From a virus, in IMG/VR virus record IMGVR_UViG_2784132095_000001: a stretch of 64,000 nt of DNA; one strand, 5' to 3'. The translations under genes and the position numbers were made by a program. Within the stretch, counting starts at the first letter, position 1. Every line of letters starts with the position of its first letter. Shown piece after piece: positions 1-64,000 of this stretch. The notes under the pieces are model-generated. The model was given only the letters and a program-made list of their open reading frames with translations. It ran no database searches and was not told where the DNA came from.

Positions 1-890
1 CGGCAGAAAAAAAGATCGTGGTCGGCTTTGATCTTCTTTCGAATCTTCATCCATCGAAAAAGGGCAGCTTCGACCCCCGGCTCCATGTCGATGGTTCGCT
101 GTCCGCCGTCCGTTTTGGTCGGCCCCTCCTCGCCGCGGACGATCGCATTGTAAACCTCGATCCTCTTGTAAGCAAAATCGAAATTCTTCTCCCGGAGCGC
201 AAGCTGCTCGGACGGCCGCATTCCGGTGTGAAACTGGATAAAGAACCAGGGTTCGTAAAACGGATCTACTGTACAAAGATACAGGTCTCTTTCGGCCTCG
301 GTACAGAAGGCCAACGGACGGCGCCGGTTGGCCCCTGAGAAGCGGGGAATCGGGAAGTCGATCTTTGCCGTCTTCAACATCATTCGAAGAACGACAAAGG
401 TGTACTTCATCGTCCTGGGAGAAGCCTTCTGGTCAACGAGCTTTTTCTTGAGCGCTTCGGTAATCCGGTCGACACTCTCTGAAAACTGGAAAAGGGGGGA
501 GTCTCCGAAGAGCGGAATCAGGTAAAAGTTTGTGATCGAGGTATAGGATTGATGGGTGGAGAGACGCAGCTCGGGCGGCGCTTTCTTTTTCAGCCACTCC
601 TCGGCGTGATCCCGGAAGACCCGCGGGCCCCCCGGTTTAAACAGCTTTGCCTTGTTCCCCTGGGGGAAGTGGCGAAGATAGGAAAACTCCCCGGCATCGA
701 TCTCATGGGTGATATCGCGGACCCACTTCTCGAGCGCTTCGAACGCGCGAGGATCGTCGGGGATGAAGGTGTCGCCGGATTTCTTCGCGCGGATCTTCGT
801 TCCCTCGCAACACTGGATCAGCTTACCGGCGACCTTCACGCGGAAGCGGATCGAGAGAAAACCATGATGATTGAGGACGAGGTAGGCCAT
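1..890 (-). CDS. int: Tyrosine recombinase/phage integrase (3' end outside window; missing from ORF track)
   Basis: Manual translation from ATG at 890: MAYLVLNHHGFLSIRFRVKV...FHTGMRPSEQLAL...GPTKTDGGQRTIDM, open to position 1. The catalytic Arg box (TGMRxSE) and Lys loop are present. Confidence 0.92.
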   Translation of the reverse strand, partial: MAYLVLNHHGFLSIRFRVKVAGKLIQCCEGTKIRAKKSGDTFIPDDPRAFEALEKWVRDITHEIDAGEFSYLRHFPQGNKAKLFKPGGPRVFRDHAEEWLKKKAPPELRLSTHQSYTSITNFYLIPLFGDSPLFQFSESVDRITEALKKKLVDQKASPRTMKYTFVVLRMMLKTAKIDFPIPRFSGANRRRPLAFCTEAERDLYLCTVDPFYEPWFFIQFHTGMRPSEQLALREKNFDFAYKRIEVYNAIVRGEEGPTKTDGGQRTIDMEPGVEAALFRWMKIRKKIKADHDLFFC

Positions 891-894
891 TTAC

Positions 895-1413
895 TCAGTC
901 ACAGGTTGTGTGAATTATGCCGTCTGGATGCCACTGCTTGGTATAGCAATTTATCGGCCCGCTTTCTCGGATGGAGCGATTTAAATCGTCGTAAGATCTT
1001 TGTTGTTGCTGCTGCATTTGGAGAAACATTCCAGATGCCTCCATGAGTGCCCGGCCATTGTCTCTGGTTGAATACCTATTACTTTCTTCCCTAAGTTCAT
1101 ATCTAGCATAAGCAATATCCCAAAAACGCTGGGCGAACCCATTTGCCAAAGCCTGGTCTTCTGAAAGAAATTTGCCGCCCTTTCCGCGTTCAGCAAAAGT
1201 GGTTAAAAGCTCGATATAGCCGGTCAGTGTTTCGTTGTGCTCCGGAAATTCCTCTTTAACTCTTTCCCAATACTTTATCTGCTTTACCGCTTCCGGTATA
1301 CCAGAGGAAGCTAATTCATTATGGTAATTGCTGATTCTCTCTACCCTTGTATTCCATTCAGAGGTGACGCACCCAGTGATAATCGACACAAGAATAAAAA
1401 CCACTTTACGCAT
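895..1413 (-). CDS. Putative lipoprotein (possible superinfection/immunity accessory)
   Basis: MRKVVFILVSIITGC: short hydrophobic signal ending in a lipobox-like Cys; lies between repressor and integrase. Confidence 0.6.
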   Translation of the reverse strand: MRKVVFILVSIITGCVTSEWNTRVERISNYHNELASSGIPEAVKQIKYWERVKEEFPEHNETLTGYIELLTTFAERGKGGKFLSEDQALANGFAQRFWDIAYARYELREESNRYSTRDNGRALMEASGMFLQMQQQQQRSYDDLNRSIRESGPINCYTKQWHPDGIIHTTCD

Positions 1414-1460
1414 ATCATCCTCCCCTTAGTAAAAGTTTGGATTCGCAAAAACCTGCCACC

Positions 1461-1943
1461 TCATCTTTTCCCTCCATGCGGCTCCCGCCGGCGGGCTCCC
1501 CGGATGATGTCGTAGGCTTCGAGCGTCATCCTACGTATATTTATGGGTTGCTTCATAATATCCACCATGAAAAAATCGGAGATTTCCGTAAGGCGATTGT
1601 ACGGAGATTCTAGGAGTGCGTATTCTGCATCAGTATATTGTCTTTGTTTTTGAGTGTTTGGAAACTGGATAATTTTTGCTTCCGGACCGTATGAGAAAAA
1701 CCTTGAAGAAATAAAGACTTTTCCGGAGTATGTATATGCCCTTAATAAATCTTGTCGAAGCTGGTCAACAGATAGGTCAAGCTCGTCTGCCTTTAGAAAG
1801 GAGGCCAATTCGATAAGTTGGTTTATCGAGCCTTCTTTTCGTTGTCTTTCTTCGGCTGATTCGATTTCTGAGGGGTGGGCTGTGGCTGTCCGAAACCCCT
1901 CAAACGTAACGCTTCTTCTGCTCTTTTCGCTTGTTCTATCCAT
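1461..1943 (-). CDS. Hypothetical protein
   Basis: 160-aa ORF with a GGAGG SD; overlaps the 3' end of the repressor gene, so the start is uncertain. Confidence 0.5.
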   Translation of the reverse strand: MDRTSEKSRRSVTFEGFRTATAHPSEIESAEERQRKEGSINQLIELASFLKADELDLSVDQLRQDLLRAYTYSGKVFISSRFFSYGPEAKIIQFPNTQKQRQYTDAEYALLESPYNRLTEISDFFMVDIMKQPINIRRMTLEAYDIIRGARRREPHGGKR

Positions 1944-2347
1944 CCGCTTATTACCTCCGGTCGCTGATTTGGTGGGACCTTCTCAAGCAACATCAAAAAA
2001 TTCGGACTAAGCGTGATCTGTTTTTCACCTGTGGCGAGATATCGGCCGTAGGATAGCCACTCTTCCCGCCTTCCTTTTTCCGAGACGAGATCCGCGATCT
2101 CTTTGACCTCCGTGTCGATTGCCTCGGGCGTCACCTCCTTTCCAAGTAGAAGCCAATCAATCGAAACCCCTGATGCTTCGTGGATTTTAAAAAGAGTTTC
2201 CCCTCCTGGGATGCTGCTTCCATCGATATACCGCTGAAAAGTTCCTGGGCTTATCCCGGCAAGACGCGCGAGTCTACCCGGCTTTCCTTTGAACTTTTCA
2301 GCGATAAGAAGTTTTAGCCTTTCTGTAAGCCCTTGAATAATCTGCAC
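1823..2347 (-). CDS. CI-like XRE-family HTH repressor
   Basis: RLARLAGISPGTFQRYIDGSSIPGGETLFKIHEASGVSIDWLLLG is a typical XRE HTH; divergent from a Cro-like gene. Confidence 0.88.
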   Translation of the reverse strand: MQIIQGLTERLKLLIAEKFKGKPGRLARLAGISPGTFQRYIDGSSIPGGETLFKIHEASGVSIDWLLLGKEVTPEAIDTEVKEIADLVSEKGRREEWLSYGRYLATGEKQITLSPNFLMLLEKVPPNQRPEVISGWIEQAKRAEEALRLRGFGQPQPTPQKSNQPKKDNEKKAR

Positions 2348-2356
2348 AATAAAAAC

Positions 2357-2409
2357 TTTCTAAAAAAAGAAAGATTTTTGTTGACAACATTCTCAATTTA
2401 GAATATAGT
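2357..2409 (+). promoter_or_regulatory. PR-like sigma70 promoter with two operator palindromes
   Basis: TTGACA (2381-2386)-N17-TATAGT (2404-2409). Palindromes TTTCT-N6-AGAAA (2357-2372) and ATTCT-N6-AGAAT (2389-2404). Confidence 0.8.
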
Positions 2410-2449
2410 CAGTTCATCAAACAGTTTTATCTACAAAATAGAGAAATAG

Positions 2450-2734
2450 ATGGAGGGTAGCAAATTGGGAAAGTCTTTGCAAACCAAAAAGACAAAAACC
2501 TCGAACGAAAGAGTATTTAAGGCGATGGTGGCTGTCGAAATATTCGAATACAAGCAGCTGCACGAAGCCGTCGAGAAAAAGCTGAAAATGACGGTCAAGT
2601 ATCAGACCTTCATGAAAGTGATCTCCGGCAAACTTCTTTCCGGCCCAAAAGCGGAAGCGATCATGAACACGGTCGCCGAGCTTGTAGGAAAGAAGGTCAA
2701 GACCCTCTGGCCGGAATTGGAGGAGGCCGCCTAA
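2450..2734 (+). CDS. Cro/Ner-like HTH protein
   Basis: First gene after the PR-like promoter; small and basic, ends ...VKTLWPELEEAA as in many Cro/Ner-type proteins. Confidence 0.65.
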   Translation: MEGSKLGKSLQTKKTKTSNERVFKAMVAVEIFEYKQLHEAVEKKLKMTVKYQTFMKVISGKLLSGPKAEAIMNTVAELVGKKVKTLWPELEEAA

Positions 2735-3073
2735 ATGCACTCCAACGATGAAATCTACGGACCCCGCGAGACGGCGCGCTTCAATGGCGCTGAACAACAA
2801 ATTCTCGCCAACGCCTGTAAAGCGCTGTCCATCCAAAAATCTGATGCGCTTCGAAAGGGTCCCGAAGCGCTGATACTTCTTCCTGAACTTCAATCCAAAA
2901 TCACCGAAGCCGAATACGTTTTATCCGAAATGAAAAAAATGCTTCAAGGGTTTATCTCTAACATGCACGTTCGATCCACGTCGAGTAAGACATTTTCGGA
3001 CGAGCGTCTGACACCTATGGAGCGGCGCCGTGGTTTTGTCGGACAGGTGGCATACGAGAGGCGACGAGCGTGA
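2735..3073 (+). CDS. Hypothetical protein (CII position)
   Basis: Abuts the previous stop (TAA-ATG); 112 aa. Confidence 0.6.
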   Translation: MHSNDEIYGPRETARFNGAEQQILANACKALSIQKSDALRKGPEALILLPELQSKITEAEYVLSEMKKMLQGFISNMHVRSTSSKTFSDERLTPMERRRGFVGQVAYERRRA

Positions 3074-3115
3074 AAAAGATAACAACCGATACGCGGTGAG
3101 TGGGGGATAGAGGCA

Positions 3116-3895
3116 ATGAAATTCGAGATTAAATCACGATGGGACGGCTCGGTACTATTTTCGATTGAAACGGAATCATGGAGGCTGGCTGTTGAGGCGG
3201 CCCTTAAAGCAAGGGCGAACCTCCGCTATGCGGACCTCCGCTCTGCGAACCTCCGCTATGCGGACCTCCGCTATGCGAACCTCAGCTATGCGAACCTCCG
3301 CTCTGCGGACCTCAGCTCTGCGGACCTCAGCTATGCGGACCTCCGCTCTGCGGACCTCAGCTCTGCGGACCTCAGCTATGCGGACCTCAGCTCTGCGGAC
3401 CTCAGCTCTGCGGACCTCCGCTCTGCGGACCTCAGCTCTGCGGACCTCAGCTCTGCGGACCTCAGCTCTGCGGACCTCAGCTCTGCGGACCTCAGCTATG
3501 CGAAAAACCTTTCCCCGTTTCTTTGTACTCCTCTTTTGATGTTGTTGGATCAACCCGGAAAGATTAGGGCCTACAAACTCGTTAATGCCGATGGTGAGGG
3601 GCCATACAACGGCGGGATCAAATACGAGATGGACGGTGAATATTCAGAGAAAAAAGCGAACACAGATCCGAACAAGCATTGCGGAGCCGGGATTAATCTT
3701 GCCACGCTCGATTGGTGCATGAAGGAATGGAGAGAAGGGTACAAGATTCTAATAGCCGAATTTACAGCAAAAGATATCGCCGCGATTCCGACCGGAACAG
3801 ACGGGAAGTTCCGATGTAAGAAAGTCAAAATTGTCGGAGAAGTGGATTTAAAAAAGATCGGTCTGGTTAAAGAAGCGGAAAAGGTGCGGCCATGA
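3116..3895 (+). CDS. Pentapeptide-repeat protein with C-terminal globular domain
   Basis: 19 consecutive A(D/N)L(R/S)(S/Y) units. Confidence 0.92.
   Translation: MKFEIKSRWDGSVLFSIETESWRLAVEAALKARANLRYADLRSANLRYADLRYANLSYANLRSADLSSADLSYADLRSADLSSADLSYADLSSADLSSADLRSADLSSADLSSADLSSADLSSADLSYAKNLSPFLCTPLLMLLDQPGKIRAYKLVNADGEGPYNGGIKYEMDGEYSEKKANTDPNKHCGAGINLATLDWCMKEWREGYKILIAEFTAKDIAAIPTGTDGKFRCKKVKIVGEVDLKKIGLVKEAEKVRP
3215..3499 (+). repeat. 15-bp tandem repeat, 19 copies
   Basis: Unit GCG[A/G]ACCTC[A/C]GCT[A/C]T; only three positions vary. Confidence 0.95.
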
Positions 3896-4158
3896 AGAAA
3901 TTGACAATCGAGGAGGCGGCTGAACTAACTGACGGGCTTTATAAACCCGCCACTCTTCGGTACTTCATCAAGCGCAAGATTCTTCGCCGGATCACCGTTC
4001 CTGGGGGTGAGGGGGAGTTTATAAAAGTTGGCACCGGGAAGTCTTCCCCGGTCCGGATCATCGAAGAACGGTTTCGAATTTGGCTGCACAAGAGAACGTA
4101 TCCGGGGGATGAAGCCGATCGGCGCGGTGTGCCGATGGCAGCGGTGGGACGAAGATGA
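3892..4158 (+). CDS. Excisionase-like/MerR-type HTH DNA-binding protein
   Basis: MKKLTIEEAAELT...KPATLRYFIKRK; ATGA coupling to the upstream gene. Confidence 0.65.
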   Translation: MKKLTIEEAAELTDGLYKPATLRYFIKRKILRRITVPGGEGEFIKVGTGKSSPVRIIEERFRIWLHKRTYPGDEADRRGVPMAAVGRR

Positions 4159-4163
4159 AAAGT

Positions 4164-4336
4164 GTTTTGCGGATTGAGGGGGGAGATAACCACATGGACC
4201 CGTCATCCAGATGTGGAAACCTGAACCTCATAGGGCTACCTGGCTCCCACAGTGAGGTCAACAATAGCCCAGGGACACGAGAAGGGAAGGGGAGTGACGA
4301 CCTCGCCCGACTCGTGCCCCGCTCAATCCGCAAAAC
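4164..4336 (+). ncRNA. Candidate structured non-coding RNA (~173 nt)
   Basis: Perfect 15-bp closing stem GTTTTGCGGATTGAG/CTCAATCCGCAAAAC enclosing CCACAT/ATGTGG, ACCTCA/TGAGGT, GGGCTA/TAGCCC and CACGAG/CTCGTG helices. Confidence 0.6.
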
Positions 4337-4357
4337 CTTCTTTCTGTGGAAATAACC

Positions 4358-4993
4358 ATGACCCTCTACGAAGAGCTCGAAGTGGAAAAAACAGCGACCC
4401 CGGAAGAGATCAAAAAAGCCTATCGGAAGAAGTCGAAGCAGGTTCATCCGGATCATAACCCGGACGATCCGAAGGCGGCGGAGAAGTTTGGCGAGTTAAC
4501 AAAAGCCTACGACATCCTCATTGATGAAGAGAAGCGGAAGCGGTACGACGCCGGCGAAGATCCGGACGCCATGAGGAACATGAAGACGCCGCGGGATATG
4601 GCGGTTCATGCGGTGATGAACCTCTTCTCTCAGGTGATCGAGCAGGTAGACGAGAATCACACCGACATTTTCAGCGTGATGAAAGAGAGGGTCCATAACA
4701 ACATTTCGAAATTCAAGGGTGAGATTAAGAGAGGGGAAAATCAGATCAGAAAATACCAATCTGCCATGAAGCGAATTTCCCACAAGAAGAAATCCCAGGA
4801 GAACATTTTTATTCAGTCGCTCGAAGCGCAGATCCGGAGCGTTGAGGGTGGGAAGGCTCAATTCGAAGAGCAGATCAAGATTGCCGAAATCGCCCTGACG
4901 ATCATCGATGACTACAAGTATCAGGTGGATGAGGATCTGCCGACCTATGGGCAGCCCATGAACCGCTTCACCATCGGAGGAATCTGGCGATGA
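4358..4993 (+). CDS. J-domain (DnaJ-like) protein
   Basis: [35 protein letters not shown]...[17 protein letters not shown] motif, followed by a coiled coil. Confidence 0.9.
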
Positions 4994-5235
4994 AAAAACA
5001 ACCGTTCTTCCTAGGTGCTCATGTAACACGGTACCAGCTTCGGATGTCTCCGATTGAGATATTCGCTTTCTGGCTGGCGGTCGTGTTCATCTTCACCGGT
5101 ATCTCTCTGATGGTCTGGCCGGTCATGCGGACCTACTTTGTTTTTCTCGCGGGGATGATTGCAGGAATGTTGTTGATGATCGGGATCGATTGGTTGATGG
5201 AAAAACTTGAAGACGGTCCGGGAGGAAATTCATGA
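4990..5235 (+). CDS. Small membrane protein
   Basis: Two hydrophobic segments; overlapping start/stop coupling. Confidence 0.65.
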
Positions 5236-5822
5236 TTCCACAATTCGAACAAGCGGTGTCTTACTTCAAGGCCGTCATTCTCGATGATCTTGGGGTTTAC
5301 TGTTGGGTCGCCGGCGGAGCGGTGCGGGATTACTTCTCGATCGGAAGAACAACTTCGGACATTGACGTGTTTTTCCCGGATCATCTCGCTTTTGATATCG
5401 CCGTCTTGGTCATGAAGGCGAAGGCCGGGAATCCCACATTCGATGATGGCCGGGTGATGAATTTTAACTTTAAGGGCCACACGATTCAGCTTATCTCTTC
5501 TCATTACTTCGAAGATCCCGCAAAAACGATTGAAGCCTTCGATTTTACCGTCGCGTGTGCGGCGGTCGATCACGAGAAGGTCTACCACCATCCAACTTTC
5601 TTTATGGATTTGGCTTCCAAAAAACTGGTGATCAACAAGCTTCCCTATCCCCTCTCCACCCTGCAACGGGTTCAGAAGTACGTCAAGAAGGGATACACCA
5701 TTTGCAATGGTGGGCTTTTGGAATTATCGAGGGCGATCCAGGTGGTGAACCTTCAAGATCCATCTCAGAATGTTTTCGAGTTTTATCCGAATGGGACACC
5801 TAAATTTGTGAGGTTTGATTGA
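5232..5822 (+). CDS. Head-only class II (CCA/poly(A) polymerase-like) nucleotidyltransferase
   Basis: VAGGAVRD...SDIDVF (DxD) and FDFT motifs; only 196 aa. Confidence 0.8.
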   Translation: MIPQFEQAVSYFKAVILDDLGVYCWVAGGAVRDYFSIGRTTSDIDVFFPDHLAFDIAVLVMKAKAGNPTFDDGRVMNFNFKGHTIQLISSHYFEDPAKTIEAFDFTVACAAVDHEKVYHHPTFFMDLASKKLVINKLPYPLSTLQRVQKYVKKGYTICNGGLLELSRAIQVVNLQDPSQNVFEFYPNGTPKFVRFD

Positions 5823-5825
5823 ACC

Positions 5826-5996
5826 ATGCCACGAAATCTTGACGGTAACAATGCGCTCCGGTTTGTCGATGCGGTCGCCCAAGGGAAGGTGAACCACGAG
5901 AATGCTTCCGAGTTTGTTAAGGGGCTTCTCGGGATGAGCGGAGATCCGGCGGAGGTGAACGAAACTTTTATGGAAAAGGGAAAACCAGATGAGTGA
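5826..5996 (+). CDS. Small hypothetical protein (not in track)
   Basis: MPRNLDGNNALRFVDAV...KPDE, 56 aa, fills the gap in the operon. Confidence 0.5.
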   Translation: MPRNLDGNNALRFVDAVAQGKVNHENASEFVKGLLGMSGDPAEVNETFMEKGKPDE

Positions 5997-6213
5997 AACA
6001 TCTTTTCAAATGGAACCGGTTGAATCGACCAATATCGCGGCGCGTGGGTACGATCCGGAGACACAAACGCTTCGCATTGAGCTTAAAGGCGGTGGTGTTT
6101 ACGACTATCCCGATTTTACTCCCCAGGAGTATGAAGATTTCAAGTCGTCGCCGTCGGCCGGGAAATTTTTCTTTTCAAAAATCAAGGGAAAGTTGTTCAA
6201 GAAAATCAAATAG
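5989..6213 (+). CDS. KTSC-domain protein
   Basis: VESTNIAARGYDPETQTLRIELKGGGVYDYPD...FKSSPSAGKFF matches the KTSC pattern. Confidence 0.9.
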   Translation: MSETSFQMEPVESTNIAARGYDPETQTLRIELKGGGVYDYPDFTPQEYEDFKSSPSAGKFFFSKIKGKLFKKIK

Positions 6214-6223
6214 GAGGGGGGCA

Positions 6224-6406
6224 ATGCCAAGAAAGAAACGGGGAAAATGTCCGATCTGTGTAGATGGGAAAGGAAAATATTTTGTGATTGTTGAGGGGGC
6301 TCCGGCTTTGATCGAAAAGGAATGTCCGATCGACGGCAGGAAGAAAGCGCCGAAGCCTGTCGTGATGGAGCCCGTTCAGACTTCTTTGGTCGGGTCACCG
6401 ACATGA
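6224..6406 (+). CDS. Small Cys-containing protein
   Basis: SD GGAGG; CPIC...CPID. Confidence 0.55.
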   Translation: MPRKKRGKCPICVDGKGKYFVIVEGAPALIEKECPIDGRKKAPKPVVMEPVQTSLVGSPT

Positions 6407-6609
6407 AGATTCCGGCCGCTTGGATGGTCAGCAAGGGGGTTTCCTACGCGATTGTTCGACTGGCCGGAGGCACGTCCGAGCCGCTTTACTGTGGAACGGA
6501 CGTGTACGAGGCAGCAATGGAGTTTAGCCTGCAAGCTGGATTGCTCGAATCCGGAGAGATCGAATTGGTCGATTCGAACGGAGAATGGCTGGAGAAGTTT
6601 AGCAGGTAA
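6403..6609 (+). CDS. Hypothetical protein
   Basis: ATGA-coupled 68-aa ORF. Confidence 0.5.
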   Translation: MKIPAAWMVSKGVSYAIVRLAGGTSEPLYCGTDVYEAAMEFSLQAGLLESGEIELVDSNGEWLEKFSR

Positions 6610-6631
6610 ACAACCAAAAGGAGGAATGAAA

Positions 6632-7246
6632 ATGTCAACAGCAAGCACAGTCAGTATTGATGATAGCGGAGATTTCGAACATCCGCCGGTGTGTACAACC
6701 CTTGGACGGTGTTTCAAGATTGTAGACATTGGAACACAACGCGGAGAATACATGGGGGAACCAACGAAAAAACGGAAGATGATCGTGTCTTTTGAACTTC
6801 CCACAAAACTGATGCAGGACGGTCGGCCGTTTGTTGTAAGTAAATTTTGGACGCGATCTCTTCACAAAAATGCCGATTTTCGAAAGGACCTGGAAACCTG
6901 GCGCGGAATCGCTTTTACCGAAGAAGAGCTTAAGGCATTCGATATTAATCGGCTTCTCACGAAACCTTGCATGCTTTCCATTGTCGCAAAAGGCGGTGGA
7001 AAAGAGGGGGTGAAGGTTGGGGCGATTACCGGCGTTCCCGACGGCATCACTATTCCCGCGCAAGTCAACCCGTCTTTCTCCTTCTGGATCGGCGATTGGA
7101 ATCAGGAGAAATTTGAATCGCTGACGGACGGAGTGAAAGCCTTAATCATGCGTTCAGATGAGTATAAGGCGATGGTCGGAGGCGGTGCTCAGGTTCCGGC
7201 CGCGGCGGCCGCTGGTGGTTCAAGCGCTGCGAAGGTTCCATTCTAA
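6632..7246 (+). CDS. Phage ssDNA-binding-type protein (NGO0469-like)
   Basis: RCFKIVDIGTQ...SFELP...SLHKNADFRKDLETWRG...FDINRLLTKPCMLSI; flexible tail ending VPF; SD AGGAGG. Confidence 0.7.
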   Translation: MSTASTVSIDDSGDFEHPPVCTTLGRCFKIVDIGTQRGEYMGEPTKKRKMIVSFELPTKLMQDGRPFVVSKFWTRSLHKNADFRKDLETWRGIAFTEEELKAFDINRLLTKPCMLSIVAKGGGKEGVKVGAITGVPDGITIPAQVNPSFSFWIGDWNQEKFESLTDGVKALIMRSDEYKAMVGGGAQVPAAAAAGGSSAAKVPF

Positions 7247-7254
7247 GGAGTCCC

Positions 7255-7902
7255 ATGCCGACCACGGCACTCGAACCAACAATCGATGAACTCCATCGGT
7301 ATTGGCTGGGGAATAAGCAAAAAGCCGGTGTCTCTCAGATTTTAGAGGGCACCGGCTTTATCCAGCCGAACTCGTTCTGGACCGACGAAGGAAGAGAGAA
7401 AGGAATCCGCCTTCATGCTGCTTGTTTCGAAATCAACATGGAGACCTTCGATTTCGATGATACCGACCTGGATGTCTATCTGGAAGCCGTCTCCTATGCG
7501 GAATGGAAGGTACTCAAAGGGTTCAAGATCCTCTTCGATTTGGAGGGGAAGCCGCTTGCGGAAAGACGGTTTTACTCCAGTATCCACGATTTTTGCGGCA
7601 CACTCGATGCCTTCGGCACCTTCGGCGATAACGCCTATGTTGTGGTCGATTTTAAACGCGGGAAGGCCATGGCGTGTGCCAAGTATCAGACCGCCCTTTA
7701 CGTTCAACTGATTTGTGAGAATTCCGAACGACTTTTAGGAAAGAAAATTTATCCCTTCCAGGTAAAGCGGTTCGCTCTTGATGGGATTGGACGCGAACGT
7801 CCACATATGGAGCCGTTTGAGGATAAAACCGATTTAAACATTGCCCTCGCCGCGGTGACCTGCTTCAACCGGCAGGTCCGCGACGGCATTCGAAAACTAT
7901 GA
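7255..7902 (+). CDS. PD-(D/E)xK (Cas4/exonuclease-like) nuclease
   Basis: E...FCGTLDAFG...VVVDFKRG...YQTALY. Confidence 0.78.
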   Translation: MPTTALEPTIDELHRYWLGNKQKAGVSQILEGTGFIQPNSFWTDEGREKGIRLHAACFEINMETFDFDDTDLDVYLEAVSYAEWKVLKGFKILFDLEGKPLAERRFYSSIHDFCGTLDAFGTFGDNAYVVVDFKRGKAMACAKYQTALYVQLICENSERLLGKKIYPFQVKRFALDGIGRERPHMEPFEDKTDLNIALAAVTCFNRQVRDGIRKL

Positions 7903-7905
7903 GGT

Positions 7906-8706
7906 ATGAAAATGACAATGGAATTGATTGCACAGGAAGTCAGAACAGAAATCAGCGGAATCGTTGAAGCGGCGAAAGCGCTTCAAGTGGTTGATCATCA
8001 CGCCCTCGTTTTTGCCGATCAAGAGTTTAACCGGATTCGGGAAAAAAAGAAAATCATTCTCTCGAAGCTTGACCCGATCCGAGACGGATTTGAGCAAGAG
8101 AAAAAGAAGGTGATCGCAGTTATCAAAGAATTGACTGCCCCATGCGATCAAGCGACAGAGATTTACGAAGCGAAGATCCTCACCTACAAAGCCTGGGTCA
8201 AGAAAAAGGAAGAGGAGGAACGGAACCGACTTCAAGCACTCAAAGATCAGCAGGCGAAGGAGGCGAAACAGAAAGAGGCCGAAGAGCTTTTGAGGTTGGC
8301 TGAAACCGTCGAAAAGGGGGGAGATCCGGAGCAAGCGGCGGCGCTCATGGAAGAGGCGATAAAGATCGAGTCGAAGCCGGTTCAATCGGTTCACGTCGAA
8401 ATTGCGCCGACACTGCCGAAGCTGCAAAGCGTTGAGAAGCAGACGTACCATGCCGAAGTGGTCGATTTGGAGGCGCTTATCAAGGCGGTCTTCGAGGGGA
8501 AGGTTCCGCGCGCGGCGATCAAGATCGAAGCGAACATGACCTATCTGAACAATCGAGCGAAGATGGAAGAGGCGTCTTTGAACATCCCGGGCGTGGAGTC
8601 AAAGCCGAAGGACACCCTCGCCAAGGGGCGGTCGAAGCCGGCGACCGATATTTTCGGATCGAACAACGGCGCCGCGAAGGGAACGGCGGTGGTTCCACTG
8701 TTTTAG
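7906..8706 (+). CDS. Coiled-coil hypothetical protein of the recombination module
   Basis: 266 aa, E/K/A-rich helical sequence. Confidence 0.7.
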   Translation: MKMTMELIAQEVRTEISGIVEAAKALQVVDHHALVFADQEFNRIREKKKIILSKLDPIRDGFEQEKKKVIAVIKELTAPCDQATEIYEAKILTYKAWVKKKEEEERNRLQALKDQQAKEAKQKEAEELLRLAETVEKGGDPEQAAALMEEAIKIESKPVQSVHVEIAPTLPKLQSVEKQTYHAEVVDLEALIKAVFEGKVPRAAIKIEANMTYLNNRAKMEEASLNIPGVESKPKDTLAKGRSKPATDIFGSNNGAAKGTAVVPLF

Positions 8707-8716
8707 GGGATGCTGA

Positions 8717-9556
8717 ATGAAACACATCGTCGGATTTTCAGGGGGAATCGACTCACAAGCAACCGCGCGGTGGGTGCTCAATCGTTATCCCGCGGAAGAC
8801 GTGATTCTTCTCTTCTCCAATGCTGGCGGGTGGGAAGATCCAATCACCCCCGCCTTTGTGGCGGAGTATTCGATGACAGTTCATCCGGTGATTACGGTCG
8901 AATCAAAAGTCTCCGATATGTGGGAAACCCCAGGATGGGCCGAGAAACGCGGATATGACGGAAACGCGAAATTGACCTATAAGCTGATGTGCGAGATCAA
9001 GGGCCGGGCACCTTCCAGGAAGGCTCAATTTTGCACTGAAAAATTAAAGCTTATTCCACAAAAACGATGGGTGGAAGAAAACCTTCCCGACGGCGACTAT
9101 GAGCGATATACCGGCGTTCGGCGCGATGAAAGCGAGAAGCGGAAAAACACTCCGCTTAGAGAATGGGACACTTATTTTGACTGTTACGTGAATCATCCAA
9201 TCTGCCATTGGCCTAAGAATATGTGCTTTGAATTCGTAAAGCGCCATGACGGGATATTTAATCCGCTCTATCAGATGGGATTCTCCCGCGTCGGCTGCGC
9301 GCCGTGCGTCAATTCCGGCAAGGACGATATTCTCCTGTGGCTTCAACGGCGGCCGGAAATGATCGAGAAGATCCGTGATTTCGAGAAGGAACTCGGCTTT
9401 ACCTATTTTGCTCCAATCGTTCCTGGAATGAAAATCAATTTTATCGATGATGTGATTCTGTGGGCGCAGACATCCAGGGGCGGGCGTCAAACCGATCTCC
9501 TTCGGGTGCTCAATGATCATCCGGCTTGTGAATCTAAGTATGGATTATGTGAATGA
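8717..9556 (+). CDS. Phosphoadenosine-phosphosulfate reductase family (PP-loop) protein
   Basis: GFSGGIDS, FCTEKLKLIP, GVRRDES, GFSRVGCAPC. Confidence 0.88.
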   Translation: MKHIVGFSGGIDSQATARWVLNRYPAEDVILLFSNAGGWEDPITPAFVAEYSMTVHPVITVESKVSDMWETPGWAEKRGYDGNAKLTYKLMCEIKGRAPSRKAQFCTEKLKLIPQKRWVEENLPDGDYERYTGVRRDESEKRKNTPLREWDTYFDCYVNHPICHWPKNMCFEFVKRHDGIFNPLYQMGFSRVGCAPCVNSGKDDILLWLQRRPEMIEKIRDFEKELGFTYFAPIVPGMKINFIDDVILWAQTSRGGRQTDLLRVLNDHPACESKYGLCE

Positions 9557-9709
9557 TCTCTTCCGCTCGTCACTGTCCGAAATGTTGGGAGCACTTTCTC
9601 GAAGAGGTTTACGAGCTTGGCCTGTGGGTCGCCTTCTTCCTCGGAGTGATTTATCTCTACGCGGTGATCGGGAAATTCCTTTTTAAAATTCTGTCGTGAG
9701 GAAAAACAA

Positions 9710-10168
9710 ATGCCCGAAGAAAAATTGATCGTTCACCCGCTTCCTGAAAAGTTTTTAGAGCCGCTTCCTCTCTTCCCGGCGGTCCTTCTCTTCGAGGTTC
9801 CCTATCGCAGCCTGAAAATCATGGCGACAATGGAGCGACCGAAAGAGGGAACGCTCTGGCGAAAAGTTCAGGTCGGCCATGACAACGGATCTCAACCGAG
9901 CTGGTACGAAATTCTGGATATCCGGAAGCGGTTTTTCCAGAAAGAGTCTCGCGTGTTTATGGAGATCCCCTTGGTGGCCGATCCCAGGCGGGTAAAGATT
10001 CAGTACATCAGTTTGATCGAGGCGATGGAGGAGACGCCGAATGAAAGCGATCAGCATCAAAGAGCCGTGGGCGACTCGGATTCTAAACGAGGGGAAGACG
10101 ATCGAAACCCGGACGTGGGCGACAAAGTACCGGGGCCCGTTGATCCTGTGCGCGTCGGCGAGTCCTAA
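9710..10168 (+). CDS. Hypothetical protein
   Basis: Good SD; the last ~128 nt overlap the next gene. Confidence 0.5.
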   Translation: MPEEKLIVHPLPEKFLEPLPLFPAVLLFEVPYRSLKIMATMERPKEGTLWRKVQVGHDNGSQPSWYEILDIRKRFFQKESRVFMEIPLVADPRRVKIQYISLIEAMEETPNESDQHQRAVGDSDSKRGEDDRNPDVGDKVPGPVDPVRVGES

Positions 10169-10523
10169 AGGGCCGCTTGCCGGTCACTCCTTCGCCATTA
10201 CCAACCTGGTGGAGTGCCGGCCGATGGTCCCGGAAGACGAAGCGGAGGCTCAATGTATCTACCTCCCCGGCCTGTACTCGTGGATTTTCAAGGATGTGAA
10301 ATCGATCCATCGCGTTCCGGTCAAGGGCAAGTTGGGCTTCTTCGATCTGGAATTCAACGGGACGAAGGTGTTAAGCCGCACAGCCTGTTCAAAGCGCTTT
10401 TTCAGGGATGAGGTCGAAGCGGCGGTGGGGCTCATGGCTGCACAAAAAAGAAAGAACGCAAGAGAGAAGCGTTATTACCGTTGTTCCGGCTGCAATGGGT
10501 ATCACTTGACGTCACAGGGATAA
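10041..10523 (+). CDS. ASCH-domain protein with C-terminal Zn-finger-like extension
   Basis: MKAISIKEPWATRILNEGKTIETRTWATKYRGPLIL (ASCH); C-terminal RYYRCSGCNGYHLTS. Confidence 0.85.
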   Translation: MKAISIKEPWATRILNEGKTIETRTWATKYRGPLILCASASPKGPLAGHSFAITNLVECRPMVPEDEAEAQCIYLPGLYSWIFKDVKSIHRVPVKGKLGFFDLEFNGTKVLSRTACSKRFFRDEVEAAVGLMAAQKRKNAREKRYYRCSGCNGYHLTSQG

Positions 10524-10541
10524 AAATCGGGAGTTTCACCA

Positions 10542-11489
10542 ATGGGCGAGAAAACTGGAATTGAGTTTGCGGATAAAACGTGGAACCCCTGGCAGGGATG
10601 CAACAAAGTGAGTCCTGGTTGTGACAATTGTTATATGTACCGGGAGAAGATTCGGTACGGACAGGAGCCAGACGTTGTCGTTCGCTCTAAGCCGCCAACC
10701 TTCAACGCCCCTCTCAAGTGGACCGAGCCGGAGATTGTCTTCACCGCCAGCTGGTCCGACTGGTTCATCCGGGAGGCAGACGACTGGAGAGCGGAGGCCT
10801 GGGACATCATCCGGCGCACCCCTCACCTCTTCTATTTGATCTTCACGAAGCGGCCGCAGAACATCCCCGATCGGCTTCCGTCCGATTGGGGGAGCGGCTA
10901 TCCAAACGTCATGCTCGTCGTCACCACAGAGAATCAGGAGGAGGCCGATCGGCGCATTCCGAAGATCCTGCGAATCCCCGCGGCCTATCGCGGGATCAGC
11001 GCGGAGCCGCTCTTGGGGCCGATCGACCTTGAGCCTCACCTTTGGCCCCAGTGCATTGCCACCAAAGAAGAGCACGATCGAGACCATGACCACGGTCTCT
11101 GGTGCGATGAACGATCGCTCGATTGGGTCGTCGCCGGCGGAGAATCCGGCCCCGGTGCCCGGCCCTGTCATCCGGGTTGGGTTCGATCGCTCCGGGATCA
11201 GTGCGTCGCCGCAGGGGTGCCGTTCTTTTTTAAGCAATGGGGGGAGTGGATAGGCGGCAAGTTCGATTGTCGCAAATCAAAAATGGTCTGCCAACCGACT
11301 CTGGACGATATCAATGCCGAACGGGTCGGGCGCATCTTCTGGACGAACCCGGGCGAGCCCAAGGTCCACCTATGGGACGAGGCGGATCACTACTGGACGA
11401 ACGCCAGCGCTCGCGTCGGCAAGAAAGACGCCGGCCGCCTCCTCGATGGCCGGGAGTGGAGCGAGTTTCCAGAAGGCGTGAAACGATGA
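10542..11489 (+). CDS. Gp37/Gp68 (DUF5131) radical-SAM-like protein
   Basis: TWNPWQGCNKVSPGCDNCY; DWVVAGGESGPGARP; PFFFKQWG. Confidence 0.92.
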   Translation: MGEKTGIEFADKTWNPWQGCNKVSPGCDNCYMYREKIRYGQEPDVVVRSKPPTFNAPLKWTEPEIVFTASWSDWFIREADDWRAEAWDIIRRTPHLFYLIFTKRPQNIPDRLPSDWGSGYPNVMLVVTTENQEEADRRIPKILRIPAAYRGISAEPLLGPIDLEPHLWPQCIATKEEHDRDHDHGLWCDERSLDWVVAGGESGPGARPCHPGWVRSLRDQCVAAGVPFFFKQWGEWIGGKFDCRKSKMVCQPTLDDINAERVGRIFWTNPGEPKVHLWDEADHYWTNASARVGKKDAGRLLDGREWSEFPEGVKR

Positions 11490-11660
11490 TTTTGCAAATC
11501 AAAATCGGGGACGAGGTGCCCCCAAGAGGGCCGAATCCGGGATAGGCCTTAGCGCGGCCGGAATGGGCCGGCCAAGCGGAGTAGCTCTTGGTTCTCGGCA
11601 GGTTTCACAGCTACCTGCGCGCGTCCGGCGCTCCCCGAGGAAATTTAAAGGAAGATAGAA

Positions 11661-11879
11661 ATGGAAACAGAAAAAACCAGCCTCAGAAAACGGAAGGCCG
11701 CAAGGCTGGAAGCGCTGTTAAAAGATATTATCGAATATCTTGAAACAAATCCCCACATGGTACTTGCTCTTCACGGTGAATTGGAAGAGGCGCACCGGGT
11801 TCTCATTCCAGAAGAAAAAGAGATGATTGTCATGCTTTTAATGTTTCGCAAGCATTTAAATAGGGCGAATAAAAAGTAA
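11661..11879 (+). CDS. Hypothetical protein
   Basis: 72-aa helical ORF in operon orientation. Confidence 0.55.
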   Translation: METEKTSLRKRKAARLEALLKDIIEYLETNPHMVLALHGELEEAHRVLIPEEKEMIVMLLMFRKHLNRANKK

Positions 11880-11895
11880 TGGAGTGGCGCCATAA

Positions 11896-12258
11896 ATGCT
11901 CTGTCCAAAATGCGGATCGGATAATTGGTGCGTTGAAGAGGATTTTGACTGGATCTGGAAGCATTGCCGGTGCGGAAAAGAGTGGGACCACCAGAAGAAG
12001 GTTGTTGAGGTCCGCTCCGAAATTCCAATCGTGAAAAAGGAGATCTCCGTGAAGAAAACATCTGAACCGAAATCGAAAGAAGAGGTGATTCCGTCTGAGC
12101 CGATGGCGGAAACACCGAAAGCAAACGGCCGGCCGAAACACCTGGTCGAATCGGCTGCGTATCTTCGCGCGACGGCAAAACGATTGAGGGCGGAAGTTAA
12201 GATCCTCGAAGACGCTGCCAATGCTTTGGATCATATTTATCAATTGGGCGAGAAATAG
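11896..12258 (+). CDS. Zn-ribbon protein
   Basis: CPKCG...CRCG; SD GGAG. Confidence 0.65.
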   Translation: MLCPKCGSDNWCVEEDFDWIWKHCRCGKEWDHQKKVVEVRSEIPIVKKEISVKKTSEPKSKEEVIPSEPMAETPKANGRPKHLVESAAYLRATAKRLRAEVKILEDAANALDHIYQLGEK

Positions 12259-12282
12259 CAAACCAACGGGGGGAGGGTCGCT

Positions 12283-12471
12283 ATGCTGTGTCCAAGATGC
12301 AAGAAAGATCTTTTGAATCCTGTCACAATTTATACCGACGATGGATCGTTGACGATGCTCAACTGTCTTTGTTGCGGAGAGTCGATCGATCCGGTGGTTC
12401 TCTATAATCGTGCGCATATTCCGACAACCTCGGACCTGCGGCGAATTCCGATGAAGGGTGTAAAGCGTTGA
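12283..12471 (+). CDS. Small Zn-ribbon protein
   Basis: CPRC...CLCCG; SD GGAGG. Confidence 0.6.
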   Translation: MLCPRCKKDLLNPVTIYTDDGSLTMLNCLCCGESIDPVVLYNRAHIPTTSDLRRIPMKGVKR

Positions 12472-12696
12472 TCGTCTATAAAAAGTGGTACTCGAAGCCA
12501 AACGATAAAGGGCTGCGGTGTTTGATGGAGGGATGGTACCTGTTCGGCATTCTTCCGCTCTACATCAGACAAAGAACCCATTATTACTATTAGAAGGTTC
12601 CGGCGGGGCCGTCCATAAGGGACAACGGTGGTCGAGTGTGGTGATGACAATCAATACACCGTTAGGCCCCGCCGGGAGAGAGTTGAAGAGAGTTGA

Positions 12697-12957
12697 GTGG
12701 AGATCACGCAAATGGAAAAGCACGAGCAAATTGTGAAGATCAAGACGAACGAAGAGAATCCGGAGCCGATTGAGTTGGTCGTCGAGGAAATCATTAAGGT
12801 CTCGGAGGCTTTTCAGCGAATCGGGAAATCCCGCGCTAAAAAAGAACTTATCGTTCTCCTTTTGCATGATGCAGTTACGGGGGTCAGGAAGACTGACATT
12901 CGCAAGATCCTCGACGTTGCTCCGTGTCTGGCTGAAATTTATCTGAAGCCGAAATAA
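12697..12957 (+). CDS. Hypothetical protein
   Basis: 86 aa, in operon orientation. Confidence 0.55.
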   Translation: MEITQMEKHEQIVKIKTNEENPEPIELVVEEIIKVSEAFQRIGKSRAKKELIVLLLHDAVTGVRKTDIRKILDVAPCLAEIYLKPK

Positions 12958-12961
12958 AAAA

Positions 12962-13126
12962 ATGAGCGAAAACGAGGACGCCATAGAAATCCTTCTCTCC
13001 CGTTGCGATGAGAAGTTGACCGAGTGGGAGGTTAACTTTTTGGAAAGCATTCAAGATCATCCGGATCAGCTTTCTAAAAAGCAGCAGGAAACGCTCGACA
13101 ATATTTGGGCGAGGTGCATGGGATGA
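12962..13126 (+). CDS. Small hypothetical protein (not in track)
   Basis: MSENEDAIEILL...LTEWEVNFLESI...LSKKQQETLDNIW, 54 aa, coupled to the next gene. Confidence 0.6.
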   Translation: MSENEDAIEILLSRCDEKLTEWEVNFLESIQDHPDQLSKKQQETLDNIWARCMG

Positions 13127-13392
13127 GCCTTTGTGAATACAACCCCGAAAAGAAAGCGCCGGCAACCACTCCTCCTTCTGAGGGTGATTGCAAAAACGAA
13201 GCAACGGTCAGCGTCGGGGCGTCCGGCAAGTGGCATCTCTGCGATTCGTGCGCGGCGCTTCCGGAGTTTAAGCGGCTTTGGAGGCGGACCCCTCTTTCGA
13301 GAATGACGGGATCGTGCGATCACAGATGGAAGCCGTCGGACGAAGATATTTGGGTTTGTACGCGATGCGGGCGGGAGGCTGGCTGCTTATGA
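13123..13392 (+). CDS. Cys/His-rich Zn-binding protein, paralog 1
   Basis: MSLCEYNP...HLCDSC...CDH...CTRCGREAGCL. Confidence 0.7.
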   Translation: MSLCEYNPEKKAPATTPPSEGDCKNEATVSVGASGKWHLCDSCAALPEFKRLWRRTPLSRMTGSCDHRWKPSDEDIWVCTRCGREAGCL

Positions 13393-13739
13393 TCAAATTT
13401 AATCGGCGAGCCCGCGGAAGGCAAAAGGTCGGCAAGAGAAACAAGGCCGAAGCGGCATACGAAAACTTTCTGGAGCTGCGGAAGAATGCGGGGGAAATCT
13501 TATGGCATCGCTTCGAAGCAATCAAATTGCGATTGGCCGACAGGACTTTTTACGAACCTGATTTTGCGGTGATGCTCTCTGACGGGCAGATTGAAATTCA
13601 TGAAGTGAAGGGCCACTGGGAAGATGACGCGAGGGTAAAAATAAAGGTGGCCGCGGAGATGTACCCGTTTCGATTCATCGCAATTATGTGCGAGAAAAAT
13701 GTGCCGGCAGACCGATGGAAAATTGAGGTGTTTGAATAA
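13389..13739 (+). CDS. DUF1064-like PD-(D/E)xK endonuclease (putative resolvase)
   Basis: FYEPDF...IEIHEVKG...ARVKIK. Confidence 0.8.
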   Translation: MIKFNRRARGRQKVGKRNKAEAAYENFLELRKNAGEILWHRFEAIKLRLADRTFYEPDFAVMLSDGQIEIHEVKGHWEDDARVKIKVAAEMYPFRFIAIMCEKNVPADRWKIEVFE

Positions 13740-13766
13740 GTAACCCATAGGCGGGGAGGAGAGGGG

Positions 13767-13997
13767 ATGAGAGGCCTAGAGACAATAAAAAGGTTGAGGG
13801 ATCAGCAAAGATCGGCGGATAGGGATCTTTATGATGCAATCGAAAAGTACTTTCCCATCGGCGCTTCGATATCATGGAAAAGGGGCGGCTACAGGCAAGA
13901 GGGAAAGGTCATTAGAACATACGACGAGAGGATCAAGGTTAGAAATAACAGGACTAAAAAGGAGTTCTGGATTCACATTTACGATGTTTTGCAATAA
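13767..13997 (+). CDS. Hypothetical protein
   Basis: 76 aa, SD present. Confidence 0.6.
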   Translation: MRGLETIKRLRDQQRSADRDLYDAIEKYFPIGASISWKRGGYRQEGKVIRTYDERIKVRNNRTKKEFWIHIYDVLQ

Positions 13998-14013
13998 CCC
14001 CAGTGAGGTGAGC

Positions 14014-14343
14014 ATGAAGCCGGAGATTGAGGAGATTAGAAAAATTCTGTCAGATCCTTTCGCAAAATACCGCGCCCACCCTGTCTCGTTGGGACAGGTT
14101 AGAACCCTCCTCTCCGCCCTCGCTGCGGCTCAGGAGGAAAATAAGGGGCTGGGGGAGAGGTTGGCGCAAAAGGGGATGGAATATCTTGAGCTTCACAAAA
14201 AGAGTCAATCGCTGTGGGGGGCGCTGAGAAAGTACGGCAGGCACTTGCCGAGCTGCCGAGCCTATGGACAGCAGACGCGGCCCCAAAGATGCGATTGTGG
14301 GTTTATTTCTGCCCTCTCCCGGACCGAGAAGGAGGGGGGATGA
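14014..14343 (+). CDS. Hypothetical protein
   Basis: SD GAGGT; coiled coil plus HLPSC...CDCG. Confidence 0.6.
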   Translation: MKPEIEEIRKILSDPFAKYRAHPVSLGQVRTLLSALAAAQEENKGLGERLAQKGMEYLELHKKSQSLWGALRKYGRHLPSCRAYGQQTRPQRCDCGFISALSRTEKEGG

Positions 14344-14597
14344 GTCTCTGTGAATGGAACCCAACCCTAAACGAGGATGCCTTTACAAACCCAAGGCCGA
14401 CCGATTGTAAAAATCAGGCAGAGGTAAGGGCTGGTAGGCATCATCTTTGCGGAACATGCTCAAAGCTTCCGAAGTTTAAGCGGTTCAAAAAGTGGCCTCT
14501 CAGGGAAAGGCGAACATGCTCCCACAACTTTAAGCCAGCAGACGAGGAAGATATTTGGTACTGCACAAGATGCGGCATGGAGGCGGGGTGTTTATGA
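14340..14597 (+). CDS. Cys/His-rich Zn-binding protein, paralog 2
   Basis: MSLCEWNP...HLCGTC...CSH...CTRCGMEAGCL. Confidence 0.7.
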   Translation: MSLCEWNPTLNEDAFTNPRPTDCKNQAEVRAGRHHLCGTCSKLPKFKRFKKWPLRERRTCSHNFKPADEEDIWYCTRCGMEAGCL

Positions 14598-14923
14598 AAA
14601 AGGTCAGACTATTAAGGGAGATCGTGATTTCTCCGATTGGAAACTGCCTATCTGAAATTGTTTATCCGGTCGGAACAATTCTTTGGGACTACCCGGAAGA
14701 CGGCTTTGTGAATCTTGAAATCAGCGATTCGACATGGCTTGACCTGAAGCCGGAAGACTATGAAGAGATTAAGGGCCTTCTAGGGGGGAGAAGGTCAACA
14801 GGTCAGTACAGCGATGAATGGGCGCGTGGATGCCTTGACGTTACGCGACTGCTCGAAGAGCACCCCGAAGGATGGGATGGCCCATGCGAATGTCAACTCT
14901 GCTTAAGTTATGGAGATGAATAA
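14594..14923 (+). CDS. Hypothetical protein
   Basis: ATGA-coupled; C-terminal HPEGWDGPCECQLC. Confidence 0.6.
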   Translation: MKKVRLLREIVISPIGNCLSEIVYPVGTILWDYPEDGFVNLEISDSTWLDLKPEDYEEIKGLLGGRRSTGQYSDEWARGCLDVTRLLEEHPEGWDGPCECQLCLSYGDE

Positions 14924-15197
14924 TAACAAAAGCTTCACAGAAGAGCGAGAAGAAGGAGGCGGGGGAGTGATACCAGCAGACTTTAATCCACCCTGGAAGA
15001 TGAAGCCGCTTGACGAGTGGAATGTCATCACCATGACCCATCTGAATGTAGCCGGAGAGAAGCATCTTTATGTGGCTATGACGAAAGATGGTGTTCTGAT
15101 CGAGGAAGGCGGCCCGGATGATGTCTACCTCTGGAATCGGCTTTGGCATAAAGCAGTAGGGACCTCTGAGAAGAAGGAGGCAGGGGAGAAATGTTAA
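14910..15197 (+). CDS. Hypothetical protein
   Basis: 95 aa, in operon orientation. Confidence 0.55.
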   Translation: MEMNNNKSFTEEREEGGGGVIPADFNPPWKMKPLDEWNVITMTHLNVAGEKHLYVAMTKDGVLIEEGGPDDVYLWNRLWHKAVGTSEKKEAGEKC

Positions 15198-15586
15198 CAA
15201 ACCAATGCAGCTGCGGATCTTCTCCCCAAATGACCAGATACCTTGACGGAGACGATACGGTCACTCGGGCCGTGGTCAGATGCAAACGCTGCAAGATTCA
15301 GACGGAAGGGAATACCGAAGAGGCTGCAACCGAAAGGTGGAACCGCCTACACCCGAAACACTTCTGTCATTGGCCTGGGTGCAAGATCAAGGTGCCCCCG
15401 AAGTTTTGGGGTTGTAAGGCTCACTGGTTCGCGCTTCCAAAGACGTTGCGCGATCGGATATGGGCGACCTATCGGCCGGGGCAGGAAATCACGAAAGACC
15501 CATCGCCTGAATACATCGCGGCGGCGCGGGACGTCCGGGAGTGGATTTTAAAGAAAGAGGCGGGGGCGATTGAAAAAGGCGCTTGA
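15191..15586 (+). CDS. Lar-like (restriction alleviation) Zn domain fused to a second Cys/His domain
   Basis: CSCG...VVRCKRC...EAATERWNR (Lar pattern), then HFCHWPGC...GCKAHW. Confidence 0.6.
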   Translation: MLTNQCSCGSSPQMTRYLDGDDTVTRAVVRCKRCKIQTEGNTEEAATERWNRLHPKHFCHWPGCKIKVPPKFWGCKAHWFALPKTLRDRIWATYRPGQEITKDPSPEYIAAARDVREWILKKEAGAIEKGA

Positions 15587-16226
15587 TCTTTTCTGTGGGG
15601 CTGGCGGCGCATCAATGGGATTGCATCGCGCGGGGTTCGAGGTGACAGGGGTCGATGTCAAACCTCAGCCGCGATATCCGTTTCGGTTCATTCAGGCCGA
15701 CGCGCTCACCTTTCCGCTGGAGGGATACGACTTTATTTGGGCGAGCCCGCCATGTCAGGCGTTTTCCGCGATGAAGTCTCTTCCGGGCGCCAGGAAAGAT
15801 CACCCTAATTTGATTCCGCCTATTCGGGAGCGGCTTATAAAATCGGGTGCTTTATATTGCATCGAGAATGTTCCTGGAGCACCGCTCATAAATTATTTCA
15901 TGCTCTGTGGGTCAATGTTTGGACTTAAGAGTCATAGTGACAGATATCTCCGCCGGCATCGCATCTTTGAGACTAATTTCAATTCATTCCTCGTTCCATC
16001 CTGCAATCACTGGGGGAAGGCGGTCGGTGTTTACGGTCACGGATCGTCCGGACGTCTCGGCCAAAGAATTAGAACAGCAAGTGCAAGCGAGGCAAGGATC
16101 TTAATGGAGATGGAATGGGCGCCGCTATCCTCAATGACCCAGGCGGTCCCCCCGGCTTATTCAGAATTCATCGGCCGCCAGGCGATGGCGATGCTCACTC
16201 GGGAGGCGGGGGCGGATGCTCGGTAA
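15570..16226 (+). CDS. C5-cytosine DNA methyltransferase
   Basis: Motif I LDLFCGAGG, IV SPPCQ, VI ENV, VIII RHRIF. Confidence 0.92.
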   Translation: MKKALDLFCGAGGASMGLHRAGFEVTGVDVKPQPRYPFRFIQADALTFPLEGYDFIWASPPCQAFSAMKSLPGARKDHPNLIPPIRERLIKSGALYCIENVPGAPLINYFMLCGSMFGLKSHSDRYLRRHRIFETNFNSFLVPSCNHWGKAVGVYGHGSSGRLGQRIRTASASEARILMEMEWAPLSSMTQAVPPAYSEFIGRQAMAMLTREAGADAR

Positions 16227-16899
16227 GTATCTCTACTACGAAGAGCCGGGGATTCAGATTTATTGCGGGGATTGCCGGGAGATCCTTCCCTTGATCGATC
16301 CGGCGACCGTCGATCTGGTGTTGACCGATCCTCCTTATGGGATGGGGGCGGTTTTCGACCGAAAGGGGATACGCCGGCCGTCGCTGGAATCGAAAACAGC
16401 AACTTCCAGGGGATGGGGTTCGATTGTAGGAGACGACGAGCCGTTTGATCCATCTTCGCTACTCTTTTTTCGAAGGCTGGCGCTCTTCGGGGCGAATCAC
16501 TACGCCGATCGGCTGCCTCGATCGAGCAAGTGGCTGGTGTGGGATAAGCGCTGCGGCACTCCCCCCGACAATAATTCGGACGCGGAGCTGATTTGGACGA
16601 ACCTGGAGGGAGCGGTGAGGATTCACCGGCAAAAATGGCGGGGTTTGATCCGCGAGGGGGAGGAGAATCTCTCGAGGGGCTGGAAGCTGCATCCGGCGCA
16701 GAAGCCGATCGCCCTAATTAAATGGATTATCGGCCTGTTCGATCTAAAACCTGGATCGTTGATTTTTGATCCTTATATGGGCTCCGGCATGACGTTGAGG
16801 GCAGCGAAAGACATGGGGTATCGGGCCATCGGAATTGAGATCAAAGAGAAATTCTGCAAGGTCACCGTCGACCGGCTTCGCCAGGAGGTTTTACTTTGA
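16216..16899 (+). CDS. N4/N6 (beta-class) DNA methyltransferase
   Basis: LTDPPYG...HPAQKP...FDPYMGSG. Confidence 0.92.
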   Translation: MLGKYLYYEEPGIQIYCGDCREILPLIDPATVDLVLTDPPYGMGAVFDRKGIRRPSLESKTATSRGWGSIVGDDEPFDPSSLLFFRRLALFGANHYADRLPRSSKWLVWDKRCGTPPDNNSDAELIWTNLEGAVRIHRQKWRGLIREGEENLSRGWKLHPAQKPIALIKWIIGLFDLKPGSLIFDPYMGSGMTLRAAKDMGYRAIGIEIKEKFCKVTVDRLRQEVLL

Positions 16900-17144
16900 C
16901 TCTCAAATTTGGTGATCCAGAATCGATCGCGGAGCGAGATCGGGGCCGGAAGGAAGCCATTTTAAAAACTTTGCGTTGCCCCAATCCGCTTTGCGCGACA
17001 CGGAAAAAACAAGAGTTATTAGCGGATGCTCAGTATGCCGATCATATTGATTGGGTGTGCGGTCTCTGCGGCGAGGAATTTGAGACGGACATCGAAGGAA
17101 AGGTTACTTGGTCGGAAAACGGATGGGAGGAAGACGCGGAATGA
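16896..17144 (+). CDS. Small Zn-ribbon protein
   Basis: CPNPLC...CGLCG. Confidence 0.55.
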   Translation: MTLKFGDPESIAERDRGRKEAILKTLRCPNPLCATRKKQELLADAQYADHIDWVCGLCGEEFETDIEGKVTWSENGWEEDAE

Positions 17145-18838
17145 ATCTATCCCTATTCGAAAACCCGTCTCCGCCGAAACTGCCTCTGCGCCCCTATCAG
17201 GAAGAATGTCTCCAAGCCATTAGGAAGGCCAAAGAGGAGGGGAAAAACCGGTTACTGGTGTCTTTGCCTACCGGCGGGGGTAAAACGGTCATATTTTCGC
17301 GTCTCCCTTCGCATTTGGAGGAGAAACGAAAGACACTCGTCCTGGCCCATCGTGATGAGCTTATCGGGCAGGCCCGGAGGAAATTCATCGCCAGCAATCC
17401 GGAGATGTTCGTTGAGATCGAACAGGCTGATCACTACTCCACCCCGTTCGCGCAAGCGGTGATCGCCTCGGTCGCCACCCTGGGCCCGGAGCGCGCCGCC
17501 AAGCGCCGGGGGCGTTTCTGGCCCGAACAGTACGGCATCATCATCACCGATGAATGCCACCATGCAGCTGCGAAGACGTATCAGAACATCTACGAGCATT
17601 TTGGTCTTCCCGATCGCAAAGACATTCTTCATGTTGGATTCACGGCCACCCCGAAGCGGGGCGACGGCGCCGGCCTGGGCGGTATTTACGAGGAGATCGT
17701 TTACCACAAAGACATCGGCGAGATGATCGATGAGGGGTGGTTGGTCGAGATTAAGGGTCGGCGGGTGTCGACCAGCACCGACCTCTCCCGGGTCCGATCG
17801 AGCATGGGCGATTTCCAAGAGAACGAGCTCGCCGAAGCAGTGAACAACGACAATCGAAACGCTCTTGTCGTCAAAAGTTATTTGGAATTTGCCGAAGGAA
17901 AGCGCTGCCTGGTCTTCGCCGTTGACACGGCGCACACGATCGCTTTAAGGGACACTTTTCTTGCTGCCGGAATCCCGACCGCGGCGGTGATTGGAACGAC
18001 CGACGTGGAGAAAGAGCGCCCTCAAATTTACGCCGATTTTGCGGCCGGCCGGATCAAGGTCATCGTCAACTGCATGGTGTTGACCGAAGGGTACGACGAG
18101 CCGACCGTGGAGGCGATTATCCAGGCGCGGCCGACCAAATCCTCCCTGCTCTACACCCAAATCATCGGCCGCGGCCTTCGTCTCTCCCCGGAAACCGGAA
18201 AGACTCATTGCCTGGTGATCGATCTGGTCGACAACTCCACAAAGAATTCGGTCAAGACGATCCCCTCCCTCTTTGGGCTTCCGGCCAATCTGGATTTAAA
18301 AGGGGGAGAGGTTCGCGCTGCAGAAAAGAAGATCAAGGCGTTTATCAAAGAGCACCCGATGAGCAAAACCGCGGTGGATCCGGAATCGTTGACCGACCTC
18401 GATCAACTCGAAATTCAATCCCAGGAGATCGATTTCTTTGCGCCTCCGAAACTCTCCGACGAGGTATTGGAAAACTCGAAACTGACATGGATTTCACGAT
18501 ACGGCGGTTGGACGATGAGCTGCGGCGCGGGCCGGGAGGCAAAGATCGAAAAAGACATCCTGGGGCATTATACGGTCACAATTCACGATGAGGGCCGTCT
18601 GATGGTCGACCAGAAGGAAAAGTCCATGGGATGCGCCTTCCAGGCGGCCGATCGATACGTTCGGGAGTTCTGGCCGGACGCGCTGAACCTGCTGCGTCAA
18701 AATGCGGGGTGGAAGTCGGCGCCGGCGACGGACGCGCAATTGAATATTCTTCGTCGGATGAGGATCCCTTTTCCGGCGAATATCACCAAAGGAGCGGCAT
18801 CGCTTTTAATCGGGCAAAAAATCGCATCACGAGGATAG
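17141..18838 (+). CDS. SF2 DEAD/DEAH-box helicase
   Basis: LPTGGGKT, DECHH, TAT, QIIGRGLR. Confidence 0.95.
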   Translation: MNLSLFENPSPPKLPLRPYQEECLQAIRKAKEEGKNRLLVSLPTGGGKTVIFSRLPSHLEEKRKTLVLAHRDELIGQARRKFIASNPEMFVEIEQADHYSTPFAQAVIASVATLGPERAAKRRGRFWPEQYGIIITDECHHAAAKTYQNIYEHFGLPDRKDILHVGFTATPKRGDGAGLGGIYEEIVYHKDIGEMIDEGWLVEIKGRRVSTSTDLSRVRSSMGDFQENELAEAVNNDNRNALVVKSYLEFAEGKRCLVFAVDTAHTIALRDTFLAAGIPTAAVIGTTDVEKERPQIYADFAAGRIKVIVNCMVLTEGYDEPTVEAIIQARPTKSSLLYTQIIGRGLRLSPETGKTHCLVIDLVDNSTKNSVKTIPSLFGLPANLDLKGGEVRAAEKKIKAFIKEHPMSKTAVDPESLTDLDQLEIQSQEIDFFAPPKLSDEVLENSKLTWISRYGGWTMSCGAGREAKIEKDILGHYTVTIHDEGRLMVDQKEKSMGCAFQAADRYVREFWPDALNLLRQNAGWKSAPATDAQLNILRRMRIPFPANITKGAASLLIGQKIASRG

Positions 18839-18851
18839 GGGGGGGAGATTC

Positions 18852-19607
18852 ATGTCGGAGAACGGCAAGGTGTCGCCGGTTGGAAAGACTGGCCGTGGGG
18901 TTACTTTTGGAGTCGTAAATTTCGAAAAATTTCAGCATTACAAAGATAGGAATCCGCCTTGGATCAAGCTTCACAACACACTGCTAGACAGCTACGAATT
19001 TGGATGCTTGCAAGATGCTAGCAAAGCGCACCTGCTTTTAATTTGGTTGCTAGCGAGTCGCCACAATAACCGTTTACCCCTAGATGAAAAATGGATATCA
19101 GAACGCATTCAAGCAAAGAAAAATGTTGACCTCGACGAACTAATAAAACTCAAATTTATCGAATGCTACGATGAATGTGGCATGTTGCTAGCAGATAGCT
19201 TGCAACATGATAGCAATCCGCTTGACCAGAGGAGAGGAGAGACAGAGGAGAGAATAAGTATAGGCAGCCAGTCTCTTTCACCTCTTTCAGAACTCTGGAA
19301 CCAAACCTTCAAAGACATCCTCCCTCAAGTCAAGCAATCTGGTTCAAGAAAGAAAAGGGAGGCGGCGCTGCTTAAGCAATACACCTTAGAGCAAATTAAA
19401 GAAGTGTTTTTGAGGATCGGTAAATCTGATTTTCTTTTGGGGAAATGTCCACCTCGAGATCCAGGTGGGAAAGTATTCATGGCGGACTACGATTGGTTTT
19501 TGGGGAAAGATAAAAACGGGACCGAGAACATCGTGAAGGTGATCGAGGGTAAATACGACAATCGGCCTGTTCAGCGGGAGCTCACGGAGGATCGGGTGAT
19601 TTTATGA
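18852..19607 (+). CDS. Putative replication initiator (O-like)
   Basis: N-terminal NFEKFQHYKDRNPPWIKLH; C-terminal ADYDWFLG...KVIEGKYD, typical of phage initiators. Confidence 0.7.
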   Translation: MSENGKVSPVGKTGRGVTFGVVNFEKFQHYKDRNPPWIKLHNTLLDSYEFGCLQDASKAHLLLIWLLASRHNNRLPLDEKWISERIQAKKNVDLDELIKLKFIECYDECGMLLADSLQHDSNPLDQRRGETEERISIGSQSLSPLSELWNQTFKDILPQVKQSGSRKKREAALLKQYTLEQIKEVFLRIGKSDFLLGKCPPRDPGGKVFMADYDWFLGKDKNGTENIVKVIEGKYDNRPVQRELTEDRVIL

Positions 19608-19906
19608 GCGAAGTGGAAGAATTAACTTGTTCGAGGTGCGGCGCGATCTTTTCTGAATTAAAAGCGAAGCTGGCTTTATCCGGTCCGCACGTCAAGGCCT
19701 CTTGCCCCGAGTGTGGCGGATACGTGAAATTCATCTCACAGGGTGGAGATCCGATGTTGTGGTTTGGAAAGTATCGAGGCAAGAAGCTGACCGATGTCGT
19801 GGCGAATGATCGGCAGTATTTGGAATGGTTGGTTTGTCAACATATCCAGCCGTCGTTGAGAAAGAAAATTAAAGGGGTGCTCCGTGGCGTTTCTGGAAGA
19901 GGCTAA
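19604..19906 (+). CDS. Zn-ribbon plus DUF3820-like (FGKYRGK) protein
   Basis: CSRC...CPEC; WFGKYRGKKLTDV...YLEWL. Confidence 0.65.
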   Translation: MSEVEELTCSRCGAIFSELKAKLALSGPHVKASCPECGGYVKFISQGGDPMLWFGKYRGKKLTDVVANDRQYLEWLVCQHIQPSLRKKIKGVLRGVSGRG

Positions 19907-21515
19907 AAAATACCTACTCCGCGGTTGGTCTGTGGTCCCCCTGGAGGCGAAGGGGAAGAAGCCGTTGATCTCCTGGAAGGAATATCAGGAGCGGCAGGCG
20001 ACCGTAAACGAAATTGAATCCTGGTTTAAATGGGAAAACAACATCGGCATTGTCACCGGGAAGATATCCGGAATTACAGTGATCGATTGTGACTCGCCGG
20101 CCGCGATCGATCTTGCGAGCAAAAAGGGATTGCCGACCTGTCCGACCGTGAAGACCGGAAAGGGGTACCATTTTTACTACGCCTATGAACCCGGCGTTGG
20201 AAACTTCCAAAAGCGGGATGATCTTCCCGGGATCGATCTTCGAGGGGATGGGGGCTTTGTTGTGGCGCCTCCGTCGATTCATCCGTCTGGCGCGGTGTAT
20301 TCCTGGGAAGGCGAAACGAGAGATCTTCCTCCGCTTCCGAAGTGGATTCTCCGAGATGGCGAGCGGAAATCTTCTCCTGGAACGTTCACAGATTATTTCC
20401 AGGGGGCCCAGCTGGGGAGCCGAAACGATACGCTGGCGAGAATGACGGGCTTCTTGGCGAAGAACATCCCGTATCAAGATGCGTTGGAATTCGCTCTTGT
20501 TTGGAACACGAAAAACAATCCCCCTCTTCCGCATGATGAGATCGAGCGGACCGTGTTGAGCATCTACCGGCTGGAAGGGATTGCTCGCGCGAAGAAAGCG
20601 GAAGAGCCGGCGGCGCCAACGGCCGGCCCTGTTATCGAAGACGAAGAAGAGAACGCCAAGGAGGTTTTGGAGATCGATGATTTATCCGATGGGATCGATT
20701 CCATGTACGAGGAAGGACTCCCCCCGGGAGAGTCAACGGGGTGGAAGACTCTCGATCCGCACTACACGGTTCATCCAGGTCAAATAACCATCGTTACGGG
20801 CATCCCAGGTCACGGCAAGAGCGAGTTTATCGATGCGTTGATGGTGAATCTTGTCACGGCCAAGCAATGGAAATTTGCTATTTTCTCCGCAGAGAGTAAA
20901 CCAGATCGTCATTCGGTCGGCCTTATCGAGAAGTTTGTCGGAATGCCGTTCGGGAAGGGGCCGAGCCAACGAATGGATAAACTTCGGGTTGAGGCCGGGA
21001 AAGAATTCTTAAGGGGCAGGTTTTTTTTCTTGGAGCCCTCCGAGAAGCATACGACGTTGGATTGGATCATCGAGCAAGCCGGCATTTTGGTCGCTCAAAA
21101 AGGAATCAATGGGCTTTTGATTGATCCGTGGAACGAGTTGGAGCACAAGCGATCGAACGGGGTTTCTGAGACTGAATACATTTCACAGAGTTTGTCGAAG
21201 CTGCGACGTTTTAGGAGACGAACAAACGTTCATGTCTTTCTCGTCGCTCATCCGCAAAAACTCAATCGGGACTCGAAGGGGAATTATCCGGTTCCGACGC
21301 TTTACGATATTTCAGGGTCGGCTCATTGGAGAAATAAGGCCGATAGCGGGGTGTGCGTTTGGCGCGACGTCGCTCAAGAGCGGTCGACTCAGATAACGAA
21401 AATATACATTCAGAAGATCAAAACGAAGGAAACCGGAAAGGTCGGCGTGGTCGATTTGATTTACGATCGTGTGACCGGCCGGTATTCGGATAAGCCGTGG
21501 GATCATGGGTTATAG
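19884..21515 (+). CDS. Bifunctional primase-polymerase (AEP) + PriCT + SF4/Twinkle-like helicase
   Basis: NIGIVTG...VIDCD, YHFYY, DLRGDGGFVVAPPSIH; GSRNDTL; Walker A GIPGHGKS; LLIDPWN; VAHP. Confidence 0.92.
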   Translation: MAFLEEAKKYLLRGWSVVPLEAKGKKPLISWKEYQERQATVNEIESWFKWENNIGIVTGKISGITVIDCDSPAAIDLASKKGLPTCPTVKTGKGYHFYYAYEPGVGNFQKRDDLPGIDLRGDGGFVVAPPSIHPSGAVYSWEGETRDLPPLPKWILRDGERKSSPGTFTDYFQGAQLGSRNDTLARMTGFLAKNIPYQDALEFALVWNTKNNPPLPHDEIERTVLSIYRLEGIARAKKAEEPAAPTAGPVIEDEEENAKEVLEIDDLSDGIDSMYEEGLPPGESTGWKTLDPHYTVHPGQITIVTGIPGHGKSEFIDALMVNLVTAKQWKFAIFSAESKPDRHSVGLIEKFVGMPFGKGPSQRMDKLRVEAGKEFLRGRFFFLEPSEKHTTLDWIIEQAGILVAQKGINGLLIDPWNELEHKRSNGVSETEYISQSLSKLRRFRRRTNVHVFLVAHPQKLNRDSKGNYPVPTLYDISGSAHWRNKADSGVCVWRDVAQERSTQITKIYIQKIKTKETGKVGVVDLIYDRVTGRYSDKPWDHGL

Positions 21516-21552
21516 AAAAAGCCCGATAATAAACCAAAAAAGGAGGAATAAA

Positions 21553-21894
21553 ATGCCGAAAGCGAAGGGAAGCAAGAATAAAACAAAAGTCACCGTTCAT
21601 GTTTCGAAGAACGTGAAGAAGGAAACAATCAAAGCCATTGATGGGATGGCGGAGATGGTCGCCAATCGGCCGAGTTCTTCTCGATGGCCGAGCTCGCCTG
21701 AGCTTGAAGAAATGGCGAGAACTCACGAGAATCCAACTGTTCGCGGGATTTGCGAGGAGGTGTTGTCGCTGAGGAATCATGTGAAATCTCAGCGTCAAAC
21801 GATTGCGCGCCTGGAATCTCGCCAAGAGGGGTTTCTTTGTCTCATGGAGGCCCAAGGGTATGCGCGGGGGTTCGTCGGCCGATCTCCTGAGTAA
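21553..21894 (+). CDS. Hypothetical protein
   Basis: SD AGGAGG; last gene of the early operon. Confidence 0.65.
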   Translation: MPKAKGSKNKTKVTVHVSKNVKKETIKAIDGMAEMVANRPSSSRWPSSPELEEMARTHENPTVRGICEEVLSLRNHVKSQRQTIARLESRQEGFLCLMEAQGYARGFVGRSPE

Positions 21895-21901
21895 TTATGT
21901 G

Positions 21902-22141
21902 TTATGCGTCCAGCGTGACATGAATAAAATCGTCTTTGTCGTTGCATTGTGCTCGTACTGGATCTCCAGCGAGGAGCCGCTTGTCTGTGCGGATAGTCCA
22001 TCCTGCTTTTGTGCCACAGGGGCTTTCGCGTTCGGCGAATTCAGTTATTTTTTTGTTGCTCCAATTTTTAGGGACGCAGACCTGGCAATCAAAGACTCCA
22101 TTGCGAATCATTTCAGGTGTTTTGTGGGATTGAGTTACCAT
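21902..22141 (-). CDS. Small Cys-containing hypothetical protein
   Basis: CQVCVPKNWS...PCGTKAGW...C; last gene of the reverse mini-operon. Confidence 0.65.
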   Translation of the reverse strand: MVTQSHKTPEMIRNGVFDCQVCVPKNWSNKKITEFAERESPCGTKAGWTIRTDKRLLAGDPVRAQCNDKDDFIHVTLDA

Positions 22142-22142
22142 T

Positions 22143-22334
22143 TCATTCTCCTGTTTTTTTCGGAATGAGGTTTAAATCTTTCAGTAGCTTTCGAACGGCA
22201 TCGTTGGTGATTTCATTGATGGACTTATCGGAATCGATCGAGTAAATCCGAAGTGGTCGCGAGATGTCGTCATCGAAGCGAATGTTGATCGCGTAGGGTT
22301 TTGGTTGGGTCTCTTTTTTCTTGCCATTTTTCAA
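22143..22334 (-). CDS. Ribbon-helix-helix (Arc/CopG-like) DNA-binding protein
   Basis: TTG start with SD GGAGGT; strand YAINIRF, helix DDISRPLRIYS, helix SINEITNDAVRKLL. Confidence 0.7.
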   Translation of the reverse strand: MKNGKKKETQPKPYAINIRFDDDISRPLRIYSIDSDKSINEITNDAVRKLLKDLNLIPKKTGE

Positions 22335-22390
22335 GTTTACCTCCGTTTCTCCCCCGCCCCTACGATGAGAGACGGGGATTTGATTTGGCA

Positions 22391-22419
22391 AATTATCGGA
22401 TATCGATAATTCGATAATT
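22391..22419. promoter_or_regulatory. Palindromic operator candidate, copy 1
   Basis: AATTATCG-N13-CGATAATT upstream of the RHH gene. Confidence 0.6.
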
Positions 22420-22422
22420 ACT

Positions 22423-22662
22423 CTAAGTGAAGTATCGCTGGAGGACGACGGGGAAGTCCTCATCCGACCACGACAGCCCCCGATTCGCGTTTACTATCGC
22501 CGCCACCTCCGCCTTAGAAAGCCGTCCATGTAGAGTCCCATCGGCGTCGATCTCCGCAACGATTTTTCCATCCGCGTCTGTGATGTACGCGGCCCCCGTA
22601 TCCGGGTAGCCGTACGATGTGCTGTGGCATTCATATTTTTCCCATTTCTTCGTCTTCTTCAT
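22423..22662 (-). CDS. Hypothetical protein
   Basis: 79 aa, SD GGAG. Confidence 0.6.
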   Translation of the reverse strand: MKKTKKWEKYECHSTSYGYPDTGAAYITDADGKIVAEIDADGTLHGRLSKAEVAAIVNANRGLSWSDEDFPVVLQRYFT

Positions 22663-22730
22663 CTCCCCCTCCCTCGTTTGGTTGATCCCTCAAGCCTGCC
22701 CCCGATCGAGATCAGGAGCAGGGGGAAGGA

Positions 22731-22904
22731 TCAAGCTTTGCACGCTCTCCCGGCGAATTTCTCGGGATTGCTGGTGCGGACCGAAAAGCCACATTCCATG
22801 CAGGTCACGACATGACGGTCTGTCTCCATAGTATGTGCGGTGACGTGGTCGATCACGTGCGTTTCCAGGAATTCTTTCTGCGTCATCGTCTCTGTATTTT
22901 TCAT
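22731..22904 (-). CDS. Small Zn-ribbon-like protein
   Basis: SD GGAGGAGG; H...CMECG. Confidence 0.6.
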   Translation of the reverse strand: MKNTETMTQKEFLETHVIDHVTAHTMETDRHVVTCMECGFSVRTSNPEKFAGRACKA

Positions 22905-22946
22905 TTTCTCCTCCTCCATTGTTGGTTGCTCACTCTCTATGATGTA

Positions 22947-22976
22947 TTTATACCATTGCACTACAATATAAGTCAA
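22947..22976 (-). promoter_or_regulatory. Leftward sigma70 promoter for the reverse mini-operon
   Basis: On the minus strand TTGACT-N18-TATAAA with an extended -10 TG. Confidence 0.65.
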
Positions 22977-23050
22977 TAAAAAAGATTGGTAAAAAAGTAA
23001 GGTCGTGTTTTTGTTGCGCATCGACTGTGGATTTTGTACGCTGTGTGAGT

Positions 23051-23656
23051 ATGGGGAAAGCGAAGGTTGAGAAGCCGAAAGAAAAGCCGAAAAAGCGAAG
23101 AACGCGCGCGCAACGGATCGAGGACATTCTTGGGAAGTTGTCGATTAAGGAGCGCCGCTTGATCGAAGCGAGACTGGCGGGGAAGACGAAAACGGAAGCG
23201 GCCGACTATGCGGGGTACGTTGTTGCGCCGAAAACGAAAACGAAAAACCTCTGTACGCTTGCCACTCGCCGGCTGGAGCGGCCCGAAGTAAAGCAGGCGC
23301 TCACGGTTCTTCTCGAACAATACAACCTTGGTATAGATCGATTGCTCAGAAAGATTTCGGAGGGAACGGACGCAACGAAGGTTGTTGCGCTGGTTGCGAT
23401 TCCGATCCAGAAAACCGGAGAAGAGTCGAAAAGCGGGAACGAGTTGCAGGATGCGAGCGAGCAAACTCAGAACTATGCCGAAGTCCCGGACATGCCGACG
23501 CGCTTAAATTATATCAAGACGGCGCTGGCGCTTCATGGGTTGCCGGATAAAGACAAAGGTGAGGGAGAAGGCGAAACGTATGCTGAACGCATTCGCGCGT
23601 TTTGGAGGCGGCAAGAAGAGATGGCGATCGATACGACCGCGACGGAGGTGAAGTGA
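23051..23656 (+). CDS. Terminase small subunit-like protein
   Basis: LAGKTKTEAADYAGY...LATRRLERPEVKQAL HTH pattern; first gene of the late arm. Confidence 0.6.
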   Translation: MGKAKVEKPKEKPKKRRTRAQRIEDILGKLSIKERRLIEARLAGKTKTEAADYAGYVVAPKTKTKNLCTLATRRLERPEVKQALTVLLEQYNLGIDRLLRKISEGTDATKVVALVAIPIQKTGEESKSGNELQDASEQTQNYAEVPDMPTRLNYIKTALALHGLPDKDKGEGEGETYAERIRAFWRRQEEMAIDTTATEVK

Positions 23657-23886
23657 TCCTCTTCCCAGGCGACAAAATTTATTTTGACTCTCCGCTCCTC
23701 GGCAAAGTTGGTCCGGCGTCCGTGGTTTCTTTGACCGTCGACGGAATCCTCGTTGATCATCCGATCGTCGGCACGATCGTTTCGATTCCGCGTGAGTGGG
23801 TGATCGAGGGGGCCAAAGAGGTTAAGCCAAAAGAGGTATTATTTAAGCTTGATGGTGTCAATATTCAGGTGAAGCCGATTTTTTGA
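23653..23886 (+). CDS. Hypothetical protein
   Basis: GTGA coupling. Confidence 0.55.
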   Translation: MILFPGDKIYFDSPLLGKVGPASVVSLTVDGILVDHPIVGTIVSIPREWVIEGAKEVKPKEVLFKLDGVNIQVKPIF

Positions 23887-23898
23887 GGGGGGGCGATC

Positions 23899-24141
23899 GT
23901 GCCAAAGGTTTGTGAAAAGGTTGTGGGGGCCGAGTTAAAACCCATCACTGGAATGTCCGAGATCGAGGCGTGGCGGTGGCTGGAGAAGCGGCCGGCCGGT
24001 CTCGAATACGTTTTCGAGAATGATAAGTTTAAGTGTGTCGGTCTTCATCTTGGGCATTCCTCTTTTTTTGCGGACAGCGTTTTAAGTGTCGTTCTTGTGG
24101 CTCGCGCGGAGCTTCGAAAGCGGGGGCTGCCGGATGAGTAG
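23899..24141 (+). CDS. Hypothetical protein
   Basis: 80 aa, SD present. Confidence 0.55.
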   Translation: MPKVCEKVVGAELKPITGMSEIEAWRWLEKRPAGLEYVFENDKFKCVGLHLGHSSFFADSVLSVVLVARAELRKRGLPDE

Positions 24142-25390
24142 CGGAAATTGGGATGGCGGGGTGGTCAGTGAATGGTTTAGGAGGCTTTGCGAAATGCGTA
24201 TTTCACAGGTCTTCCCTTATTTGATCATCACGAAAACGACCGTCGCGCCGGATTGTAAGGTGAGCATAGGGGTCGGCAATCCTGGGGAAGGTGAAATTCA
24301 GGTTGATGTCAATGCGTCGGGGATTGTCGATTGGAGCCATAATCCAACGGAGGTTAACTCGGTGAGTTCAGCGATGGATCACTACATCCAGGAACGCGCG
24401 CGACTTGAGGCGGAGCGACGGGAGCGGGAAATCCGGGAAGAGTTGTTTGCCGGAGAAACTCCGAACGGGAATATCATGGATTATGATGTGATTCGCGTTC
24501 CGGAGCATCAACGGGTTGTGTGCGCGCATTATGATTCGATCGGGAGAGGGATCGCTCCTGGCGTTAACGCGAATAGCCATACCGTTCAGTTTCGACCGAT
24601 TGTTCGCTTTCATGGGTGTTATGTCGGGTTCTGTCATGAAAAAAGAAAAATCTACGTGGTTGAGAGGCGCTATCGTACCTGTGAGGTGGAGGTTTCGGAG
24701 CAGGATATAGAATTCGAGCCCCATATTCAACCTTCTCCGGATCTCTTGGTAATGGCGAAATGCTCGGTCCATAATTTGGGGTTTAGTTTTAGGTTACATT
24801 GGTCTGAACGTACCAGTGGTGTGGGTGTTGTCGTGAGTAGAGTGAAGAAGCGCCTTAAAAGGCTTTGCGATGAGCAAAGCAGGCCGCGGCCATCCTTCGA
24901 GCAAGAGTATCCGGCGGTGGTATCTGAGGCGTTTGAAGCCCGAAGACTTCTCGATGAGCAGCCGATCCCGGAAGAGGGTAGGGTGGTTTGGCCCGCTACG
25001 TCTATTTCGCGGGAAGAGGCGAGACGGGTAAACGAAGTGCTGAACGAACACTACCGAAGAATGGTCGATCGTCTCAGCCGTCAGGAGATGCCGAGATTTT
25101 ATGGGGCTGATCGTTCTGACCGTGAATCCCTCCCCCAAACCTCAAAGCCGCCGATCTCCGCGTCTACCTGTTCATCCTGCAAAGCTGAAAACCTCGAAAA
25201 CTTCCTGCGCGCCGGCGGAAAGGTTTACTGTCATGCCTGCTTCGAGAAGTTTCCGTCGTGTTGCTTCTGTGGGAACAAGGTTCCTTGGGAATCTTCGTAC
25301 ACGTCGAAGCGCGATGATAAGCGGCTTGCGTGTCCTCCGTGTATCGAGGAGAGAAAGGGTCAGAAGTTGGTCAAGGAGGTGGCTGAGTGA
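24134..25390 (+). CDS. Hypothetical protein with C-terminal Zn fingers
   Basis: ~418 aa; CSSC...CHAC, CCFC...CPPC. Confidence 0.7.
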   Translation: MSSGNWDGGVVSEWFRRLCEMRISQVFPYLIITKTTVAPDCKVSIGVGNPGEGEIQVDVNASGIVDWSHNPTEVNSVSSAMDHYIQERARLEAERREREIREELFAGETPNGNIMDYDVIRVPEHQRVVCAHYDSIGRGIAPGVNANSHTVQFRPIVRFHGCYVGFCHEKRKIYVVERRYRTCEVEVSEQDIEFEPHIQPSPDLLVMAKCSVHNLGFSFRLHWSERTSGVGVVVSRVKKRLKRLCDEQSRPRPSFEQEYPAVVSEAFEARRLLDEQPIPEEGRVVWPATSISREEARRVNEVLNEHYRRMVDRLSRQEMPRFYGADRSDRESLPQTSKPPISASTCSSCKAENLENFLRAGGKVYCHACFEKFPSCCFCGNKVPWESSYTSKRDDKRLACPPCIEERKGQKLVKEVAE

Positions 25391-25599
25391 CGCCGTGCGT
25401 CTTCACCGATCCGGTCAATGTTGGAGCGACCCAAGTTAAGATTATTTCTGTTACCTGCACAAAGCATGGGACCAGGGCACATGCGACCGTTTATTCCGAT
25501 TATGACGGAGTGGTAAGCGAGATGCGTAACATGATCGAAGCGCATTGCTTCGAGAAGTTTATGAGAAAGCAAATGGGTGTTGAAGAGAGGGCCGGATGA
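25387..25599 (+). CDS. Hypothetical protein
   Basis: Coupled ORF. Confidence 0.5.
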   Translation: MTPCVFTDPVNVGATQVKIISVTCTKHGTRAHATVYSDYDGVVSEMRNMIEAHCFEKFMRKQMGVEERAG

Positions 25600-25931
25600 A
25601 CGAGCATATCAGGTTTCAGGCGAACAGGAGCTTTTCGATTTTTGGAATTGATCTGCTGGTTGGTCTGGAAGATTTTAATGGGCAGATCGTGGCCACTGGA
25701 AAGCCAATCGAGTTTAATTCTTATGTTGCTGGAAGAAGAGTCGAAGCGCCTACGCTCAGCCTCAAGGACGGAGAGGCGCAACTGCTTATGGATGAGCTTT
25801 GGAAGGTTGGTATTCGCCCGTCCAGTGGGCAAGGATCGGTGGGCCAGCTTGCTGCGACTGAACGCCATTTATCCGATATGAGGACGATTGTTTTTGATAA
25901 ACTAAAAATCCCACAAAAGGAGAATCCATGA
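25596..25931 (+). CDS. Hypothetical phage protein
   Basis: AQLLMDELWKVGIRPS...LAATERHLSDMR; coupled at both ends. Confidence 0.65.
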   Translation: MNEHIRFQANRSFSIFGIDLLVGLEDFNGQIVATGKPIEFNSYVAGRRVEAPTLSLKDGEAQLLMDELWKVGIRPSSGQGSVGQLAATERHLSDMRTIVFDKLKIPQKENP

Positions 25932-26287
25932 AAAGAATTCTGTTCGTCTTGACCGTGTTGATCTTTCTCGCCGCGCTTCCTGTTTTCGCCGAAGAAAAAG
26001 TAGCTGAGGAAAAGAAGCCTGAGACTGTTAAAGAAACCCGAATTTGCTGGAGTGTCGGATCGACCATGCGGACGTTTCCGGCCGACAAGCATCCGACCGG
26101 GGAAGAGCTCGTAAAGTTTTTAAACAATCAGCCTCCGGGCCCATTCTGGACGTTGAAGTCGATCACAGAGCCGACCGTCAACGATCCGAAGTATCGTGTG
26201 ACGATCGAGTGGGCGCTGGCTGGATTTCCGAGTATTTGCGAGGTGGACGCTCCGAAGCCCGCGGCGAAGAAGGAGGAAAAGAAGTGA
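25928..26287 (+). CDS. Secreted protein
   Basis: Signal peptide MKRILFVLTVLIFLAALPVFA. Confidence 0.7.
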   Translation: MKRILFVLTVLIFLAALPVFAEEKVAEEKKPETVKETRICWSVGSTMRTFPADKHPTGEELVKFLNNQPPGPFWTLKSITEPTVNDPKYRVTIEWALAGFPSICEVDAPKPAAKKEEKK

Positions 26288-26469
26288 GGGTTTTCGTTTT
26301 CTCTTTAATCTCATTCATCTGCGGGATCGTCTTGACCGTTCTCTTTCTTCGGGCGATTGAGGCGGTGCATGAGCACAAGATAGAATTTTTCTACGATACT
26401 GAAATGAAAAAGCTTGGTATGAGGGTTGGGTTAAAGAACCCTATGCCGGATCGAGAGGTTGATAGGTGA
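26284..26469 (+). CDS. Small membrane protein
   Basis: Single N-terminal TM segment; GTGA coupling. Confidence 0.5.
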   Translation: MRVFVFSLISFICGIVLTVLFLRAIEAVHEHKIEFFYDTEMKKLGMRVGLKNPMPDREVDR

Positions 26470-26714
26470 TCTATGTCGTCGCCGGTTGTCATAATCAGTA
26501 CCTGAGTTTTCTACGAGAAAACAATCTAACTCCTCGCCAAGCAAAGTTTGTTTGTATGGCTGAGGATGTTCACGGCATCGTAGGCGGGGATCTGGCTTTT
26601 TATGGAACACCGGAAAACAATAAGATGTTCGGGGATTCATACCTTCGCCACCTTTTGAAGGTTGGAGTGTTGAGGACATATGAACCAAAAGCCGCTGCTT
26701 CCAAAAAGCCTTGA
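26466..26714 (+). CDS. Hypothetical protein
   Basis: 82 aa, coupled. Confidence 0.55.
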   Translation: MIYVVAGCHNQYLSFLRENNLTPRQAKFVCMAEDVHGIVGGDLAFYGTPENNKMFGDSYLRHLLKVGVLRTYEPKAAASKKP

Positions 26715-26840
26715 AAAGGCGTTTGATGAGATTTTTAAGGTTCATATGTATCAACGGTATATTTTGAAAATTAAACCAGGTCAAAAGGTTATTATTCCGA
26801 AGCTCAGAACGAGACTGAGCGATATAAAGTAAGTTTACGA

Positions 26841-26904
26841 GGGTACCCCCACAAAGGCCCCTTGAATGTCCGGTCGCATGATCGGTGTTCAAGGGGCCTT
26901 TTTT
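26841..26904 (+). promoter_or_regulatory. Conserved leader + terminator hairpin, copy 1
   Basis: GGGTACCCCCACAAA-GGCCCCTTGAA...TTCAAGGGGCC-TTTTTT. Confidence 0.8.
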
Positions 26905-26921
26905 AGTTTAAAGGAGAAAAA

Positions 26922-27113
26922 ATGGAACATCAGATAACCGAACCAAAGCACCCGATCGAGATTAGCGACGATCTGACCAACATCAGAGTCATCATCAAGG
27001 AAATGGTCTCTGCCCTTTCTAAGAGCCAGAAGAAGTCGCGCGAACGGTCTCTTGTCATCACGAAGCTCGAAGAGGCAGAAATGTGGGCCGTGAATGCTCA
27101 GAGCAAGGAGTAA
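26922..27113 (+). CDS. Acb2/Tad1-like helical hairpin protein (candidate nucleotide sponge)
   Basis: SRERSLVITKLEEAEMWA resembles the C-terminal helix motif of Tad1/Acb2-type proteins; SD AGGAG. Confidence 0.55.
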   Translation: MEHQITEPKHPIEISDDLTNIRVIIKEMVSALSKSQKKSRERSLVITKLEEAEMWAVNAQSKE

Positions 27114-27365
27114 TTGATGAAGTGCAACATCGAGCTTTATCAGTATGCGTCTGAAACCTGCTTTTCGTATGTCGTTCGGGTTGCGTGTTTTGAGCATCTT
27201 GCGGTGGCATATGTGAAGGCTGAGAAAGTTGACCGTAAAATTATTCAGCGTTTAAGAAAAAGTCTTTCGTCTGGATGCCATGAAAGGCGGTTCATTCTTG
27301 GGACCGAGTATTGTGCCAAGCGGCTTCAACGGCTGAAAGAAGAAATGAAAAGGGTGGCTGCTTAA
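27114..27365 (+). CDS. Hypothetical protein
   Basis: 83 aa, ahead of TerL. Confidence 0.5.
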   Translation: MMKCNIELYQYASETCFSYVVRVACFEHLAVAYVKAEKVDRKIIQRLRKSLSSGCHERRFILGTEYCAKRLQRLKEEMKRVAA

Positions 27366-29101
27366 TGACCGTTCAAGTCAAAGAATCCGAGCCGACCCCC
27401 GAAGAAATCGAGCGGGAGCTTTTTACGGTCTTCCGAACCTACGCGGTGAAGTGTCTTAAGGTTCAAACGAAGAAGGGAAAGCTCATTTCCTTCAAGTTTA
27501 ACGTCGCCCAAGACCTTCTCGATCGGATCGTCAATGAAATCATCGCTGCGGGGCGCCTGGTTCGTGTGGTGGTCCTAAAAGCCCGCCGCGAAGGAGTGTC
27601 GACGTATGTCGAGGGGCGGTTTTACTGGAAAGTCTCCCTTCGAGAAAACCGGTATGCTGCGACGGTGACCCATGAACCGGAAGCGACCGAAACGCTTTTC
27701 AACATGACGAAGCGGTTTCACGATCATGTCGATCCACTCTTTCAGCCTCCCGAGAAGTACAACAACAAGGGGCTGCTTCAATTCGATGGGCTGGATTCAG
27801 CGTTTCGCGTCGGCACCGCGGAGAAGGAGCACTTCGGGTCCGGCCAAGGGATTCACTATCTGCATCTTTCCGAGGTGTCAAAGTGGCCGGCGCACACCCA
27901 GGTCAATCTGTTAACCTCGGCGCTGCAGGCCGTTCCGGACGATTTGGACACCGAGATTTATTACGAGTCGACCGCCTATGGCATCGGCGGCGCTTTCCAT
28001 CATCGCTATTTGACGGCGCGCTACCGGTATTATGCGGTTCTCGAGAATGGCAAGCCGGTCCTAAAATTCGAGATCAACGAAGACGCCGATCCGAACGATG
28101 TTTATACCTCCGTCTTCTTCCCCTGGTTCATCTTCCCGGAATACCGGATGAAGGCGCCGGCCGATTTCGTTCGAACGAAAGAAGAGGTCGAATACGCGAA
28201 GCTTCATGGGGTCGATAATGATCAGCTTTACTGGCGCCGATATACGATCGCCAACAAATGTAATCCGACCGGGGAGAATTTAGGAAAGACGCCGGAGATG
28301 ATCTTCTGGCAAGAGTATCCTTCAACGCCGGAAGAAGCGTTCTTGGCGACCGGTCGAACGATATTCGACTCGATCAAGATCAATGCGCTTAAGAAGGCTG
28401 CGCCGAAGCCGATCGCGCGATACGATTGTCTGGTTTCAACCGGCCAATGGATCACGAAGCCGGACGGGATGCTGCGCGTTTGGGAAGAGCCGATCCCGGG
28501 CCGGCGATACGTCATCGGTGCTGACGTCGCGGAAGGATTGATTCATGGGGATTTTTCTTCTGCCGATGTGGTTGACCATCTCACCGGAAAGCAGGTTGCG
28601 CAATGGCACGGCCGGGTCGATCCGGATCTTTTTGGCAACATTCTCTACTGGCTGGGGGTCCGCTATTGTACCGCATGGATCGCGCCGGAGCGCAACAATC
28701 ACGGTTATACAACCGTTAAGAAGCTGGTCGATCTTCGATACCCTCAGATTTATGTCGAACTGATTCCGGAGCCGCCTGGTAAGCCCAGGAAGAGATACGG
28801 GTGGTTGACAGGAAAGGCAACAAAACACTTGTGCATCGACTTTCTGGTAACTATACTGCGAGAAGGTAGGCATGGAATTCAGTGCGCCGAGACGTTCGGG
28901 GAGATGCTGAGTTTCGTGTTGAAAGACGATGGAACGATGGGGGCCCAGGAAGGATTGAACGACGACCGCTGTATGTCGATTGCCATCGCACAATACGTTC
29001 GGACGGTGCTTCCGCTCCCCTCGATGGCTCAAACGATGGTTCCTGCAGGTGGCGCGGTGCAATCGGTGAGGACTCCGCCGCCGCCGGGAGCGTTTACGTA
29101 G
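27365..29101 (+). CDS. terL: Terminase large subunit
   Basis: KARREGVST (Walker A), LHLSEV (Walker B), nuclease IGADVAEG and DDRCMS. Confidence 0.92.
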   Translation: MTVQVKESEPTPEEIERELFTVFRTYAVKCLKVQTKKGKLISFKFNVAQDLLDRIVNEIIAAGRLVRVVVLKARREGVSTYVEGRFYWKVSLRENRYAATVTHEPEATETLFNMTKRFHDHVDPLFQPPEKYNNKGLLQFDGLDSAFRVGTAEKEHFGSGQGIHYLHLSEVSKWPAHTQVNLLTSALQAVPDDLDTEIYYESTAYGIGGAFHHRYLTARYRYYAVLENGKPVLKFEINEDADPNDVYTSVFFPWFIFPEYRMKAPADFVRTKEEVEYAKLHGVDNDQLYWRRYTIANKCNPTGENLGKTPEMIFWQEYPSTPEEAFLATGRTIFDSIKINALKKAAPKPIARYDCLVSTGQWITKPDGMLRVWEEPIPGRRYVIGADVAEGLIHGDFSSADVVDHLTGKQVAQWHGRVDPDLFGNILYWLGVRYCTAWIAPERNNHGYTTVKKLVDLRYPQIYVELIPEPPGKPRKRYGWLTGKATKHLCIDFLVTILREGRHGIQCAETFGEMLSFVLKDDGTMGAQEGLNDDRCMSIAIAQYVRTVLPLPSMAQTMVPAGGAVQSVRTPPPPGAFT

Positions 29102-29113
29102 AGTGAGGTTGAC

Positions 29114-29344
29114 ATGCCTTCTTTAAACGAAAAAGGCCCGAGCATCGGCATTTGTTTACAATGCGAGGAGATGGTTTCGAATTTAACGTATGGCCTTTGT
29201 TTGTCGTGCAAAACCAAAGAGGATGAGCGACAAAAGCGTCTGCTTATGGATGTCTCAGCGAAGCTTGAAGATCTGGAAAGTTTAAGGATTGAACGTATAC
29301 CCCCGCGACGAGATGGGGTGAATCAGGGCGAAGCGGCGCAATGA
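29114..29344 (+). CDS. Hypothetical protein
   Basis: SD GAGGT; CLQC...CLSC. Confidence 0.5.
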   Translation: MPSLNEKGPSIGICLQCEEMVSNLTYGLCLSCKTKEDERQKRLLMDVSAKLEDLESLRIERIPPRRDGVNQGEAAQ

Positions 29345-29777
29345 TTCAGTAATCCCCGACGATGAGGGGCCGGATACTCCGCAGGTGTCCGGCCCGCTTG
29401 AGGTACGGGATGATTGGCGAACGGGATCGGATCGAAAAGGAGTTTTCTCGGCGCAGGGAGGAAAGATGTCGTTGTGGGTGTTTGGTAGAAGCTCATAACG
29501 AAGATGAAGATTGTCTTAAATCTAGAAAATCGAGGAGAGCTATCATGTCAAAAACATGCGCGAAGTGCGGCAAGCGACACGCCGGGAAGTGTAGCCGGAA
29601 GGGGTATTGATGGAAGAAGACAAAATTATTCCATGGGATCACATGATCACAGTAAAATTTTATGAGTCCCATATTTCGATGACGCTCGAAGAGCTATATC
29701 AGGTATTCAAGAAAAGGTTTTTACTTGAGTCGGATGAGAATCCTCAGGTGCTTCGTGGACTTTAAAAGGGGTGTAGA

Positions 29778-29996
29778 GTGACCTTCACCGTTTCGTATTC
29801 TGGCGCTTACTGCGAAGATCCGAAAAGGCTGATCGGGGTCGTTCTTCAATTCCTCGAAGAAGTGGCAAAAGATCCCAAAAGAGCAAGGCAGTTGCGCATC
29901 GCCGCGCGGCAGGGTAAGATTACGGGTGTTAAACAGGAAATAGATGAACCCTGGGGAGGTGAGCCCGATGCCCATGTAAAATCGAAACCAAAATAA
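29778..29996 (+). CDS. Hypothetical protein
   Basis: 72 aa. Confidence 0.45.
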   Translation: MTFTVSYSGAYCEDPKRLIGVVLQFLEEVAKDPKRARQLRIAARQGKITGVKQEIDEPWGGEPDAHVKSKPK

Positions 29997-30035
29997 AATC
30001 CTCGAAGAGATTGCAGCAGATAAAATTTAATTAAA

Positions 30036-30092
30036 GAGCACCCTCACAAAAGGCCTCTGAACAGAACAGCGTTCAGGGGCCTTTTTCTTTTT
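30036..30092 (+). promoter_or_regulatory. Conserved leader + terminator hairpin, copy 2
   Basis: GAGCACCCTCACAAAA-GGCCTCTGAAC...GTTCAGGGGCC-TTTTTCTTTTT. Confidence 0.75.
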
Positions 30093-30103
30093 CGGAGGCA
30101 TCA

Positions 30104-31828
30104 ATGCGGAAAATCTTGTTTCTGGCGCTACTCCTGGCGCTGATTCCAATTCAGGCGCTCTCCCAGTCGCCGGAACGAGAAGCGCGGGGTTATTTCGGCA
30201 TCGTCGGCGGGGACACTGACGACAAAGGGCCGACGCTGGTGATCAATCCGGATGGGTCGATCAACGCTGCGGTGACCGGCGCGGGCGGGGGAACGCAATT
30301 CGCCGAAGATTCCGCGCTCGGATCGACCCCGACCGGAACGCTGGCGATGTGTCGGCGCGACGACGCCCTTGCTACGTTGACTCCGGTGGAAGACGATGCG
30401 ATCGGCTGCCGGGTGGATTCCAGGGGAGCTCTTTGGGTGGCCTGGTCTAATCCTCTGACGCCGACGATCGATGGCGTTTATGTGACTGGAAACACGGACC
30501 ATGATGCTTCGGCCTCCGGGATTGATCCTGTCCTTGTTGGTGGTTTCGCCTCGGCCGCGGCGCCGACCTCGGTAAGCGCTGACGGCGATGCGGTTAACGC
30601 CTGGTTTCTTAGAAATGGCGCTCAGGCGACCGTTCTGACGGCCGCGGGTGCCTTGATCGGTGGGGATGCGACCAACGGGCTTGACGTCGATGTGACTCGT
30701 TTGCCGGCCATTCCAGCCGGTAACAACAACATCGGCGACGTTGATATCGCTTCAATTGCGGCCGGAAATAACAATATCGGGGATGTGGATGTAGCCTCGA
30801 TTGTTCCGGGAACGGGGGCAACAAACCTCGGAAAAGCGGTTGACGGCGCTTCCGGCGGGACCGATACAGGTGTGGCGATCCTGGCGATTCGAGACGATTC
30901 TCTTTCAGCCTTAACACCCGTTGAAGGCGATTACGTTCAGCTTCGTGTCAATTCGACCGGGGCTCTGCATGTGACCGGGGGAGGCGGGGGTACTCAGTAC
31001 AACATCGATGATGTTGCTTCTGCGACGGCGACCGGGACGTTCGCGCTGGTTGTTCGAAAGGATTCTGCGGCCTCTCTTGCGGGGACGGATGGCGATGTGA
31101 CCGGCCTTCAAGTGGATGCCAACGGGGCTCTCCGGGTGACCGGGGGCGGGGGTGGCACCGAGTATACCGTCAATGGGGTGGCTCCGGCCGATCCGACCGG
31201 CGCGACCTTCGTTATGGAACGGGACGATGCTCTTTCAGCTCTGACCGAGGTTGAAGGGGATTGGACAAATCCGCGATCGACCGCCGAAGGCGCTTTGTGG
31301 ACCCAGGATTTCAACTCCGACACGATGGTCACCCATCTTGCGACCGTGGCCGGGGCGGTTTCCGGTACGGAAATGCAGGTTGATATCGTTTCCTCCGCGC
31401 TTCCGACTGGGGCGTCTACCTCCGCAAACCAATCAACCATGATCACCGCGCTCCAATTGATCGATGACGATCAAACCGGGGCCTCGGTCAATTACAAAAC
31501 CTCCGCCGGAACGACTGAGGATGAGACGGAAATTAAGGCCACGGCTGGCCGGCTCTTCTCGATCACGGCGACGAACACGAATGCCGCGGCGCGCTATATC
31601 CGATGTGCGAATCTGACGGCGGCCAATACGACCCCGGGAACATCGACCGTCTTTCTCGGGCTGGCCATTCCGGGGAACACGGCCGGGTCCGGATTTACGA
31701 CGAACTTTGGGCCGGCCGGTATTGCCTTCTCGACCGCGTTGACCTGCTGGACGGTCACCGGGGCGGCGGATTCCGATGTCGCGGAAGTCGCGGCAAACGA
31801 AATTAAATGGATTATCACCTACAAATGA
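30104..31828 (+). CDS. Gly/Ala/Thr/Asp-rich repeat protein with signal peptide
   Basis: MRKILFLALLLALIPIQALS; repeated RDDxLxxLTxVEGD...GAL and GGGGT units. Confidence 0.8.
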   Translation: MRKILFLALLLALIPIQALSQSPEREARGYFGIVGGDTDDKGPTLVINPDGSINAAVTGAGGGTQFAEDSALGSTPTGTLAMCRRDDALATLTPVEDDAIGCRVDSRGALWVAWSNPLTPTIDGVYVTGNTDHDASASGIDPVLVGGFASAAAPTSVSADGDAVNAWFLRNGAQATVLTAAGALIGGDATNGLDVDVTRLPAIPAGNNNIGDVDIASIAAGNNNIGDVDVASIVPGTGATNLGKAVDGASGGTDTGVAILAIRDDSLSALTPVEGDYVQLRVNSTGALHVTGGGGGTQYNIDDVASATATGTFALVVRKDSAASLAGTDGDVTGLQVDANGALRVTGGGGGTEYTVNGVAPADPTGATFVMERDDALSALTEVEGDWTNPRSTAEGALWTQDFNSDTMVTHLATVAGAVSGTEMQVDIVSSALPTGASTSANQSTMITALQLIDDDQTGASVNYKTSAGTTEDETEIKATAGRLFSITATNTNAAARYIRCANLTAANTTPGTSTVFLGLAIPGNTAGSGFTTNFGPAGIAFSTALTCWTVTGAADSDVAEVAANEIKWIITYK

Positions 31829-32541
31829 AAAATCTTTTCATCCTCATAGCGCTTCTCTCGATCGGCTGCATCGCGCGGGCCGACATGCTTTTGCTCGGGG
31901 CCGGGAGTCTTCCGGCGGCGGGCGGCGGCGCATCTTACGTGGCCGTGTACAGCAACACAGGTACGGGCACCTCAATTACAGTATCGAGCGTTAACGCCGG
32001 CGCTGGCGATCTTATCCTCGTATTGGCCGGATGGCGCAATAACGGCGGGCAGACGATATCGTCAGTCACGTATAACGGGGCTGGAATCACGCATATTAGG
32101 ACTGAGGCCCCTGGCGCTGGATTCGTTGCCGCAACCTCCTACTATGCAATCAATCCTGGGGGTACGGCGGACGTGGTGGTGACATGGAGCGCTGCAATCG
32201 ATGGCGGCGGTCACGTCGTTGTGTATGTGATTTCTGGCGCACACCAAACGACCCCTATTCAAGATCATCAATCCACTTCCGACACAACGGCTAGTGCAAC
32301 ATCCATATCTACAAATGTGACCTCGCAATCAGGCGGTTTGGTTTTCGATCTGGTAAATCGACAGTCAGTTACTGAGGCTCTTACTGTAGGCGCAGATCAA
32401 ACGGAACGATATCAGGGGTCCGTTGGGGATGTGAGGGATGGCTCCAGCACAGAACCCGGCGCGGCAACGACCACAATGTCATGGTCCTGGACAGGCGGGT
32501 CGCGGGTATCTCATATCGCGATAGCGGTGGCACCACAATGA
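31825..32541 (+). CDS. Exported beta-rich protein
   Basis: Signal/lipoprotein-like N-terminus MKNLFILIALLSIGC; S/T/G-rich beta-sandwich composition. Confidence 0.75.
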   Translation: MKNLFILIALLSIGCIARADMLLLGAGSLPAAGGGASYVAVYSNTGTGTSITVSSVNAGAGDLILVLAGWRNNGGQTISSVTYNGAGITHIRTEAPGAGFVAATSYYAINPGGTADVVVTWSAAIDGGGHVVVYVISGAHQTTPIQDHQSTSDTTASATSISTNVTSQSGGLVFDLVNRQSVTEALTVGADQTERYQGSVGDVRDGSSTEPGAATTTMSWSWTGGSRVSHIAIAVAPQ

Positions 32542-33695
32542 TTGTTTTTCTTTTAATGGCGATCTTGCTGTTCGCTCAGAGCGTGATGGCACAGCCGTCC
32601 ATCTCATCTACTTCTGGAGGCTGGTCGCACGGTGCTAGCGTTACGATTTCGGGGAGCGGCTTTGGGACAAAGGCCACGGCGCCGCCGCTACTCTACGATG
32701 ATTTCGAGAGCGGCACTAATGGCTCGAATATAAAACCAAATAACCCTGTAGTGGGTACAGCGTGGGATGATTTTGTCGGCGGTGGCACTCAAGTTCCAAG
32801 ATATTCAAACACGATCTCTCGCGGCGTTTCAGTGCTATCGAGTCTTCATGATTTTGAAACAGATGGGACATACAATTCATCGCTGGAATATTTCAATTCA
32901 ACAGCTACCACAGTGTACTTCACCTTTTGGTGGAGGCACGAGAAAACCTCAGTGAATTGGAGACGGCAAAACAAGCCTTGGATTCAGTACGGTTCCAACG
33001 GTACATACCCTGAAATGTATACAGGGTTTGGAAGCCCTTCTGATACTGATGGTGGGATTAGAAACAGTATCCAAGATGATCCCGCTCCTGGAAATGCAAC
33101 ACTTTACGGCTCGACAAACATTTCCGACATAGATGGGACTTGGGTTAGGCTGGAGGTGTATTTGGTCCAAAGCGATGTCGATGTTGCAAATGGCACGTTT
33201 TGTTACTGGACCTACAGGTCTTATTTAGGCACACCATCATTTGTAGAAGAAGCCTGCTCCACAACTCAGAAAATGCGAACACAGGATCGTACATGGAATC
33301 AATGGCATTTTGGCTCCTACTTTACGAACGACGACCCTGCGGGAGCGAAGGGGCGAGTGTATGTTGATGACATATATTTTGATAATACCCGTGCCAGAGT
33401 TGAAATTTGCAATGCTTCCACATGGGCTGCGCGGACGCATTGCGAGATTCAGCGTCCTACGGCCTGGTCCGACACAGAGGTGACTATCGTGACGAATCAG
33501 GGCGATCTCGGCGCGTTGGCTGGTGACTATCTCTATGTTTGCGATTCGGATAATTCATGTAACTCAAACGGATTTGCCTTGTCTGCTTCAGAGGAAGGAG
33601 GGAGCCGCTCAGTGATCACCTCTCCCCGCTCTGGTGTCTCACGAAGCGTAATCACGGCCCCAAGAAGCGGAGCAACTCGGAGCCCGATTCAATGA
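32538..33695 (+). CDS. Exported protein with lectin/polysaccharide-lyase-like beta domain
   Basis: Signal peptide; VTISGSGFG, YDDFESG, W/Y-rich core; C-terminal SRSVITxPRSG repeated twice. Confidence 0.7.
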   Translation: MIVFLLMAILLFAQSVMAQPSISSTSGGWSHGASVTISGSGFGTKATAPPLLYDDFESGTNGSNIKPNNPVVGTAWDDFVGGGTQVPRYSNTISRGVSVLSSLHDFETDGTYNSSLEYFNSTATTVYFTFWWRHEKTSVNWRRQNKPWIQYGSNGTYPEMYTGFGSPSDTDGGIRNSIQDDPAPGNATLYGSTNISDIDGTWVRLEVYLVQSDVDVANGTFCYWTYRSYLGTPSFVEEACSTTQKMRTQDRTWNQWHFGSYFTNDDPAGAKGRVYVDDIYFDNTRARVEICNASTWAARTHCEIQRPTAWSDTEVTIVTNQGDLGALAGDYLYVCDSDNSCNSNGFALSASEEGGSRSVITSPRSGVSRSVITAPRSGATRSPIQ

Positions 33696-33883
33696 AGCGC
33701 GATTGGGGGAGCTTAGAGAAGTCGTTTGCCATTCTAATCCTTGGATTGACCCTCAGTGCTGTTGTAAGCCAAGTGGCGGCGCACCGTCTCGATACGGTCG
33801 ATGTGTTGGACAAGATCACGATTTTAGAAATGAGAATCACGCACTTGGAAGCCGAAGTAAAACAACTAAAGGAGGGTCAATAA
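33692..33883 (+). CDS. Small TM + coiled-coil protein
   Basis: One TM helix followed by a heptad repeat. Confidence 0.55.
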   Translation: MKRDWGSLEKSFAILILGLTLSAVVSQVAAHRLDTVDVLDKITILEMRITHLEAEVKQLKEGQ

Positions 33884-33884
33884 A

Positions 33885-34334
33885 ATGAATGATTTCAAAA
33901 AGCAGTTTTCGATGTTCACCGCCATGCTCTTTCTCTTCGGAGCGTTTCTCTTGCTCCCGGTTTTTCATGCTCATGCAGCTGATTTCTCTCTCGGCGGGCT
34001 GAAAATCTCCGTCGGTGAATCGTTTACCAAAACCTCCGACGTTCAGTTTGTCGGGCGCTCCGGGGGTCGGGCCTTCGTCGGCGGCGGCGTCTGCACAGGA
34101 TACGCCTACGGAATCAACGTGGCCGACACGTTCAGCATCGACGCGCTTTCTCTGTGCGCGATTCTCTCCGGCACTTACGACGACGGCGGAGATGCCAAGT
34201 TCGGCGGCGCCGTGGGGATCTCCCCGCTCTCCCTCTTCGGTGGAATGGCGAAGACATTTATCGGGTACGACCTCGCCAATAATCGAGCGGTGCGCGGCGG
34301 GATGACGACGCTTTCTGCTGTGGTGAGTTTCTGA
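33885..34334 (+). CDS. Exported, possibly outer-membrane beta protein
   Basis: Signal peptide ending HAHA; alternating beta pattern; terminal Phe. Confidence 0.6.
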   Translation: MNDFKKQFSMFTAMLFLFGAFLLLPVFHAHAADFSLGGLKISVGESFTKTSDVQFVGRSGGRAFVGGGVCTGYAYGINVADTFSIDALSLCAILSGTYDDGGDAKFGGAVGISPLSLFGGMAKTFIGYDLANNRAVRGGMTTLSAVVSF

Positions 34335-34519
34335 TGGCCGAAAAACTCAAAAGCCGGAAGCTGTGGGCGACGGTTTTGACCTCGGTGATCGTGGCGATGA
34401 ATTCGCAATTGGAGTTTATCCCGGCCGATTCGGTCGATACGGTCGTGAACCTCATCATGATTTACATCGGTGGTCAAGCCGTGGTCGATGCGGCGGCAGC
34501 GGTGAAAAAGCAGGGGTAA
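34334..34519 (+). CDS. Holin-like protein
   Basis: KLKSRKLW followed by two TM helices and a basic tail. Confidence 0.6.
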   Translation: MAEKLKSRKLWATVLTSVIVAMNSQLEFIPADSVDTVVNLIMIYIGGQAVVDAAAAVKKQG

Positions 34520-34520
34520 A

Positions 34521-36572
34521 GTGGCCGGACGTGGGCTCCTTGTAGTCAAAACCAATAACGAGCTGGCTGCCGAAGAGCAGGCCTCGGCGAATACTGCGGC
34601 GCTGCTCTCGGCGCGGCCTCAGTTGACCGGGCTGTCCGGATACCTCTACGGTTTATGGGAAGAGGCAAAACGGGCGAAACAGCCGATCGAGACGCAGATT
34701 CTAAAGAACATGCGTCAAGTAAACGGGCAGTATGAGCCCGATAAGCTGGCGGCGATTCGTTCGATCCGGGGGCCTGAAATCTACGCCATGCTCACGGCTG
34801 CGAAGTGTCGGGCGGCGAAAGCCTGGGTTTCCGACATCCTCAAGCCGGCCGGGGATCGTCCCTGGTCCTTGGAGCCAACACCGGTTCCCGAGATGCCCCC
34901 GGAAGTTGAGGAGGAGATTCGGCAGGGGCTTAAAGAGCAGATCATTCAAAACGCGGCGATGGCTGCTGCAGAGACGGGCTCCCCGGTCGATGTTTCGATG
35001 GTCATCGGCATGATCGAGGAGAAAGCGGCCGAGATCAAGGATGTCATTCGAAGGGCGCTGACCGAGAAAGCCAAGGAAGCGCTCAAGCGCATGTCCGATA
35101 AGATCGCCGATCAATTGGTGGAAGGAAAGTGGCAGAAGGCGTTTGACGCGGTAATCGGCGACGTCATCAAGTTTCCGGCCGGGATTCTAAAAGGGCCGAT
35201 CATTCGCCGGCGGAAGGTCAAAAAGTGGGTCGCCGGTCCGGACGGATGGAAGTATCAATCGTCCGAAGAGTTGGTGCTCGAATTCGAGCGGGTCCACCCG
35301 CTTGACGCATATCCGGAAGGCGATTCGACCGGGCCGAACGACGGTTATTTCTTCCAGCGGCACCGGATGAGCCGGAAGGATATCGTCGCTTTAATCGGCG
35401 TTCCCGGCTACAACGAGGCGGAAATCCGGATCGTCCTCGAAGAGTTCGGAAAAGGCGGCCTCAAAGAGTGGTTGGTTCCCGACTCCGATCGGGCGATGCA
35501 GGAGAATCGTGATTCATCGTCTGAATGGTCTTCGACTAAGATCGAAGCGCTGGAATTTTGGGGATCGTGTCAGGGGCGGCTGCTTTTAGAGCATGGCGTT
35601 CCGGAGAAGTTTATCCCGGACCCGATTCTGGAATACGAAATAAACGCCTGGATGATCGGCGGCCATGTGATCAAGGCGGTGGTCAATCCGGATCAAACAG
35701 GAAGTCACCCCTATTCGGTCACCTCCTACGAGAAGATCGACGGTTCTTGGTGGGGGAAGGGTGTTCCCGAAGTCATGGCCGATTCCCAGGAGGCGATCAA
35801 TGCCGCTTCCCGCGCTCTGGTTCAGAACGTGGCGATGGCGAGCGGGCCCCTGACGGAGATTGATATTGACCGGTTGGCTCCCGGCGAGAACGGCGAGGTG
35901 ATCTGGCCATGGCGGACCTTCAAAGTCACAAGCACCGTGATGAAAGAAGGCAAGGCGGTCAACTTTTACCAGCCGCGTTTGATCGCGCGGGATTTGATCG
36001 AAGTTTGCGACAAGTATGAGCGTCAGGCGGACGAAGAAACAGGCATTCCGCGGTACGCTCATGGTGACCCAAATATCGAGGGCGCGGGGAACACCGCCTC
36101 GGGGCTTTCAATGCTGATGACGGCGGCGGCGCGCGGGATTAAGGATCTGGTCGGCTCCATTGACATGGATCTGATTTCTCCGACGATTGAGCGAGTTTAT
36201 GAATTCAACATGCGGTTCGATCTGGATCAGTCGATGAAGGGGGATGCTCGGGTGGTTGCCCGCGGGGTGTCTTCTCTGATGGCGAAAGAACAGCGGACGC
36301 TTCGGGTCAACGAAACGCTCGAGAAAACGAACAACCCGATCGACTTCGCGCTCATGGGGCCGGACGGCCGCAAGGAGCTTTTGAAAGAGTCGATCAAGGC
36401 GCTTGATGGCGTCGAGGTCGACAAAGTTGTTCCGGAAGGTCCGGCGATGACAACGGCGGTTGCTCCGGTCGGTCCTGGGCCTGGGGGCGATAAAAAGCAG
36501 CAGAAGTTGAATCCGGCTGGACAGCCGGCAGGCGGGAAAGAGACCCAGGTTGTAGCGGCGGGAGGGAAGTGA
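34521..36572 (+). CDS. Portal protein (podovirus-type)
   Basis: 683 aa, between TerL and scaffold/capsid; helical, with a Pro/Gly-rich tail. Confidence 0.8.
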   Translation: MAGRGLLVVKTNNELAAEEQASANTAALLSARPQLTGLSGYLYGLWEEAKRAKQPIETQILKNMRQVNGQYEPDKLAAIRSIRGPEIYAMLTAAKCRAAKAWVSDILKPAGDRPWSLEPTPVPEMPPEVEEEIRQGLKEQIIQNAAMAAAETGSPVDVSMVIGMIEEKAAEIKDVIRRALTEKAKEALKRMSDKIADQLVEGKWQKAFDAVIGDVIKFPAGILKGPIIRRRKVKKWVAGPDGWKYQSSEELVLEFERVHPLDAYPEGDSTGPNDGYFFQRHRMSRKDIVALIGVPGYNEAEIRIVLEEFGKGGLKEWLVPDSDRAMQENRDSSSEWSSTKIEALEFWGSCQGRLLLEHGVPEKFIPDPILEYEINAWMIGGHVIKAVVNPDQTGSHPYSVTSYEKIDGSWWGKGVPEVMADSQEAINAASRALVQNVAMASGPLTEIDIDRLAPGENGEVIWPWRTFKVTSTVMKEGKAVNFYQPRLIARDLIEVCDKYERQADEETGIPRYAHGDPNIEGAGNTASGLSMLMTAAARGIKDLVGSIDMDLISPTIERVYEFNMRFDLDQSMKGDARVVARGVSSLMAKEQRTLRVNETLEKTNNPIDFALMGPDGRKELLKESIKALDGVEVDKVVPEGPAMTTAVAPVGPGPGGDKKQQKLNPAGQPAGGKETQVVAAGGK

Positions 36573-36850
36573 TGTTGATGGAACCGTCACAAAGCGTTTT
36601 GCGGGCGATGGCGACCTTAAAAGCCGACCCCAGGATTGCACCCAACTTGATTACCTGGCTGAAAGAAAGCCTTCGGTTGACGGACGAGTTGAATCGTCGG
36701 GCGAAGGGCGAGCTCCTTTTGCAGAGTCAGGGCGCAGCGCAAACGCTTGAAGAGATGATTAATTATATCGACAAGGCGGAAACGATTTTGAAAGCTTTGG
36801 AAGGACAGCCGGAGAAGCATGCTCCGCGCGTTGTTCCGAGTGTTTACTAA
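36569..36850 (+). CDS. Small helical protein following the portal
   Basis: Coupled ORF; LLQSQGAAQTLEEMI. Confidence 0.65.
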   Translation: MMLMEPSQSVLRAMATLKADPRIAPNLITWLKESLRLTDELNRRAKGELLLQSQGAAQTLEEMINYIDKAETILKALEGQPEKHAPRVVPSVY

Positions 36851-36864
36851 CGGAGGGATATTAC

Positions 36865-37185
36865 ATGGGTTCTCTTGAAAAAGGCTCTTCTGTGAAGTCT
36901 CAGATTGTTGGAAATGGTCCATTTGTGAACCCATTGGGTGGCGTTGGTGCCATGGGGATGCCAAGGTATCAATGCCATAAGAAGGTATGGGCGTTGAAAA
37001 TCCGTTCAGTTGAGGGAAACAGAATTACGCCGGAAGAAAGTGGTTATGCCTCTTTTGTTGTGCCTGATGAATTTATTCAGAAACACAATCCTCAGATCGG
37101 TGGTTATTTCGTGGTTTACGAGGATGGCTATCATTCGTATTCTCCGGCAAAAGCTTTTGAGGAAGGCTATACGTTAATCAGGTAA
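36865..37185 (+). CDS. Small phage protein, possible anti-defence sponge
   Basis: RYQCHKKVWALKI...GGYFVVYEDGYHSYSPAKAFEEGY signature; SD GGAGG. Confidence 0.6.
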   Translation: MGSLEKGSSVKSQIVGNGPFVNPLGGVGAMGMPRYQCHKKVWALKIRSVEGNRITPEESGYASFVVPDEFIQKHNPQIGGYFVVYEDGYHSYSPAKAFEEGYTLIR

Positions 37186-37212
37186 TTATCGCATTACAGT
37201 AATTCGATAATT
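37184..37212. promoter_or_regulatory. Palindromic operator candidate, copy 2 (overlaps -10-like GATAAT)
   Basis: AATTATCG-N13-CGATAATT, arms identical to 22391-22419. Confidence 0.6.
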
Positions 37213-37217
37213 TAACA

Positions 37218-37277
37218 GGGTACCCACACAACGGCCCCTTGGAAACACCGAGAAATCGGCTTCCAAGGGGCTTTTTT
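37218..37277 (+). promoter_or_regulatory. Conserved leader + terminator hairpin, copy 3
   Basis: GGGTACCCACACAAC-GGCCCCTTGGAA...TTCCAAGGGGC-TTTTTT. Confidence 0.8.
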
Positions 37278-37387
37278 ATTTTGGCCGAAGACCGGAACGG
37301 CTCGGCAATTACAAACGCACAGAACACCGCTTCATCGGCGGCTCTGTCACGCGAAGACGCTTCGGCGCTCGCACAAAGGAGAGATCC

Positions 37388-38392
37388 ATGGCGATACCAG
37401 CAGCAGTAAGAGCACAGGAAGAGAGGGCAATACAGGCTCACCGAGAGGCCTATCAAAAGCCGGCTGATCCTCAACCGGCCCAGGTCGAAACCCCGACGGC
37501 GACACCGCCGGCACCGCCTCATGTTCCAGGGAATACCGCGCCCGCGGCTCCCCAGGCGCCACAGGCTGGGGGACTTCCGACCGGACCAGCAGGTGAAGAC
37601 CACAAACAGAAATTCGAGGTGTTGCAGGGGAAGTATAACGCTGAGGTGCCAAGGCTTCACGCGGAGTTAAGGGAGGTACGCGCTCTTTTGGCCGCAGCCC
37701 AGGCGCAAATTTCCGCGCTGCAAAACCAGCCCCCTTCCAATCAGGTTCAGGGAAAAACAGGTGATAGCGACGTTCTCAAGAAGGTTCGAGATGAGTTTGG
37801 GGATGAGCTCGCCGACGGCTTGCTCGCCTTAATCGAGTCGAAATCCGAAGAGAAGGCCGCGAAGATCCGGCAGGAATTCGCTCCGATCGCGGAGCGGGTC
37901 AATACCGTCGAGACACGTCAGGTCAAGTCGGCTGGCCAACGATTTTTTGAGGATCTCCGGAAAGAGGTTCCCAAATTCGATCAGTTGAACGGAACTGGAA
38001 ATGGGGACGGTCATCCTGAATTTCTCACCTGGCTTGGTTCCTTTGAACCGTATGCCGGGAAAACCTACCAAGCGTTGCTGGAAGACGCCTACTCCGCATT
38101 GGACGCACAACGGGCCGCGCGGATCGTTAAAGGGTGGCCGGGATATGCCGTTTATGCGGCTCCACCGGCTGCACCCGCTTTGAATCCGCAGGTTGAGTCG
38201 TTGATCGACCCGGGTCCGTCTCGTCCGAACACACAACCGACAGGTCAAACGAAGCCAACTTACACCCAAGATCAGATTCGGATCTTCTATGACGAGGTGC
38301 GGCGCGGTTTATGGCGAACCAGGGAAAAGGAACGTGCTGCGAAAGATGCAGATATCGCGCTTGCTTCTAAGGAGGGCCGAATCGTCGGGTGA
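37388..38392 (+). CDS. Capsid scaffolding protein
   Basis: Pro/Ala/Gln-rich coiled-coil protein immediately upstream of the capsid gene. Confidence 0.75.
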   Translation: MAIPAAVRAQEERAIQAHREAYQKPADPQPAQVETPTATPPAPPHVPGNTAPAAPQAPQAGGLPTGPAGEDHKQKFEVLQGKYNAEVPRLHAELREVRALLAAAQAQISALQNQPPSNQVQGKTGDSDVLKKVRDEFGDELADGLLALIESKSEEKAAKIRQEFAPIAERVNTVETRQVKSAGQRFFEDLRKEVPKFDQLNGTGNGDGHPEFLTWLGSFEPYAGKTYQALLEDAYSALDAQRAARIVKGWPGYAVYAAPPAAPALNPQVESLIDPGPSRPNTQPTGQTKPTYTQDQIRIFYDEVRRGLWRTREKERAAKDADIALASKEGRIVG

Positions 38393-38415
38393 CAACCGAT
38401 GAGGAGGAATAAAAG

Positions 38416-39345
38416 ATGTTTCCAGCAGCGACAGGAATGCCCAACTACTCTCCCACAGGGACGAGTAAATTTATCCCGGAGATTTGGTCCGGAAAGCTCG
38501 TTGTGAAGTTCTACGACGCCTGCGTTCTCGCCGATATCAGCAACACCGATTACGAAGGCGAGATCAAAAAGCATGGGGATACCGTAAACATCCGGACCAT
38601 TCCCAACATGACCATCCGGCCCTATAAGAAGGGTCAGATTCTCCAGACCGAGCGGCCTGAGAGCCCGGCGCTCTCCCTGCTGATCGACAAGGGGCAGTAT
38701 TTCGCCATTGTCATCGACAACGTGGACAAGTATCAGAGCGATATCCCTCTGATGGATCGGTGGGCGGAAGACGCTTCCGAGCAGATGAAAATCGTGGTCG
38801 ATACCGATGTGCTCGGAAACATCTATGTCGACGTCCATGCGTCGAACAAGGGGTTAACGGCCGGGAGAAAGTCCGCGAGCTTTAACCTGGGCGCCACCGG
38901 ATCTCCTGTCACCCTCACCAAGGTCAACATCGTCGATTATTTGGTCGACATGGGGACCGTGCTCGATGAGCAGAATATCCCTGAGCAGGGTCGGTTTGTC
39001 ATTCTTCCGGCCTGGGCGATCGGAATGCTCAAGAAGTCCGATATCCGGGATGCTTCTCTGACCGGGGACACCATCTCTCCGATGCGAAACGGTAAGGTCG
39101 GCATGGTCGACCGCTTCACGGTTTACCTCTCGAACAACCTGAGCACCGCCTCCGATGGTGGATCGACCTGCTACAACATCCTCTTCGGGCACAAACTGGC
39201 GACCACCTTCGCGGCTCAGATGACTGAGATGGACACCTTGAAAGTGGAATCGACCTTCGGGCAGCTCGTTCGAGGCCTGAAAGTCTACGGCTACAAGGTG
39301 GTCAAACCGGAAGCCCTGGGCCATTTCTACGCGAAGAAGGGATAG
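38416..39345 (+). CDS. Major capsid protein
   Basis: FIPEIWSGKL...NTDYEGEIKKHGDTVNI...VRGLKVYGYKVVKPEAL; strong SD; followed by a hairpin. Confidence 0.88.
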   Translation: MFPAATGMPNYSPTGTSKFIPEIWSGKLVVKFYDACVLADISNTDYEGEIKKHGDTVNIRTIPNMTIRPYKKGQILQTERPESPALSLLIDKGQYFAIVIDNVDKYQSDIPLMDRWAEDASEQMKIVVDTDVLGNIYVDVHASNKGLTAGRKSASFNLGATGSPVTLTKVNIVDYLVDMGTVLDEQNIPEQGRFVILPAWAIGMLKKSDIRDASLTGDTISPMRNGKVGMVDRFTVYLSNNLSTASDGGSTCYNILFGHKLATTFAAQMTEMDTLKVESTFGQLVRGLKVYGYKVVKPEALGHFYAKKG

Positions 39346-39376
39346 TCCCGACTGCGTGAGAGCTGATTAAAAACGT

Positions 39377-39404
39377 GTCCCCGCCTCGTTCATGGGGCGG
39401 GGAC
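39377..39404 (+). terminator. GC-rich hairpin after the capsid gene
   Basis: GTCCCCGCC...GGCGGGGAC; no U-tract. Confidence 0.5.
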
Positions 39405-39429
39405 CATCAGAGGAAAAGGAGATACCAAA

Positions 39430-39864
39430 ATGGCAACACTCGATAAGACTGGCGGGGCTTCCGTATCGGCGGCACAGCCCTGGGATGGGAAAGACCGGTA
39501 TGGTGTCATCGAAAAAGAGATCGACCTTGCCGGAGTGGCGACCGGGGACGTTCTTCAGTGTCTCAAGGTTAAGGACGGGTTTCTTGTCCACAACGTTACG
39601 ACCAAGATCGTGACCGCCTCCGATAAGGTCACCACGGCCGACGTCGGAGACGGCGCGGACCCGAACGGGTTCGACAATCAGATTGACCTTGCGGCGGCTG
39701 CCGGCACTCGAACAAAGGGTCTCGGTGGAACAGATCAATTCGTGACAGATGACGGGAAGCTTTACAGCGCGGACGACACGATTGATCTGACGGTGACGGT
39801 GACCTCTGGCCCAATCACGGTCGGAAAAGTCCTGGTCTCGGCGCTCTACACCCGGGTCGGTTGA
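39430..39864 (+). CDS. Putative capsid decoration/cement protein
   Basis: Beta-rich 144 aa after the capsid gene (VGDGADPNGF). Confidence 0.6.
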   Translation: MATLDKTGGASVSAAQPWDGKDRYGVIEKEIDLAGVATGDVLQCLKVKDGFLVHNVTTKIVTASDKVTTADVGDGADPNGFDNQIDLAAAAGTRTKGLGGTDQFVTDDGKLYSADDTIDLTVTVTSGPITVGKVLVSALYTRVG

Positions 39865-39921
39865 TCCGTTTTTGATGCGGGAGGAGTGAACAGTTAACCC
39901 AATTCAGAAAAGGAGAATCCC

Positions 39922-40377
39922 ATGTCAGGACGTGTAACCCATGAAATAGATTTGGAGAAGCCCCTGATTCGCGGGGTGGAGTTGACCCCGGATGCGGCTG
40001 AACTGAATAAGTTCAACCTCTTAACCGGGGAGAAAGTGGTCAAGGCGGTGACCGGAGAGATTAATTTCAACGTCGCCTCTCCGTTCGACGTGTCCTTGGG
40101 GGTCATTCCCAAGGGCGCGATCATCATCGAGACGATCGTCAATGTTATCACGGTCTTCAACGCCGGGACCACGAACGTCTTGGTTGTTGGCAAAGCCGGG
40201 ACCGCGAATGAGCTGGTGGCCGAGGGGGATGTCAACGAAGCGTCTGCAACGCTTCAAAGGGTTGCGAAGAATATCGCGGCGCTTGCCGCCGACACCGAGT
40301 ATCTTGCAAATTACACCCAAACCGGTGGGGCGGCGACCACAGGAAAGGCAAGAGTTACCATCGTGTATCTCATCTAG
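39922..40377 (+). CDS. Putative virion structural protein
   Basis: Beta-rich (LGVIPKGAII...VITVFNAG). Confidence 0.6.
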   Translation: MSGRVTHEIDLEKPLIRGVELTPDAAELNKFNLLTGEKVVKAVTGEINFNVASPFDVSLGVIPKGAIIIETIVNVITVFNAGTTNVLVVGKAGTANELVAEGDVNEASATLQRVAKNIAALAADTEYLANYTQTGGAATTGKARVTIVYLI

Positions 40378-40383
40378 TCAAAT

Positions 40384-40410
40384 GGGCGGGGGGCTTCGCG
40401 CTCCCCGCCT
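40384..40410 (+). terminator. GC-rich hairpin with TTCG-like loop
   Basis: GGCGGGG...TTCG...CCCCGCC. Confidence 0.5.
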
Positions 40411-40425
40411 GAATAGGAGGGTGGT

Positions 40426-40863
40426 ATGGCGGAAGCAACTTATCTTAAGAAAAAGAGTGATCCGCGGCCGATCATTCCGGTCGAAGATCTCTATATTTGG
40501 AATCCCATCTTGGCAGAGCGGGAAGACATGGAGGTTTACGTGCCTGGTCAGGTTTCGGTGTCTCCTGTTGGGTTGCAGCCTCCGAGTCAGGAGAATGCAA
40601 TCGTTATCGATCCGTCTGATTTTCAGCCGGGTGATAGCGTGAAGCTCTCTCCAGAAGACGAGCTTAATACGATGACCGTCGATCCGAATCGAATCAAGGC
40701 GATTGTCGAAGCGATCGGAAAACTTGATCCGAAAAAGGATTATACCAAGAAGACCCCGCAGCGGGAGGCCATGCCTCGGGTGGAATCGATTGAGCGGTTG
40801 ACCGGGTTTAAATTGGAGCCCGGAGAGCGTGATATCGCCTTAGAGGCAATGAAGGCCGCCTAA
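40426..40863 (+). CDS. Hypothetical protein
   Basis: SD GGAGG; 145 aa. Confidence 0.65.
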   Translation: MAEATYLKKKSDPRPIIPVEDLYIWNPILAEREDMEVYVPGQVSVSPVGLQPPSQENAIVIDPSDFQPGDSVKLSPEDELNTMTVDPNRIKAIVEAIGKLDPKKDYTKKTPQREAMPRVESIERLTGFKLEPGERDIALEAMKAA

Positions 40864-40873
40864 AGGAGCGTCG

Positions 40874-41854
40874 ATGCTGCTTTCTGAAATCGTCGGTGAA
40901 TGCCGGGGAAAGATCGATGACGCGGAGCAATCCACCTGGTCCGATGAGGAAATGGTCGGATACCTCAACGAAGCGATCGAGGAGTTGTGCCGGGAGGCGG
41001 AGCTAATCACCGATTCTCGAACGGTCGGGGAAGTTCTATCTTCCGGGGCGATCACCTTGGCGGCCGCCGGCGGGTCCATCGCCCATGTGAAGGTCAACGG
41101 GATCACGATCACTTCCGGGGCGGTGGCCTACGATACCAGCTTGTCGGTTACTGCAGCGGCGCTGGCGGCGAACATCAACGCGCATACTTCCAGCCCGGAT
41201 TACACGGCCGAAGCGAGCGGGGCGACTGTGACGATCAAAGCGAAGGCTGGAACGGGTGCGAATCCCAACGGCTTCGCGGTGACCGTCTCGATTTCCGGGA
41301 TGACGGCGACGGTCACCGATATGGCCGGGGGAACCTCTCTTTGTCAAATCTACCTTCTTCCCGGGGTGGTCTGGTACTCGCTTGATCCCAGGGTGATCCA
41401 GGTGCAGCGGGTGAAGCCGGCCCTTCTGACCCATCCTATTTCGAAGCAAACCGAAGACATTCTTGATATGTGCTGGCCGAATTGGGAAGCGTCGGAGGGA
41501 CCGCCTCGGCATTGGGTTTCTGCCACTGGTGCCGTTCGAATCGTGCCGATTCCGGAAGCGGCCGACACGGTGACATTGAAAGTCTCTCGTCTTCCTTTAA
41601 CCAGCCTGACGCACACAAAGTTGAATGCGTCGCCGGAGATCCCGGCGATTTACCATCGTCGGCTCTTTCCGGGGGTGATCTACCGGGCCTACGAGAAGCA
41701 ACGGCATGGGAACATGATCAACGCGCAAAAGGCCGGGGAGCGGCGCGCGGAATGGCGCGGGGTGATCAATTGGATCAAAGGTGATCAGTTGAAGCGAAAT
41801 TCAGCGATTGACACGGCGGCCTCGCCGGTGCCGATCGGAGGGAGACAGCGATGA
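40874..41854 (+). CDS. Head-tail adaptor-like protein with an inserted beta domain
   Basis: N-terminal WSDEEMVGYLNEAI and C-terminal EIPAIYHRRL...YRAY adaptor pattern, with an Ala/Thr/Gly-rich insert. Confidence 0.65.
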   Translation: MLLSEIVGECRGKIDDAEQSTWSDEEMVGYLNEAIEELCREAELITDSRTVGEVLSSGAITLAAAGGSIAHVKVNGITITSGAVAYDTSLSVTAAALAANINAHTSSPDYTAEASGATVTIKAKAGTGANPNGFAVTVSISGMTATVTDMAGGTSLCQIYLLPGVVWYSLDPRVIQVQRVKPALLTHPISKQTEDILDMCWPNWEASEGPPRHWVSATGAVRIVPIPEAADTVTLKVSRLPLTSLTHTKLNASPEIPAIYHRRLFPGVIYRAYEKQRHGNMINAQKAGERRAEWRGVINWIKGDQLKRNSAIDTAASPVPIGGRQR

Positions 41855-42846
41855 TGCAGGAAAGTCGTCCGGCGCACAGTCTTTTGAAGAAGCTTTTCGA
41901 TAACTCGGCGAATTTTGTAACAACCGGGGGGAGTGCGAACGCCTACACCGCGACCTTTGTCCCGGCGCATGTCCTGGCGTCCGATTTTGTCGGCTACCTG
42001 AGAATTCATGCGACAAATACCGGAGCCTCGACGTTAAACGCCAACGGAACCGGCGCCAAGAATTTAATGAAGATTCAGGGTGCGTATATTGTTGCGCTGG
42101 CCCCTCGAGATCTACTTGTAGGCGGTATCTACCAAGTCATCCGGGATCAGACAGGGGATCGGTATCTTGCAATATCGGCAAGTTTTGATGGATTTTCGGC
42201 CGATGTTACGGTGATGAAAAATGATTTCCATCATCCGGTCTCTCTCAATTCCATCGACAGCTTCGGATATTTTTGCAATGTCAACGGAACGCTTGACTTG
42301 TCACGGTCAGCGACCGCAGCGGGGGGTATATGGATTTTTCAGTCGGTTGGTTCGACTTCAGGTTCTCTGTGGGTCACGAAAAGCGCTTTTCAGAACGCTG
42401 CCCCATATATTCCCGCCTCCGGAAGAAGGATGTCGTGCAGGGTTGCCCCCGTCACCGGTGCAAGCGGTGGGAATAAATACTGGGGATTATCCGATACGGC
42501 AGACCCGGCGAGCGGAGCGCTTGATTCCGGCGGGGCGGCGAAAGGGTGTTTCTTTCGGCGGGCAACGACTGGGAATGTTTTTGCGGTGACAAAAAACGGC
42601 GCTGCCACGGAAACGACCACCGACTTGGGATCTGCATTTGAAGGTGAATGGGATGATTACGAGGTGGCTCCAACCCCCACAGAAGTAAATTATTACAAGG
42701 GGGGTGTTTTGGTTGCAACGCACACGACAAACATCCCGACCGTGGGCCTTCGATCTATCGTATCGGTTTATCAGCCCGATCCTATTGCGGTAACTGTGTA
42801 TCTTATGCTTGATCGAATTAAAGAGAGAATCCCAGGGAGGGAATAA
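41851..42846 (+). CDS. Tail-fibre-like structural protein
   Basis: TTGGSANAYT...NTGASTLNANG; beta-rich C-terminal domain. Confidence 0.6.
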   Translation: MMQESRPAHSLLKKLFDNSANFVTTGGSANAYTATFVPAHVLASDFVGYLRIHATNTGASTLNANGTGAKNLMKIQGAYIVALAPRDLLVGGIYQVIRDQTGDRYLAISASFDGFSADVTVMKNDFHHPVSLNSIDSFGYFCNVNGTLDLSRSATAAGGIWIFQSVGSTSGSLWVTKSAFQNAAPYIPASGRRMSCRVAPVTGASGGNKYWGLSDTADPASGALDSGGAAKGCFFRRATTGNVFAVTKNGAATETTTDLGSAFEGEWDDYEVAPTPTEVNYYKGGVLVATHTTNIPTVGLRSIVSVYQPDPIAVTVYLMLDRIKERIPGRE

Positions 42847-42848
42847 TC

Positions 42849-43298
42849 ATGGAAGACCTTAACGCGACTCCAAAAATCGAATTCAGGACCGAAGAAGAAC
42901 AGAACTTTCCTGGATATTATACGAATTATTTTTCCATGCTGAAGACGTTGAATCGTGATCGGCTGCAAACGCTTTCTCTCGAACGAAGGGGATTTGAAGA
43001 AATTAATCCAGCGCTCGGCCCCAACCCAAGCAAGGAAAAGATCAATACTTTTTTCGCGCTGAGGGCTGCGGTTCTCTCTCCGGCATATCTTGGCCTGATG
43101 GAAGCGCCGGATTGGGTGAAATCGTCTGTGGCGGATTCAGCGAAGATGATGGGGGAAATGGTGACGGATCAGAACGCGAGGTTATTCCGTGGCGAGAAAA
43201 TAAATGCGCGTCTTCCCATTGCAGCGAAGTTTACCTATCACGGCGATTGGGATCGGTTTATTGAAGACAAGTATCGTATTTTCACTGGAGATAAATAG
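42849..43298 (+). CDS. Hypothetical protein
   Basis: 149 aa, in operon orientation. Confidence 0.6.
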   Translation: MEDLNATPKIEFRTEEEQNFPGYYTNYFSMLKTLNRDRLQTLSLERRGFEEINPALGPNPSKEKINTFFALRAAVLSPAYLGLMEAPDWVKSSVADSAKMMGEMVTDQNARLFRGEKINARLPIAAKFTYHGDWDRFIEDKYRIFTGDK

Positions 43299-43916
43299 AT
43301 GCCTCAACCTAAAAAAAATCAGACCTTCACCTTCATCGTCCAGTTGGAAGACTCGAACAATCCCGGCCAGTTTAAGGCGAACCCGACGATCGCGGCGGGG
43401 GATTTCAAGGTGTCAACGGACGGCGGCGCGCGAACGAACCTGACAAACCTCCCGACCGTGGAGCCGGCCGGGTCAATCGACGTGAAGATCATTCTTTCGG
43501 CCGCTGAGATGAACGGGGATCGGGTTGTGGTTGAGATCAAAGATCAAACCAGTCCTTCCGAGTGGGAGCCGCTGGTTAGAACGATCTATCCGGAGGTGAA
43601 CCCCCTCGTTGATGTTTATGCGAAGGTTGGACCGCTTCAATACGATGCTTCGAACAACGTGAAATCGGTCCAGCAGTTTCCGACCGGAACGGTGGTCGCC
43701 GACGCTGGAAACACGGCGCTCGCGTTTAAGAGTGACCGGACGGAGGGAACCGACAACTTCTGGCGAGGGTATGTGAAATTTAAACCACCTTCTGCGTTGG
43801 CTGGGCAACACGCGCGGATTTTGAGTTATATCGGCGCGACCAAGTTTTTCAATGTGAGTTCATCGTTTACCGGCATTCCGGCGAATGGAGACCCGTTCGA
43901 CATCGTAAACGAGTAA
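43299..43916 (+). CDS. Putative virion structural protein
   Basis: PTIAAGDFKVSTDGG...LSAAEMNGD; beta-rich. Confidence 0.6.
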   Translation: MPQPKKNQTFTFIVQLEDSNNPGQFKANPTIAAGDFKVSTDGGARTNLTNLPTVEPAGSIDVKIILSAAEMNGDRVVVEIKDQTSPSEWEPLVRTIYPEVNPLVDVYAKVGPLQYDASNNVKSVQQFPTGTVVADAGNTALAFKSDRTEGTDNFWRGYVKFKPPSALAGQHARILSYIGATKFFNVSSSFTGIPANGDPFDIVNE

Positions 43917-43935
43917 TTCGATAGACCGATAAAAA

Positions 43936-43996
43936 GGGCACCCCCACCAAGGCCCCTTGAGACCGAGAGATCCGGAATCAAGGGGCCTTTTTATTT
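43936..43996 (+). promoter_or_regulatory. Conserved leader + terminator hairpin, copy 4
   Basis: GGGCACCCCCACCAA-GGCCCCTTGA...TCAAGGGGCC-TTTTT. Confidence 0.8.
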
Positions 43997-44006
43997 GGAG
44001 TGAGAC

Positions 44007-44498
44007 ATGGCGATTACACCGAGCGATTTACTGTACTTCCTCACAGGGGGGGCGGCCAACGCCGATCCGAATCTTTCTCTCGGTGGGGTCACCTCGAACA
44101 CCCAGGTCGGCACCTCGCTTCATTCCCTTTTCGATGCGGTGTCTTCGGCTGAGGGAGCGGCGGGGGATACCGAATATCGAGCGATCGACATCAAAAACAA
44201 TCACGGCAGCGAGACGATGGTTGCGGCCGGGGTTTACATCTCGCAAGAGACGGTTTCGGTTCACACGACCGTGGCGCTGGCTTACGATTCGACCGGGACT
44301 CAGAGCGTGGTCAATGAATCGACCGCACCGACCGCGGTAACGTTCAGTACGCCGCTTACAAAGCCGGCTGGGATTGCGCTGGGGAACATCGCTCCTGGGG
44401 CGACTCGCCGGATATGGGTAAGGCGAACAGTTACCGCGGGGGCTGTGCCTGCGAACGACTCCGGCAGCTTGAGCGCGTATTGGGATACTGGTCCTTAA
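44007..44498 (+). CDS. Putative virion structural protein
   Basis: DPNLSLGG...LFDAVSSAE...GDTEYRAI...IWVRRTV. Confidence 0.65.
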   Translation: MAITPSDLLYFLTGGAANADPNLSLGGVTSNTQVGTSLHSLFDAVSSAEGAAGDTEYRAIDIKNNHGSETMVAAGVYISQETVSVHTTVALAYDSTGTQSVVNESTAPTAVTFSTPLTKPAGIALGNIAPGATRRIWVRRTVTAGAVPANDSGSLSAYWDTGP

Positions 44499-44512
44499 TT
44501 GGAGGGTAAAGA

Positions 44513-44845
44513 TTGAGCCTTCTTTTACTTGACGGTGAATTTTCAGTCGAAAAACAGCTTCCCTACAGTTGGGATGTCGGCGGCGCGGTAGAAAAAACGC
44601 TCCCTTATTCCTGGACGGTTTATCAGAGCGTCGAGAAAACGCTTCCGTACTCCTGGCATGTCATCGCCACTCTAGAGAAGGCGCTTTCTTATTCATGGAC
44701 GATTTACCAGGGTATTGAAAAGCCGCTCCCGTACTCTTGGCGGATCATCCGGTTTTATACAAGCTCTTTGGCGCTTCGTGTTTTTAGATCGATCAAGCGG
44801 AAAAAGGTGTTCCGACGGCCACCTCCCCAACGTGAGGACTTTTGA
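44513..44845 (+). CDS. Repeat protein (5 x ~14 aa EKxLxYSW)
   Basis: TTG start with SD GGAGG; repeats visible in the translation. Confidence 0.65.
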   Translation: MSLLLLDGEFSVEKQLPYSWDVGGAVEKTLPYSWTVYQSVEKTLPYSWHVIATLEKALSYSWTIYQGIEKPLPYSWRIIRFYTSSLALRVFRSIKRKKVFRRPPPQREDF

Positions 44846-45457
44846 GTGAGACTGGATGACATCTCGAAGCTTCCATATGAGGAATTCCCGATCTACTTCC
44901 GGTTTTCTTCCGACATGGTTCCCGATGAGGAAATCATTGAAGAGGATACCGTTGTTACCTGCATCAATGTGGAGACCGGTGTTGATACGAAGGCGGAGGT
45001 TATTTCCAGCGAGGAGTTATCCGGGCAAAACATCAAAGTCGTTTTGAGGGATGGGGTGCTCGGTCAGGCTCACAAAATAGAAACGAAGATTCATACCACC
45101 CTTGATAACGTTTTAGAGCAAGAACTTATTCTTTATATTCGAAGAAATCCAGTCGATCAAGACAGATTCGAGAAGCAACCCAGCGAAGAATATTCGATCG
45201 GAAACAATTTCGCCGACGAGCTCGAACCCGGCGATTCCATTGTCTCCCACTCTACCTTGGCAACAAAGGAAGCCGACGGATCTGACGCCACGGCGACGGT
45301 GATCAAAGGGGACGGCCTTGCCGACACCCAAGTTCATCTCCATGTCGGAGTTTTTTCTTCTTTCGACGGAGAATATCACCTACTGGAAATGCGAGTTGTG
45401 ACGGCCATGGGCTACAAATACGCAAAGCAGGTCACGATGATAACGAAGGAACGATGA
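44846..45457 (+). CDS. Fibre-tail adaptor-like protein with two tandem domains
   Basis: KLPYEEFPIYFRF... and KQPSEEYSIGNNF... halves. Confidence 0.6.
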   Translation: MRLDDISKLPYEEFPIYFRFSSDMVPDEEIIEEDTVVTCINVETGVDTKAEVISSEELSGQNIKVVLRDGVLGQAHKIETKIHTTLDNVLEQELILYIRRNPVDQDRFEKQPSEEYSIGNNFADELEPGDSIVSHSTLATKEADGSDATATVIKGDGLADTQVHLHVGVFSSFDGEYHLLEMRVVTAMGYKYAKQVTMITKER

Positions 45458-46980
45458 AGAGAATCGCCGTCAAAAGGGTCGATACAGGCATTGTCTCGAA
45501 CAGTTCGGCGAGCAAGGTGGTCTGGTCGCGCGGGCGGAATGTGCGTTTCCGGCCTGGAAGCGTTTACAAAACACCTGGAAAAACCCTCCTTACGACCGTT
45601 CCTGCGGCCTTGTCGATCCGGGCGATGAAAACCTTCAAGGGCCATGACGGCGTGGTCAGAACGGTTGTAGCATGCGACAACAAGATATTTTCTTACACAG
45701 GCGGGTTCACAGAGCATGTAGAGATCACGCCGACGCCGGCGCCGACCGGAACGTCCTACGTGTGGCATTTCGAATTGATCGGGGGGATGTTGATCGTCTC
45801 GAACGGGTTTTCTCGCTGGAAGTGGCCGAATTATGCGGCGCCGTTGCAGGCTATGACCGGCGCGCCTGAGAAATTCGGAATGATGACCGTTTCGAACAAC
45901 CGGTTGATCGTCGGAAATATCACCGATGGGGGGAACGCTTATCCGGCTCGGGTGAAGTGGTCTCAGATCGGAAAGCCGGAAATCTTCACGATCGACAAAA
46001 CCGGGAAGGGAGGCCGTCATGACCTGCTCGATCCCAACGGGAAGTCGGACGCGATCGAGATCCCGAAGGCGGCGACCCATCGCGGAAAGCGGACCATCAT
46101 TTACACCGAGAGAAACATTTGGGCGCTGGATCCGGTTGAGTTCCCCCTGGACTACCGGCCTGAAATCATTGTTCCCGGCCTGGGGCTGCTGGCGCCGAAA
46201 GCGCTCGTATCCTGGAAGGGGATCGATTACATCATGGGCCCGGACGATTTTTACATGATGGGATCGGGTGCGCCGGTTCCGTTCGGCTTCGATATTCGGC
46301 CGCTTTGCTTTAACAACTTGAACAAAGAAGTTGGTGTGATCAATACGGCGTTCGGGTTCGTGCTTCCTGAAACCCAGGAGATCGGCTTTGCCGTGCCGTC
46401 GAAGAATGCCACTGAGCCGGATACGATTTATCTCTACCACCTCGAATTGAAAAAATGGACACCGTTGAGCTGCAACTTTCTCTGCGTGAATGACTCCCGG
46501 CAAGATCCGAATTACGGTGGCGCGTTCGGCGGCGGCGGATTTGGAGAGGGGGCGTTTGGTGGGGCCAATGACGTCAATCTTCTTCCCTACACCGTGGTCG
46601 GGAATATCCACGGCCAGATCCTCAAATTCGATGAGGGTTTCAACGACAACGGGGAGCCGATTACCGGCTATATCGAGTCGGGCGACATGGAAGGGGATTC
46701 CGCGTTTGTCTCAAAGGTCACTCATTCCGTAGCCGTTTATTTGAAAGAGCAAAGCGGAACGACTGAGCCGTTGATGATTCAGATCGGGGTAAGGGATTCG
46801 CTTTCGAAGCCTCTGAAATGGTCGATTCCGAAACCGTTTGCGGCCGGCATCGATGAACAGGCGGATATCACCGCGCGCGGAAAGTGGATGCGGATTCGGT
46901 TTTACAGTGATCAAATGGATAGTCCATGGGAGCTTGAAGGGTACGAGCTTTTATATTCAAATGAGGAGGAGATCCGATGA
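45454..46980 (+). CDS. Tail nozzle/tube protein (podovirus, beta-propeller-like)
   Basis: 508 aa; RNVRF...RVKWSQIG...ITARGKWMRIRF; typical position. Confidence 0.7.
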   Translation: MKRIAVKRVDTGIVSNSSASKVVWSRGRNVRFRPGSVYKTPGKTLLTTVPAALSIRAMKTFKGHDGVVRTVVACDNKIFSYTGGFTEHVEITPTPAPTGTSYVWHFELIGGMLIVSNGFSRWKWPNYAAPLQAMTGAPEKFGMMTVSNNRLIVGNITDGGNAYPARVKWSQIGKPEIFTIDKTGKGGRHDLLDPNGKSDAIEIPKAATHRGKRTIIYTERNIWALDPVEFPLDYRPEIIVPGLGLLAPKALVSWKGIDYIMGPDDFYMMGSGAPVPFGFDIRPLCFNNLNKEVGVINTAFGFVLPETQEIGFAVPSKNATEPDTIYLYHLELKKWTPLSCNFLCVNDSRQDPNYGGAFGGGGFGEGAFGGANDVNLLPYTVVGNIHGQILKFDEGFNDNGEPITGYIESGDMEGDSAFVSKVTHSVAVYLKEQSGTTEPLMIQIGVRDSLSKPLKWSIPKPFAAGIDEQADITARGKWMRIRFYSDQMDSPWELEGYELLYSNEEEIR

Positions 46981-48305
46981 GACGATTAAAAACTTTAACT
47001 CTGATTGGTCTTCTGCTGGTTGCCTCCACGGTGGGCGCGGCGGTCTTTCCGACCCCCTGCAGTGCGACGAATCCGACGAACTGTAGCCGGGGAACGTGGG
47101 GGCAGGAGCTTCGGGATTTCTTCGATGACACGTTTGATCTTCTGACTGGAAAGCTGGTCACCCCTTATACCGACACGGTGAACGTGGAGAAGTATGCTTC
47201 GCTTGCGGCGGCGGTGACCGACATTGGATCGGCGACAAAGACATTGCTTATTCCGTCGAATCAGGCTTGTTCGACGGCGATTACCTTTCCATCTACGTTG
47301 ACAGTGGAGGTTACTGGGTCCGGCAAGATCACGAAATCTACCGGTTGTACGCTCACCTTCAACGCCCCGTTCGAGGCCCCGCTTAAGCAGGTGTTTTCCG
47401 GGTTTTCGGCTGGAGATGTGACGTTTGGAAGCGGGAGACAAGAACTTGTTTTTGCAAACTGGTTCGGGGCTTCATCGGCAGAGACAGCAGGAAACAATGC
47501 GACTTACGTTAATACGGCGGTTTCAGCCGCAGGCGCAAATGCGCTTGTCGTCGTTCCGAGAGGAGTGAATTATACGACGACAGATGTTACGGCGACCGGA
47601 AAAATCTTAGACCTTCATAACTCGCCCTATGGGTTCTATGTCATCGGTACGCAATCACGGTACTTCAATATCGATTTTAAGAGTTCGGGCGCGACCCGTC
47701 CAGGCGTACTGAGGTTTGAGAACATAGACGCCGCGGCGCTGGATGTTGGGAGCGTGGTGACTCACTATGCTTCTGGCGCGCAGCAGGGATATTACGGATT
47801 TGCCTGGCAGGGCGCTGCAACGACAGACGCCCGGTTTGAAATGGCATTGGCCGGGTCTGGAGATTCCGTCGAAGTGCTTAGGATCGTTCCGAACCCGTTA
47901 GGGGTCGGTCATGCCTTTTTTCGCCTCGGTCCGGATTCCGCTCCGGCTCCTGGCGCAACGATGCACCTCATTGCCAATGGCGGTGATGAGGCGTCCGGCC
48001 TTCGCATTGAAAGGTCAAGCGCAGTTTCTAACCCGGCAAGGTATGGATGGACAATTGATTCTGACGGAAACCTTGAGCTTAACGAGACGGCTATCGGTCT
48101 CCGGTTAGAAATCGAGAAAACTACCGGGCGAGTAAAAATACAGAATAAGTTACACATTCCTGTGGTAGCAACCGGAAGCCTTCCGGCAGCCGGAGCGGCT
48201 GAGGATGGGTCTGTTTTGATTGAAGATGCCGGAGCGGGGGATCGAAACATAATCTTTTATGCGGGCGGCCAAAGGTTCAGGATTGATGGTGGATCACCCT
48301 TTTAA
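46977..48305 (+). CDS. Tailspike/fibre-like protein with N-terminal signal-like peptide
   Basis: MRRLKTLTLIGLLLVASTVGA; SLAAAVTDIGSATKTLLIP...APLKQVFSG...WFGA. Confidence 0.6.
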   Translation: MRRLKTLTLIGLLLVASTVGAAVFPTPCSATNPTNCSRGTWGQELRDFFDDTFDLLTGKLVTPYTDTVNVEKYASLAAAVTDIGSATKTLLIPSNQACSTAITFPSTLTVEVTGSGKITKSTGCTLTFNAPFEAPLKQVFSGFSAGDVTFGSGRQELVFANWFGASSAETAGNNATYVNTAVSAAGANALVVVPRGVNYTTTDVTATGKILDLHNSPYGFYVIGTQSRYFNIDFKSSGATRPGVLRFENIDAAALDVGSVVTHYASGAQQGYYGFAWQGAATTDARFEMALAGSGDSVEVLRIVPNPLGVGHAFFRLGPDSAPAPGATMHLIANGGDEASGLRIERSSAVSNPARYGWTIDSDGNLELNETAIGLRLEIEKTTGRVKIQNKLHIPVVATGSLPAAGAAEDGSVLIEDAGAGDRNIIFYAGGQRFRIDGGSPF

Positions 48306-48308
48306 ATG

Positions 48309-48337
48309 TTGTCCATCGCCTTGCGTCCTGCCATAAT
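48309..48337 (+). promoter_or_regulatory. sigma70-like promoter
   Basis: TTGTCC-N17-CATAAT directly upstream of leader copy 5. Confidence 0.6.
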
Positions 48338-48347
48338 CTAGAAAAAA

Positions 48348-48410
48348 GGGCACCCTCACAAAGGCCCCTTGGAAGCGGTTTATCTGCTTTCAGGGGGCCT
48401 TTTTTATTTT
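48348..48410 (+). promoter_or_regulatory. Conserved leader + terminator hairpin, copy 5
   Basis: GGGCACCCTCACAAA-GGCCCCTTGGAAGCGG...CTGCTTTCAGGGGGCC-TTTTTT. Confidence 0.8.
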
Positions 48411-48422
48411 GGAGAATGAGAA

Positions 48423-48908
48423 ATGGAAAACCAGGTCGGTATGATCAGAATGGCGGAAGTTGTTCCGCCTGAATCTCCCCAGCTTCACATCGAGCTCGCG
48501 GTGACGTTCCCGAAGGATAAATTCGATGCGATTTGGAGTGAGATCAAGCCATTTGTCGAAGAGCTGGCGGCGGCGTCCGCCGGCGAGTACGACGCCTATT
48601 CCGTCGCTCATGCGCTTCTTTTCGGCACTGCCCACCTCTACGTTGGCCGGTTGACGAATCCCGCGCGGACCTTCGTCGGTTATCTGCTGATCCGGTATGA
48701 ACCGCAATCTTGTCACATCTGGCAGGCGTACATCGCTCCCGAGTTTAGGAAGACGAACGTTTTCCAGATGGGGGCCGATTACATCGAGCGAGAGTTTAAA
48801 AAGATGGGCGCCAAGCAGATTACCTTTTCCGCCACGCGGGAGTGGGGCGAAGTCATCGAGAAAATGGGCTTCACCCGCACCTACACGATTTGGAGGAAGT
48901 CGCTTTAA
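48423..48908 (+). CDS. GNAT-like protein at the head of the ejection-protein module
   Basis: CHIWQAYIAPEFRK...FKKMGAKQITFSATREWGEVIEKMGF. Confidence 0.65.
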   Translation: MENQVGMIRMAEVVPPESPQLHIELAVTFPKDKFDAIWSEIKPFVEELAAASAGEYDAYSVAHALLFGTAHLYVGRLTNPARTFVGYLLIRYEPQSCHIWQAYIAPEFRKTNVFQMGADYIEREFKKMGAKQITFSATREWGEVIEKMGFTRTYTIWRKSL

Positions 48909-49843
48909 TGGGATCTTCCGGGTCCGGATCTTCACAGCAGGTGACGAATCTATTTGTTGGGTTTGAGCCGGAGGTTTCAGAATACCTCAAGGCCATGCGC
49001 GATTTGGTCAATTATTCGACAACGACGACAAAGCCGCAGTTTCGCCCTCCCCTGTTTACCATCCCGGCACAGACCTACGCGCTTCAAGACGCGAACGAGC
49101 TGGAAGGCATCTCCCGGCTGGCAACACGATCCAGAGATGGAAGCCCGATCATCTCTGCCGGCGAAACCGTGCTTCGAAACACATTCGACGGTCTGAACCT
49201 TACCAATAATCCGAAGCTGGATGCGCTTTGGACGCGGCGAAAAGAAGAAGTGATTCAGGAGTGGGAGGAAGAGATCCTTCCCAGGATTCATTCGATTGCC
49301 AATCTCAACGGCGGGTTCGGTTCTTCCGGTCATCATGTGATGCAGGCGAAAGAAGCCGAGAAGGTCATGAAGCGGCTGGTTCAAATCGCCTACGAGATTT
49401 ACGGTCAGAATTATTTCGCGGAGCGGGCGATTCAGCAGGCGGCGCTCGGGCTCGGAATCGAGTACGGCACCCAGGATATTAAAGACGCGGAGATGCTTCG
49501 TCAGGTGGGACTCTACAAGCGGGAGTATTCCCAGGGAGCGAGGGAGGACGCCTACAAGCGATCGATGGCCGAAATTGACATGGAGATCACCCGGCTGGAA
49601 GTGCTGGGTAACGCTATTCGGACCGTGATGGGGTCATACGTCACCCGGACGGAGCAACTTTTCTATCCGAGTAAGTTTGGGGAGATTGCCGGAATCGCTC
49701 TGGCCGGAATGAGCTTGGCTGGATCGATCTACGGAAACGGCGGGTTCGGAAGTCCTTCGACGGGTCAAGCCGGAAGCCCGTCAAGTGGGCCGACGCCCTC
49801 TTATTCTCCCGGGTCGGCCGTTCCAAGCTACCAGGTGGGGTAA
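48908..49843 (+). CDS. Putative ejection (internal virion) protein, paralog A
   Basis: MGSSGSGSS N-terminus; helical; Gly-rich TM-like C-terminus. Confidence 0.7.
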   Translation: MGSSGSGSSQQVTNLFVGFEPEVSEYLKAMRDLVNYSTTTTKPQFRPPLFTIPAQTYALQDANELEGISRLATRSRDGSPIISAGETVLRNTFDGLNLTNNPKLDALWTRRKEEVIQEWEEEILPRIHSIANLNGGFGSSGHHVMQAKEAEKVMKRLVQIAYEIYGQNYFAERAIQQAALGLGIEYGTQDIKDAEMLRQVGLYKREYSQGAREDAYKRSMAEIDMEITRLEVLGNAIRTVMGSYVTRTEQLFYPSKFGEIAGIALAGMSLAGSIYGNGGFGSPSTGQAGSPSSGPTPSYSPGSAVPSYQVG

Positions 49844-49846
49844 ATC

Positions 49847-50752
49847 ATGGGTGGATCAAAGGGACAAAGCACGGTCACTGTCGAGAAATGGCCTGCATTT
49901 CTTGAAGATACGGCAAACCCTTATTCCGTTCCCGGAATTTTGAATTTATACCTCGATGCTTCAAGAGAGGTCAGCGATTACTATGAGAGCGTTTTTCTTG
50001 GCGGTGTTTCTGTCTTTACGAACTTCGCCAAGATCATCGTCGCTCAAGCGGTTGAAGAGGCCGAAGGGATTGCAAAGCTAAACACCCGCGGAAGAAACGG
50101 AAATACCACGGTCACAAAGGCAAAGGCGCTCGTCACCGATGTGATCGGTGGGGATTACCTGGATGGATCCAGATCCGAGTTTCAGGAAGTCCTTACCGAT
50201 ATCAATCAGAAGTCGGACGATGCCTTTGAAGACGATATTCGCTCGAAAGTGGGAGGCTCCCTTTATTTGATGGGAGATCCGGCGCCGGACAACCTGGCGG
50301 AAGAATTAACCTCCGGAACTTCTCAGAAATATCGGGACCGGCTGGTCGACCGCGCCTATGCCGACAATTATGGGGTTGAACGAAGGCATCAGCATGACAC
50401 GCTTTATCCTGGAAAGGATTACGCGATTCAAGACGTTTACGATGCGGAAGCCGTTCGCCGGGCCGGAATCTATCAGCGTGAATACGAGCAAACAAAGCTC
50501 GATGATGCTTACCGGGCGCAAATGGAGTACACCGCGAACAGAATCCGGGCTGAGGAGGTTTTTGGGAACGCGCTTCGTTCGATGGTGGGGGCGCAGCAGG
50601 CACATACCACACCATATTACAAGCCGAATCCGGCGGGGTCGATCCTCGGTGGTGCGTTGGTGGGGGCACAGGCCGGGTCTGTGCTGGGTCCGTGGGGAGC
50701 GGCCGGCGGTGCCGTGATCGGTGGAATCTTGGGATATGCGGGATCACAATAG
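49847..50752 (+). CDS. Putative ejection (internal virion) protein, paralog B
   Basis: MGGSKG N-terminus; Gly-zipper C-terminus GAAGGAVIGGILG. Confidence 0.7.
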   Translation: MGGSKGQSTVTVEKWPAFLEDTANPYSVPGILNLYLDASREVSDYYESVFLGGVSVFTNFAKIIVAQAVEEAEGIAKLNTRGRNGNTTVTKAKALVTDVIGGDYLDGSRSEFQEVLTDINQKSDDAFEDDIRSKVGGSLYLMGDPAPDNLAEELTSGTSQKYRDRLVDRAYADNYGVERRHQHDTLYPGKDYAIQDVYDAEAVRRAGIYQREYEQTKLDDAYRAQMEYTANRIRAEEVFGNALRSMVGAQQAHTTPYYKPNPAGSILGGALVGAQAGSVLGPWGAAGGAVIGGILGYAGSQ

Positions 50753-50760
50753 GAGACGGC

Positions 50761-52191
50761 ATGGCACACGATGATATCCGGAAAGGGAACGGCTTGAGGA
50801 TCAATTTCGGGGATCGTGTTTTATTCGAAGATCCTCCGTCAAAGCCGAATATAGCAGAGAGTATCTATCGGGACGAAGGAAGCCGCATCGAACCCGGCAA
50901 TCCGAATCGAAGTGCCGTCACCCCTGTTTCGAATGCGATTACTGGACCGATTTACGGTCCGAAGAACATCGCCGAGGAGCGGGTTTCCCCGCGTCCCGGA
51001 ATGACCTCGCCGCCACTTCCCGAGTGGCCAAATACCGCGGCGTCTGCCGTGTCTCCCCCCACATGGGAGCGCCGCGGTATTCCTACCATCCCTGCCGTTG
51101 ATTCGGATGTGTCGACGCCTGATGTGGTCGCTTCTCCCGGACAGCCGCAAGGGCTCAAGACGCCTGAAGGAATGGGCCCCCCTGCGCCGGAAAGCGCAAC
51201 CGCCAAATGGTTTAAGAACATGACGCCGGATCAGCGGACGGCGCTTCAACGGTCTCTTCTGGCGACCGGGCTTTCTTTGATGGCGTCTCAGCGACCCTCC
51301 CGGTATCCGGTTTCGACTGTCTCTCAGGTCGGAGAGGCGGGGCTGACGGGGCTTGCCGTTTACGATCGAACCATGGCGCAAGCTGGCGAAGCAGCGGATC
51401 GCCGGACGCAACTTGGATTGCGGGAGCGTCAGGTCGCTACAGAAGAAGCGCGGCTTCGCCTGGCGGTTGATGAGGCGATGAGGAAGGCCGAATTCGAAAG
51501 CCCTGGAACGCCTGGGACGGTCGGATACTCGGAGCGGCCGACGTCGCTTCAACTCAATACCGGAGGGGTTCAGGAGCGGCCGGTAGCGACCCGCGGCGAG
51601 GGGGCTGGACCTCGAGCGCTTGGGTTGAATCTCGGAGCGCCGGAGGCGTCTTCCGGGGCGACCCGGCCGGAGAGAGGGTTGGTGGTCACCCCGGGAAAAG
51701 AGCCCGGTCAGGGGTATCGTGCGCGGGAGGCCGATATCCGGTATCGAAACGCGGTGACCGACAAGCTGCTTTCCGAAACAGGCGGAGAGATCTTCAAGTT
51801 GACACTGGAAGAGAAGCGCCTTGGGATCGAGAAGGCGAAAGCAGAGATCGGTAAGCTTCGCGCGGAAGCGGCCAAAATGCCGAAGTCTCAACGCGATTAC
51901 CTCGAAGAGAAGGCGCAAGACGGATTTACGAAAGCCTATCTTGCGTACAAAAAGGAACATCCTGAGGACGAGGACGGCGCGATCGCGGCCGGATTCAGCG
52001 TTTACAACTCCCTCTTTCGCATGGGGATGGGTGATCAGTTCATTCCGGGGGAGGAAACTGGATTCTGGCCCTTTAAAGGCCGGGAGCCTGGTCAGTGGGT
52101 ATCTCCCCCGGCCGGCGCGAAGGATACCGGCCGCACCTCTGGCGGAAAGAAGGTTTATCAACTTCCTGACGGAAACTACTGGGTGCCCTGA
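50761..52191 (+). CDS. Putative ejection protein (Pro-rich, coiled coil)
   Basis: Stop overlaps the start of the giant ORF (TGATG). Confidence 0.7.
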
Positions 52192-55100
52192 TGCCGATCA
52201 TCCCCAAGGATCAAATCCAATTTGACGAAACGGATGCCTCAGCGTCGCCTCCTGGCGGCCAAATCTACAAGCCTGACCAAATCCGTTTCGATGATGAACC
52301 GGCCCAGGGAAAGGGGCTTTCCGTCGCCGGAGCGGGGCGTCCCGGCATCGGCCTGAAACCGGCCCACGAAACGCTTCCAGGGGCCGACGCAGAGACAATG
52401 CGGGATCAGCCAGCGACTTGGGGCGAGACGTTAAAAGCGATTCCGGAATTGACCTACCAGGCTGGAAAAGAGGCGGTTGGCGGGATTGCCCAAATGGTCG
52501 GCGAGGGCCGATCGACTCCCGATCCAATGGGCGGGATTGTGCTAAAGATCGCCGAGGAGTTAATGCCGGGCCTTAAAACCCCTCCCCCTCCTCGGGATGA
52601 AGCGATTTCCCAGTTCGGCGAGCGCCTGGGTGCGGAAGCAAGGGCGCGATCGGAAGAAATCACGCCGAAGAATCAGACCTTCTGGCAGAAAGCAACCACA
52701 CAGGCCGGTATTTCGCTTGGGAGCATGATTCCTGGGACTATCGCGTCGATCATTGCCGGAAACCCTGCGCCATTGGTGGGCTCCTTCGCTGCACAAGAGG
52801 CAGGGCAGAGTTACAGTGAGGCACGGTCCAAGGGACTCCCGGAGGGTCAAGCGGCTCTGTACGCTCAATTAAATGGTGTGATCGAAGCGGGGACCGAGTA
52901 TCTTCCGGCGAAAGTGCTTTTTAAATCAGGTACAGGCCCTTTTAAAAGATTGCTGAATCTCTACGCCGCGGAACTCCCCGGTGAGAACATCGCCACCTTA
53001 AGTCAATCCCTCAATGCCTACGTCAACGGATTGGATCCGAATCTAACCGGCGGGGAATTGATCGAGCGGATGAAGCTGACAACCGGGTCGACAATGATTT
53101 CCGCCGGTGTTCAAGGTGGGATCTCCACGGTTGGAAATCGGATGGCTGGACGAAGGGGCCTTCCGGTTGAGGCACCCAAAGCGACCCCTCCCCCAACCGG
53201 AAAACCGCCCGCGTCTCCGACCGAACCTCCAACCTTCACCCCGACGCACATCCTTCCGGACGGCACGGTGACCCAAAAGGTTGAAGAGGGGGTGGTGGTC
53301 GACCGCCAAGGAAACCTTTATTCCGAAGAGGACGCCACCCCGACGCCGGGACAACGAAGACCGCCGGATACCAGCTTCCGCGCGCGCGACCTGTCAGAAA
53401 TACCAGGTGAGACGCCGATCGGAAGGGGTTTGCCGGTTGAACCGGTTGCAGCTGCAAGCCCGGTTGAAGCGCCGACAGACGTCGACCTTCTGGTGCCGAC
53501 CGATCAGCCGATACCGCCTCCTGGGCGGGGCCTTTCCCTGGAGACGCCTGAGGCGCTGGCTCCCAGGGTCGAAGCCGATTTGACGACCGGGCAGGTGATC
53601 GAGCAGCCCGAAGCCGTCCGACCGACACCGGTTGAGACGCCGCAGGTTGTTCCGGACGCTCCGACCGGTCCTATCTCCCCTGAAATCGAGCGCCCCAGGC
53701 CACAGCAAACCATTCCCTCGATTCGTCAGGAGGTCGAAGTTCTTGATGAGGAAGCGGAGGACATTCCCCAGCCGAAGGAGATGGACGAAAAGAGCCCGCT
53801 CGGATTGAAGGGGACCGACAAGAATACCTCGCTCGCCGCCTTTGTTCGTGCTGCAGGTGGCATCAACGAAACGCAGATGGCGGGGGATGTGCGTCAACGC
53901 TTCTCGATCCGGGAAGGATTCAACCTGGTCAACCGAAAAACAGGCCTTCCCCTCGATCGGCTTCGGCAAATGGCGGCGCAACATGGGTTCGTTCCGGAAG
54001 ACTCCACCCCGGCCGACTTTCTTGAAGCGCTTCGTCGGGACGCCGACTCCCTTAAAGCGCTGGGGAAGGGATCCGTTTTCTCACGCTACTACTCGCCGGA
54101 CCTTCCTGGGTTTGACTCGCCGGAAGCCAAGGCGTTCGAGCGCCGGACCGATATCAAGAAAAGAAAGATTGTCAATCGAATGACGCCGGAGGAGATGAGA
54201 AAGGAACTCCTGACGAGCGCGAAGACTGGAATTCCGAATGATCGTGCCTACGAAGAGGCGATCGACAATACGACCGACAAGGGCCGTCCACATCGCCGCG
54301 ACGTTCAGGCTATGATCGACATGGACGGGCTGAAATGGGTCAACGATAATTTGGGCCATGAAGCCGGAGACGCTTTTCTTCGCGCGATCGGCGATGCGAT
54401 TAAAGAATCTGAAATCGAGGGATACCATTTAAGCGGGGATGAGTTTGCCGCGCAATTCGATCGGGAAGTGGACGCTTATGCGAAGATGGAAATATTGCGC
54501 GACGTTCTCAGAAATGGTATTGTAACCGTTGAGTATGCTGACGGGTCTTCTCGTCAGTTTAAAGGATTGGAGTTTTCCTATGGCGTCGGATCGGAAAGAA
54601 CCGCAGCAGACACCGCCCTCTACTCCGACAAAGCAAGGCGAAGGGAATCCGGGGAGCGGGCAAAAACGTCCACCGAACCGCCTCCTTCCCTGGTTGAAAT
54701 CACTCCCCCCGAATCCGGTGCGGATAACCGTGGAACTCCTGGGCCGCAAGACCGTGGTGGATCTGAAACCGAAACCGAAGACTTCCGATTAACTTCTCCC
54801 GAAGCACCCCCCGAAGAGCAACCTAAAGCGCCTACCGCCCAGCAGGGTGAAATGTTTCCTGGATCTGAGACGATGCAGACGGGCACCCGTCCGATCATCG
54901 CCGAAGAAACCGGGGAATTTTTCAAACCGCTTGAGCCGGAAATTGAACAGCCTTCCCTCCTCGATCAAAAACTCGAAGAAGCACGCGAACAGGTTGACAC
55001 CTCCCCCTCCGAAGCCCAAATTGAAGCCGGAAACTACCAAAAGGGACACCTCCGAATCAATGGTCTTGATATCTCAATAGAAAACCCGAAGGGTTCCACG

Positions 55101-58100
55101 CGGAACGTCGGCGGGAAATCCTTCAAGATGAACTTCGACTATGGGTATATCAAGGGAACGACCGGCGCCGACAAAGAGCATATCGACGTTTACCTCGGGC
55201 CCAACCTGGAATCGGAAAAGATCTTTGTCGTCAACCAGGTCGATCCCGATAAGAACAAATTTGATGAGCAAAAGGTCATGCTCGGATTCTCTTCCCCGGA
55301 AGAGGCCAAAACCGCCTACCTGAAACAGTACGACAATCCTGCCTTTTTCGGGTCAATGGTCGAAGTGAGTATGGAGGATTTCAAGGCGCGGATAAATGGC
55401 GGGGGGAAATTGATTGAACCGGCGGAGGTAATCAAGCTTCGAAAGCGGCTTTACGATGAGGGGGAGAAAAAGAAGCAGACGGGAAACCGGGAGCGGTTGA
55501 AAAACCTTCTCTCAGGCCGCGGTGGAATGATTGAAACCGATGCGGAGAGAAAAGCGCGGGAAGAAAAAAGCGCTTCCATTCAACAAGCGGAAGAGAGTAA
55601 GATAATTGCGTCGCCACAGGAGACAGCCGATGAGCCTGGATCAGTTCGGCCAACAAGCCAAAGCCCACTGGAAGGAACACCTTCCGAAGAAGTATCGTCA
55701 ACTCTCAGCAGCGGGGACGCTGGAGAAGGAACTTCTCGAAGCCCAAGAGAAGACGCACGACGAGATCAACCGTCTGATGACACAGGGGTTGACGTTCGAC
55801 GAGGCCTGGGAGCTGACGAGGGAGAAATATCTTCTCCTTCCACCGGAGAAGGGGTAGCCCGAAACCAATCCCACCAAGGGAAGCCCGCCGGGTACGACTA
55901 CATTATCCGTCCGGAGATCGACAACCTCGAAGAGGGCGGGCCCAAAGGTAAGTTCAAGCGAAACCTCGACGCGCTCAAACTCCTTAAAAACATCGAAGCG
56001 GAAGGACGTCTTGCCACCCCGGAAGAACAGGCCGTTCTTGTCAAATATGTCGGTTGGGGCGGGATGCCGGCCGCCTTCAACGAATGGGGCGACTGGTCGG
56101 ACGAGAACCGCCGTTTAAAAGAAGTCCTTACCGAGCAGGAATACGAGCAAGCGCGCGCAACCACACCGAACGCGCACTATACCTCTCCGGCAGTTATCGC
56201 GGGGATCTATAAGGCGCTGCAGCGTTTCGGATTCAATGGGGGGCGCGTCATTGAGCCGTCCATGGGGGTCGGTCACTTCTTCGGATTGATGCCGCAAGAG
56301 ATGGCGGCGCGATCGACCCGGACCGGCGTTGAAATCGACTCTCTCACTGGCCGGATTGCTCGCCAACTCTACCAGACCGCCGACATTCGCATTCAGGGTT
56401 TTGAAGACACGAAGCTTCCGAACAACTTTTTCGATGTCGCCGTGGGTAATGTTCCTTTCGGCGATTTTAAAGTAAACGACCTTCCTTATAACAAACATAA
56501 TCTCTTCATCCACGATTACTTTTTCGTGAAGTCACTCGACAAGGTTCGTCCGGGTGGTGTGCTCGCCTTTATCACCTCCTCCGGCAGCATGAACAGCGGC
56601 CGATCTGAGAAGATGCGCCGGTTGATGGCTGAACAAACAGAATTCATCGGCGCGATTCGTCTCCCCTCCTCGGCGTTCAAAAAGATCGCCAACACCGAAG
56701 TCACAACCGATGTGATCTTTCTTCGAAAGCTTCTTCCTGGGGAGAAGCCGACCGGACCCGCCTGGATTGAATCGAAGGACAGCGATTTCAAGGGAGAGGG
56801 CGGGGTACCTCTTAGAAACAACGAATACTTCATCGCTCATCCCGAGATGATGCTGGGGAAGGTGACTGACGACAAATTACATCCGGGCCGGATGGGGTTG
56901 GCGCCGGACGGCCGCGATTTAACGCAGGCCATTGAGGAGGCGGTTTCCCGTCTTCCTGAGAACGTTTTTAGGGATGCTCCAAAGAAGACCGTTCAGGAAA
57001 TTCTCGAAAGGCTTCCGGCTCCGGAGGATGTCAAACCCGGCGCGTTTACCCTCCAGGACGGAAAACTTTACATGGAGAAGGGCGGGCAGCTCGTCGCCCC
57101 CATGACGGCGACCGATCGGCCGATTGAGGGGGTGGCCGCCGAACGCGTTAAAGGGATGATCGCAATTCGGGATGCGGTTCGTGAAGTGATCCGCACTCAG
57201 ATGATGGAGTCTTCCGAAGAAAATATTCTTCGCACACGGAAGCAGTTAAATCAAACCTACGATCGATTCGTTAAAAAATACGGCTATATCAATTCACAGC
57301 CGAATAACGTGGTTTTCCGAAACGATCCGGATTACTACACCCTGGCCGCGCTCGAGAAGTGGGACAAAGAAGCGAAGACCGCGACCAAGGCGGACATATT
57401 CAGCAAGCGGACCATCGAAAGAAACCTCCGTGCCAGCCGGGTCGATACCTCAAAAGAGGCGATGCTCGCTTCTTTAAACGAGATGGGCCGGCTTGATTTT
57501 GACCGAATGCGGGAGTTGACCGGAAAGAGCGACGCCGATCTTCAATCCGAGTTAAAGGGATTGATCTTTCTCAATCCGGAAGGAAGTTGGGAGTCCGCCG
57601 ACGAGTACCTTTCCGGCAATGTGCGGGAGAAACTTAAGGCCGCGGAGGGGGCTGCTGCTGCAGATCCACGGTTTAAAGAAAATGTCGAAGCTCTCAAAGC
57701 GGTTCAGCCGGAAGAATTGACCGCCGGAAAGATCGATCTTCGCCTCGGTGCTTCCTGGGTGCCGCCGTCTGATGTGCGCGATTTTATAAAACACCTTCTT
57801 GGGATCGATACCAGGGTCGGCTATTCGGCGGGGATGGCAACGTGGTCGGCTAATTTTGTCCGCGGAAATCTTGACTCAACCGCCAACCAAACCCAATACG
57901 GTACCTCTCGCTATTCCGGACTTTCTCTGATTCAGGATACGCTCAATCTGAAAACCGCGCGAGTCTATGACACCTTCCGGGAACCGGGTGGCGGGGAGAG
58001 ATCCGTCCTTAACGAAAAAGAAACCCTAGCCGCACAGGAAAAACAGGAAGCGATCAAGCAAGCGTTTAAGAAGTGGGCGTTTGAGGATCAGGAACGGGCC

Positions 58101-61100
58101 GAACGGCTGGTGAAGATTTACAACGAGCGGTTTAATTCCATTCGGACTCGGCAGTATGACGGCAGCCATTTAACCCTTCCTGGCGCTTCTCCTATTATCC
58201 AGCTTCGCCCCCATCAGAAAGACGGAATCTGGAGAATCGTTCAATCCGGAAATACCCTCCTGGCGCACGTTGTTGGCGCTGGAAAGACCTTCACGATGAT
58301 CGGTGGGGCGATGGAGCTGCGCCGGCTGGGGATCGTTAAAAAGCCGGTTTTTGTCGTTCCGAACCATCTTGTCGGTGAGTGGGGAAATCAATTCCTTCGT
58401 CTCTATCCCGCCGCCAACATTTTGGTTACGACCAAAGCCGACTTCGAGAAGAAGAACCGTCAACGGCTGATGGGGAAGATCGCAACCGGTGATTGGGACG
58501 GGGTGATCGTCGCCCATAGCGCCTTTACGAAGCTTCCCGTCAGCGATGAAACAGTAATCGAATTCCTCGAACGGGAATTGACTGTATTGAGAGATTTCCT
58601 CGAAGAGGCAAAGCGAGAAGCCGGTAAGAGCGGAAACCAGATCGTCAAGGAGTTGGAGAAAGCGAAAAAGCGTCTTGAGGCAAAAATAGATGCGCGCCAT
58701 GACGCCATTAAAGCACGGGCCGATCGCGGGGTGAGTTTCGAAGAAACCGGGATCGACATGTTGTTGGTCGACGAAGCCGACCTTTTTAAAAATCTTTTCT
58801 TTCCCACCAAAATGACGCGCGTGGCCGGACTCGCTCGATCGGAGAGTGAACGCGCCTTTGATATGTATATTAAGACGCAGCTGATCAATAAACTCACAAA
58901 CGGCCGCGGGATCGTCTTCGCCACCGGAACACCGGTCAGTAACACCATGGCTGAGGTGTTCACAATGCAACGGTATCTGCAGCCTCAAACCCTGGAAGGG
59001 CAGGGGCTCTCTCATTTCGATGCCTGGGCGTCTCAATTCGGCGATACGGTCACCGCTTTGGAGCAATCCCCAACTGGCGCCACTTTCCGCATGAATACCC
59101 GGTTTGCCAAGTTTACCAACGTGCCCGAGCTCATGTCGATGTTCATGCAGACGATGGACCTGAAAAACCGGGAGATGCTGAACCTTCCGACCCCCAAGAT
59201 CAAGGGTGGGAAACCGGAGATGGTCATCGCCAAGGCGACGAACGAATTGAGGCGGTTTGTCGAAATTCTGGAAAAACGTGGACAGGCGATCAAGGAAAGG
59301 AAGGTTAAGCCGGAAGAAGACAACATGCTCAAGATTACGGGTGACGGCAGGAAGGCCTCGCTCGATATTCGCCTGGTTCAGCCGATGGCGCCGGAAGCAA
59401 AATCCGGAAAGGTCAACCTTGCAATTCGAAACGTGGTCGATATTTGGGAAAAGACGGCCAACGTGAGGGGAGCGCAATTGGTCTTCCTGGATCTCTCCAC
59501 CCCGAAAGGTCAAAAGGAGGCTGGCGATAAAGAAGCGCCGAAACCTCCCGCGTCGGAAGGGGTTGAAGAGGCTCCACTGAAAGACGAAGGAGAGGCGGAT
59601 CGGGCGGTAGAAACCGCTGAGGAAGCGTCGCTTCGCGGATCGGTCTACAACGATATAAAGCGAAAACTGATTCTGCAGGGAATCCCGGAGAATGAAATCG
59701 CCTTCATCCACGATGCCGATACAGACGCAAAGAAAGAGCAACTCTTCAAGAATGTGAATTCCGGCAAGGTCCGGATTCTGATGGGATCAACCGAGAAGAT
59801 GGGGGCCGGCACCAACGTTCAGGAGCGTCTTGTCGCTCTTCATCACCTGGATGCGCCGTGGCGACCGCGCGACCTTGAACAGAGAGAAGGCCGGATCATC
59901 CGGCAGGGGAATAAACTCTACGAGGCCGACCCCGAGAATTTTCAGATTCAAATCTTCCGCTATGCGACCGAAGCGCCTTCTTTCGACCTGTATATGTGGC
60001 AGCAACTTGAATCGAAAGCGAAGATGATCGCTCAGGTCATGAGTGGCCGCACCGACATTCGGGAAATCGAAGACATCGGGGATCAGTCGATTCGGTCGAT
60101 CGAGGAGATGAAAGCGGCGACCTCCGGAAATCCCCTTCTTAAAGAAAAGGTGGAAGCCGATTTTGAAATCCGAAAACTCTCTCTGCTGAAATCCCAGCAC
60201 GATGACGCGCAATTCCGGCTGCGCCGCCGGCTTTCTGAAATGGGAAGCGATATCCCCAGGGATAAGCGGAACCTTGAATTGCTCAAAGCGGATATCGCCC
60301 ATCGGGACAAAAACAAATCCGAAAAGTTCAAGATGGAGGTCGGCGGGAAGGTTTATACCGAACGAAAGGATGCCGGCGAGCAAATCGTCCGGATCGGCGC
60401 CGGGTTGCAGGCCGATAAGAAGTATGATCAGTGGCAACCGATCGGACGGTACAACGGGTTTAATCTAGAGGTTGGGGCCTATGCTCTTGATATTTCCATC
60501 CGGATGAGCCGGCCGGGCGGGATGTATCATTATGCCAACGTAACGGATACCTTTCAGGGGACCATTGCCAGCATTGACGCCACTCTCCGCGGAATGGAAG
60601 CAGCCCAGGAAAAGATCGAGCGCAGGATTGATAAAAACGAAAAAGACGTCGAGGAAGTTAAGAAAGAAATCGGAAAGCCCTTCGAGCAAGAGGATCGGCT
60701 TAACAATCTGGTTGCGCGATCGGCCGAAATCGAAAAGATTTTAAAAACTCCCGTTCCGGAAGCACCGAAGACCGATGAACCGCAAGCGCCGGCCGAAGAG
60801 GGGGAGGCAGAGTTTTCGGTTGCCCGCGGCGCTTTTCGCCTGACAAACGATCAATACCGGAAGATCGTCGCCGACCTTCAACGGATCATCGCTCCCGGAA
60901 GCCGGGTCGTTCTGAAAGGTCAAATCACGGCCAATGCCGAAGGAAACGAGAAAGCCCTTGCCTCCTGGGGGATGGGTGATACTACCGGCGATATCAGGCT
61001 GGCCGGCCTTCACCGGACCGTCCGGTTGGACAATGGTCAACTGGCCTCCCTGATTCAACTCTCCCTGCGCGACATGAACGAGGGTACCCCCTATCATGAA

Positions 61101-64000
61101 GCGTGGCACTCCGTCGAAAACCTTCTTCTCTCCGACAAAGAGATTGAGACCCTGCGCGCTGCCTTCCCCGAAAAAGATTGGGTAGCGTCGACCGAGCGCA
61201 CCGCGGACGCCTTCGCCGATTGGGTGGCGAAGAAGAAGATCGAAGCCCCGGGCCGGGTGCGGCTGCTCTTCCTGAAAATCCGGACCTTCTTCGAGAAGCT
61301 GAGAAACGCGCTCCGCGGCCGTGGGTTTAATTCTGTCGAAGTCCTCTTTGAAAAAGCCTTCGCTGGGGAGCTGCGGGATCGAACGACACGCGGCCAAGTT
61401 GGGGGAGAGAGTTTCTCTGTCAAAAAGTACAAAACCCCCGAAGAGGCGAAACAGGCGACCCTCGAAGCGCGGAAGGAGAAAGAGGAAAAGCGCAACCTCA
61501 AAATCAAGCTGCGCGCCGCGGAGAAAGCATCGAAAGAAGGCTTCCGCGCGGGTGTCTCGGAGGAGCGCGCCAAAGCCAATGCCAAAATCGCCGAGATGAA
61601 GCGGGACCGGACGGCCATTGTCAATCGCCTGAAAAACACCTTCGCTGAAAAGTTGGAGGAAATCGGCCGGGTCCAGGAGTTGAAAGACCTGAAAGCCGAC
61701 ATTCTTACCCGAAACGTCGAATCGATCAAGCAGGAAATCGCCGACTACGCCAAGAAGCACCTTCCGATGGAAGCCCGCGGGGCGATGCTCTCGAACGTGG
61801 CGAAGGCGAAAACTCACGCCGACCTGGTTCGCGCGTTCGCTCGGATCGATAAAATCGCCGAACAGGTGGAGAGAAAGGGGCTCATTGCCGAATTCAAAGA
61901 CGTTCTGCAGCGAATCTCGGAGAGCAACACGATCGCCGTTCCCTACCGGAATCGAATCCGGGATCTTCTCTCGAGCCTCGAATTTTCAGAGGGCCGATAC
62001 CGGCGCGCGAAAGCGCTGATGATCGACGGCGAAATGGATCCGGCCACCGAAGCGATGATGGAAGCGATGTCCGTTCTTGCGCGCCGGCCGCTCTCCGATT
62101 TATCGAATGATGAAATCCGGGCGATGCTGGAAGAAATCGTTCTGCTGGAAGAGCTGGGCCGGCAGGCCGAAATTACCAGAAAAGAGCTTTGGGAAGCCCG
62201 TAAAGAGGCGATTAAGGAAGCGGTGGTTTCCGGGACGGTCCCGATCGAGAAGCCCGAAGGAAAAGCCCTTGCCGCCGCCCAGCACATCGATTTGGCTGTC
62301 ACTCCGATGGATGCCCTCATTGACCGGTTGGACGGGGGAAAGGGGTCGTATGACGGCGCCAACATGACCTATTTCAAAAAGCCGATCGATTCCGCCTGGG
62401 GGAAATTCCTCGATGCGATCGACCCGATCAAAAAACAGGCCTGGGAGAAAGCGGGAAAGCTGCAGCTGACGAACGAGGATTTCGAGCGGATCGGGATCTA
62501 CGCCGCGGATCAACAGGAAGGGGGCCGGGAGAAGCTTTTAAACAACGGGTTAACCGAAGAGGAGATCGACGCGATTCAGCTCCGTCCTTCCGAAATGGAA
62601 TTCTACCAGTGGATGAGGAAGAAGCTCGATCTGCTGTGGCCGCGGATCGCAAAGATCATGGCCGACGTTTACGGAAAACCCTTTGGGAAGGTGAAGAACT
62701 ATTTCAGCTTCATGACCGATTGGGAAAAGCTGACCGAGATGGAGGTGGTTTCCCGGTTGATCGAAGCGCCGGAGTATGCCCCTCGGACGAAACACCCTGA
62801 AATGAGCTTTACAAAATCCAGGATCGGAGCCGGAAAGCAGAGGATCAAATTAAACGCCATGGAGATCTTCCTCCGCCATACCGAGAACGCCGAATACCTT
62901 CTCAATATGGGACCGACCGTGAAAATGCTCTACGAGGTCGCCAACTCCAAGGAGTACGGAGCGGCCGCCGGCGATCGGGGGCAATCGCTGATGGTTCAGT
63001 GGTTGGATCTGATTGCGCGGAAGGGAGGCATTCAGGGGGACCGGCAGATTGCCATTCTCGACATTCTTCGTCGCAACGTGGGGGTGGCGACCATGTCGTT
63101 TAAGGTCTCCTCGGCGCTGGTGCAGCCCTCCTCGATCGTCACCGGGGCGTCGATGATCGGCCGCTACGCCTTCACCGGCAGTATGGACGTGGCGACGTCG
63201 AAGCGGTGGCGTGAATTTCTCACAAAGAATTTCCCGGAGATTAGAGACAGAGAAGCCGACGATCCGGCCTTTATGGAGCTGTCCGACCGGAAATGGTTGG
63301 CCCGGATGACGAAGATCGGACTCGGACCCCTCAAAAAGCTGGACCTGTACGCCGCCTCTGCGATCACCGCCGGCGCCTACCGGAAATACCTCAATGAGCA
63401 CGGACAAACCCTGGATTTCGAGAAGCCGAACAAGGACGCCATTGCCTATGCCGAATTGATGCTGCGGCGCACCCAGGCCTCGATGTTCTTCAAGGATACC
63501 CCTCTGGCGATCTCCCGCGGCGCGCTGACGGGAAACCGATCACTCGATAAAGTGCTCTTCCAGTTTCAAAACTTCGCGCTGAATAACTGGAGCCTGATTC
63601 GCCATGATCTTTGGCGCGCCGGCATCCGGGAGCGTAATCCCGCCAAAGCGGTCCGAATCTTCACCTGGTTGACCCTGGCGACCCTCGCCGAGGTCGGACT
63701 TCGGGATCTGGCCGGGTTCCTGACGGGAATGGATGATGATGATCCAGTCGAAAAAGAAATGGTCCAAGAAGCATTGAACAAGGTTCCCTTCCTCTCTCAT
63801 TTGGTTTCAGCGATCGTGTATCAGGATGTGCCGATCCCGGTTGTTTCTACGTTGATGCGAATCCCGAAAGGGATTGGAAGAATGTTGTTCGGCAAAGAGC
63901 CGGAGACGAAGGCGCGCGGCCTCGTCACGGCGGTAGAAGGAGCGGGGCGGGTGGCCGGGATTCCTGGGGCTGCTCAGGTGGGGCAAACAGCAAGGGAAGC
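52191..64000 (+). CDS. Giant polyvalent virion-type protein, at least 3936 aa (3' end outside window; missing from ORF track)
   Basis: ATG at 52191. All domains translated by hand lie in this frame, and the track lists no stop-terminated ORF in it. Confidence 0.9.
54207..54638 (+). other. GGDEF (diguanylate cyclase-like) domain within the giant ORF
   Basis: TGIPNDRAY...[23 protein letters not shown]...YHLSGDEF (54432-54446)...FSYG...ADTALYSDK. Confidence 0.88.
54990..55395 (+). other. Inorganic-pyrophosphatase-like (InPase) domain within the giant ORF
   Basis: [15 protein letters not shown]...[11 protein letters not shown]...[21 protein letters not shown]...[10 protein letters not shown]. 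Confidence 0.85.
55630..55857 (+). CDS. Overprinted (+1 frame) 75-aa gene, TnpV-like helical protein
   Basis: SD AGGAG 7 nt before the [28 protein letters not shown]...[18 protein letters not shown]; the main frame here is a low-complexity linker. Confidence 0.7.
55920..56800 (+). other. N6-adenine methyltransferase domain (DarB-like)
   Basis: YVGWGG, NAHYTS, EPSMGVG (56253-56273), NVPF (56448-56459). Boundaries approximate. Confidence 0.9.
58200..60050 (+). other. SNF2/SWI2-type helicase domains (DarB-like)
   Basis: AHVVGAGKT (58263-58289), DEAD (58770-58781), [24 protein letters not shown] (59880-59912). Boundaries approximate. Confidence 0.92.
60850..61380 (+). other. Zincin-like metallopeptidase domain
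   Basis: HEAWH (61095-61109) with downstream ERTADAF. Boundaries approximate. Confidence 0.7.

Follow-up and report, generated by a model that had tools for sequence, protein, structure and literature searches.

We found that a segment of about 190 bases in the early operon of a prophage is a discrete cassette that moved recently, as one block, between two phage lineages, and that the place it occupies is a hypervariable slot of that operon. According to structure prediction, the RNA of this segment can adopt a compact fold, and two knots are predicted within it. Accessory structured RNAs are a known kind of component of phage operons, and the fold of this one matches no catalogued family. 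The DNA analysed, called the window below, is a stretch of 64,000 nt (IMG/VR record IMGVR_UViG_2784132095_000001) that takes in almost the whole prophage. The host genome has 5.17 Mb in 22 contigs with 56% GC and encodes RNase III, and the right one of the two direct repeats that border the prophage overlaps a tRNA-Lys(CTT) gene. A CRISPR spacer of the host (G000:C9, ~71190) matches a related phage (L018:6526-6560) at 34 of 35 positions, so these phages share this kind of host; the resident prophage has no match to the spacer. The coordinates of the features are collected in Table 1.

Table 1. Features of the cassette, the predicted fold and the surrounding operon (positions in the window unless a host contig is given)
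Feature	Position	Strand	Remarks
Direct repeats attL/attR	C1:760206 and C1:825150 (host genome G000)		border the ~65-kb prophage
Sigma-70-like rightward early promoter	2381-2409	+	11/12 match; flanked by the CI-like repressor gene and the first gene of the rightward operon
88-aa gene	3892-4158	+	left border of the slot; helix-turn-helix-like by eye
Exchanged cassette	4155-4345	+	5' end at the start codon that overlaps the stop of the preceding gene, 3' end at the U-rich tail behind the closing stem
66-codon open frame	4155-4355	+	overlaps the upstream stop; ends 2 nt before the next start
Closing stem, 5' arm	4164-4183	+	15 bp, one unpaired G, 4 bp; pair probabilities 0.95-1.0
Hairpin 1	4190-4216	+	5+4 bp, 2-nt bulge, 7-nt loop 4199-4205
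Predicted kissing strand (new here)	4201-4205	+	complementary to 4295-4299 in the loop of hairpin 3
Predicted pseudoknot core	4225-4270	+	4225-30/4253-58 and 4233-38/4265-70, interleaved
Inner parts of the pseudoknot core		+	3-bp stem 4240-42/4250-52 with 7-nt loop; 6-nt A-rich junction 4259-64
Hairpin 3	4276-4316	+	6+3+4 bp, purine internal loops, 8-nt loop 4293-4300
Closing stem, 3' arm	4317-4336	+	weak extension 4160-62/4337-39 predicted
J-domain (DnaJ) gene	4358-4993	+	right border of the slot; PF00226, E 2.8e-24
Nucleotidyltransferase-like gene	5232-5822		PHROG 1614; two genes downstream of the J-domain gene

The element (4164-4336) sits in the rightward early operon, where a CI-like repressor gene on the minus strand is followed by a strong promoter and then by a chain of genes coupled via overlapping stop and start codons. 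This promoter is the likely source of the transcript that contains the element. The 88-aa protein on the left had no match in Pfam, PHROG or NCBIfam and was not found among 400 genomes of the phylum. At 3116-3895 the window encodes a pentapeptide-repeat protein with a DUF7666-like C-terminal part, which is missing at this place in several relatives. Downstream, the close counterpart of the nucleotidyltransferase-like gene in L018 and L019 (88.7% DNA identity over the block for L018) was called Gad2 (PF26128). Gad2 is an anti-Gabija protein (PMC13670838), and this is a possible function of the gene in question.

Relatives of the flanking proteins were drawn from Logan contigs, and one of the loci recovered, L056, carries a second copy of the element. 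Between 4155 and 4345 the two phages are identical at 189 of 191 positions (171 of 173 within the element itself), whereas the sequence upstream is ~71% identical and identity ends abruptly at 4346. The upstream gene and the J-domain gene of L056 are 70.8% and 75.6% identical to those of the window, but 96-99% identical to those of L021 and L057, two phages in which the slot is empty, and the trees of both genes separate the two lineages with a support of 1.0. Outside the element the best identity of L056 and the window over 150 nt is 87%. A near-identical copy amid diverged flanks therefore identifies a recently exchanged cassette. The block common to both phages begins a few codons before the end of the upstream gene and extends through 4345, and the final ~15 bases of the upstream gene in L056 resemble the lineage of the window, which suggests a crossover there. 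The only two differences between the copies, at 4309-4310, are two swapped purines in the 2x2 internal loop of hairpin 3; as the recent transfer explains the identity of the copies, this identity is no evidence of selection on the fold.

The sequence-only reading had considered an attenuator or processing element for the J-domain gene. In L056 the next gene after the element is not the J-domain gene but a 108-aa gene, for which no relative was found, and the J-domain gene is present without the element in eight other related loci. These findings do not support that proposal; as a different gene follows the element in L056, the element is not a regulator of the J-domain gene.

The contents of the slot between the 88-aa gene and the J-domain gene vary widely among the related phages. 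Apart from the two phages with an empty slot and L058, where a read-through fusion was called, the slot holds a 160-aa gene in L018 and L019, an unrelated 65-aa gene in L020, a 322-aa RNA ligase (PF09414) in L022 and L023 (L022:2864-3832, L023:320-1288) and an HNH-AP2 nuclease in L060. The ligase could possibly serve counter-defence by RNA repair and the nuclease is probably selfish; with the latter among its cargos, the slot is not purely a place of counter-defence. Free-standing genes of HNH or HNH-AP2 nucleases were also seen in the early region (L060:1595-2149 and 2406-2903; L056:3805-4314), one being in the slot, and such nucleases could drive the exchange of neighbouring cassettes.

Every helix named in the sequence-only reading is present where it had been placed. 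Its perfect 15-bp arms of the closing stem (4164-4178/4322-4336) stand, but the extent given for the stem was too short: 4317-4320 pair with 4180-4183 (pair probability 0.96-0.97), which makes 15+4 = 19 bp. No other perfect inverted repeat of the window with arms within 400 nt is as long as this one of 15 bp, and by our own arithmetic ~0.02 such repeats are expected by chance. Other perfect inverted repeats are one of 13 bp within the start of the repressor gene (2232-2303) and one of 14 bp at 26853-26901. The first hairpin extends further than had been described, via 4195-98/4206-09 around its loop. The third hairpin, described earlier as one helix with strands of 10 and 9 nt, consists instead of 4276-81/4311-16 plus two inner helices, and its 3' strand passes into the closing stem without a break.

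The region 4164-4336 folds with -80.5 kcal/mol (z -6.0) and none of 200 shuffles was as stable, while the inner 133 nt without the closing stem reached a z of only -1.6. The reverse strand folds about equally well (z -5.5), and so does single-stranded DNA, because 60 of the 61 pairs are Watson-Crick pairs and there is almost no G-U. The + strand is favoured by the promoter, by the coupling of the frame, by the A-rich unpaired bases (24 A and 4 U among 51 on this strand) and by the right flank, the site of any minus-strand promoter, which differs between the copies in the window and in L056.

Within the closing stem, two interleaved 6-bp helices had been proposed, with a 3-bp stem directly before the 3' strand of the first (P1), and this complementarity is indeed there. 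The pattern, which was defined after seeing the sequence, occurred in 0.06% of 5000 dinucleotide shuffles and is unique in the window on both strands. The nested minimum-energy fold pairs 4255-58 with 4238-41, not with 4225-30, so that the pseudoknot competes with a plain bulged hairpin. The second predicted knot is a loop-loop contact between hairpins 1 and 3 (4201-05/4295-99) with five Watson-Crick pairs; its chance is 0.5-2% under three null models, for a test that was also defined after seeing the sequence. Comparing the window with L056, the sole homologue, none of the 61 pairs varies, and with only these two near-identical copies both knots remain predictions.

The proposal that the element is an unclassified phage ncRNA gained support from its non-random fold, from its exchange as a discrete cassette between lineages and from the comparison with Rfam. 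No covariance model of Rfam 15 gave a match overlapping 4164-4336, even at E <= 10, and the whole window gave no match at the gathering score of any model (hammerhead, twister, pistol, hatchet, riboswitches, C4, HEARO, EAR and others). BLAST of the element against phages, plasmids, its own genome, 60 relatives and 400 genomes of the class returned chance matches only. The same was true of a single-sequence covariance model run on 150 genomes of the phylum, 40 related genomes and all fetched loci, and of pattern scans of IMG/VR, metagenomes and GTDB contigs; protein-anchored scans of IMG/VR found distant J domains only. Across all searched collections the element is thus very rare, with one other copy (L056), and these searches have low power for divergent copies.

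Several further candidates were rejected. A 24-nt stretch of a genome of the same class (L113:342-365) matches the 3' part of the element at 23 positions, but it was seen once only, next to a gene for an IS630-like transposase, and its pairing is different; among 400 genomes of the class a match of this kind is expected by chance. Two short words in the element, which we took to be like those of a permuted Mn riboswitch, have no support from Rfam, and the host has no such riboswitch. Elsewhere in the prophage there is no complement of more than 12 nt to the element, and a candidate antisense target at ~3930 is absent in L056. A programmed frameshift into the J-domain gene was also discarded: a -1 shift at the near-slippery site 4214-20 reaches a stop at 4253.

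Our preferred reading, which we hold tentatively, is that the cassette is an accessory 'gene' with a folded RNA as its product, which would be excised at the closing stem and act in trans, perhaps as a decoy. It is likely that the + strand is transcribed within the early mRNA and that its fold consists of a closing stem, two hairpins and a central pseudoknot. The open frame is probably a translational relay, kept open so that ribosomes can pass from the stop of the preceding gene to the start that follows; this would avoid polarity and make the insertion non-polar. We are close to evenly divided on the following step, in which the 19-bp closing stem would insulate the domain from its variable neighbours and host RNase III would cut there, freeing a stable RNA of ~140-170 nt. 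It is more doubtful whether this RNA, its loops tied in tertiary contacts, might work as a shape and not as antisense, most plausibly by serving a host protein, e.g. a defence enzyme, as ligand or decoy. The block itself would spread via ordinary phage recombination at short homologies of gene borders and not by a mobility of its own. The Gad2-like gene nearby, the RNA ligase as an alternative cargo and the precedents for phage RNA decoys weakly suggest a role in counter-defence, which on this analysis is possible but not probable. Against the reading as an accessory RNA count the almost pure Watson-Crick pairing and the equal folding of both strands, which also fit a structure of the DNA or of the minus strand, the modest stability of the interior alone, and the outcome of the look for a target, in which neither a likeness to the two CRISPR repeats of the host nor a retron reverse transcriptase in the host was found.

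The cassette could instead be a gene for a small protein (66-73 aa) like other cargos of the slot, its structure being incidental or stabilizing the mRNA. The frame has gene-like borders in both phages, as the frame of L056 (73 codons) shows the same overlap with the upstream stop and the same 2 nt before the next start despite a different 3' sequence. Such a frame is open in only 12% of shuffles, before the match of frames is counted, and the joint chance with the two frame matches is roughly 1% by our own arithmetic. The predicted peptide speaks against a protein: the 66-aa frame had no homologue among 1.84 billion representatives (three matches, to repeat proteins only), its Atlas recognition was 1270 with a best score of 0.75, and its codon score of -0.133 ranks at the 0.5th percentile among segments of real genes read in frame and equals the off-frame median, although the cargo of L019, a real gene, also scores low (-0.105). 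The sole change between the peptides of the two copies, Arg to Gln, is non-synonymous, and the C-termini differ. Conservation of this ORF as a protein would count against an RNA, and the ORF is not independently conserved; we regard a protein gene as distinctly improbable. A cis-acting element of the early transcript (a put/EAR-type antiterminator, a stabiliser or a ribosome brake) that tunes downstream expression would fit the position in the middle of the operon, on the transcribed strand and in the same slot in both phages, and ribosomes in the open frame would melt the fold and could switch between the pseudoknot and the nested fold. However, most relatives with the same operon lack the element, so that read-through does not depend on it, the two copies are followed by different genes, the ribosome-binding site of the next gene lies outside the fold, there is no terminator-like site at the element and the -1 shift soon meets a stop, which together make this explanation unlikely. 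Alternatively, the cassette could be a passenger that is selfish or has no function, such as a DNA insert of the fold-back or MITE-like type or what is left of a larger element, tolerated for being non-polar and hitch-hiking by recombination. The perfect terminal inverted repeats, the near absence of G-U, the equal folding of both strands and as DNA, the great rarity and the interior that is not significantly stable alone agree with this. Yet, contrary to what a MITE or other non-autonomous transposon would show, the target site is not duplicated and the arms do not recur in the host genome, both known copies are at the same junction, and the two independent complementarities of tertiary type inside are unexpected for a MITE, so that we consider a passenger doubtful.

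The arrangement of the central helices also calls for a comparison with theta (minimal HDV-like) ribozymes (Kienbeck et al. 2024, PMC10879173). Like these, the element has P1, a short J1/2, P2, a 3-bp P3 with a loop of 7-8 nt, P1', a junction and P2', and it shares with them a 6-bp P1, the lack of P4 and the origin from a phage. The P1/P2 pseudoknot with a 3-bp P3 directly before the 3' strand of P1 is found at the level of sequence complementarity, and the resemblance is one of topology only, as had been held before: all features of the catalytic core fail. HDV-like ribozymes require a G at +1, paired with U or C, that closes P1 (PMC6326823), but P1 of the element starts with A4225 (or with A4224 opposite C4259). 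The L3 consensus (U first, two pyrimidines for P1.1, CG for the U.G reverse wobble) is missing, as the loop 4243-49 starts with G, and the position of G25 is occupied by C. P1.1, for which there is no GG, and L4/P4 with a J4/2 that begins with the catalytic C are missing as well: six nt without G (4259-64) lie between P1' and P2', where theta examples have 2 + 5-7 + 4-5 nt (11 or more). A strict HDV descriptor did not match at the element, and no hammerhead core was found in the window or in the seven related loci scanned. Unlike theta ribozymes, the element has one extra base between P2 and P3, is embedded in a larger closed domain, has no tRNA near it and lies inside an open frame, while theta ribozymes are almost never intragenic. 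A loose match to the HDV descriptor at 38851-38908 of the window, with an L3-like loop and GG, is inside a long ORF, needs G-U pairs and is probably due to chance. Another alternative is that the element cleaves itself, as a ribozyme whose class has yet to be described, and thereby severs the polycistronic early RNA; it would then use the HDV-like P1/P2/P3 scaffold with a different active site and a loop-loop brace. In its favour are the HDV-like order and lengths of the helices, unique in the window, the C-and-A-rich junction before the 3' strand of P2, the hammerheads of prophages, which border individual genes or blocks of genes and cleave the native transcripts (PMC3088659), and the natural HDV variants that accept non-standard P1.1 pairs (PMC13635239). 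Set against the missing core and the open frame across the element, these leave it only a small chance. It seems to us even less probable that the cassette founds a new ribozyme class, in which an HDV-shaped pseudoknot with a different active site is clamped by the loop-loop contact within a closed four-helix domain, and that it cleaves the early transcript (or cleaves and religates it) and passes from phage to phage in the manner of an accessory gene.

The search for anti-defence proteins exploits the accessory slots of phage early operons, and here one of these slots holds an RNA-like cassette. Disguised as a small ORF, such a cassette would be skipped by gene callers or filed as a hypothetical protein. 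Should the accessory RNA be a decoy, the few known RNA counter-defences would gain a further example; if self-cleavage is true, it represents a new ribozyme class. The case rests on two near-identical copies, and nature provides comparisons in which one phage has the cassette and a nearly identical one lacks it, namely L056 versus L057 and L021.

Finally, we compared the element with other named systems. Retron msr-msd RNAs have an a1/a2 closing inverted repeat around hairpins and a partner reverse transcriptase. The element is like them in its size (~170 nt), its long a1/a2-like closing inverted repeat, its internal hairpins and the folding of both strands, but its third hairpin is short and purine-looped; there is no reverse transcriptase beside the element or in the prophage, and the only three of the host (C4, C7, C9) are of the group II intron type and below the retron cut-off, so that a retron was rejected. 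The order of hairpin, pseudoknot and hairpin recalls P2-P3-P7-P9 of a group I intron; such an intron was rejected too, as the element leaves no space for P4-P6 or P8 and the two copies have different bases at position 4346. The early operons of temperate phages are known to yield processed small RNAs (P4 CI, P1/P7 c4). Similarly to these, the element is a structured RNA inside an early transcript that overlaps or abuts a short ORF, but it has no Rfam match and no target sites in the operon, is accessory and not core and is twice the size. As for phage RNA decoys, BLAST of the element against the host genome showed no likeness to either of its two CRISPR repeats, which excluded a Racr or CRISPR-repeat mimic. 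In contrast to pseudo-ToxI, the element is a single unit without tandem pseudoknot repeats of 35-55 nt; a search for ToxN in the host was empty, with the control likewise unmatched everywhere. The element differs from the decoys in having no repeat units, no likeness to host CRISPR repeats, a much larger size and a more knotted fold, and the analogy is functional only. In this sense rAcrVIA1, a phage RNA decoy (PMC13288109), Racrs and pseudo-ToxI are precedents: like them, the element would be an accessory phage RNA that acts by its shape, and it has a Gad2-like gene in its vicinity.

Follow-up and report, generated by a model that had tools for sequence, protein, structure and literature searches.

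Results

A single giant frame at the end of a prophage

The window analysed in this work, a stretch of 64,000 nucleotides from IMG/VR virus record IMGVR_UViG_2784132095_000001, closes with a single forward-strand frame (52191..63998; 3,936 aa) for which the ORF listing gives no stop within the window. In the whole genome the frame continues to a stop 13 nt beyond the window end, and the complete protein comprises 3,940 residues, with a mass of about 430 kDa (Table 1). The frame is far too long to have arisen by chance. The contig that carries the gene spans 1.94 Mb with zero Ns, and nothing points to a frameshift introduced by assembly, since three relatives (P0003, P0004 and P0174) are colinear with the ORF and contigs from RNA libraries match the gene at 100% wherever they are placed. 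The first-pass annotation had described one open frame of at least 3,936 aa at the end of an ejection module, and had warned that an in-frame stop or an assembly error might split it. The frame proved to be real and undivided, and extension of the contig, which that annotation had advised, upheld the giant size while replacing an open-ended length with an exact one. The position holds in so far as this is the last large gene of the late region, although not the very last, because two small ORFs separate it from attR.

Table 1. Features of the giant gene and of the late genes preceding it (nucleotide positions in the window)
Feature	Residues	Position	Strand	Basis
Three late genes ahead of the giant (333, 301 and 499 aa)		48842..52191	+	Presumed slot of smaller ejection proteins; syntenic with L024
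Giant ORF, 3,940 aa		52191..64000 in window, stop 64011-64013	+	ORF listing and whole-genome extension
N-domain	about 60-330	52368..53180	+	Common to ejection-slot giants
Pro/Glu/Thr-rich linker, 19% Pro	330-540	53178..53810	+	Composition
GGDEF domain, motif SGDEF	about 658-830	54162..54680	+	Pfam PF00990, 39.9 bits
InPase domain (polyvalent-protein type pyrophosphatase)	938-1071	55002..55403	+	Pfam PF18823, 153 bits
DarB-like cassette	about 1143-2870	55617..60800	+	PHROG 10089 and motifs
Nested 75-codon TnpV-like ORF, +1 frame		55630..55857	+	Conservation; SD AGGAG 7 nt ahead of ATG
HExxH region, at cargo-chassis junction	2880-3100	60828..61490	+	Motif conservation
C-module, all-helical (~770 aa)	about 3175-3940	61713..64000	+	Family HMM and AF2

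The gene belongs to an intact, short-tailed (podovirus-type) prophage of 65 kb, which lies within an assembled, near-complete genome and is delimited by a 47-bp att repeat at tRNA-Lys. Besides an integrase, the prophage encodes an SU10-type portal and adaptor and a capsid, all three upstream of the giant gene, whose ATG overlaps the stop of the preceding co-oriented late gene (TGATG). The same slot is occupied by the ejection-slot giants of VvAW1, BPP-1, Vibrio 1.021.A, L008, L012 and L024. The three late genes ahead of it would encode the smaller ejection proteins, and family searches gave no assignment for any of their products. The C-terminus of the 301-aa product is Gly-rich and weakly bacteriocin-IIc-like. 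Elsewhere, the host genome contains HsdR, and it has 47 further matches to GGDEF and about 24 to PilZ.

Conserved ends of the giant protein

Both ends of the protein have relatives in the ejection slot of other phages. Homologues of the N-domain were found by tblastn and BLASTP in Vibrio phage 1.021.A gp18, VvAW1 gp01 and BPP-1 Bbp10 (E 9e-12 by BLAST for the latter), and the domain is about 40% identical to P0168-P0172. The N-domain has a single hydrophobic window (residues 172-190) and leads into the Pro-rich linker, for which the family search returned no match. At the other end, a coiled coil (residues 3100-3175) precedes the C-module, which likewise has a single hydrophobic window (residues 3871-3889). 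AF2 models residues 3100-3940 as entirely helical, with a pLDDT of 76. The C-module defines a family of 1,228 representatives, 598 of them at E<1e-30, in which the module is C-terminal in every case and the cargo is varied, including polyvalent domains such as LPD1, RadC, ART, MuF_C, Zeta and MTases. Its HMM matches Bbp10 in two colinear stretches (E 3e-23) and reaches Vibrio 1.021.A gp18 on iteration; both proteins also bear the N-domain. N-domain and C-module together appear to delimit a large family of cargo carriers (1,228 clusters), almost entirely uncultured, whose members seem to swap whole effector cassettes.

Structural comparison of the C-module gave matches to two solved podophage ejectosome/core proteins, PhiM1 8vb2_A (Foldseek E 0.012; VIA Z 6.3, rmsd 6.8, 214 aligned) and E1004 9vvp_L (Z 5.1, rmsd 5.7, 204 aligned), both of them weak and lower than would be meaningful for helical folds. 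The iterated C-module profile (hmmsearch, hhalign) made no link to T7 gp16 (E 0.04-0.08) or to epsilon15 gp17 (E 0.1-0.6). Hence, an IVP-D label for the giant protein rests on Bbp10 and the literature, where Bbp10 appears among the IVP-D (T7 gp16) homologs, in the epsilon15 subgroup (Hardies et al. 2016, Table 2, PMC4819975).

Predicted enzymatic cargo

Roughly 2,800 residues lie between these ends. The GGDEF domain exceeds the PF00990 cut-off of 23.8 bits. Its D-x-D for metal binding, the N of its K..ND and the D of its GH..GD align with solved diguanylate cyclases, and it lacks the RxxD I-site. The [S/G]GDEF motif is unchanged in six relatives, which also keep the metal- and guanine-binding residues; the GGDEF signature of P0003 is weak. 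The InPase domain that follows resembles the domain at the C-terminus of a phage portal of solved structure (9b41_L, E 6e-23), from which it differs in its acidic motif.

Most of the remaining cargo is accounted for by the PHROG 10089 profile ('DarB-like antirestriction'), which scores 1,928 bits over residues 1112-3209 (profile positions 1435-3507). Within it, the LPD36 feature YVGWGG (residue 1286) is found ahead of an N6-adenine MTase with a TP motif at 1324, motif I at 1355 and motif IV at 1419. Against Eco57I the MTase scores 23.6 bits, slightly below the cut-off, and PHROG and the sequence motifs are clear. An SF2/SNF2-like helicase comes next (GAGKT 2029, DEAD 2194, a further motif at 2564), with ResIII and Helicase_C both above their Pfam cut-offs, and is followed by a helical tail. 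This order, LPD36, gamma-class N6-adenine MTase and SF2 helicase with intact ATPase motifs, is that of the DarB type, and the cassette shares 40% identity with VvAW1 gp01 across 1,840 aa and 65% with P0174.

The HExxH region gave no match in Pfam or PDB searches. Its motif, HEAWH (residues 2969-2973, nt 61095-61109), and a Glu 33 residues downstream are invariant in all five relatives compared. In the prediction, a helix and three strands precede the HExxH helix and the Glu helix, an order that fits the MPTase core, in which an HExxH helix and a Glu-bearing helix pack on a three-stranded sheet (PMC5512222); the model itself is poor (pLDDT 53). A zincin-like peptidase is the probable identity of this region. 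The domain order that the first-pass annotation had read from the sequence (N-terminus, Pro-rich linker, GGDEF, InPase, N6-MTase, helicase, HExxH, helical C-terminus) was recovered in full, and its assignment to the polyvalent, DarB-like proteins is borne out by the PHROG 10089 score, the InPase and LPD36 features, the ejection-slot position and the Bbp10-like ends. Its further reading, of a payload that is packaged and injected, would agree with these features and with the presence of JC1 gp69 in virions. The peptidase it had named is a putative one, judged from the conserved HEAWH and the secondary-structure order.

Cargo and ends do not travel together. P0003 and P0004 retain residues 1-1165 and 2870-3940 (79-89% identity in the C-terminal part) around a different middle, whereas in P0174 other ends flank the same cargo (residues 649-3085, up to 65% identity). 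The comparison shows chassis ends and a cargo middle that recombine independently. The transfer of an intact cassette from one chassis to another argues for selection on the cargo itself, and it bears on the idea that the enzyme-like domains are decayed relics and the protein bulky scaffold or ejection material devoid of catalysis. Motif IV of the MTase reads NVPF instead of NPPF, a variant also present in P0174, and this, the altered acidic motif of InPase and the weak P0003 signature would suit such decay. Nonetheless, the catalytic motifs (GGDEF, MTase motif I, Walker A, DEAD, motif VI and HExxH) are all preserved, here and among relatives at 40-65% identity, and we regard the loss of all catalysis as very unlikely.

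A conserved nested ORF in the +1 frame

The DarB-like cassette carries a second, overlapping ORF at its 5' edge. Its match to Pfam TnpV (E 9e-5) is under the cut-off, and it is conserved at full length in L024 (79%) and VvAW1 (40%), where conservation is higher in the +1 frame than in frame 0. Matches were found in 21 phage records, nearly all beneath a giant gene and in none of the 21 annotated as a gene of its own; they include the giants of PEp14, LASTA, Atu_ph08 and POI1126, and Burkholderia phages yielded no match at E<=1e-3. The nested gene would appear to be conserved, though not annotated, in nine or more giants from Proteobacteria and from phages of cyanobacteria. In the single-ORF giants examined the ORF is in the +1 frame in eight of eight, and in the same eight frame 0 is open throughout the overlap, at 25-53% identity there. 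RNA-library contigs from cultures of the organism fall on two islands inside the giant gene, one of which (55617-56296) covers the nested ORF; these contigs begin reproducibly at 55617, just ahead of the nested SD and ATG, a boundary that cannot by itself prove a transcript start.

Such a boundary could also mean that the frame is not mainly translated as one polypeptide, and that internal starts yield the nested 75-aa protein, a free DarB-like enzyme and a separate upstream ejection protein, the frame of the latter simply having remained open. The PBC5 giant is annotated as two genes divided exactly at the nested-ORF point, and the F116 homolog is reported as broken into two genes (PMC4819975). 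Yet no stop interrupts frame 0 within the overlap in any single-ORF giant examined, no evident frame-0 start with an SD occurs downstream of the nested ORF, and the peptides of JC1 gp69 derive from one 4,515-aa product (PMC9144972); taken with the limited meaning of contig ends, this makes a split product improbable. What we put forward, tentatively and at somewhat less than even probability for the proposal as a whole, is a dual-coding locus in which the TnpV-like gene is a separately initiated partner of the DarB-like cassette, transcribed internally even in lysogenic cultures, within a giant that belongs to the cargo-carrier family outlined above. Such a partner might serve in assembly or as a chaperone, or might be a regulator or an antidote, to name examples.

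Discussion

The evidence points, in our judgement with good probability, to an internal-virion (ejection) protein, the largest one of a temperate prophage of the podovirus type, in which cargo has been inserted into a conserved chassis. The analysis establishes the ORF, its domains and motifs, its homologies, its mosaic make-up and its place in the operon; we infer its packaging, ejection and processing, and every enzyme activity ascribed to it. In the proposed mechanism, N-domain and C-module would constitute the chassis, and a few copies of the protein would be packed into the capsid core. At infection, the protein would be unfolded and ejected with the DNA via the short tail, while the end modules, through their one hydrophobic segment each, may help to form or cross a conduit in the envelope. 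Passage of a 430-kDa protein through a narrow tail channel is plausible by analogy with N4 gp50. Once in the cytoplasm, the DarB-like unit might translocate on the incoming DNA and methylate or shield it against type I restriction; the cyclase would convert GTP to c-di-GMP, with the pyrophosphatase clearing the PPi product, and would perturb a host with a very large c-di-GMP network. The HExxH domain may release the cargo by cutting.

A different role has been considered for the same enzymes, namely that of an unpackaged, cytoplasmic defence or anti-defence system of DISARM, BREX or MADS flavour with an added cyclase, acting as a moron-like gene in the lysogen or late in infection. The gene sits at the prophage end beside attR, a common site for accessory genes, it has weak, partial NCBIfam matches to DrmD, PglX and MADS2, and cultures yield RNA-library contigs on its two internal islands. 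Those matches, however, are far under the cut-offs and cover only generic MTase and helicase cores. Moreover, the gene is co-oriented with the late structural gene whose stop it overlaps, its slot equals that of ejection-slot giants in lytic podophages, both its ends are common to Bbp10, and a DarB-like giant, JC1 gp69, is a virion protein (PMC9144972). A purely cytoplasmic enzyme is hence unlikely.

As a packaged ejection protein, the giant would offer a clean, fully bounded example of a short-tailed phage that loads enzymes onto its ejection machinery. With about 50 GGDEF genes in the host, the conserved GGDEF-InPase pairing makes delivery of a second-messenger synthase at entry a testable notion, and DarB-like anti-restriction modules would gain a missing component in the nested +1 gene, provided that it is expressed.

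Comparison with known systems

Close to the giant in overall plan is BPP-1 Bbp10 (2,052 aa), in which the N-domain corresponds to residues 178-332 and the C-module to about 1255-2025, and which, like the giant, is the largest gene and closes the internal-virion gene run of a podovirus. In the comparisons made here, Bbp10 lacks the GGDEF, InPase, DarB-like and HExxH cargo. Its neighbour bbp11 bears a transglycosylase, as found also in L008, whereas no lytic transglycosylase was found in the genes neighbouring the giant. VvAW1 gp01 (3,640 aa, 'DarB-like antirestriction'), the last gene after a set of 'DNA ejection' genes, shares the N-domain, the DarB-like cassette and the nested +1 ORF; its C-terminal third differs (no match to the C-module HMM), it has no GGDEF-InPase block by BLAST, and its motif IV is the canonical NPPF.

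The giants of F116/Bcep22-group podophages (Bcep22 gp75, JC1 gp69, PEp14, LASTA, Atu_ph08 and POI1126; 4,400-4,990 aa, 'DarB-like' or 'PLxRFG') are similarly single ORFs in a virion module with the MTase-helicase core of PHROG 10089. None was matched by tblastn with the N- or C-terminal parts of our protein, and their end modules differ. For JC1 gp69, 51 unique peptides were obtained from purified virions by mass spectrometry (PMC9144972). P1 DarB (2,255 aa), likened here by description, is the archetype of the LPD36/N6-adenine MTase/SF2 helicase unit; carried inside the phage head, it shields incoming DNA in cis against type I restriction (PMC5512222), and its incorporation requires DarA, Hdf, DdrA/B and Ulx (PMC9144972). 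In contrast to the giant, P1 is a myovirus and its DarB has no ejection-protein chassis, GGDEF, InPase or HExxH. The design logic is that of the N4 gp50 virion RNA polymerase, a likeness drawn at the level of design, with RNA polymerase as the cargo. There, a cytoplasm-destined enzyme is part of a giant with an IVP-D-homologous C-terminal part (PMC4819975), ahead of which lies a zincin-like HExxH domain that encapsidation requires (PMC5512222), and IVP-D homologs are known as hosts of cytoplasm-destined domains, among them N4 vRNAP and H66 gp60 (PMC4819975).

More generally, the giant would be a further member of the known polyvalent or DarB-like giant virion proteins (Iyer 2017; Hardies 2016; JC1 gp69), and it presents their hallmarks: unrelated effector domains in one ORF, a location among late structural genes, and the class-specific InPase and LPD36. 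The polyvalent-protein concept covers GGDEF, InPase and MPTase-mediated processing (PMC5512222), and the class of Iyer 2017 already includes an example with GGDEF, SNF2, MTase and MPTase. The Acetonema longum prophage protein WP_004096050.1 (Iyer et al. 2017), again likened by description, is polyvalent, with an extra ART domain, and resides in a Firmicute prophage. The accepted picture of polyvalent proteins is refined, not changed, by the giant described here.

Extent of the giant gene and its prophage setting

The giant gene occupies a single open frame of 3,936 codons in the ORF listing, from position 52191 to the final base of the window, and the whole genome (5.17 Mb in 22 contigs, with the window at C1:760607-824606) completes it as a protein of 3,940 aa. 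The first-pass annotation had described one long frame without a stop in the window, a reading that the extended contig bears out by placing the stop 13 nt further on. The possibility that an in-frame stop or an assembly error splits the ORF was also considered, and none was seen: three relatives (P0003, P0004 and P0174) are colinear with the giant, contigs from RNA libraries are identical to it wherever they align, and the gene contains no Ns. The ORF thus shows no sign of assembly artefact. The start codon of the giant and the stop codon of the 499-codon gene before it overlap (TGATG), so that the two genes belong to one unit of late transcription and translation.

The surrounding prophage, of about 65 kb, is bounded by a 47-bp exact direct repeat (C1 760206-760252 and 825150-825196). 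The left copy falls outside the window, 355-401 nt before its first base. The right copy (L001:12354-12400) forms the 3' part of a tRNA-Lys(CTT) gene located 530 nt beyond the stop of the giant, and the two copies are the att sites of the prophage. Besides an integrase, the element contains a helicase gene, a primase-polymerase/DnaB gene and the virion module of a short-tailed (podovirus-type) phage, with portal and adaptor of the SU10 type and a capsid protein. The late genes running from the adaptor to the giant show gene-for-gene synteny with L024, a 43-kb temperate phage contig in which the giant P0174 occupies the same slot, just before the integrase. The sole gene of this interval lacking an L024 counterpart, a 442-aa late gene at 46977-48305 (+), marks a variable slot and is a candidate for a host-recognition role. 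Neighbouring late genes gave no BLASTP match among the proteins of VvAW1, BPP-1 and Vibrio phage 1.021.A, and Rfam returned no match in window 52000-64000.

Two small plus-strand ORFs lie between the giant's stop and attR (L001:11840-12061 and ~12058-12290, equivalent to C1 824636-825086); one product is a 73-aa protein containing a single hydrophobic helix, the other is rich in Cys and has a basic tail. A small gene directly follows the giant in relatives too (73 aa in L007 and 89 aa in L024).

Features of the giant, its prophage and its relatives
Feature	Position	Strand	Remarks
Integrase	window 3-890	-	prophage left edge
Nested TnpV-like gene, 75 codons, +1 frame	window 55630-55857	+	also L024:13440-13664 and L004:13523-13747
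GGDEF	residues 678-758		Pfam, 39.9 bits
InPase	residues 941-1068		Pfam, 153 bits
DarB-like antirestriction	residues 1112-3209		PHROG 10089, 1,928 bits
LPD36 GxGU motif	residue 1286		YVGWGG
TP motif	residue 1324
MTase motif I	residue 1355
Eco57I-type MTase	residues ~1405-1490		Pfam, 23.6 bits, just under cut-off
MTase motif IV	residue 1419		variant NVPF
Walker A	residue 2029
DEAD	residue 2194
Helicase motif VI	residue 2564
ResIII			Pfam, 25.4 bits
Helicase_C			Pfam, 26.1 bits
Vibrio phage 1.021.A gp18			N-domain carrier
Vibrio phage VvAW1 gp01			3,640 aa; N-domain carrier, downstream of 'DNA ejection' genes
Bordetella phage BPP-1 Bbp10			N-domain carrier, downstream of internal virion proteins bbp12 and bbp11

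Enzyme-like domains

The GGDEF domain carries the signature in the form SGDEF and keeps the metal-binding D-x-D, the Asn of K..ND and the Asp of GH..GD, which the alignment identifies as the residues for GTP use in solved cyclases; the RxxD I-site is absent from the domain. It is by far the most divergent GGDEF copy in the genome (43.6 bits vs 95-189), and therefore not a recent capture from the present host. The DarB-type unit presents every feature given by Iyer et al. (PMC5512222). A PDB sequence search of the giant returned matches for the GGDEF and InPase domains only, and Pfam searches of nine sub-segments at E<=1 gave nothing credible for residues 1-340, 330-680, 1060-1330, 2600-3200 and 3150-3936. 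A Pfam match to AP2 scored 22 bits against a cut-off of 33 and was dismissed. The linker at residues 330-540 is 19% proline.

The first-pass annotation had also named a HExxH peptidase. Five relatives all retain the motif itself, HEAWH at residue 2969, together with a Glu located 33 residues further on, and the predicted order of a helix, three strands, the HExxH helix and the Glu helix agrees with the zincin core described by Iyer et al. The structural model of the region is poor (pLDDT 53), the region has no library match and all scores of an Atlas feature search were below 0.9, so that the assignment as a peptidase is only probable. A second HExxH site (HEWFH or HEWGH) occurs in P0003 (residue 2168), P0004 (residue 1475) and the further relative P0175 (residue 1327). 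These are relatives with another central cassette, and they also carry the conserved HEAWH/HELWH beside the C-module.

A two-ended chassis

The N-domain of the giant (residues ~60-330) is common to the largest ejection-slot gene of Vibrio phage 1.021.A, VvAW1 and BPP-1. The C-terminal ~770 aa had no match in Pfam, PHROG or cultured phages, and tblastn with residues 3100-3936 against 50,697 phage records returned none. An exhaustive HMMER search with this C-module retrieved 1,228 representatives (598 of them at E<1e-30). All are proteins of 600-5,000 aa that have the module at their C-terminus and vary in the part upstream of it. In a sample of 23, the upstream cargo comprised LPD1, RadC, ART-PolyVal, MuF_C, Zeta toxin, methylases and nucleotidyltransferases. 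Scanning for C-module patterns yielded only two GTDB genomes (one MAG of Omnitrophica and one of Gammaproteobacteria) and seven IMG/VR contigs, and nothing in the genomes of 60 relatives.

The C-module HMM matches Bbp10 at E 3e-23 in two colinear stretches and, after one iteration, also Vibrio gp18 and four metagenomic giants. Since all these proteins carry the N-domain as well as the C-module, Bbp10 (2,052 aa) looks like a plain version of this two-ended protein. Bbp10 has been listed as a homolog of T7 internal virion protein D (gp16) by Hardies et al. (PMC4819975). A direct profile link of the C-module to T7 gp16, epsilon15 gp17 or VvAW1 gp01 was not significant. The AF2 model of the C-module is all-helical (pLDDT 76) and gives weak matches to podophage core proteins (PhiM1 8vb2_A, Z 6.3; E1004 9vvp_L, Z 5.1), while a Foldseek search of the PDB with the same model returned nothing at E<=0.001. 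Most VIA-align rows for the model were generic helical bundles on its coiled-coil part and were set aside.

Exchange of cargo cassettes

Comparison of the relatives shows cargo exchanged as cassettes. P0003 and P0004 share with the giant residues 1-1165 (N-domain, linker, GGDEF and InPase) and residues 2870-3940 (HExxH and C-module), at 79-89% identity in the latter, whereas their middle differs, with LPD1 and another methylase. P0174, conversely, shares residues 649-3085 (GGDEF, InPase, DarB unit and HExxH) at up to 65% identity and differs at both ends, having another N-terminus and an LPD38 C-terminus, while VvAW1 gp01 has only the N-domain and the DarB unit in common with the giant. The GGDEF recurs alongside the giant's N-domain in P0004 and in two other relatives, P0168 and P0170. 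Paired with InPase, it is found again in three to four relatives.

A nested gene in the +1 frame

A +1-frame ORF proposed in a separate note lies exactly at the start of the mobile DarB cassette (residue ~1143). It is conserved in relatives and lies in the +1 frame in all eight single-ORF giants checked. Its match to Pfam TnpV (E 9e-5) is below cut-off. It is full-length in L024 and VvAW1, where it has an ATG of its own and a Shine-Dalgarno sequence (CAGGAG or GAGG). Where the two frames overlap, conservation in L024 and VvAW1, respectively, is higher in the +1 frame (79% and 40%) than in the frame of the giant (53% and 25%). By tblastn the ORF was found in 21 phage records, which represent about a dozen cultured podophages of Erwinia, Klebsiella, Pseudomonas, Agrobacterium, Sinorhizobium, Ochrobactrum, Microcystis and Vibrio, and none of the 21 annotates it as a separate gene. 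Nearly all matches fall under a giant 'DarB-like / methylase / PLxRFG' gene. The exception is Pseudomonas phage Itty13, whose record annotates over the match an opposite-strand 1,153-aa gene that is probably a mis-call. In Sinorhizobium phage PBC5 (record 26155-32697) the giant is split at this place: its upstream part is annotated as a separate gene, which ends, in frame, with the TnpV-like segment at its C-terminus. No published description of the nested gene was found in the literature searched.

RNA-library contigs cover the giant only at 54542-54885, at 55617-56296 and in a short piece at 63292-63452, the uncovered parts being no evidence of silence. Over the nested gene, contigs of three runs within a single study start 12-13 nt ahead of its ATG, at 55617-55618, and end at 56190-56296, positions that prove neither transcript start, strand nor RNA origin. 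A sigma-70 scan called no promoter at 55601, where a GATAAT is discernible by eye only, without a -35. Both larger islands are exact matches with the same left edges across the three runs. The first of them corresponds to the C-terminal part of the GGDEF and the following linker, and no ORF, Rfam family or promoter accounts for it.

Proposed role and relation to known systems

By homology and position, the giant is probably the large ejection protein of this phage and carries a payload. Direct evidence of packaging comes only from relatives of the cargo: JC1 gp69, a 4,515-aa DarB-like giant, yielded 51 unique peptides from CsCl-purified virions (PMC9144972), and in phage P1 the head protein DarB gives incoming DNA protection in cis (PMC5512222). 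After entry, the methylase-helicase would shield the DNA from type I restriction, and the host genome encodes an HsdR. The cyclase would make c-di-GMP, and the pyrophosphatase next to it would remove the PPi. The c-di-GMP network of the host is unusually large, with 47 other GGDEF matches and ~24 PilZ matches. The HExxH domain might release the cargo.

Homologs of internal virion protein D can carry domains bound for the cytoplasm, examples being the virion RNA polymerase of N4 and the methylase-like H66 gp60 (PMC4819975). The protein class, its logic and the combination of GGDEF, MTase, SNF2 and MPTase are all published. Less well known are the family of Bbp10-type chassis with its exchange of cassettes, the recurrent GGDEF-InPase pair and the nested gene.

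Follow-up and report, generated by a model that had tools for sequence, protein, structure and literature searches.

The Rz1 spanin gene is embedded in the Rz gene, on the same strand and in the +1 frame, and has its own start. Long and deeply conserved out-of-frame overlaps are, to our knowledge, rare in bacteria and their DNA phages, and gene callers systematically miss them. The locus described here resembles Rz/Rz1 in that one gene, complete and provided with a start codon of its own, is entirely contained in another on the same strand and in the +1 frame, both frames being maintained. The products of Rz and Rz1 form one complex and both their frames are constrained, whereas here one frame codes an unconstrained linker and the nested gene has stand-alone homologues elsewhere. 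For this last reason it is the host frame, and not the nested gene, that looks like the newcomer.

The gene that hosts the overlap codes a protein related to phage P1 DarB, a methylase-helicase that is packaged, acts against restriction and depends on small accessory proteins (Ulx, Hdf, DarA, DdrA, DdrB). The nested small protein has no homologue anywhere in the P1 genome, DarB included, and the P1 proteins Ulx and Lxc are unrelated to it and encoded downstream of darB rather than nested. A correspondence to one of the known Dar accessory proteins was dropped on these grounds. Small chaperones encoded beside a translocated substrate are found in other systems, as VirE1 for VirE2 and the type III secretion chaperones. 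The small protein is likewise small, helical, mildly acidic and encoded in cis with a large protein thought to be transferred, to which it is never fused. This is a functional analogy only, as no sequence or fold relationship to these chaperones was found; one relative gave a weak, non-significant match to a type III secretion chaperone family (E 0.012).

The closest described protein family is TnpV (PF14198), small helical proteins of Tn4451/Tn4453-type mobilisable transposons. TnpV has no demonstrated function and a role as Xis-like protein has only been postulated (PMC3158075). PMC9144972 refers to genes of the embedded class in Bcep22-like phages. In the literature searched, neither overlaps nor nested genes were found described for DarB-like or polyvalent genes, and the 2017 survey of polyvalent proteins mentions neither TnpV nor overlaps or frameshifts.

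The DNA analysed (hereafter the window) is a stretch of 64,000 nucleotides from IMG/VR record IMGVR_UViG_2784132095_000001. Its segment 55630-55857 is best explained as a genuine protein-coding gene nested in the +1 frame within the disordered linker of a giant gene, an explanation whose probability is roughly three in four; the product may be an accessory of the methylase-helicase.

Organization of the locus

The giant ORF is a prophage gene coding ~3,940 residues of an enzyme of the injected type and is located within the virion module. Its Pfam matches (GGDEF, InPase, Eco57I MTase, ResIII/SNF2 and Helicase_C) combine an N6-adenine methylase and an SNF2-type helicase with further effector domains in one very large polypeptide, the organization of DarB-like and polyvalent proteins. 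Homologues of the giant are annotated DarB-like in related phages, and virion association was reported in the literature for those of JC1 and Bcep22. The small gene sits between the InPase domain and the Eco57I-type MTase domain (aa 1405-1490), the homology with the methylase-helicase of relatives starting ~13 residues past its stop (Table 1).

Table 1. Coordinates of the features of the overlap and its surroundings in the window.
Feature	Position	Strand	Remarks
Giant polyvalent, DarB-like ORF	52191..63998 (3' end beyond window)	+	open frame 52191..>63998, 3936+ aa
InPase domain of giant (aa 941-1068)	55011..55394	+	upstream of overlap; upstream neighbour varies among relatives
GATAAT, putative -10 hexamer of an internal promoter	55601..55606	+	from sequence
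Giant-frame linker, low-complexity, overprinted on small gene	55602..55877	+	residues 207-298 of modelled segment
Left ends of RNA-library contigs, four runs	55614, 55617, 55617, 55618	not given by contigs	one study
Shine-Dalgarno AGGAG	55618..55622	+	7-nt spacer to small-gene ATG
Nested small gene (75 aa + TAG)	55630..55857	+	+1 frame of giant ORF; TnpV-like four-helix protein; in window sequence, ATG 55630-55632 and TAG 55855-55857
Conserved methylase-helicase (DarB-like) module, start	55896..57359	+	homology with relatives

The initial annotation had read, in the +1 frame, an AGGAG motif followed after 7 nt by an ATG (55630) and by 75 codons closed by a TAG (55857), a reading that is exact to the base. 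The same 228 bases are read as the small gene and as linker of the giant frame. The main frame, annotated as an S/G/D/E/R-rich linker, indeed translates to a segment rich in S, G, E, D, R and P in which hydrophobic residues account for 12% of the total versus 29% in the rest of the giant. Structure prediction of this linker (residues 207-298 of the modelled segment) gave a pLDDT below 50 and no secondary structure, the segment being predicted as coil. The codons noted as unusual in the main frame and ordinary in the +1 frame correspond to codon-adaptation indices of 0.53 and 0.76, respectively, when the giant's own codons are used as reference set. The small gene of the window is a short form that misses the carboxyl terminal tail of most relatives (median 105 aa).

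Recurrence of the nested gene

A +1 small ORF is found inside the DarB-like giant genes of eight out of nine named phages (Pavtok, PEp14, LASTA, Itty13, Atu_ph08, POI1126, VvAW1 and Mwe-JY07) and on the distant IMG/VR contigs L001-L004. Bcep22 gp75 has a weak match to the small ORF, accompanied by an AAGGAGG Shine-Dalgarno sequence. When the small protein served as query, 101 of the 112 loci retrieved had the gene nested in +1. Loci collected independently through the methylase module gave a concordant picture: 56 of 80 carry the small ORF, all 56 in the +1 frame and all 56 nested, with a median of 16.5 nt between its stop and the MTase homology. This homology lies downstream of the small gene in 91/93 loci, while InPase-like sequence precedes it in 40/93. 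As judged by this comparison of sequences, the nested small gene always directly precedes the methylase-helicase module, whatever the domains upstream.

Departures from this arrangement occur. About 24 of the 80 close MTase modules have no HMM-detectable nested ORF, two of which may hold divergent copies as seen by eye. The giant is split at the junction between small gene and methylase in one locus (L042), and in another (L123) the copy of the small protein is fused to a membrane domain. In nine loci the small gene stands alone, with AlpA or a Mob_Pre relaxase close by, and no MTase-helicase was detected over 2.4 kb; one homologue is found directly after a tyrosine integrase. Six loci had been considered decayed giants with an intact small ORF; this was rejected because tblastn found no MTase-helicase there, and they are stand-alone copies. 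Of 60 genomes from the host's class, none contained the small gene, which shows that the element is mobile and nothing more. A search of plasmids yielded a single match, in a POI1126-like phage-plasmid, and the same search with an L001-type peptide yielded none.

Selection on the two reading frames

The small protein evolves under purifying selection (omega ~0.23), whereas the linker residues of the giant frame have an omega of ~1.1; the frame-specific dN/dS comparison suggested in the initial annotation separates a constrained small frame from a free linker. In 27 independent pairs, the substitution rate per opportunity was 0.115 for changes silent in the small frame and altering the giant, 0.102 for changes silent in both, and 0.024 for those altering the small protein and silent in the giant. 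Nucleotide entropy over the small ORF is 0.92/0.86/1.21 at its three codon positions; the downstream MTase region has a normal pattern in the giant frame (0.72/0.62/1.49). Across loci the codon-adaptation index is 0.69 in the small frame versus 0.46 in the giant frame, being higher in the small frame in 82 of 90 cases. Conservation of the linker combined with loss of the +1 ORF had been put forward as the observation that would speak against coding; in the homologues the opposite was found.

The giant frame is free of stops over the small gene in 90 of 101 loci, with a median chance probability of 0.011. In the window, the chance of a stop-free giant frame is 0.004, given the peptide and local codon usage. 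A T at position 3 of the small frame before AA/AG/GA codons was never observed (0/2942, versus 7.6% elsewhere). As indicated by comparison of the loci, stops are actively avoided in the giant frame though its linker residues are unconstrained. Since the small protein is under purifying selection and the giant frame is kept stop-free, both polypeptides are maintained from the same 228 bases. As in nested same-strand gene pairs, a complete ORF with its own start signals is found inside another and both frames are under selection.

These data bear on whether the small ORF could yield no product, being open by chance or left over from an inserted gene in decay. The sequence is GC-rich and has many open frames, and annotation pipelines never call the small gene: a near-length search of 5.8 billion predicted proteins returned one match, and the gene is annotated in none of the 20 phage records listed of the 21 with a match. 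All selection tests go against a chance frame, however, as do the third sense frame, which is open in 0/101 loci, and the confident structure prediction (pLDDT 96, alignment of 91 sequences). This explanation is refuted by the recurrence, start signals and selection data. The searches in published virion proteomics were limited to annotated proteins.

Initiation of translation and transcription

The 101 unique small ORFs start with ATG (95), GTG (5) or TTG (1), and 95 of them are preceded by a Shine-Dalgarno-like motif, against a background of 17-22%. An in-frame stop is located at most 5 codons upstream of the start in 20/101. The conserved ATG and Shine-Dalgarno sequence, together with the upstream in-frame stops of many relatives, imply that the small gene must use internal initiation and is not reached by frameshift from the giant frame. 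A programmed frameshift would generate a truncated amino terminal product of the giant that ends in a TnpV-like domain, a reading suggested by the annotation of PBC5, in which the amino terminal part of the giant shares the frame of the small ORF and terminates at the latter's stop codon. PHROG 938 also carries the small-protein segment at its carboxyl terminal end. No other locus resembles PBC5 in this respect, however (L031 being the same record), ATG and Shine-Dalgarno sequence occupy a fixed position, and the best 150 of 1745 matches of a profile search in 1.84 billion representatives are all 73-376 aa long. The frameshift product was rejected and is close to refuted. The initial proposal, a region coding in two frames whose small protein is initiated independently, finds support, at the level of sequence and structure prediction, in all comparative tests run: conservation, the ATG and Shine-Dalgarno signals, substitution phase, omega, stop avoidance and fold.

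Its second element, independent expression in the lysogen, stands as a hint only. A simple sigma-70 promoter scan of positions 55200-56100 detected nothing, the GATAAT hexamer being an incomplete match that is devoid of an acceptable -35 partner. Hexamers resembling a -10 element are found at the position of GATAAT in 11/101 family members versus 1.8% in the background, a modest enrichment. RNA-library contigs from four runs, which belong to one study, carry no strand and may include DNA carry-over, have left ends 8-12 nt downstream of GATAAT and extend to 56117-56376, spanning the Shine-Dalgarno sequence and the entire small ORF. The region ~54886-55613 has no contig cover, which is no sign of silence because contigs show neither absence, strand nor level. 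That the contig ends at the Shine-Dalgarno sequence correspond to the 5' end of a transcript in the lysogen is a hint, not proof; the small gene may also be transcribed in this lysogen from its own start just upstream of that sequence.

Fold and relationship to TnpV

The small protein is predicted to be a four-helix bundle (pLDDT 96.1, pTM 0.81, alignment of 91 sequences). The model superimposes on Protein Atlas clusters of 90-108 aa with TM 0.91-0.95 over 73-75 residues, and the two matched clusters annotated TnpV (TM 0.91-0.92) indicate the same fold. The resemblance to TnpV claimed in the initial annotation is real for the family: 39 of 91 relatives match PF14198 at E <= 0.01 and the nested L001 copy scores 30.1 bits, above the curated cut-off. 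It does not extend at that level to the window copy (E 8.8e-5), whose 22.9 bits are below the cut-off of 27. No PF14198 match was found in 14 control genomes. Relatives that stand alone beside a Mob_Pre relaxase or AlpA recall the setting of Tn4451-type elements, whereas the window protein is shorter (75 aa) and its gene is nested in a prophage giant rather than adjacent to Mob and large serine recombinase genes. At the sequence level, the small protein is a divergent sister group of TnpV and not a canonical member.

Searches for a functional lead returned little. The Protein Atlas searched by features gave only unnamed or TnpV clusters, and PDB sequence matches were limited to designed helical repeats, considered spurious. 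The best neighbour among solved structures is PG0816 of Porphyromonas gingivalis (PDB 2apl; Z 7.7, rmsd 2.2 A over 68 residues, Foldseek probability 0.80), with 16% identity and a Z below the safe level for helical bundles. PG0816 has no known function and so adds no mechanism.

The relationship to TnpV raises the question of a recombination directionality factor (Xis-like), as postulated for the Tn4451 protein (cited in PMC3158075), and the homologue that directly follows a tyrosine integrase would fit such a role. The phage copies, however, lie at a distance from any integrase, within a gene of the late virion module, and the mildly acidic four-helix bundle has no winged helix; structure searches with its model found no DNA-binding fold. 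A directionality factor is therefore very improbable.

Function of the small protein

The constant position of the gene suggests that the small protein could be a separate accessory subunit of the neighbouring methylase-helicase module, acting as a small chaperone or regulator. This assignment is tentative, drawn from gene position, and its odds are somewhat below even; the initial annotation had proposed that the protein could act as an inhibitor, chaperone or packaging adaptor for the adjacent enzymatic domains. The small protein would be made from the giant's mRNA at the same spot, without being part of the polyprotein, and in the producing cell it would hold the giant enzyme in an inactive or transfer-competent state. 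It is not needed by every enzyme of this type, as judged from the close MTase modules that have no nested ORF and from P1 DarB, which has none either. The stand-alone copies near AlpA, the Mob_Pre relaxase or the integrase imply that it can also act without the giant in cis.

The nested gene could alternatively be real but code an autonomous factor of mobile elements (anti-defence, regulatory or a lysogen-expressed moron) that is independent of the giant. Its position would then be historical, an old order of small gene followed by methylase-helicase gene having been frozen by fusion. The stand-alone copies with no MTase-helicase nearby, the fusion to a membrane domain in L123, the ~30% of close MTase modules that have no small ORF and the RNA contigs of this lysogen that begin at the small gene's Shine-Dalgarno sequence are all in line with such autonomy; Tn4451-type TnpV genes moreover adjoin recombinase and Mob genes, not methylases (PMC3158075). 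Against it, the nested gene lies immediately before the initial residues of the MTase module in 56/56 and 91/93 loci while the upstream domains vary. Had this position been no more than an accident of history, more frequent decay or relocation would be expected, and keeping two open frames is costly if the gene could simply move. An autonomous factor is considered rather unlikely.

Origin of the overlap and significance

The small gene is inferred to be the older partner of the overlap from its native codon usage, its stand-alone homologues in small mobilisable islands and the disordered, low-complexity nature of the other frame. The giant would have arisen by fusion of upstream virion or effector modules to the methylase-helicase, reading through the small gene in the other frame. 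The overlap thus appears to originate from module fusion across a pre-existing gene, the nested gene not having been born de novo. Both readings are preserved in about a hundred related phages, and the combination of a folded, constrained frame with an unconstrained but obligatorily open linker makes the locus a good system to study how overlaps originate.

For Bcep22-, PEp14- and LASTA-like phages, several of which are under study for phage therapy, the finding supplies a further component of their giant injected anti-restriction proteins, and it places the uncharacterised TnpV family in a genetic context that is well defined and can be tested. A wider and doubtful extension of the accessory-subunit reading is that the DarB-type methylase-helicase modules of phages and conjugative elements, which act against restriction, include TnpV-type proteins as a subunit that is translated separately and has escaped recognition. 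Through nesting in the linker, both proteins would have to be synthesised one to one from a single mRNA, and the small protein would hold the enzyme inactive or transfer-competent until injection, itself staying behind. If the subunit reading is true, it would provide a first function for TnpV, a family named some thirty years ago, and would explain why two open frames are kept across hundreds of elements.

The nested gene and its product

Pfam recognises GGDEF, InPase, Eco57I-type N6-methylase, ResIII/SNF2 and Helicase_C domains in the giant frame. The initial annotation described an overprinted ORF with its own Shine-Dalgarno (SD) sequence between the InPase and methylase domains, and the GATAAT hexamer, AGGAG, spacer, ATG and TAG are all found as it had them. 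The giant-frame linker that overlaps this small ORF is S/G/E/D/R/P-rich, with 12% hydrophobic residues versus 29% in the rest of the giant. Its codons had been called unusual and those of the +1 frame ordinary, which agrees with codon-adaptation indices of 0.53 and 0.76, respectively (built on the giant's own codons).

Features of the small gene and of its host gene
Feature	Position	Strand	Basis
GATAAT hexamer	55601-06	+	sequence
AGGAG Shine-Dalgarno	55618-22	+	sequence; 7 bases before ATG
Small ORF, product P0001 (75 residues)	ATG 55630 to TAG 55855-57	+	+1 frame of giant
Giant open frame, 3936+ residues	starts 52191, runs off window	+	ORF reading
InPase domain of giant	aa 941-1068	+	Pfam; upstream of small ORF
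Methylase domain of giant, Eco57I-type N6	aa 1405-1490	+	Pfam; downstream of small ORF

The AlphaFold model of P0001, obtained with a 91-sequence alignment, is a four-helix bundle (pLDDT 96.1, pTM 0.81). The resemblance to TnpV noted at the outset is upheld in part: an HMM search with the peptide matches Pfam TnpV (E 8.8e-5) at 22.9 bits, below the cut-off of 27, and ESM Atlas clusters of 90-108 residues, two of them annotated as TnpV, share the fold (TM 0.91-0.95 to the model). Like its 64%-identical relative P0003, P0001 is a short form, which keeps the entire bundle without the acidic tail and short helix of most relatives. The best PDB neighbour (Z 7.7, a score that is unsafe for helical bundles; rmsd 2.2 Å, 68 residues) is PG0816 (2apl), an uncharacterised protein that thus provides no functional lead. 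Modelled with its flanks, the linker is coil (pLDDT <50, residues 207-298) and is followed by a methylase module of pLDDT 86-97; the InPase part is poor because its alignment is poor.

Recurrence among phages and bacteria

A tblastn search of 50,697 phage records with P0001 gave 21 full-length matches of 40-53% identity. An annotated giant gene covers the match in 20 of the 20 records listed, and the small ORF is annotated in none. Among nine phages fetched, the match lies in the +1 frame of a locus-wide open frame in Pavtok, PEp14, LASTA, Itty13, Atu_ph08, POI1126, VvAW1 and Mwe-JY07. The only exception is Sinorhizobium phage PBC5, where the N-terminal part of the giant shares its frame with the small ORF and terminates at the same stop codon. 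In the PBC5 locus (NC_003324 26155-32697) the methylase frame opens 270 nt upstream, and within locus positions 1233-1501 the frame departs by one base from that of all relatives, through either a mistake in old sequencing or a genuine split. In Pseudomonas phage Itty13 (NC_070969 5602-8823) RefSeq places two 'hypothetical proteins' opposite the giant DarB-like frame. This annotation is probably on the wrong strand, since the giant frame stays open over all 3.2 kb of the locus and contains the nested gene.

Gp75 of Burkholderia phage Bcep22 is the best-studied giant of the DarB-like kind. Its G/R/A/D-rich linker, directly before the methylase module, holds a 108-codon +1 ORF behind AAGGAGG (record 52337-52660, L134:1471-1794) with a weak profile match (E 0.0035). 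In four distant IMG/VR contigs located via the methylase region, a linker rich in G/P/E/R likewise contains, in +1, an ORF resembling TnpV, which in one case scores above the Pfam cut-off (30.1 bits).

Searches by small-protein alignment yielded 112 loci (80 on viral contigs, 32 in bacterial genomes), and in 101/112 the small ORF is nested in +1 within a long open frame. Their hosts range from Rhizobiales and Burkholderiales through Chlorobia, Planctomycetes and Myxococcota to Thermodesulfobacteriota. In an independent sample of 80 viral contigs, fetched by the methylase module alone, the small ORF precedes the module in 56, always nested (56/56) and always in +1 (56/56), with its stop a median of 16.5 nt before the point where the methylase alignment begins. 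It is seemingly absent from most of the other 24.

Coding constraints on the two frames

The 101 unique ORFs start with ATG (95), GTG (5) or TTG (1), and 95 have an SD-like tetramer or longer 4-20 nt upstream, against 22% of random positions and 17.5% of other ATGs of the same loci. Entry by frameshifting from the giant frame is ruled out in the 20/101 ORFs that have an in-frame stop at most 5 codons upstream of the start.

Nucleotide entropy over the aligned core is 0.92, 0.86 and 1.21 at the three small-ORF codon positions. The most variable base is therefore the small frame's third and the giant's first, while variability is lowest at the giant's third base; just downstream, in the methylase region, giant-frame entropy is normal (0.72, 0.62, 1.49). 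Among 27 phylogenetically independent pairs, changes silent in the small frame that alter the giant occur at 0.115 per opportunity and doubly silent ones at 0.102, compared to 0.024 for giant-silent changes that alter the small protein. The resulting omega is ~0.23 for the small protein and ~1.1 for the linker: the +1 ORF is conserved and the linker residues are not.

The giant frame nevertheless stays open in 90/101 loci, where the stop-free chance calculated from each peptide and local codon usage has a median of 0.011 (0.004 in the window). A T that would put a stop into the giant frame, at small-frame position 3 ahead of AA/AG/GA codons, is found in 0/2942 cases versus 7.6% elsewhere. None of the 101 loci has an open third sense frame. 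The region is thus dual coding in the strict sense, as had been proposed, the small frame being constrained in sequence and the giant frame constrained to stay open. One antisense frame is stop-free over the small ORF in 50/101 loci (L016-L127, minus strand), probably as a side effect of composition.

A predicted separate polypeptide

Searched by profile, 1.84 billion representative proteins gave 1745 matches, 609 of them at E <= 1e-10, and no member of the best 150 falls outside 73-376 residues. A word-indexed search across 5.8 billion proteins gave a single match in the near-length class. P0003 and another homologue, P0004, were called as short proteins solely because the giant gene is truncated at a contig end in each. 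From these sequences the small protein is predicted to be always a separate polypeptide. The small-protein sequence is also found in PHROG 938 ('endolysin', 2185 positions), at positions 2084-2160 within the last ~100, which fits PBC5-type in-frame fusion sequences in that family. Matches to PHROG 938 can mislabel the nested gene.

Full-text literature searches found no description of the nested gene, nor is it described in a survey of polyvalent proteins (PMC5512222) or in the papers on Atu_ph08, POI1126 and JC1/Bcep22.

Possible transcription in the lysogen

Four RNA-Seq libraries from one study contain the region, and their contigs were mapped over 54600-56900. The contig left ends (55618, 55617, 55617 and 55614) fall within five bases, on the SD and 8-12 nt past GATAAT; right ends are ragged (56117-56376), strand and level not being given by the contigs. 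Such agreement is expected of a + strand transcript with a primary 5' end there, a hint from unstranded contigs of a single study; the gap in cover upstream of the small ORF carries no weight. A simple sigma-70 scan found no full promoter for GATAAT, the best -35 by eye being TTCAAC with a 16-nt spacer. Hexamers resembling a -10 occur at the corresponding position in 11/101 family members versus 1.8%, a modest enrichment that ignores kinship. There is thus a hint of independent transcription of the small gene in the lysogen.

Each library also has a discrete contig of ~330-344 nt in the GGDEF-coding part of the giant (left ends 54534-54542, right ends 54862-54885), which, the contigs being unstranded, may be an internal or an antisense small transcript.

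Genomic setting, proposed origin and function

Homology to the methylase module of the window begins ~13 residues after the small-ORF stop in 91/93 nested loci; for the two exceptions no downstream sequence is available. The InPase region is common to only 40/93, showing that the small gene accompanies the beginning of the methylase-helicase module and not the upstream part. At one locus (L042) the giant is split at the small ORF: the gene upstream terminates, and the frame of the methylase starts ~230 nt before the small ORF.

Nine loci carry the small gene without a methylase-helicase within 2.4 kb, one near AlpA and one near a Mob_Pre relaxase. The domain is N-terminal in a 262-residue Pseudidiomarina protein with a hydrophobic, membrane-like C-terminal half (L123:2468-3256), and in the 367-residue P0015 (L130:3790-4893), encoded immediately behind a tyrosine integrase in an island with AlpA; neither has a giant gene nearby. 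A short contig (L131:1013-1495) codes a 312-residue protein with the domain at its C-terminus, followed by a cpYpsA-domain gene. The copies near AlpA, Mob_Pre and integrase recall the setting of Tn4451-type elements, in which TnpV was named and an Xis-like action only postulated (PMC3158075). A role as excision factor is very improbable here. The small protein could be a mobile-element factor that acts autonomously and sits where it does for historical reasons, a reading of fairly low probability for which the stand-alone copies, the methylase modules without the small ORF and the possible lysogen transcript speak. In P1 no homologue of the small protein was found; Ulx and Lxc, tried as counterparts, are unrelated to it.

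The codon-adaptation index is 0.69 for the small frame versus 0.46 for the giant frame and is higher in the small frame in 82/90 loci. Native codon usage, a confident fold and stand-alone homologues, set against a disordered, unconstrained giant frame of odd composition, lead us to infer, on the criteria commonly applied to overlapping genes, that the small gene is older than the linker. The linker would have been written over it when upstream modules joined the methylase-helicase. The invariant place at the first residues of this module, the strictness with which in-frame fusion is avoided and the arrangement in cis favour a tentative role (probability about 0.4) as accessory subunit, ranked above the autonomous factor, with the excision factor last. 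The small protein would then be a candidate chaperone or regulator of the adjoining methylase-helicase module.
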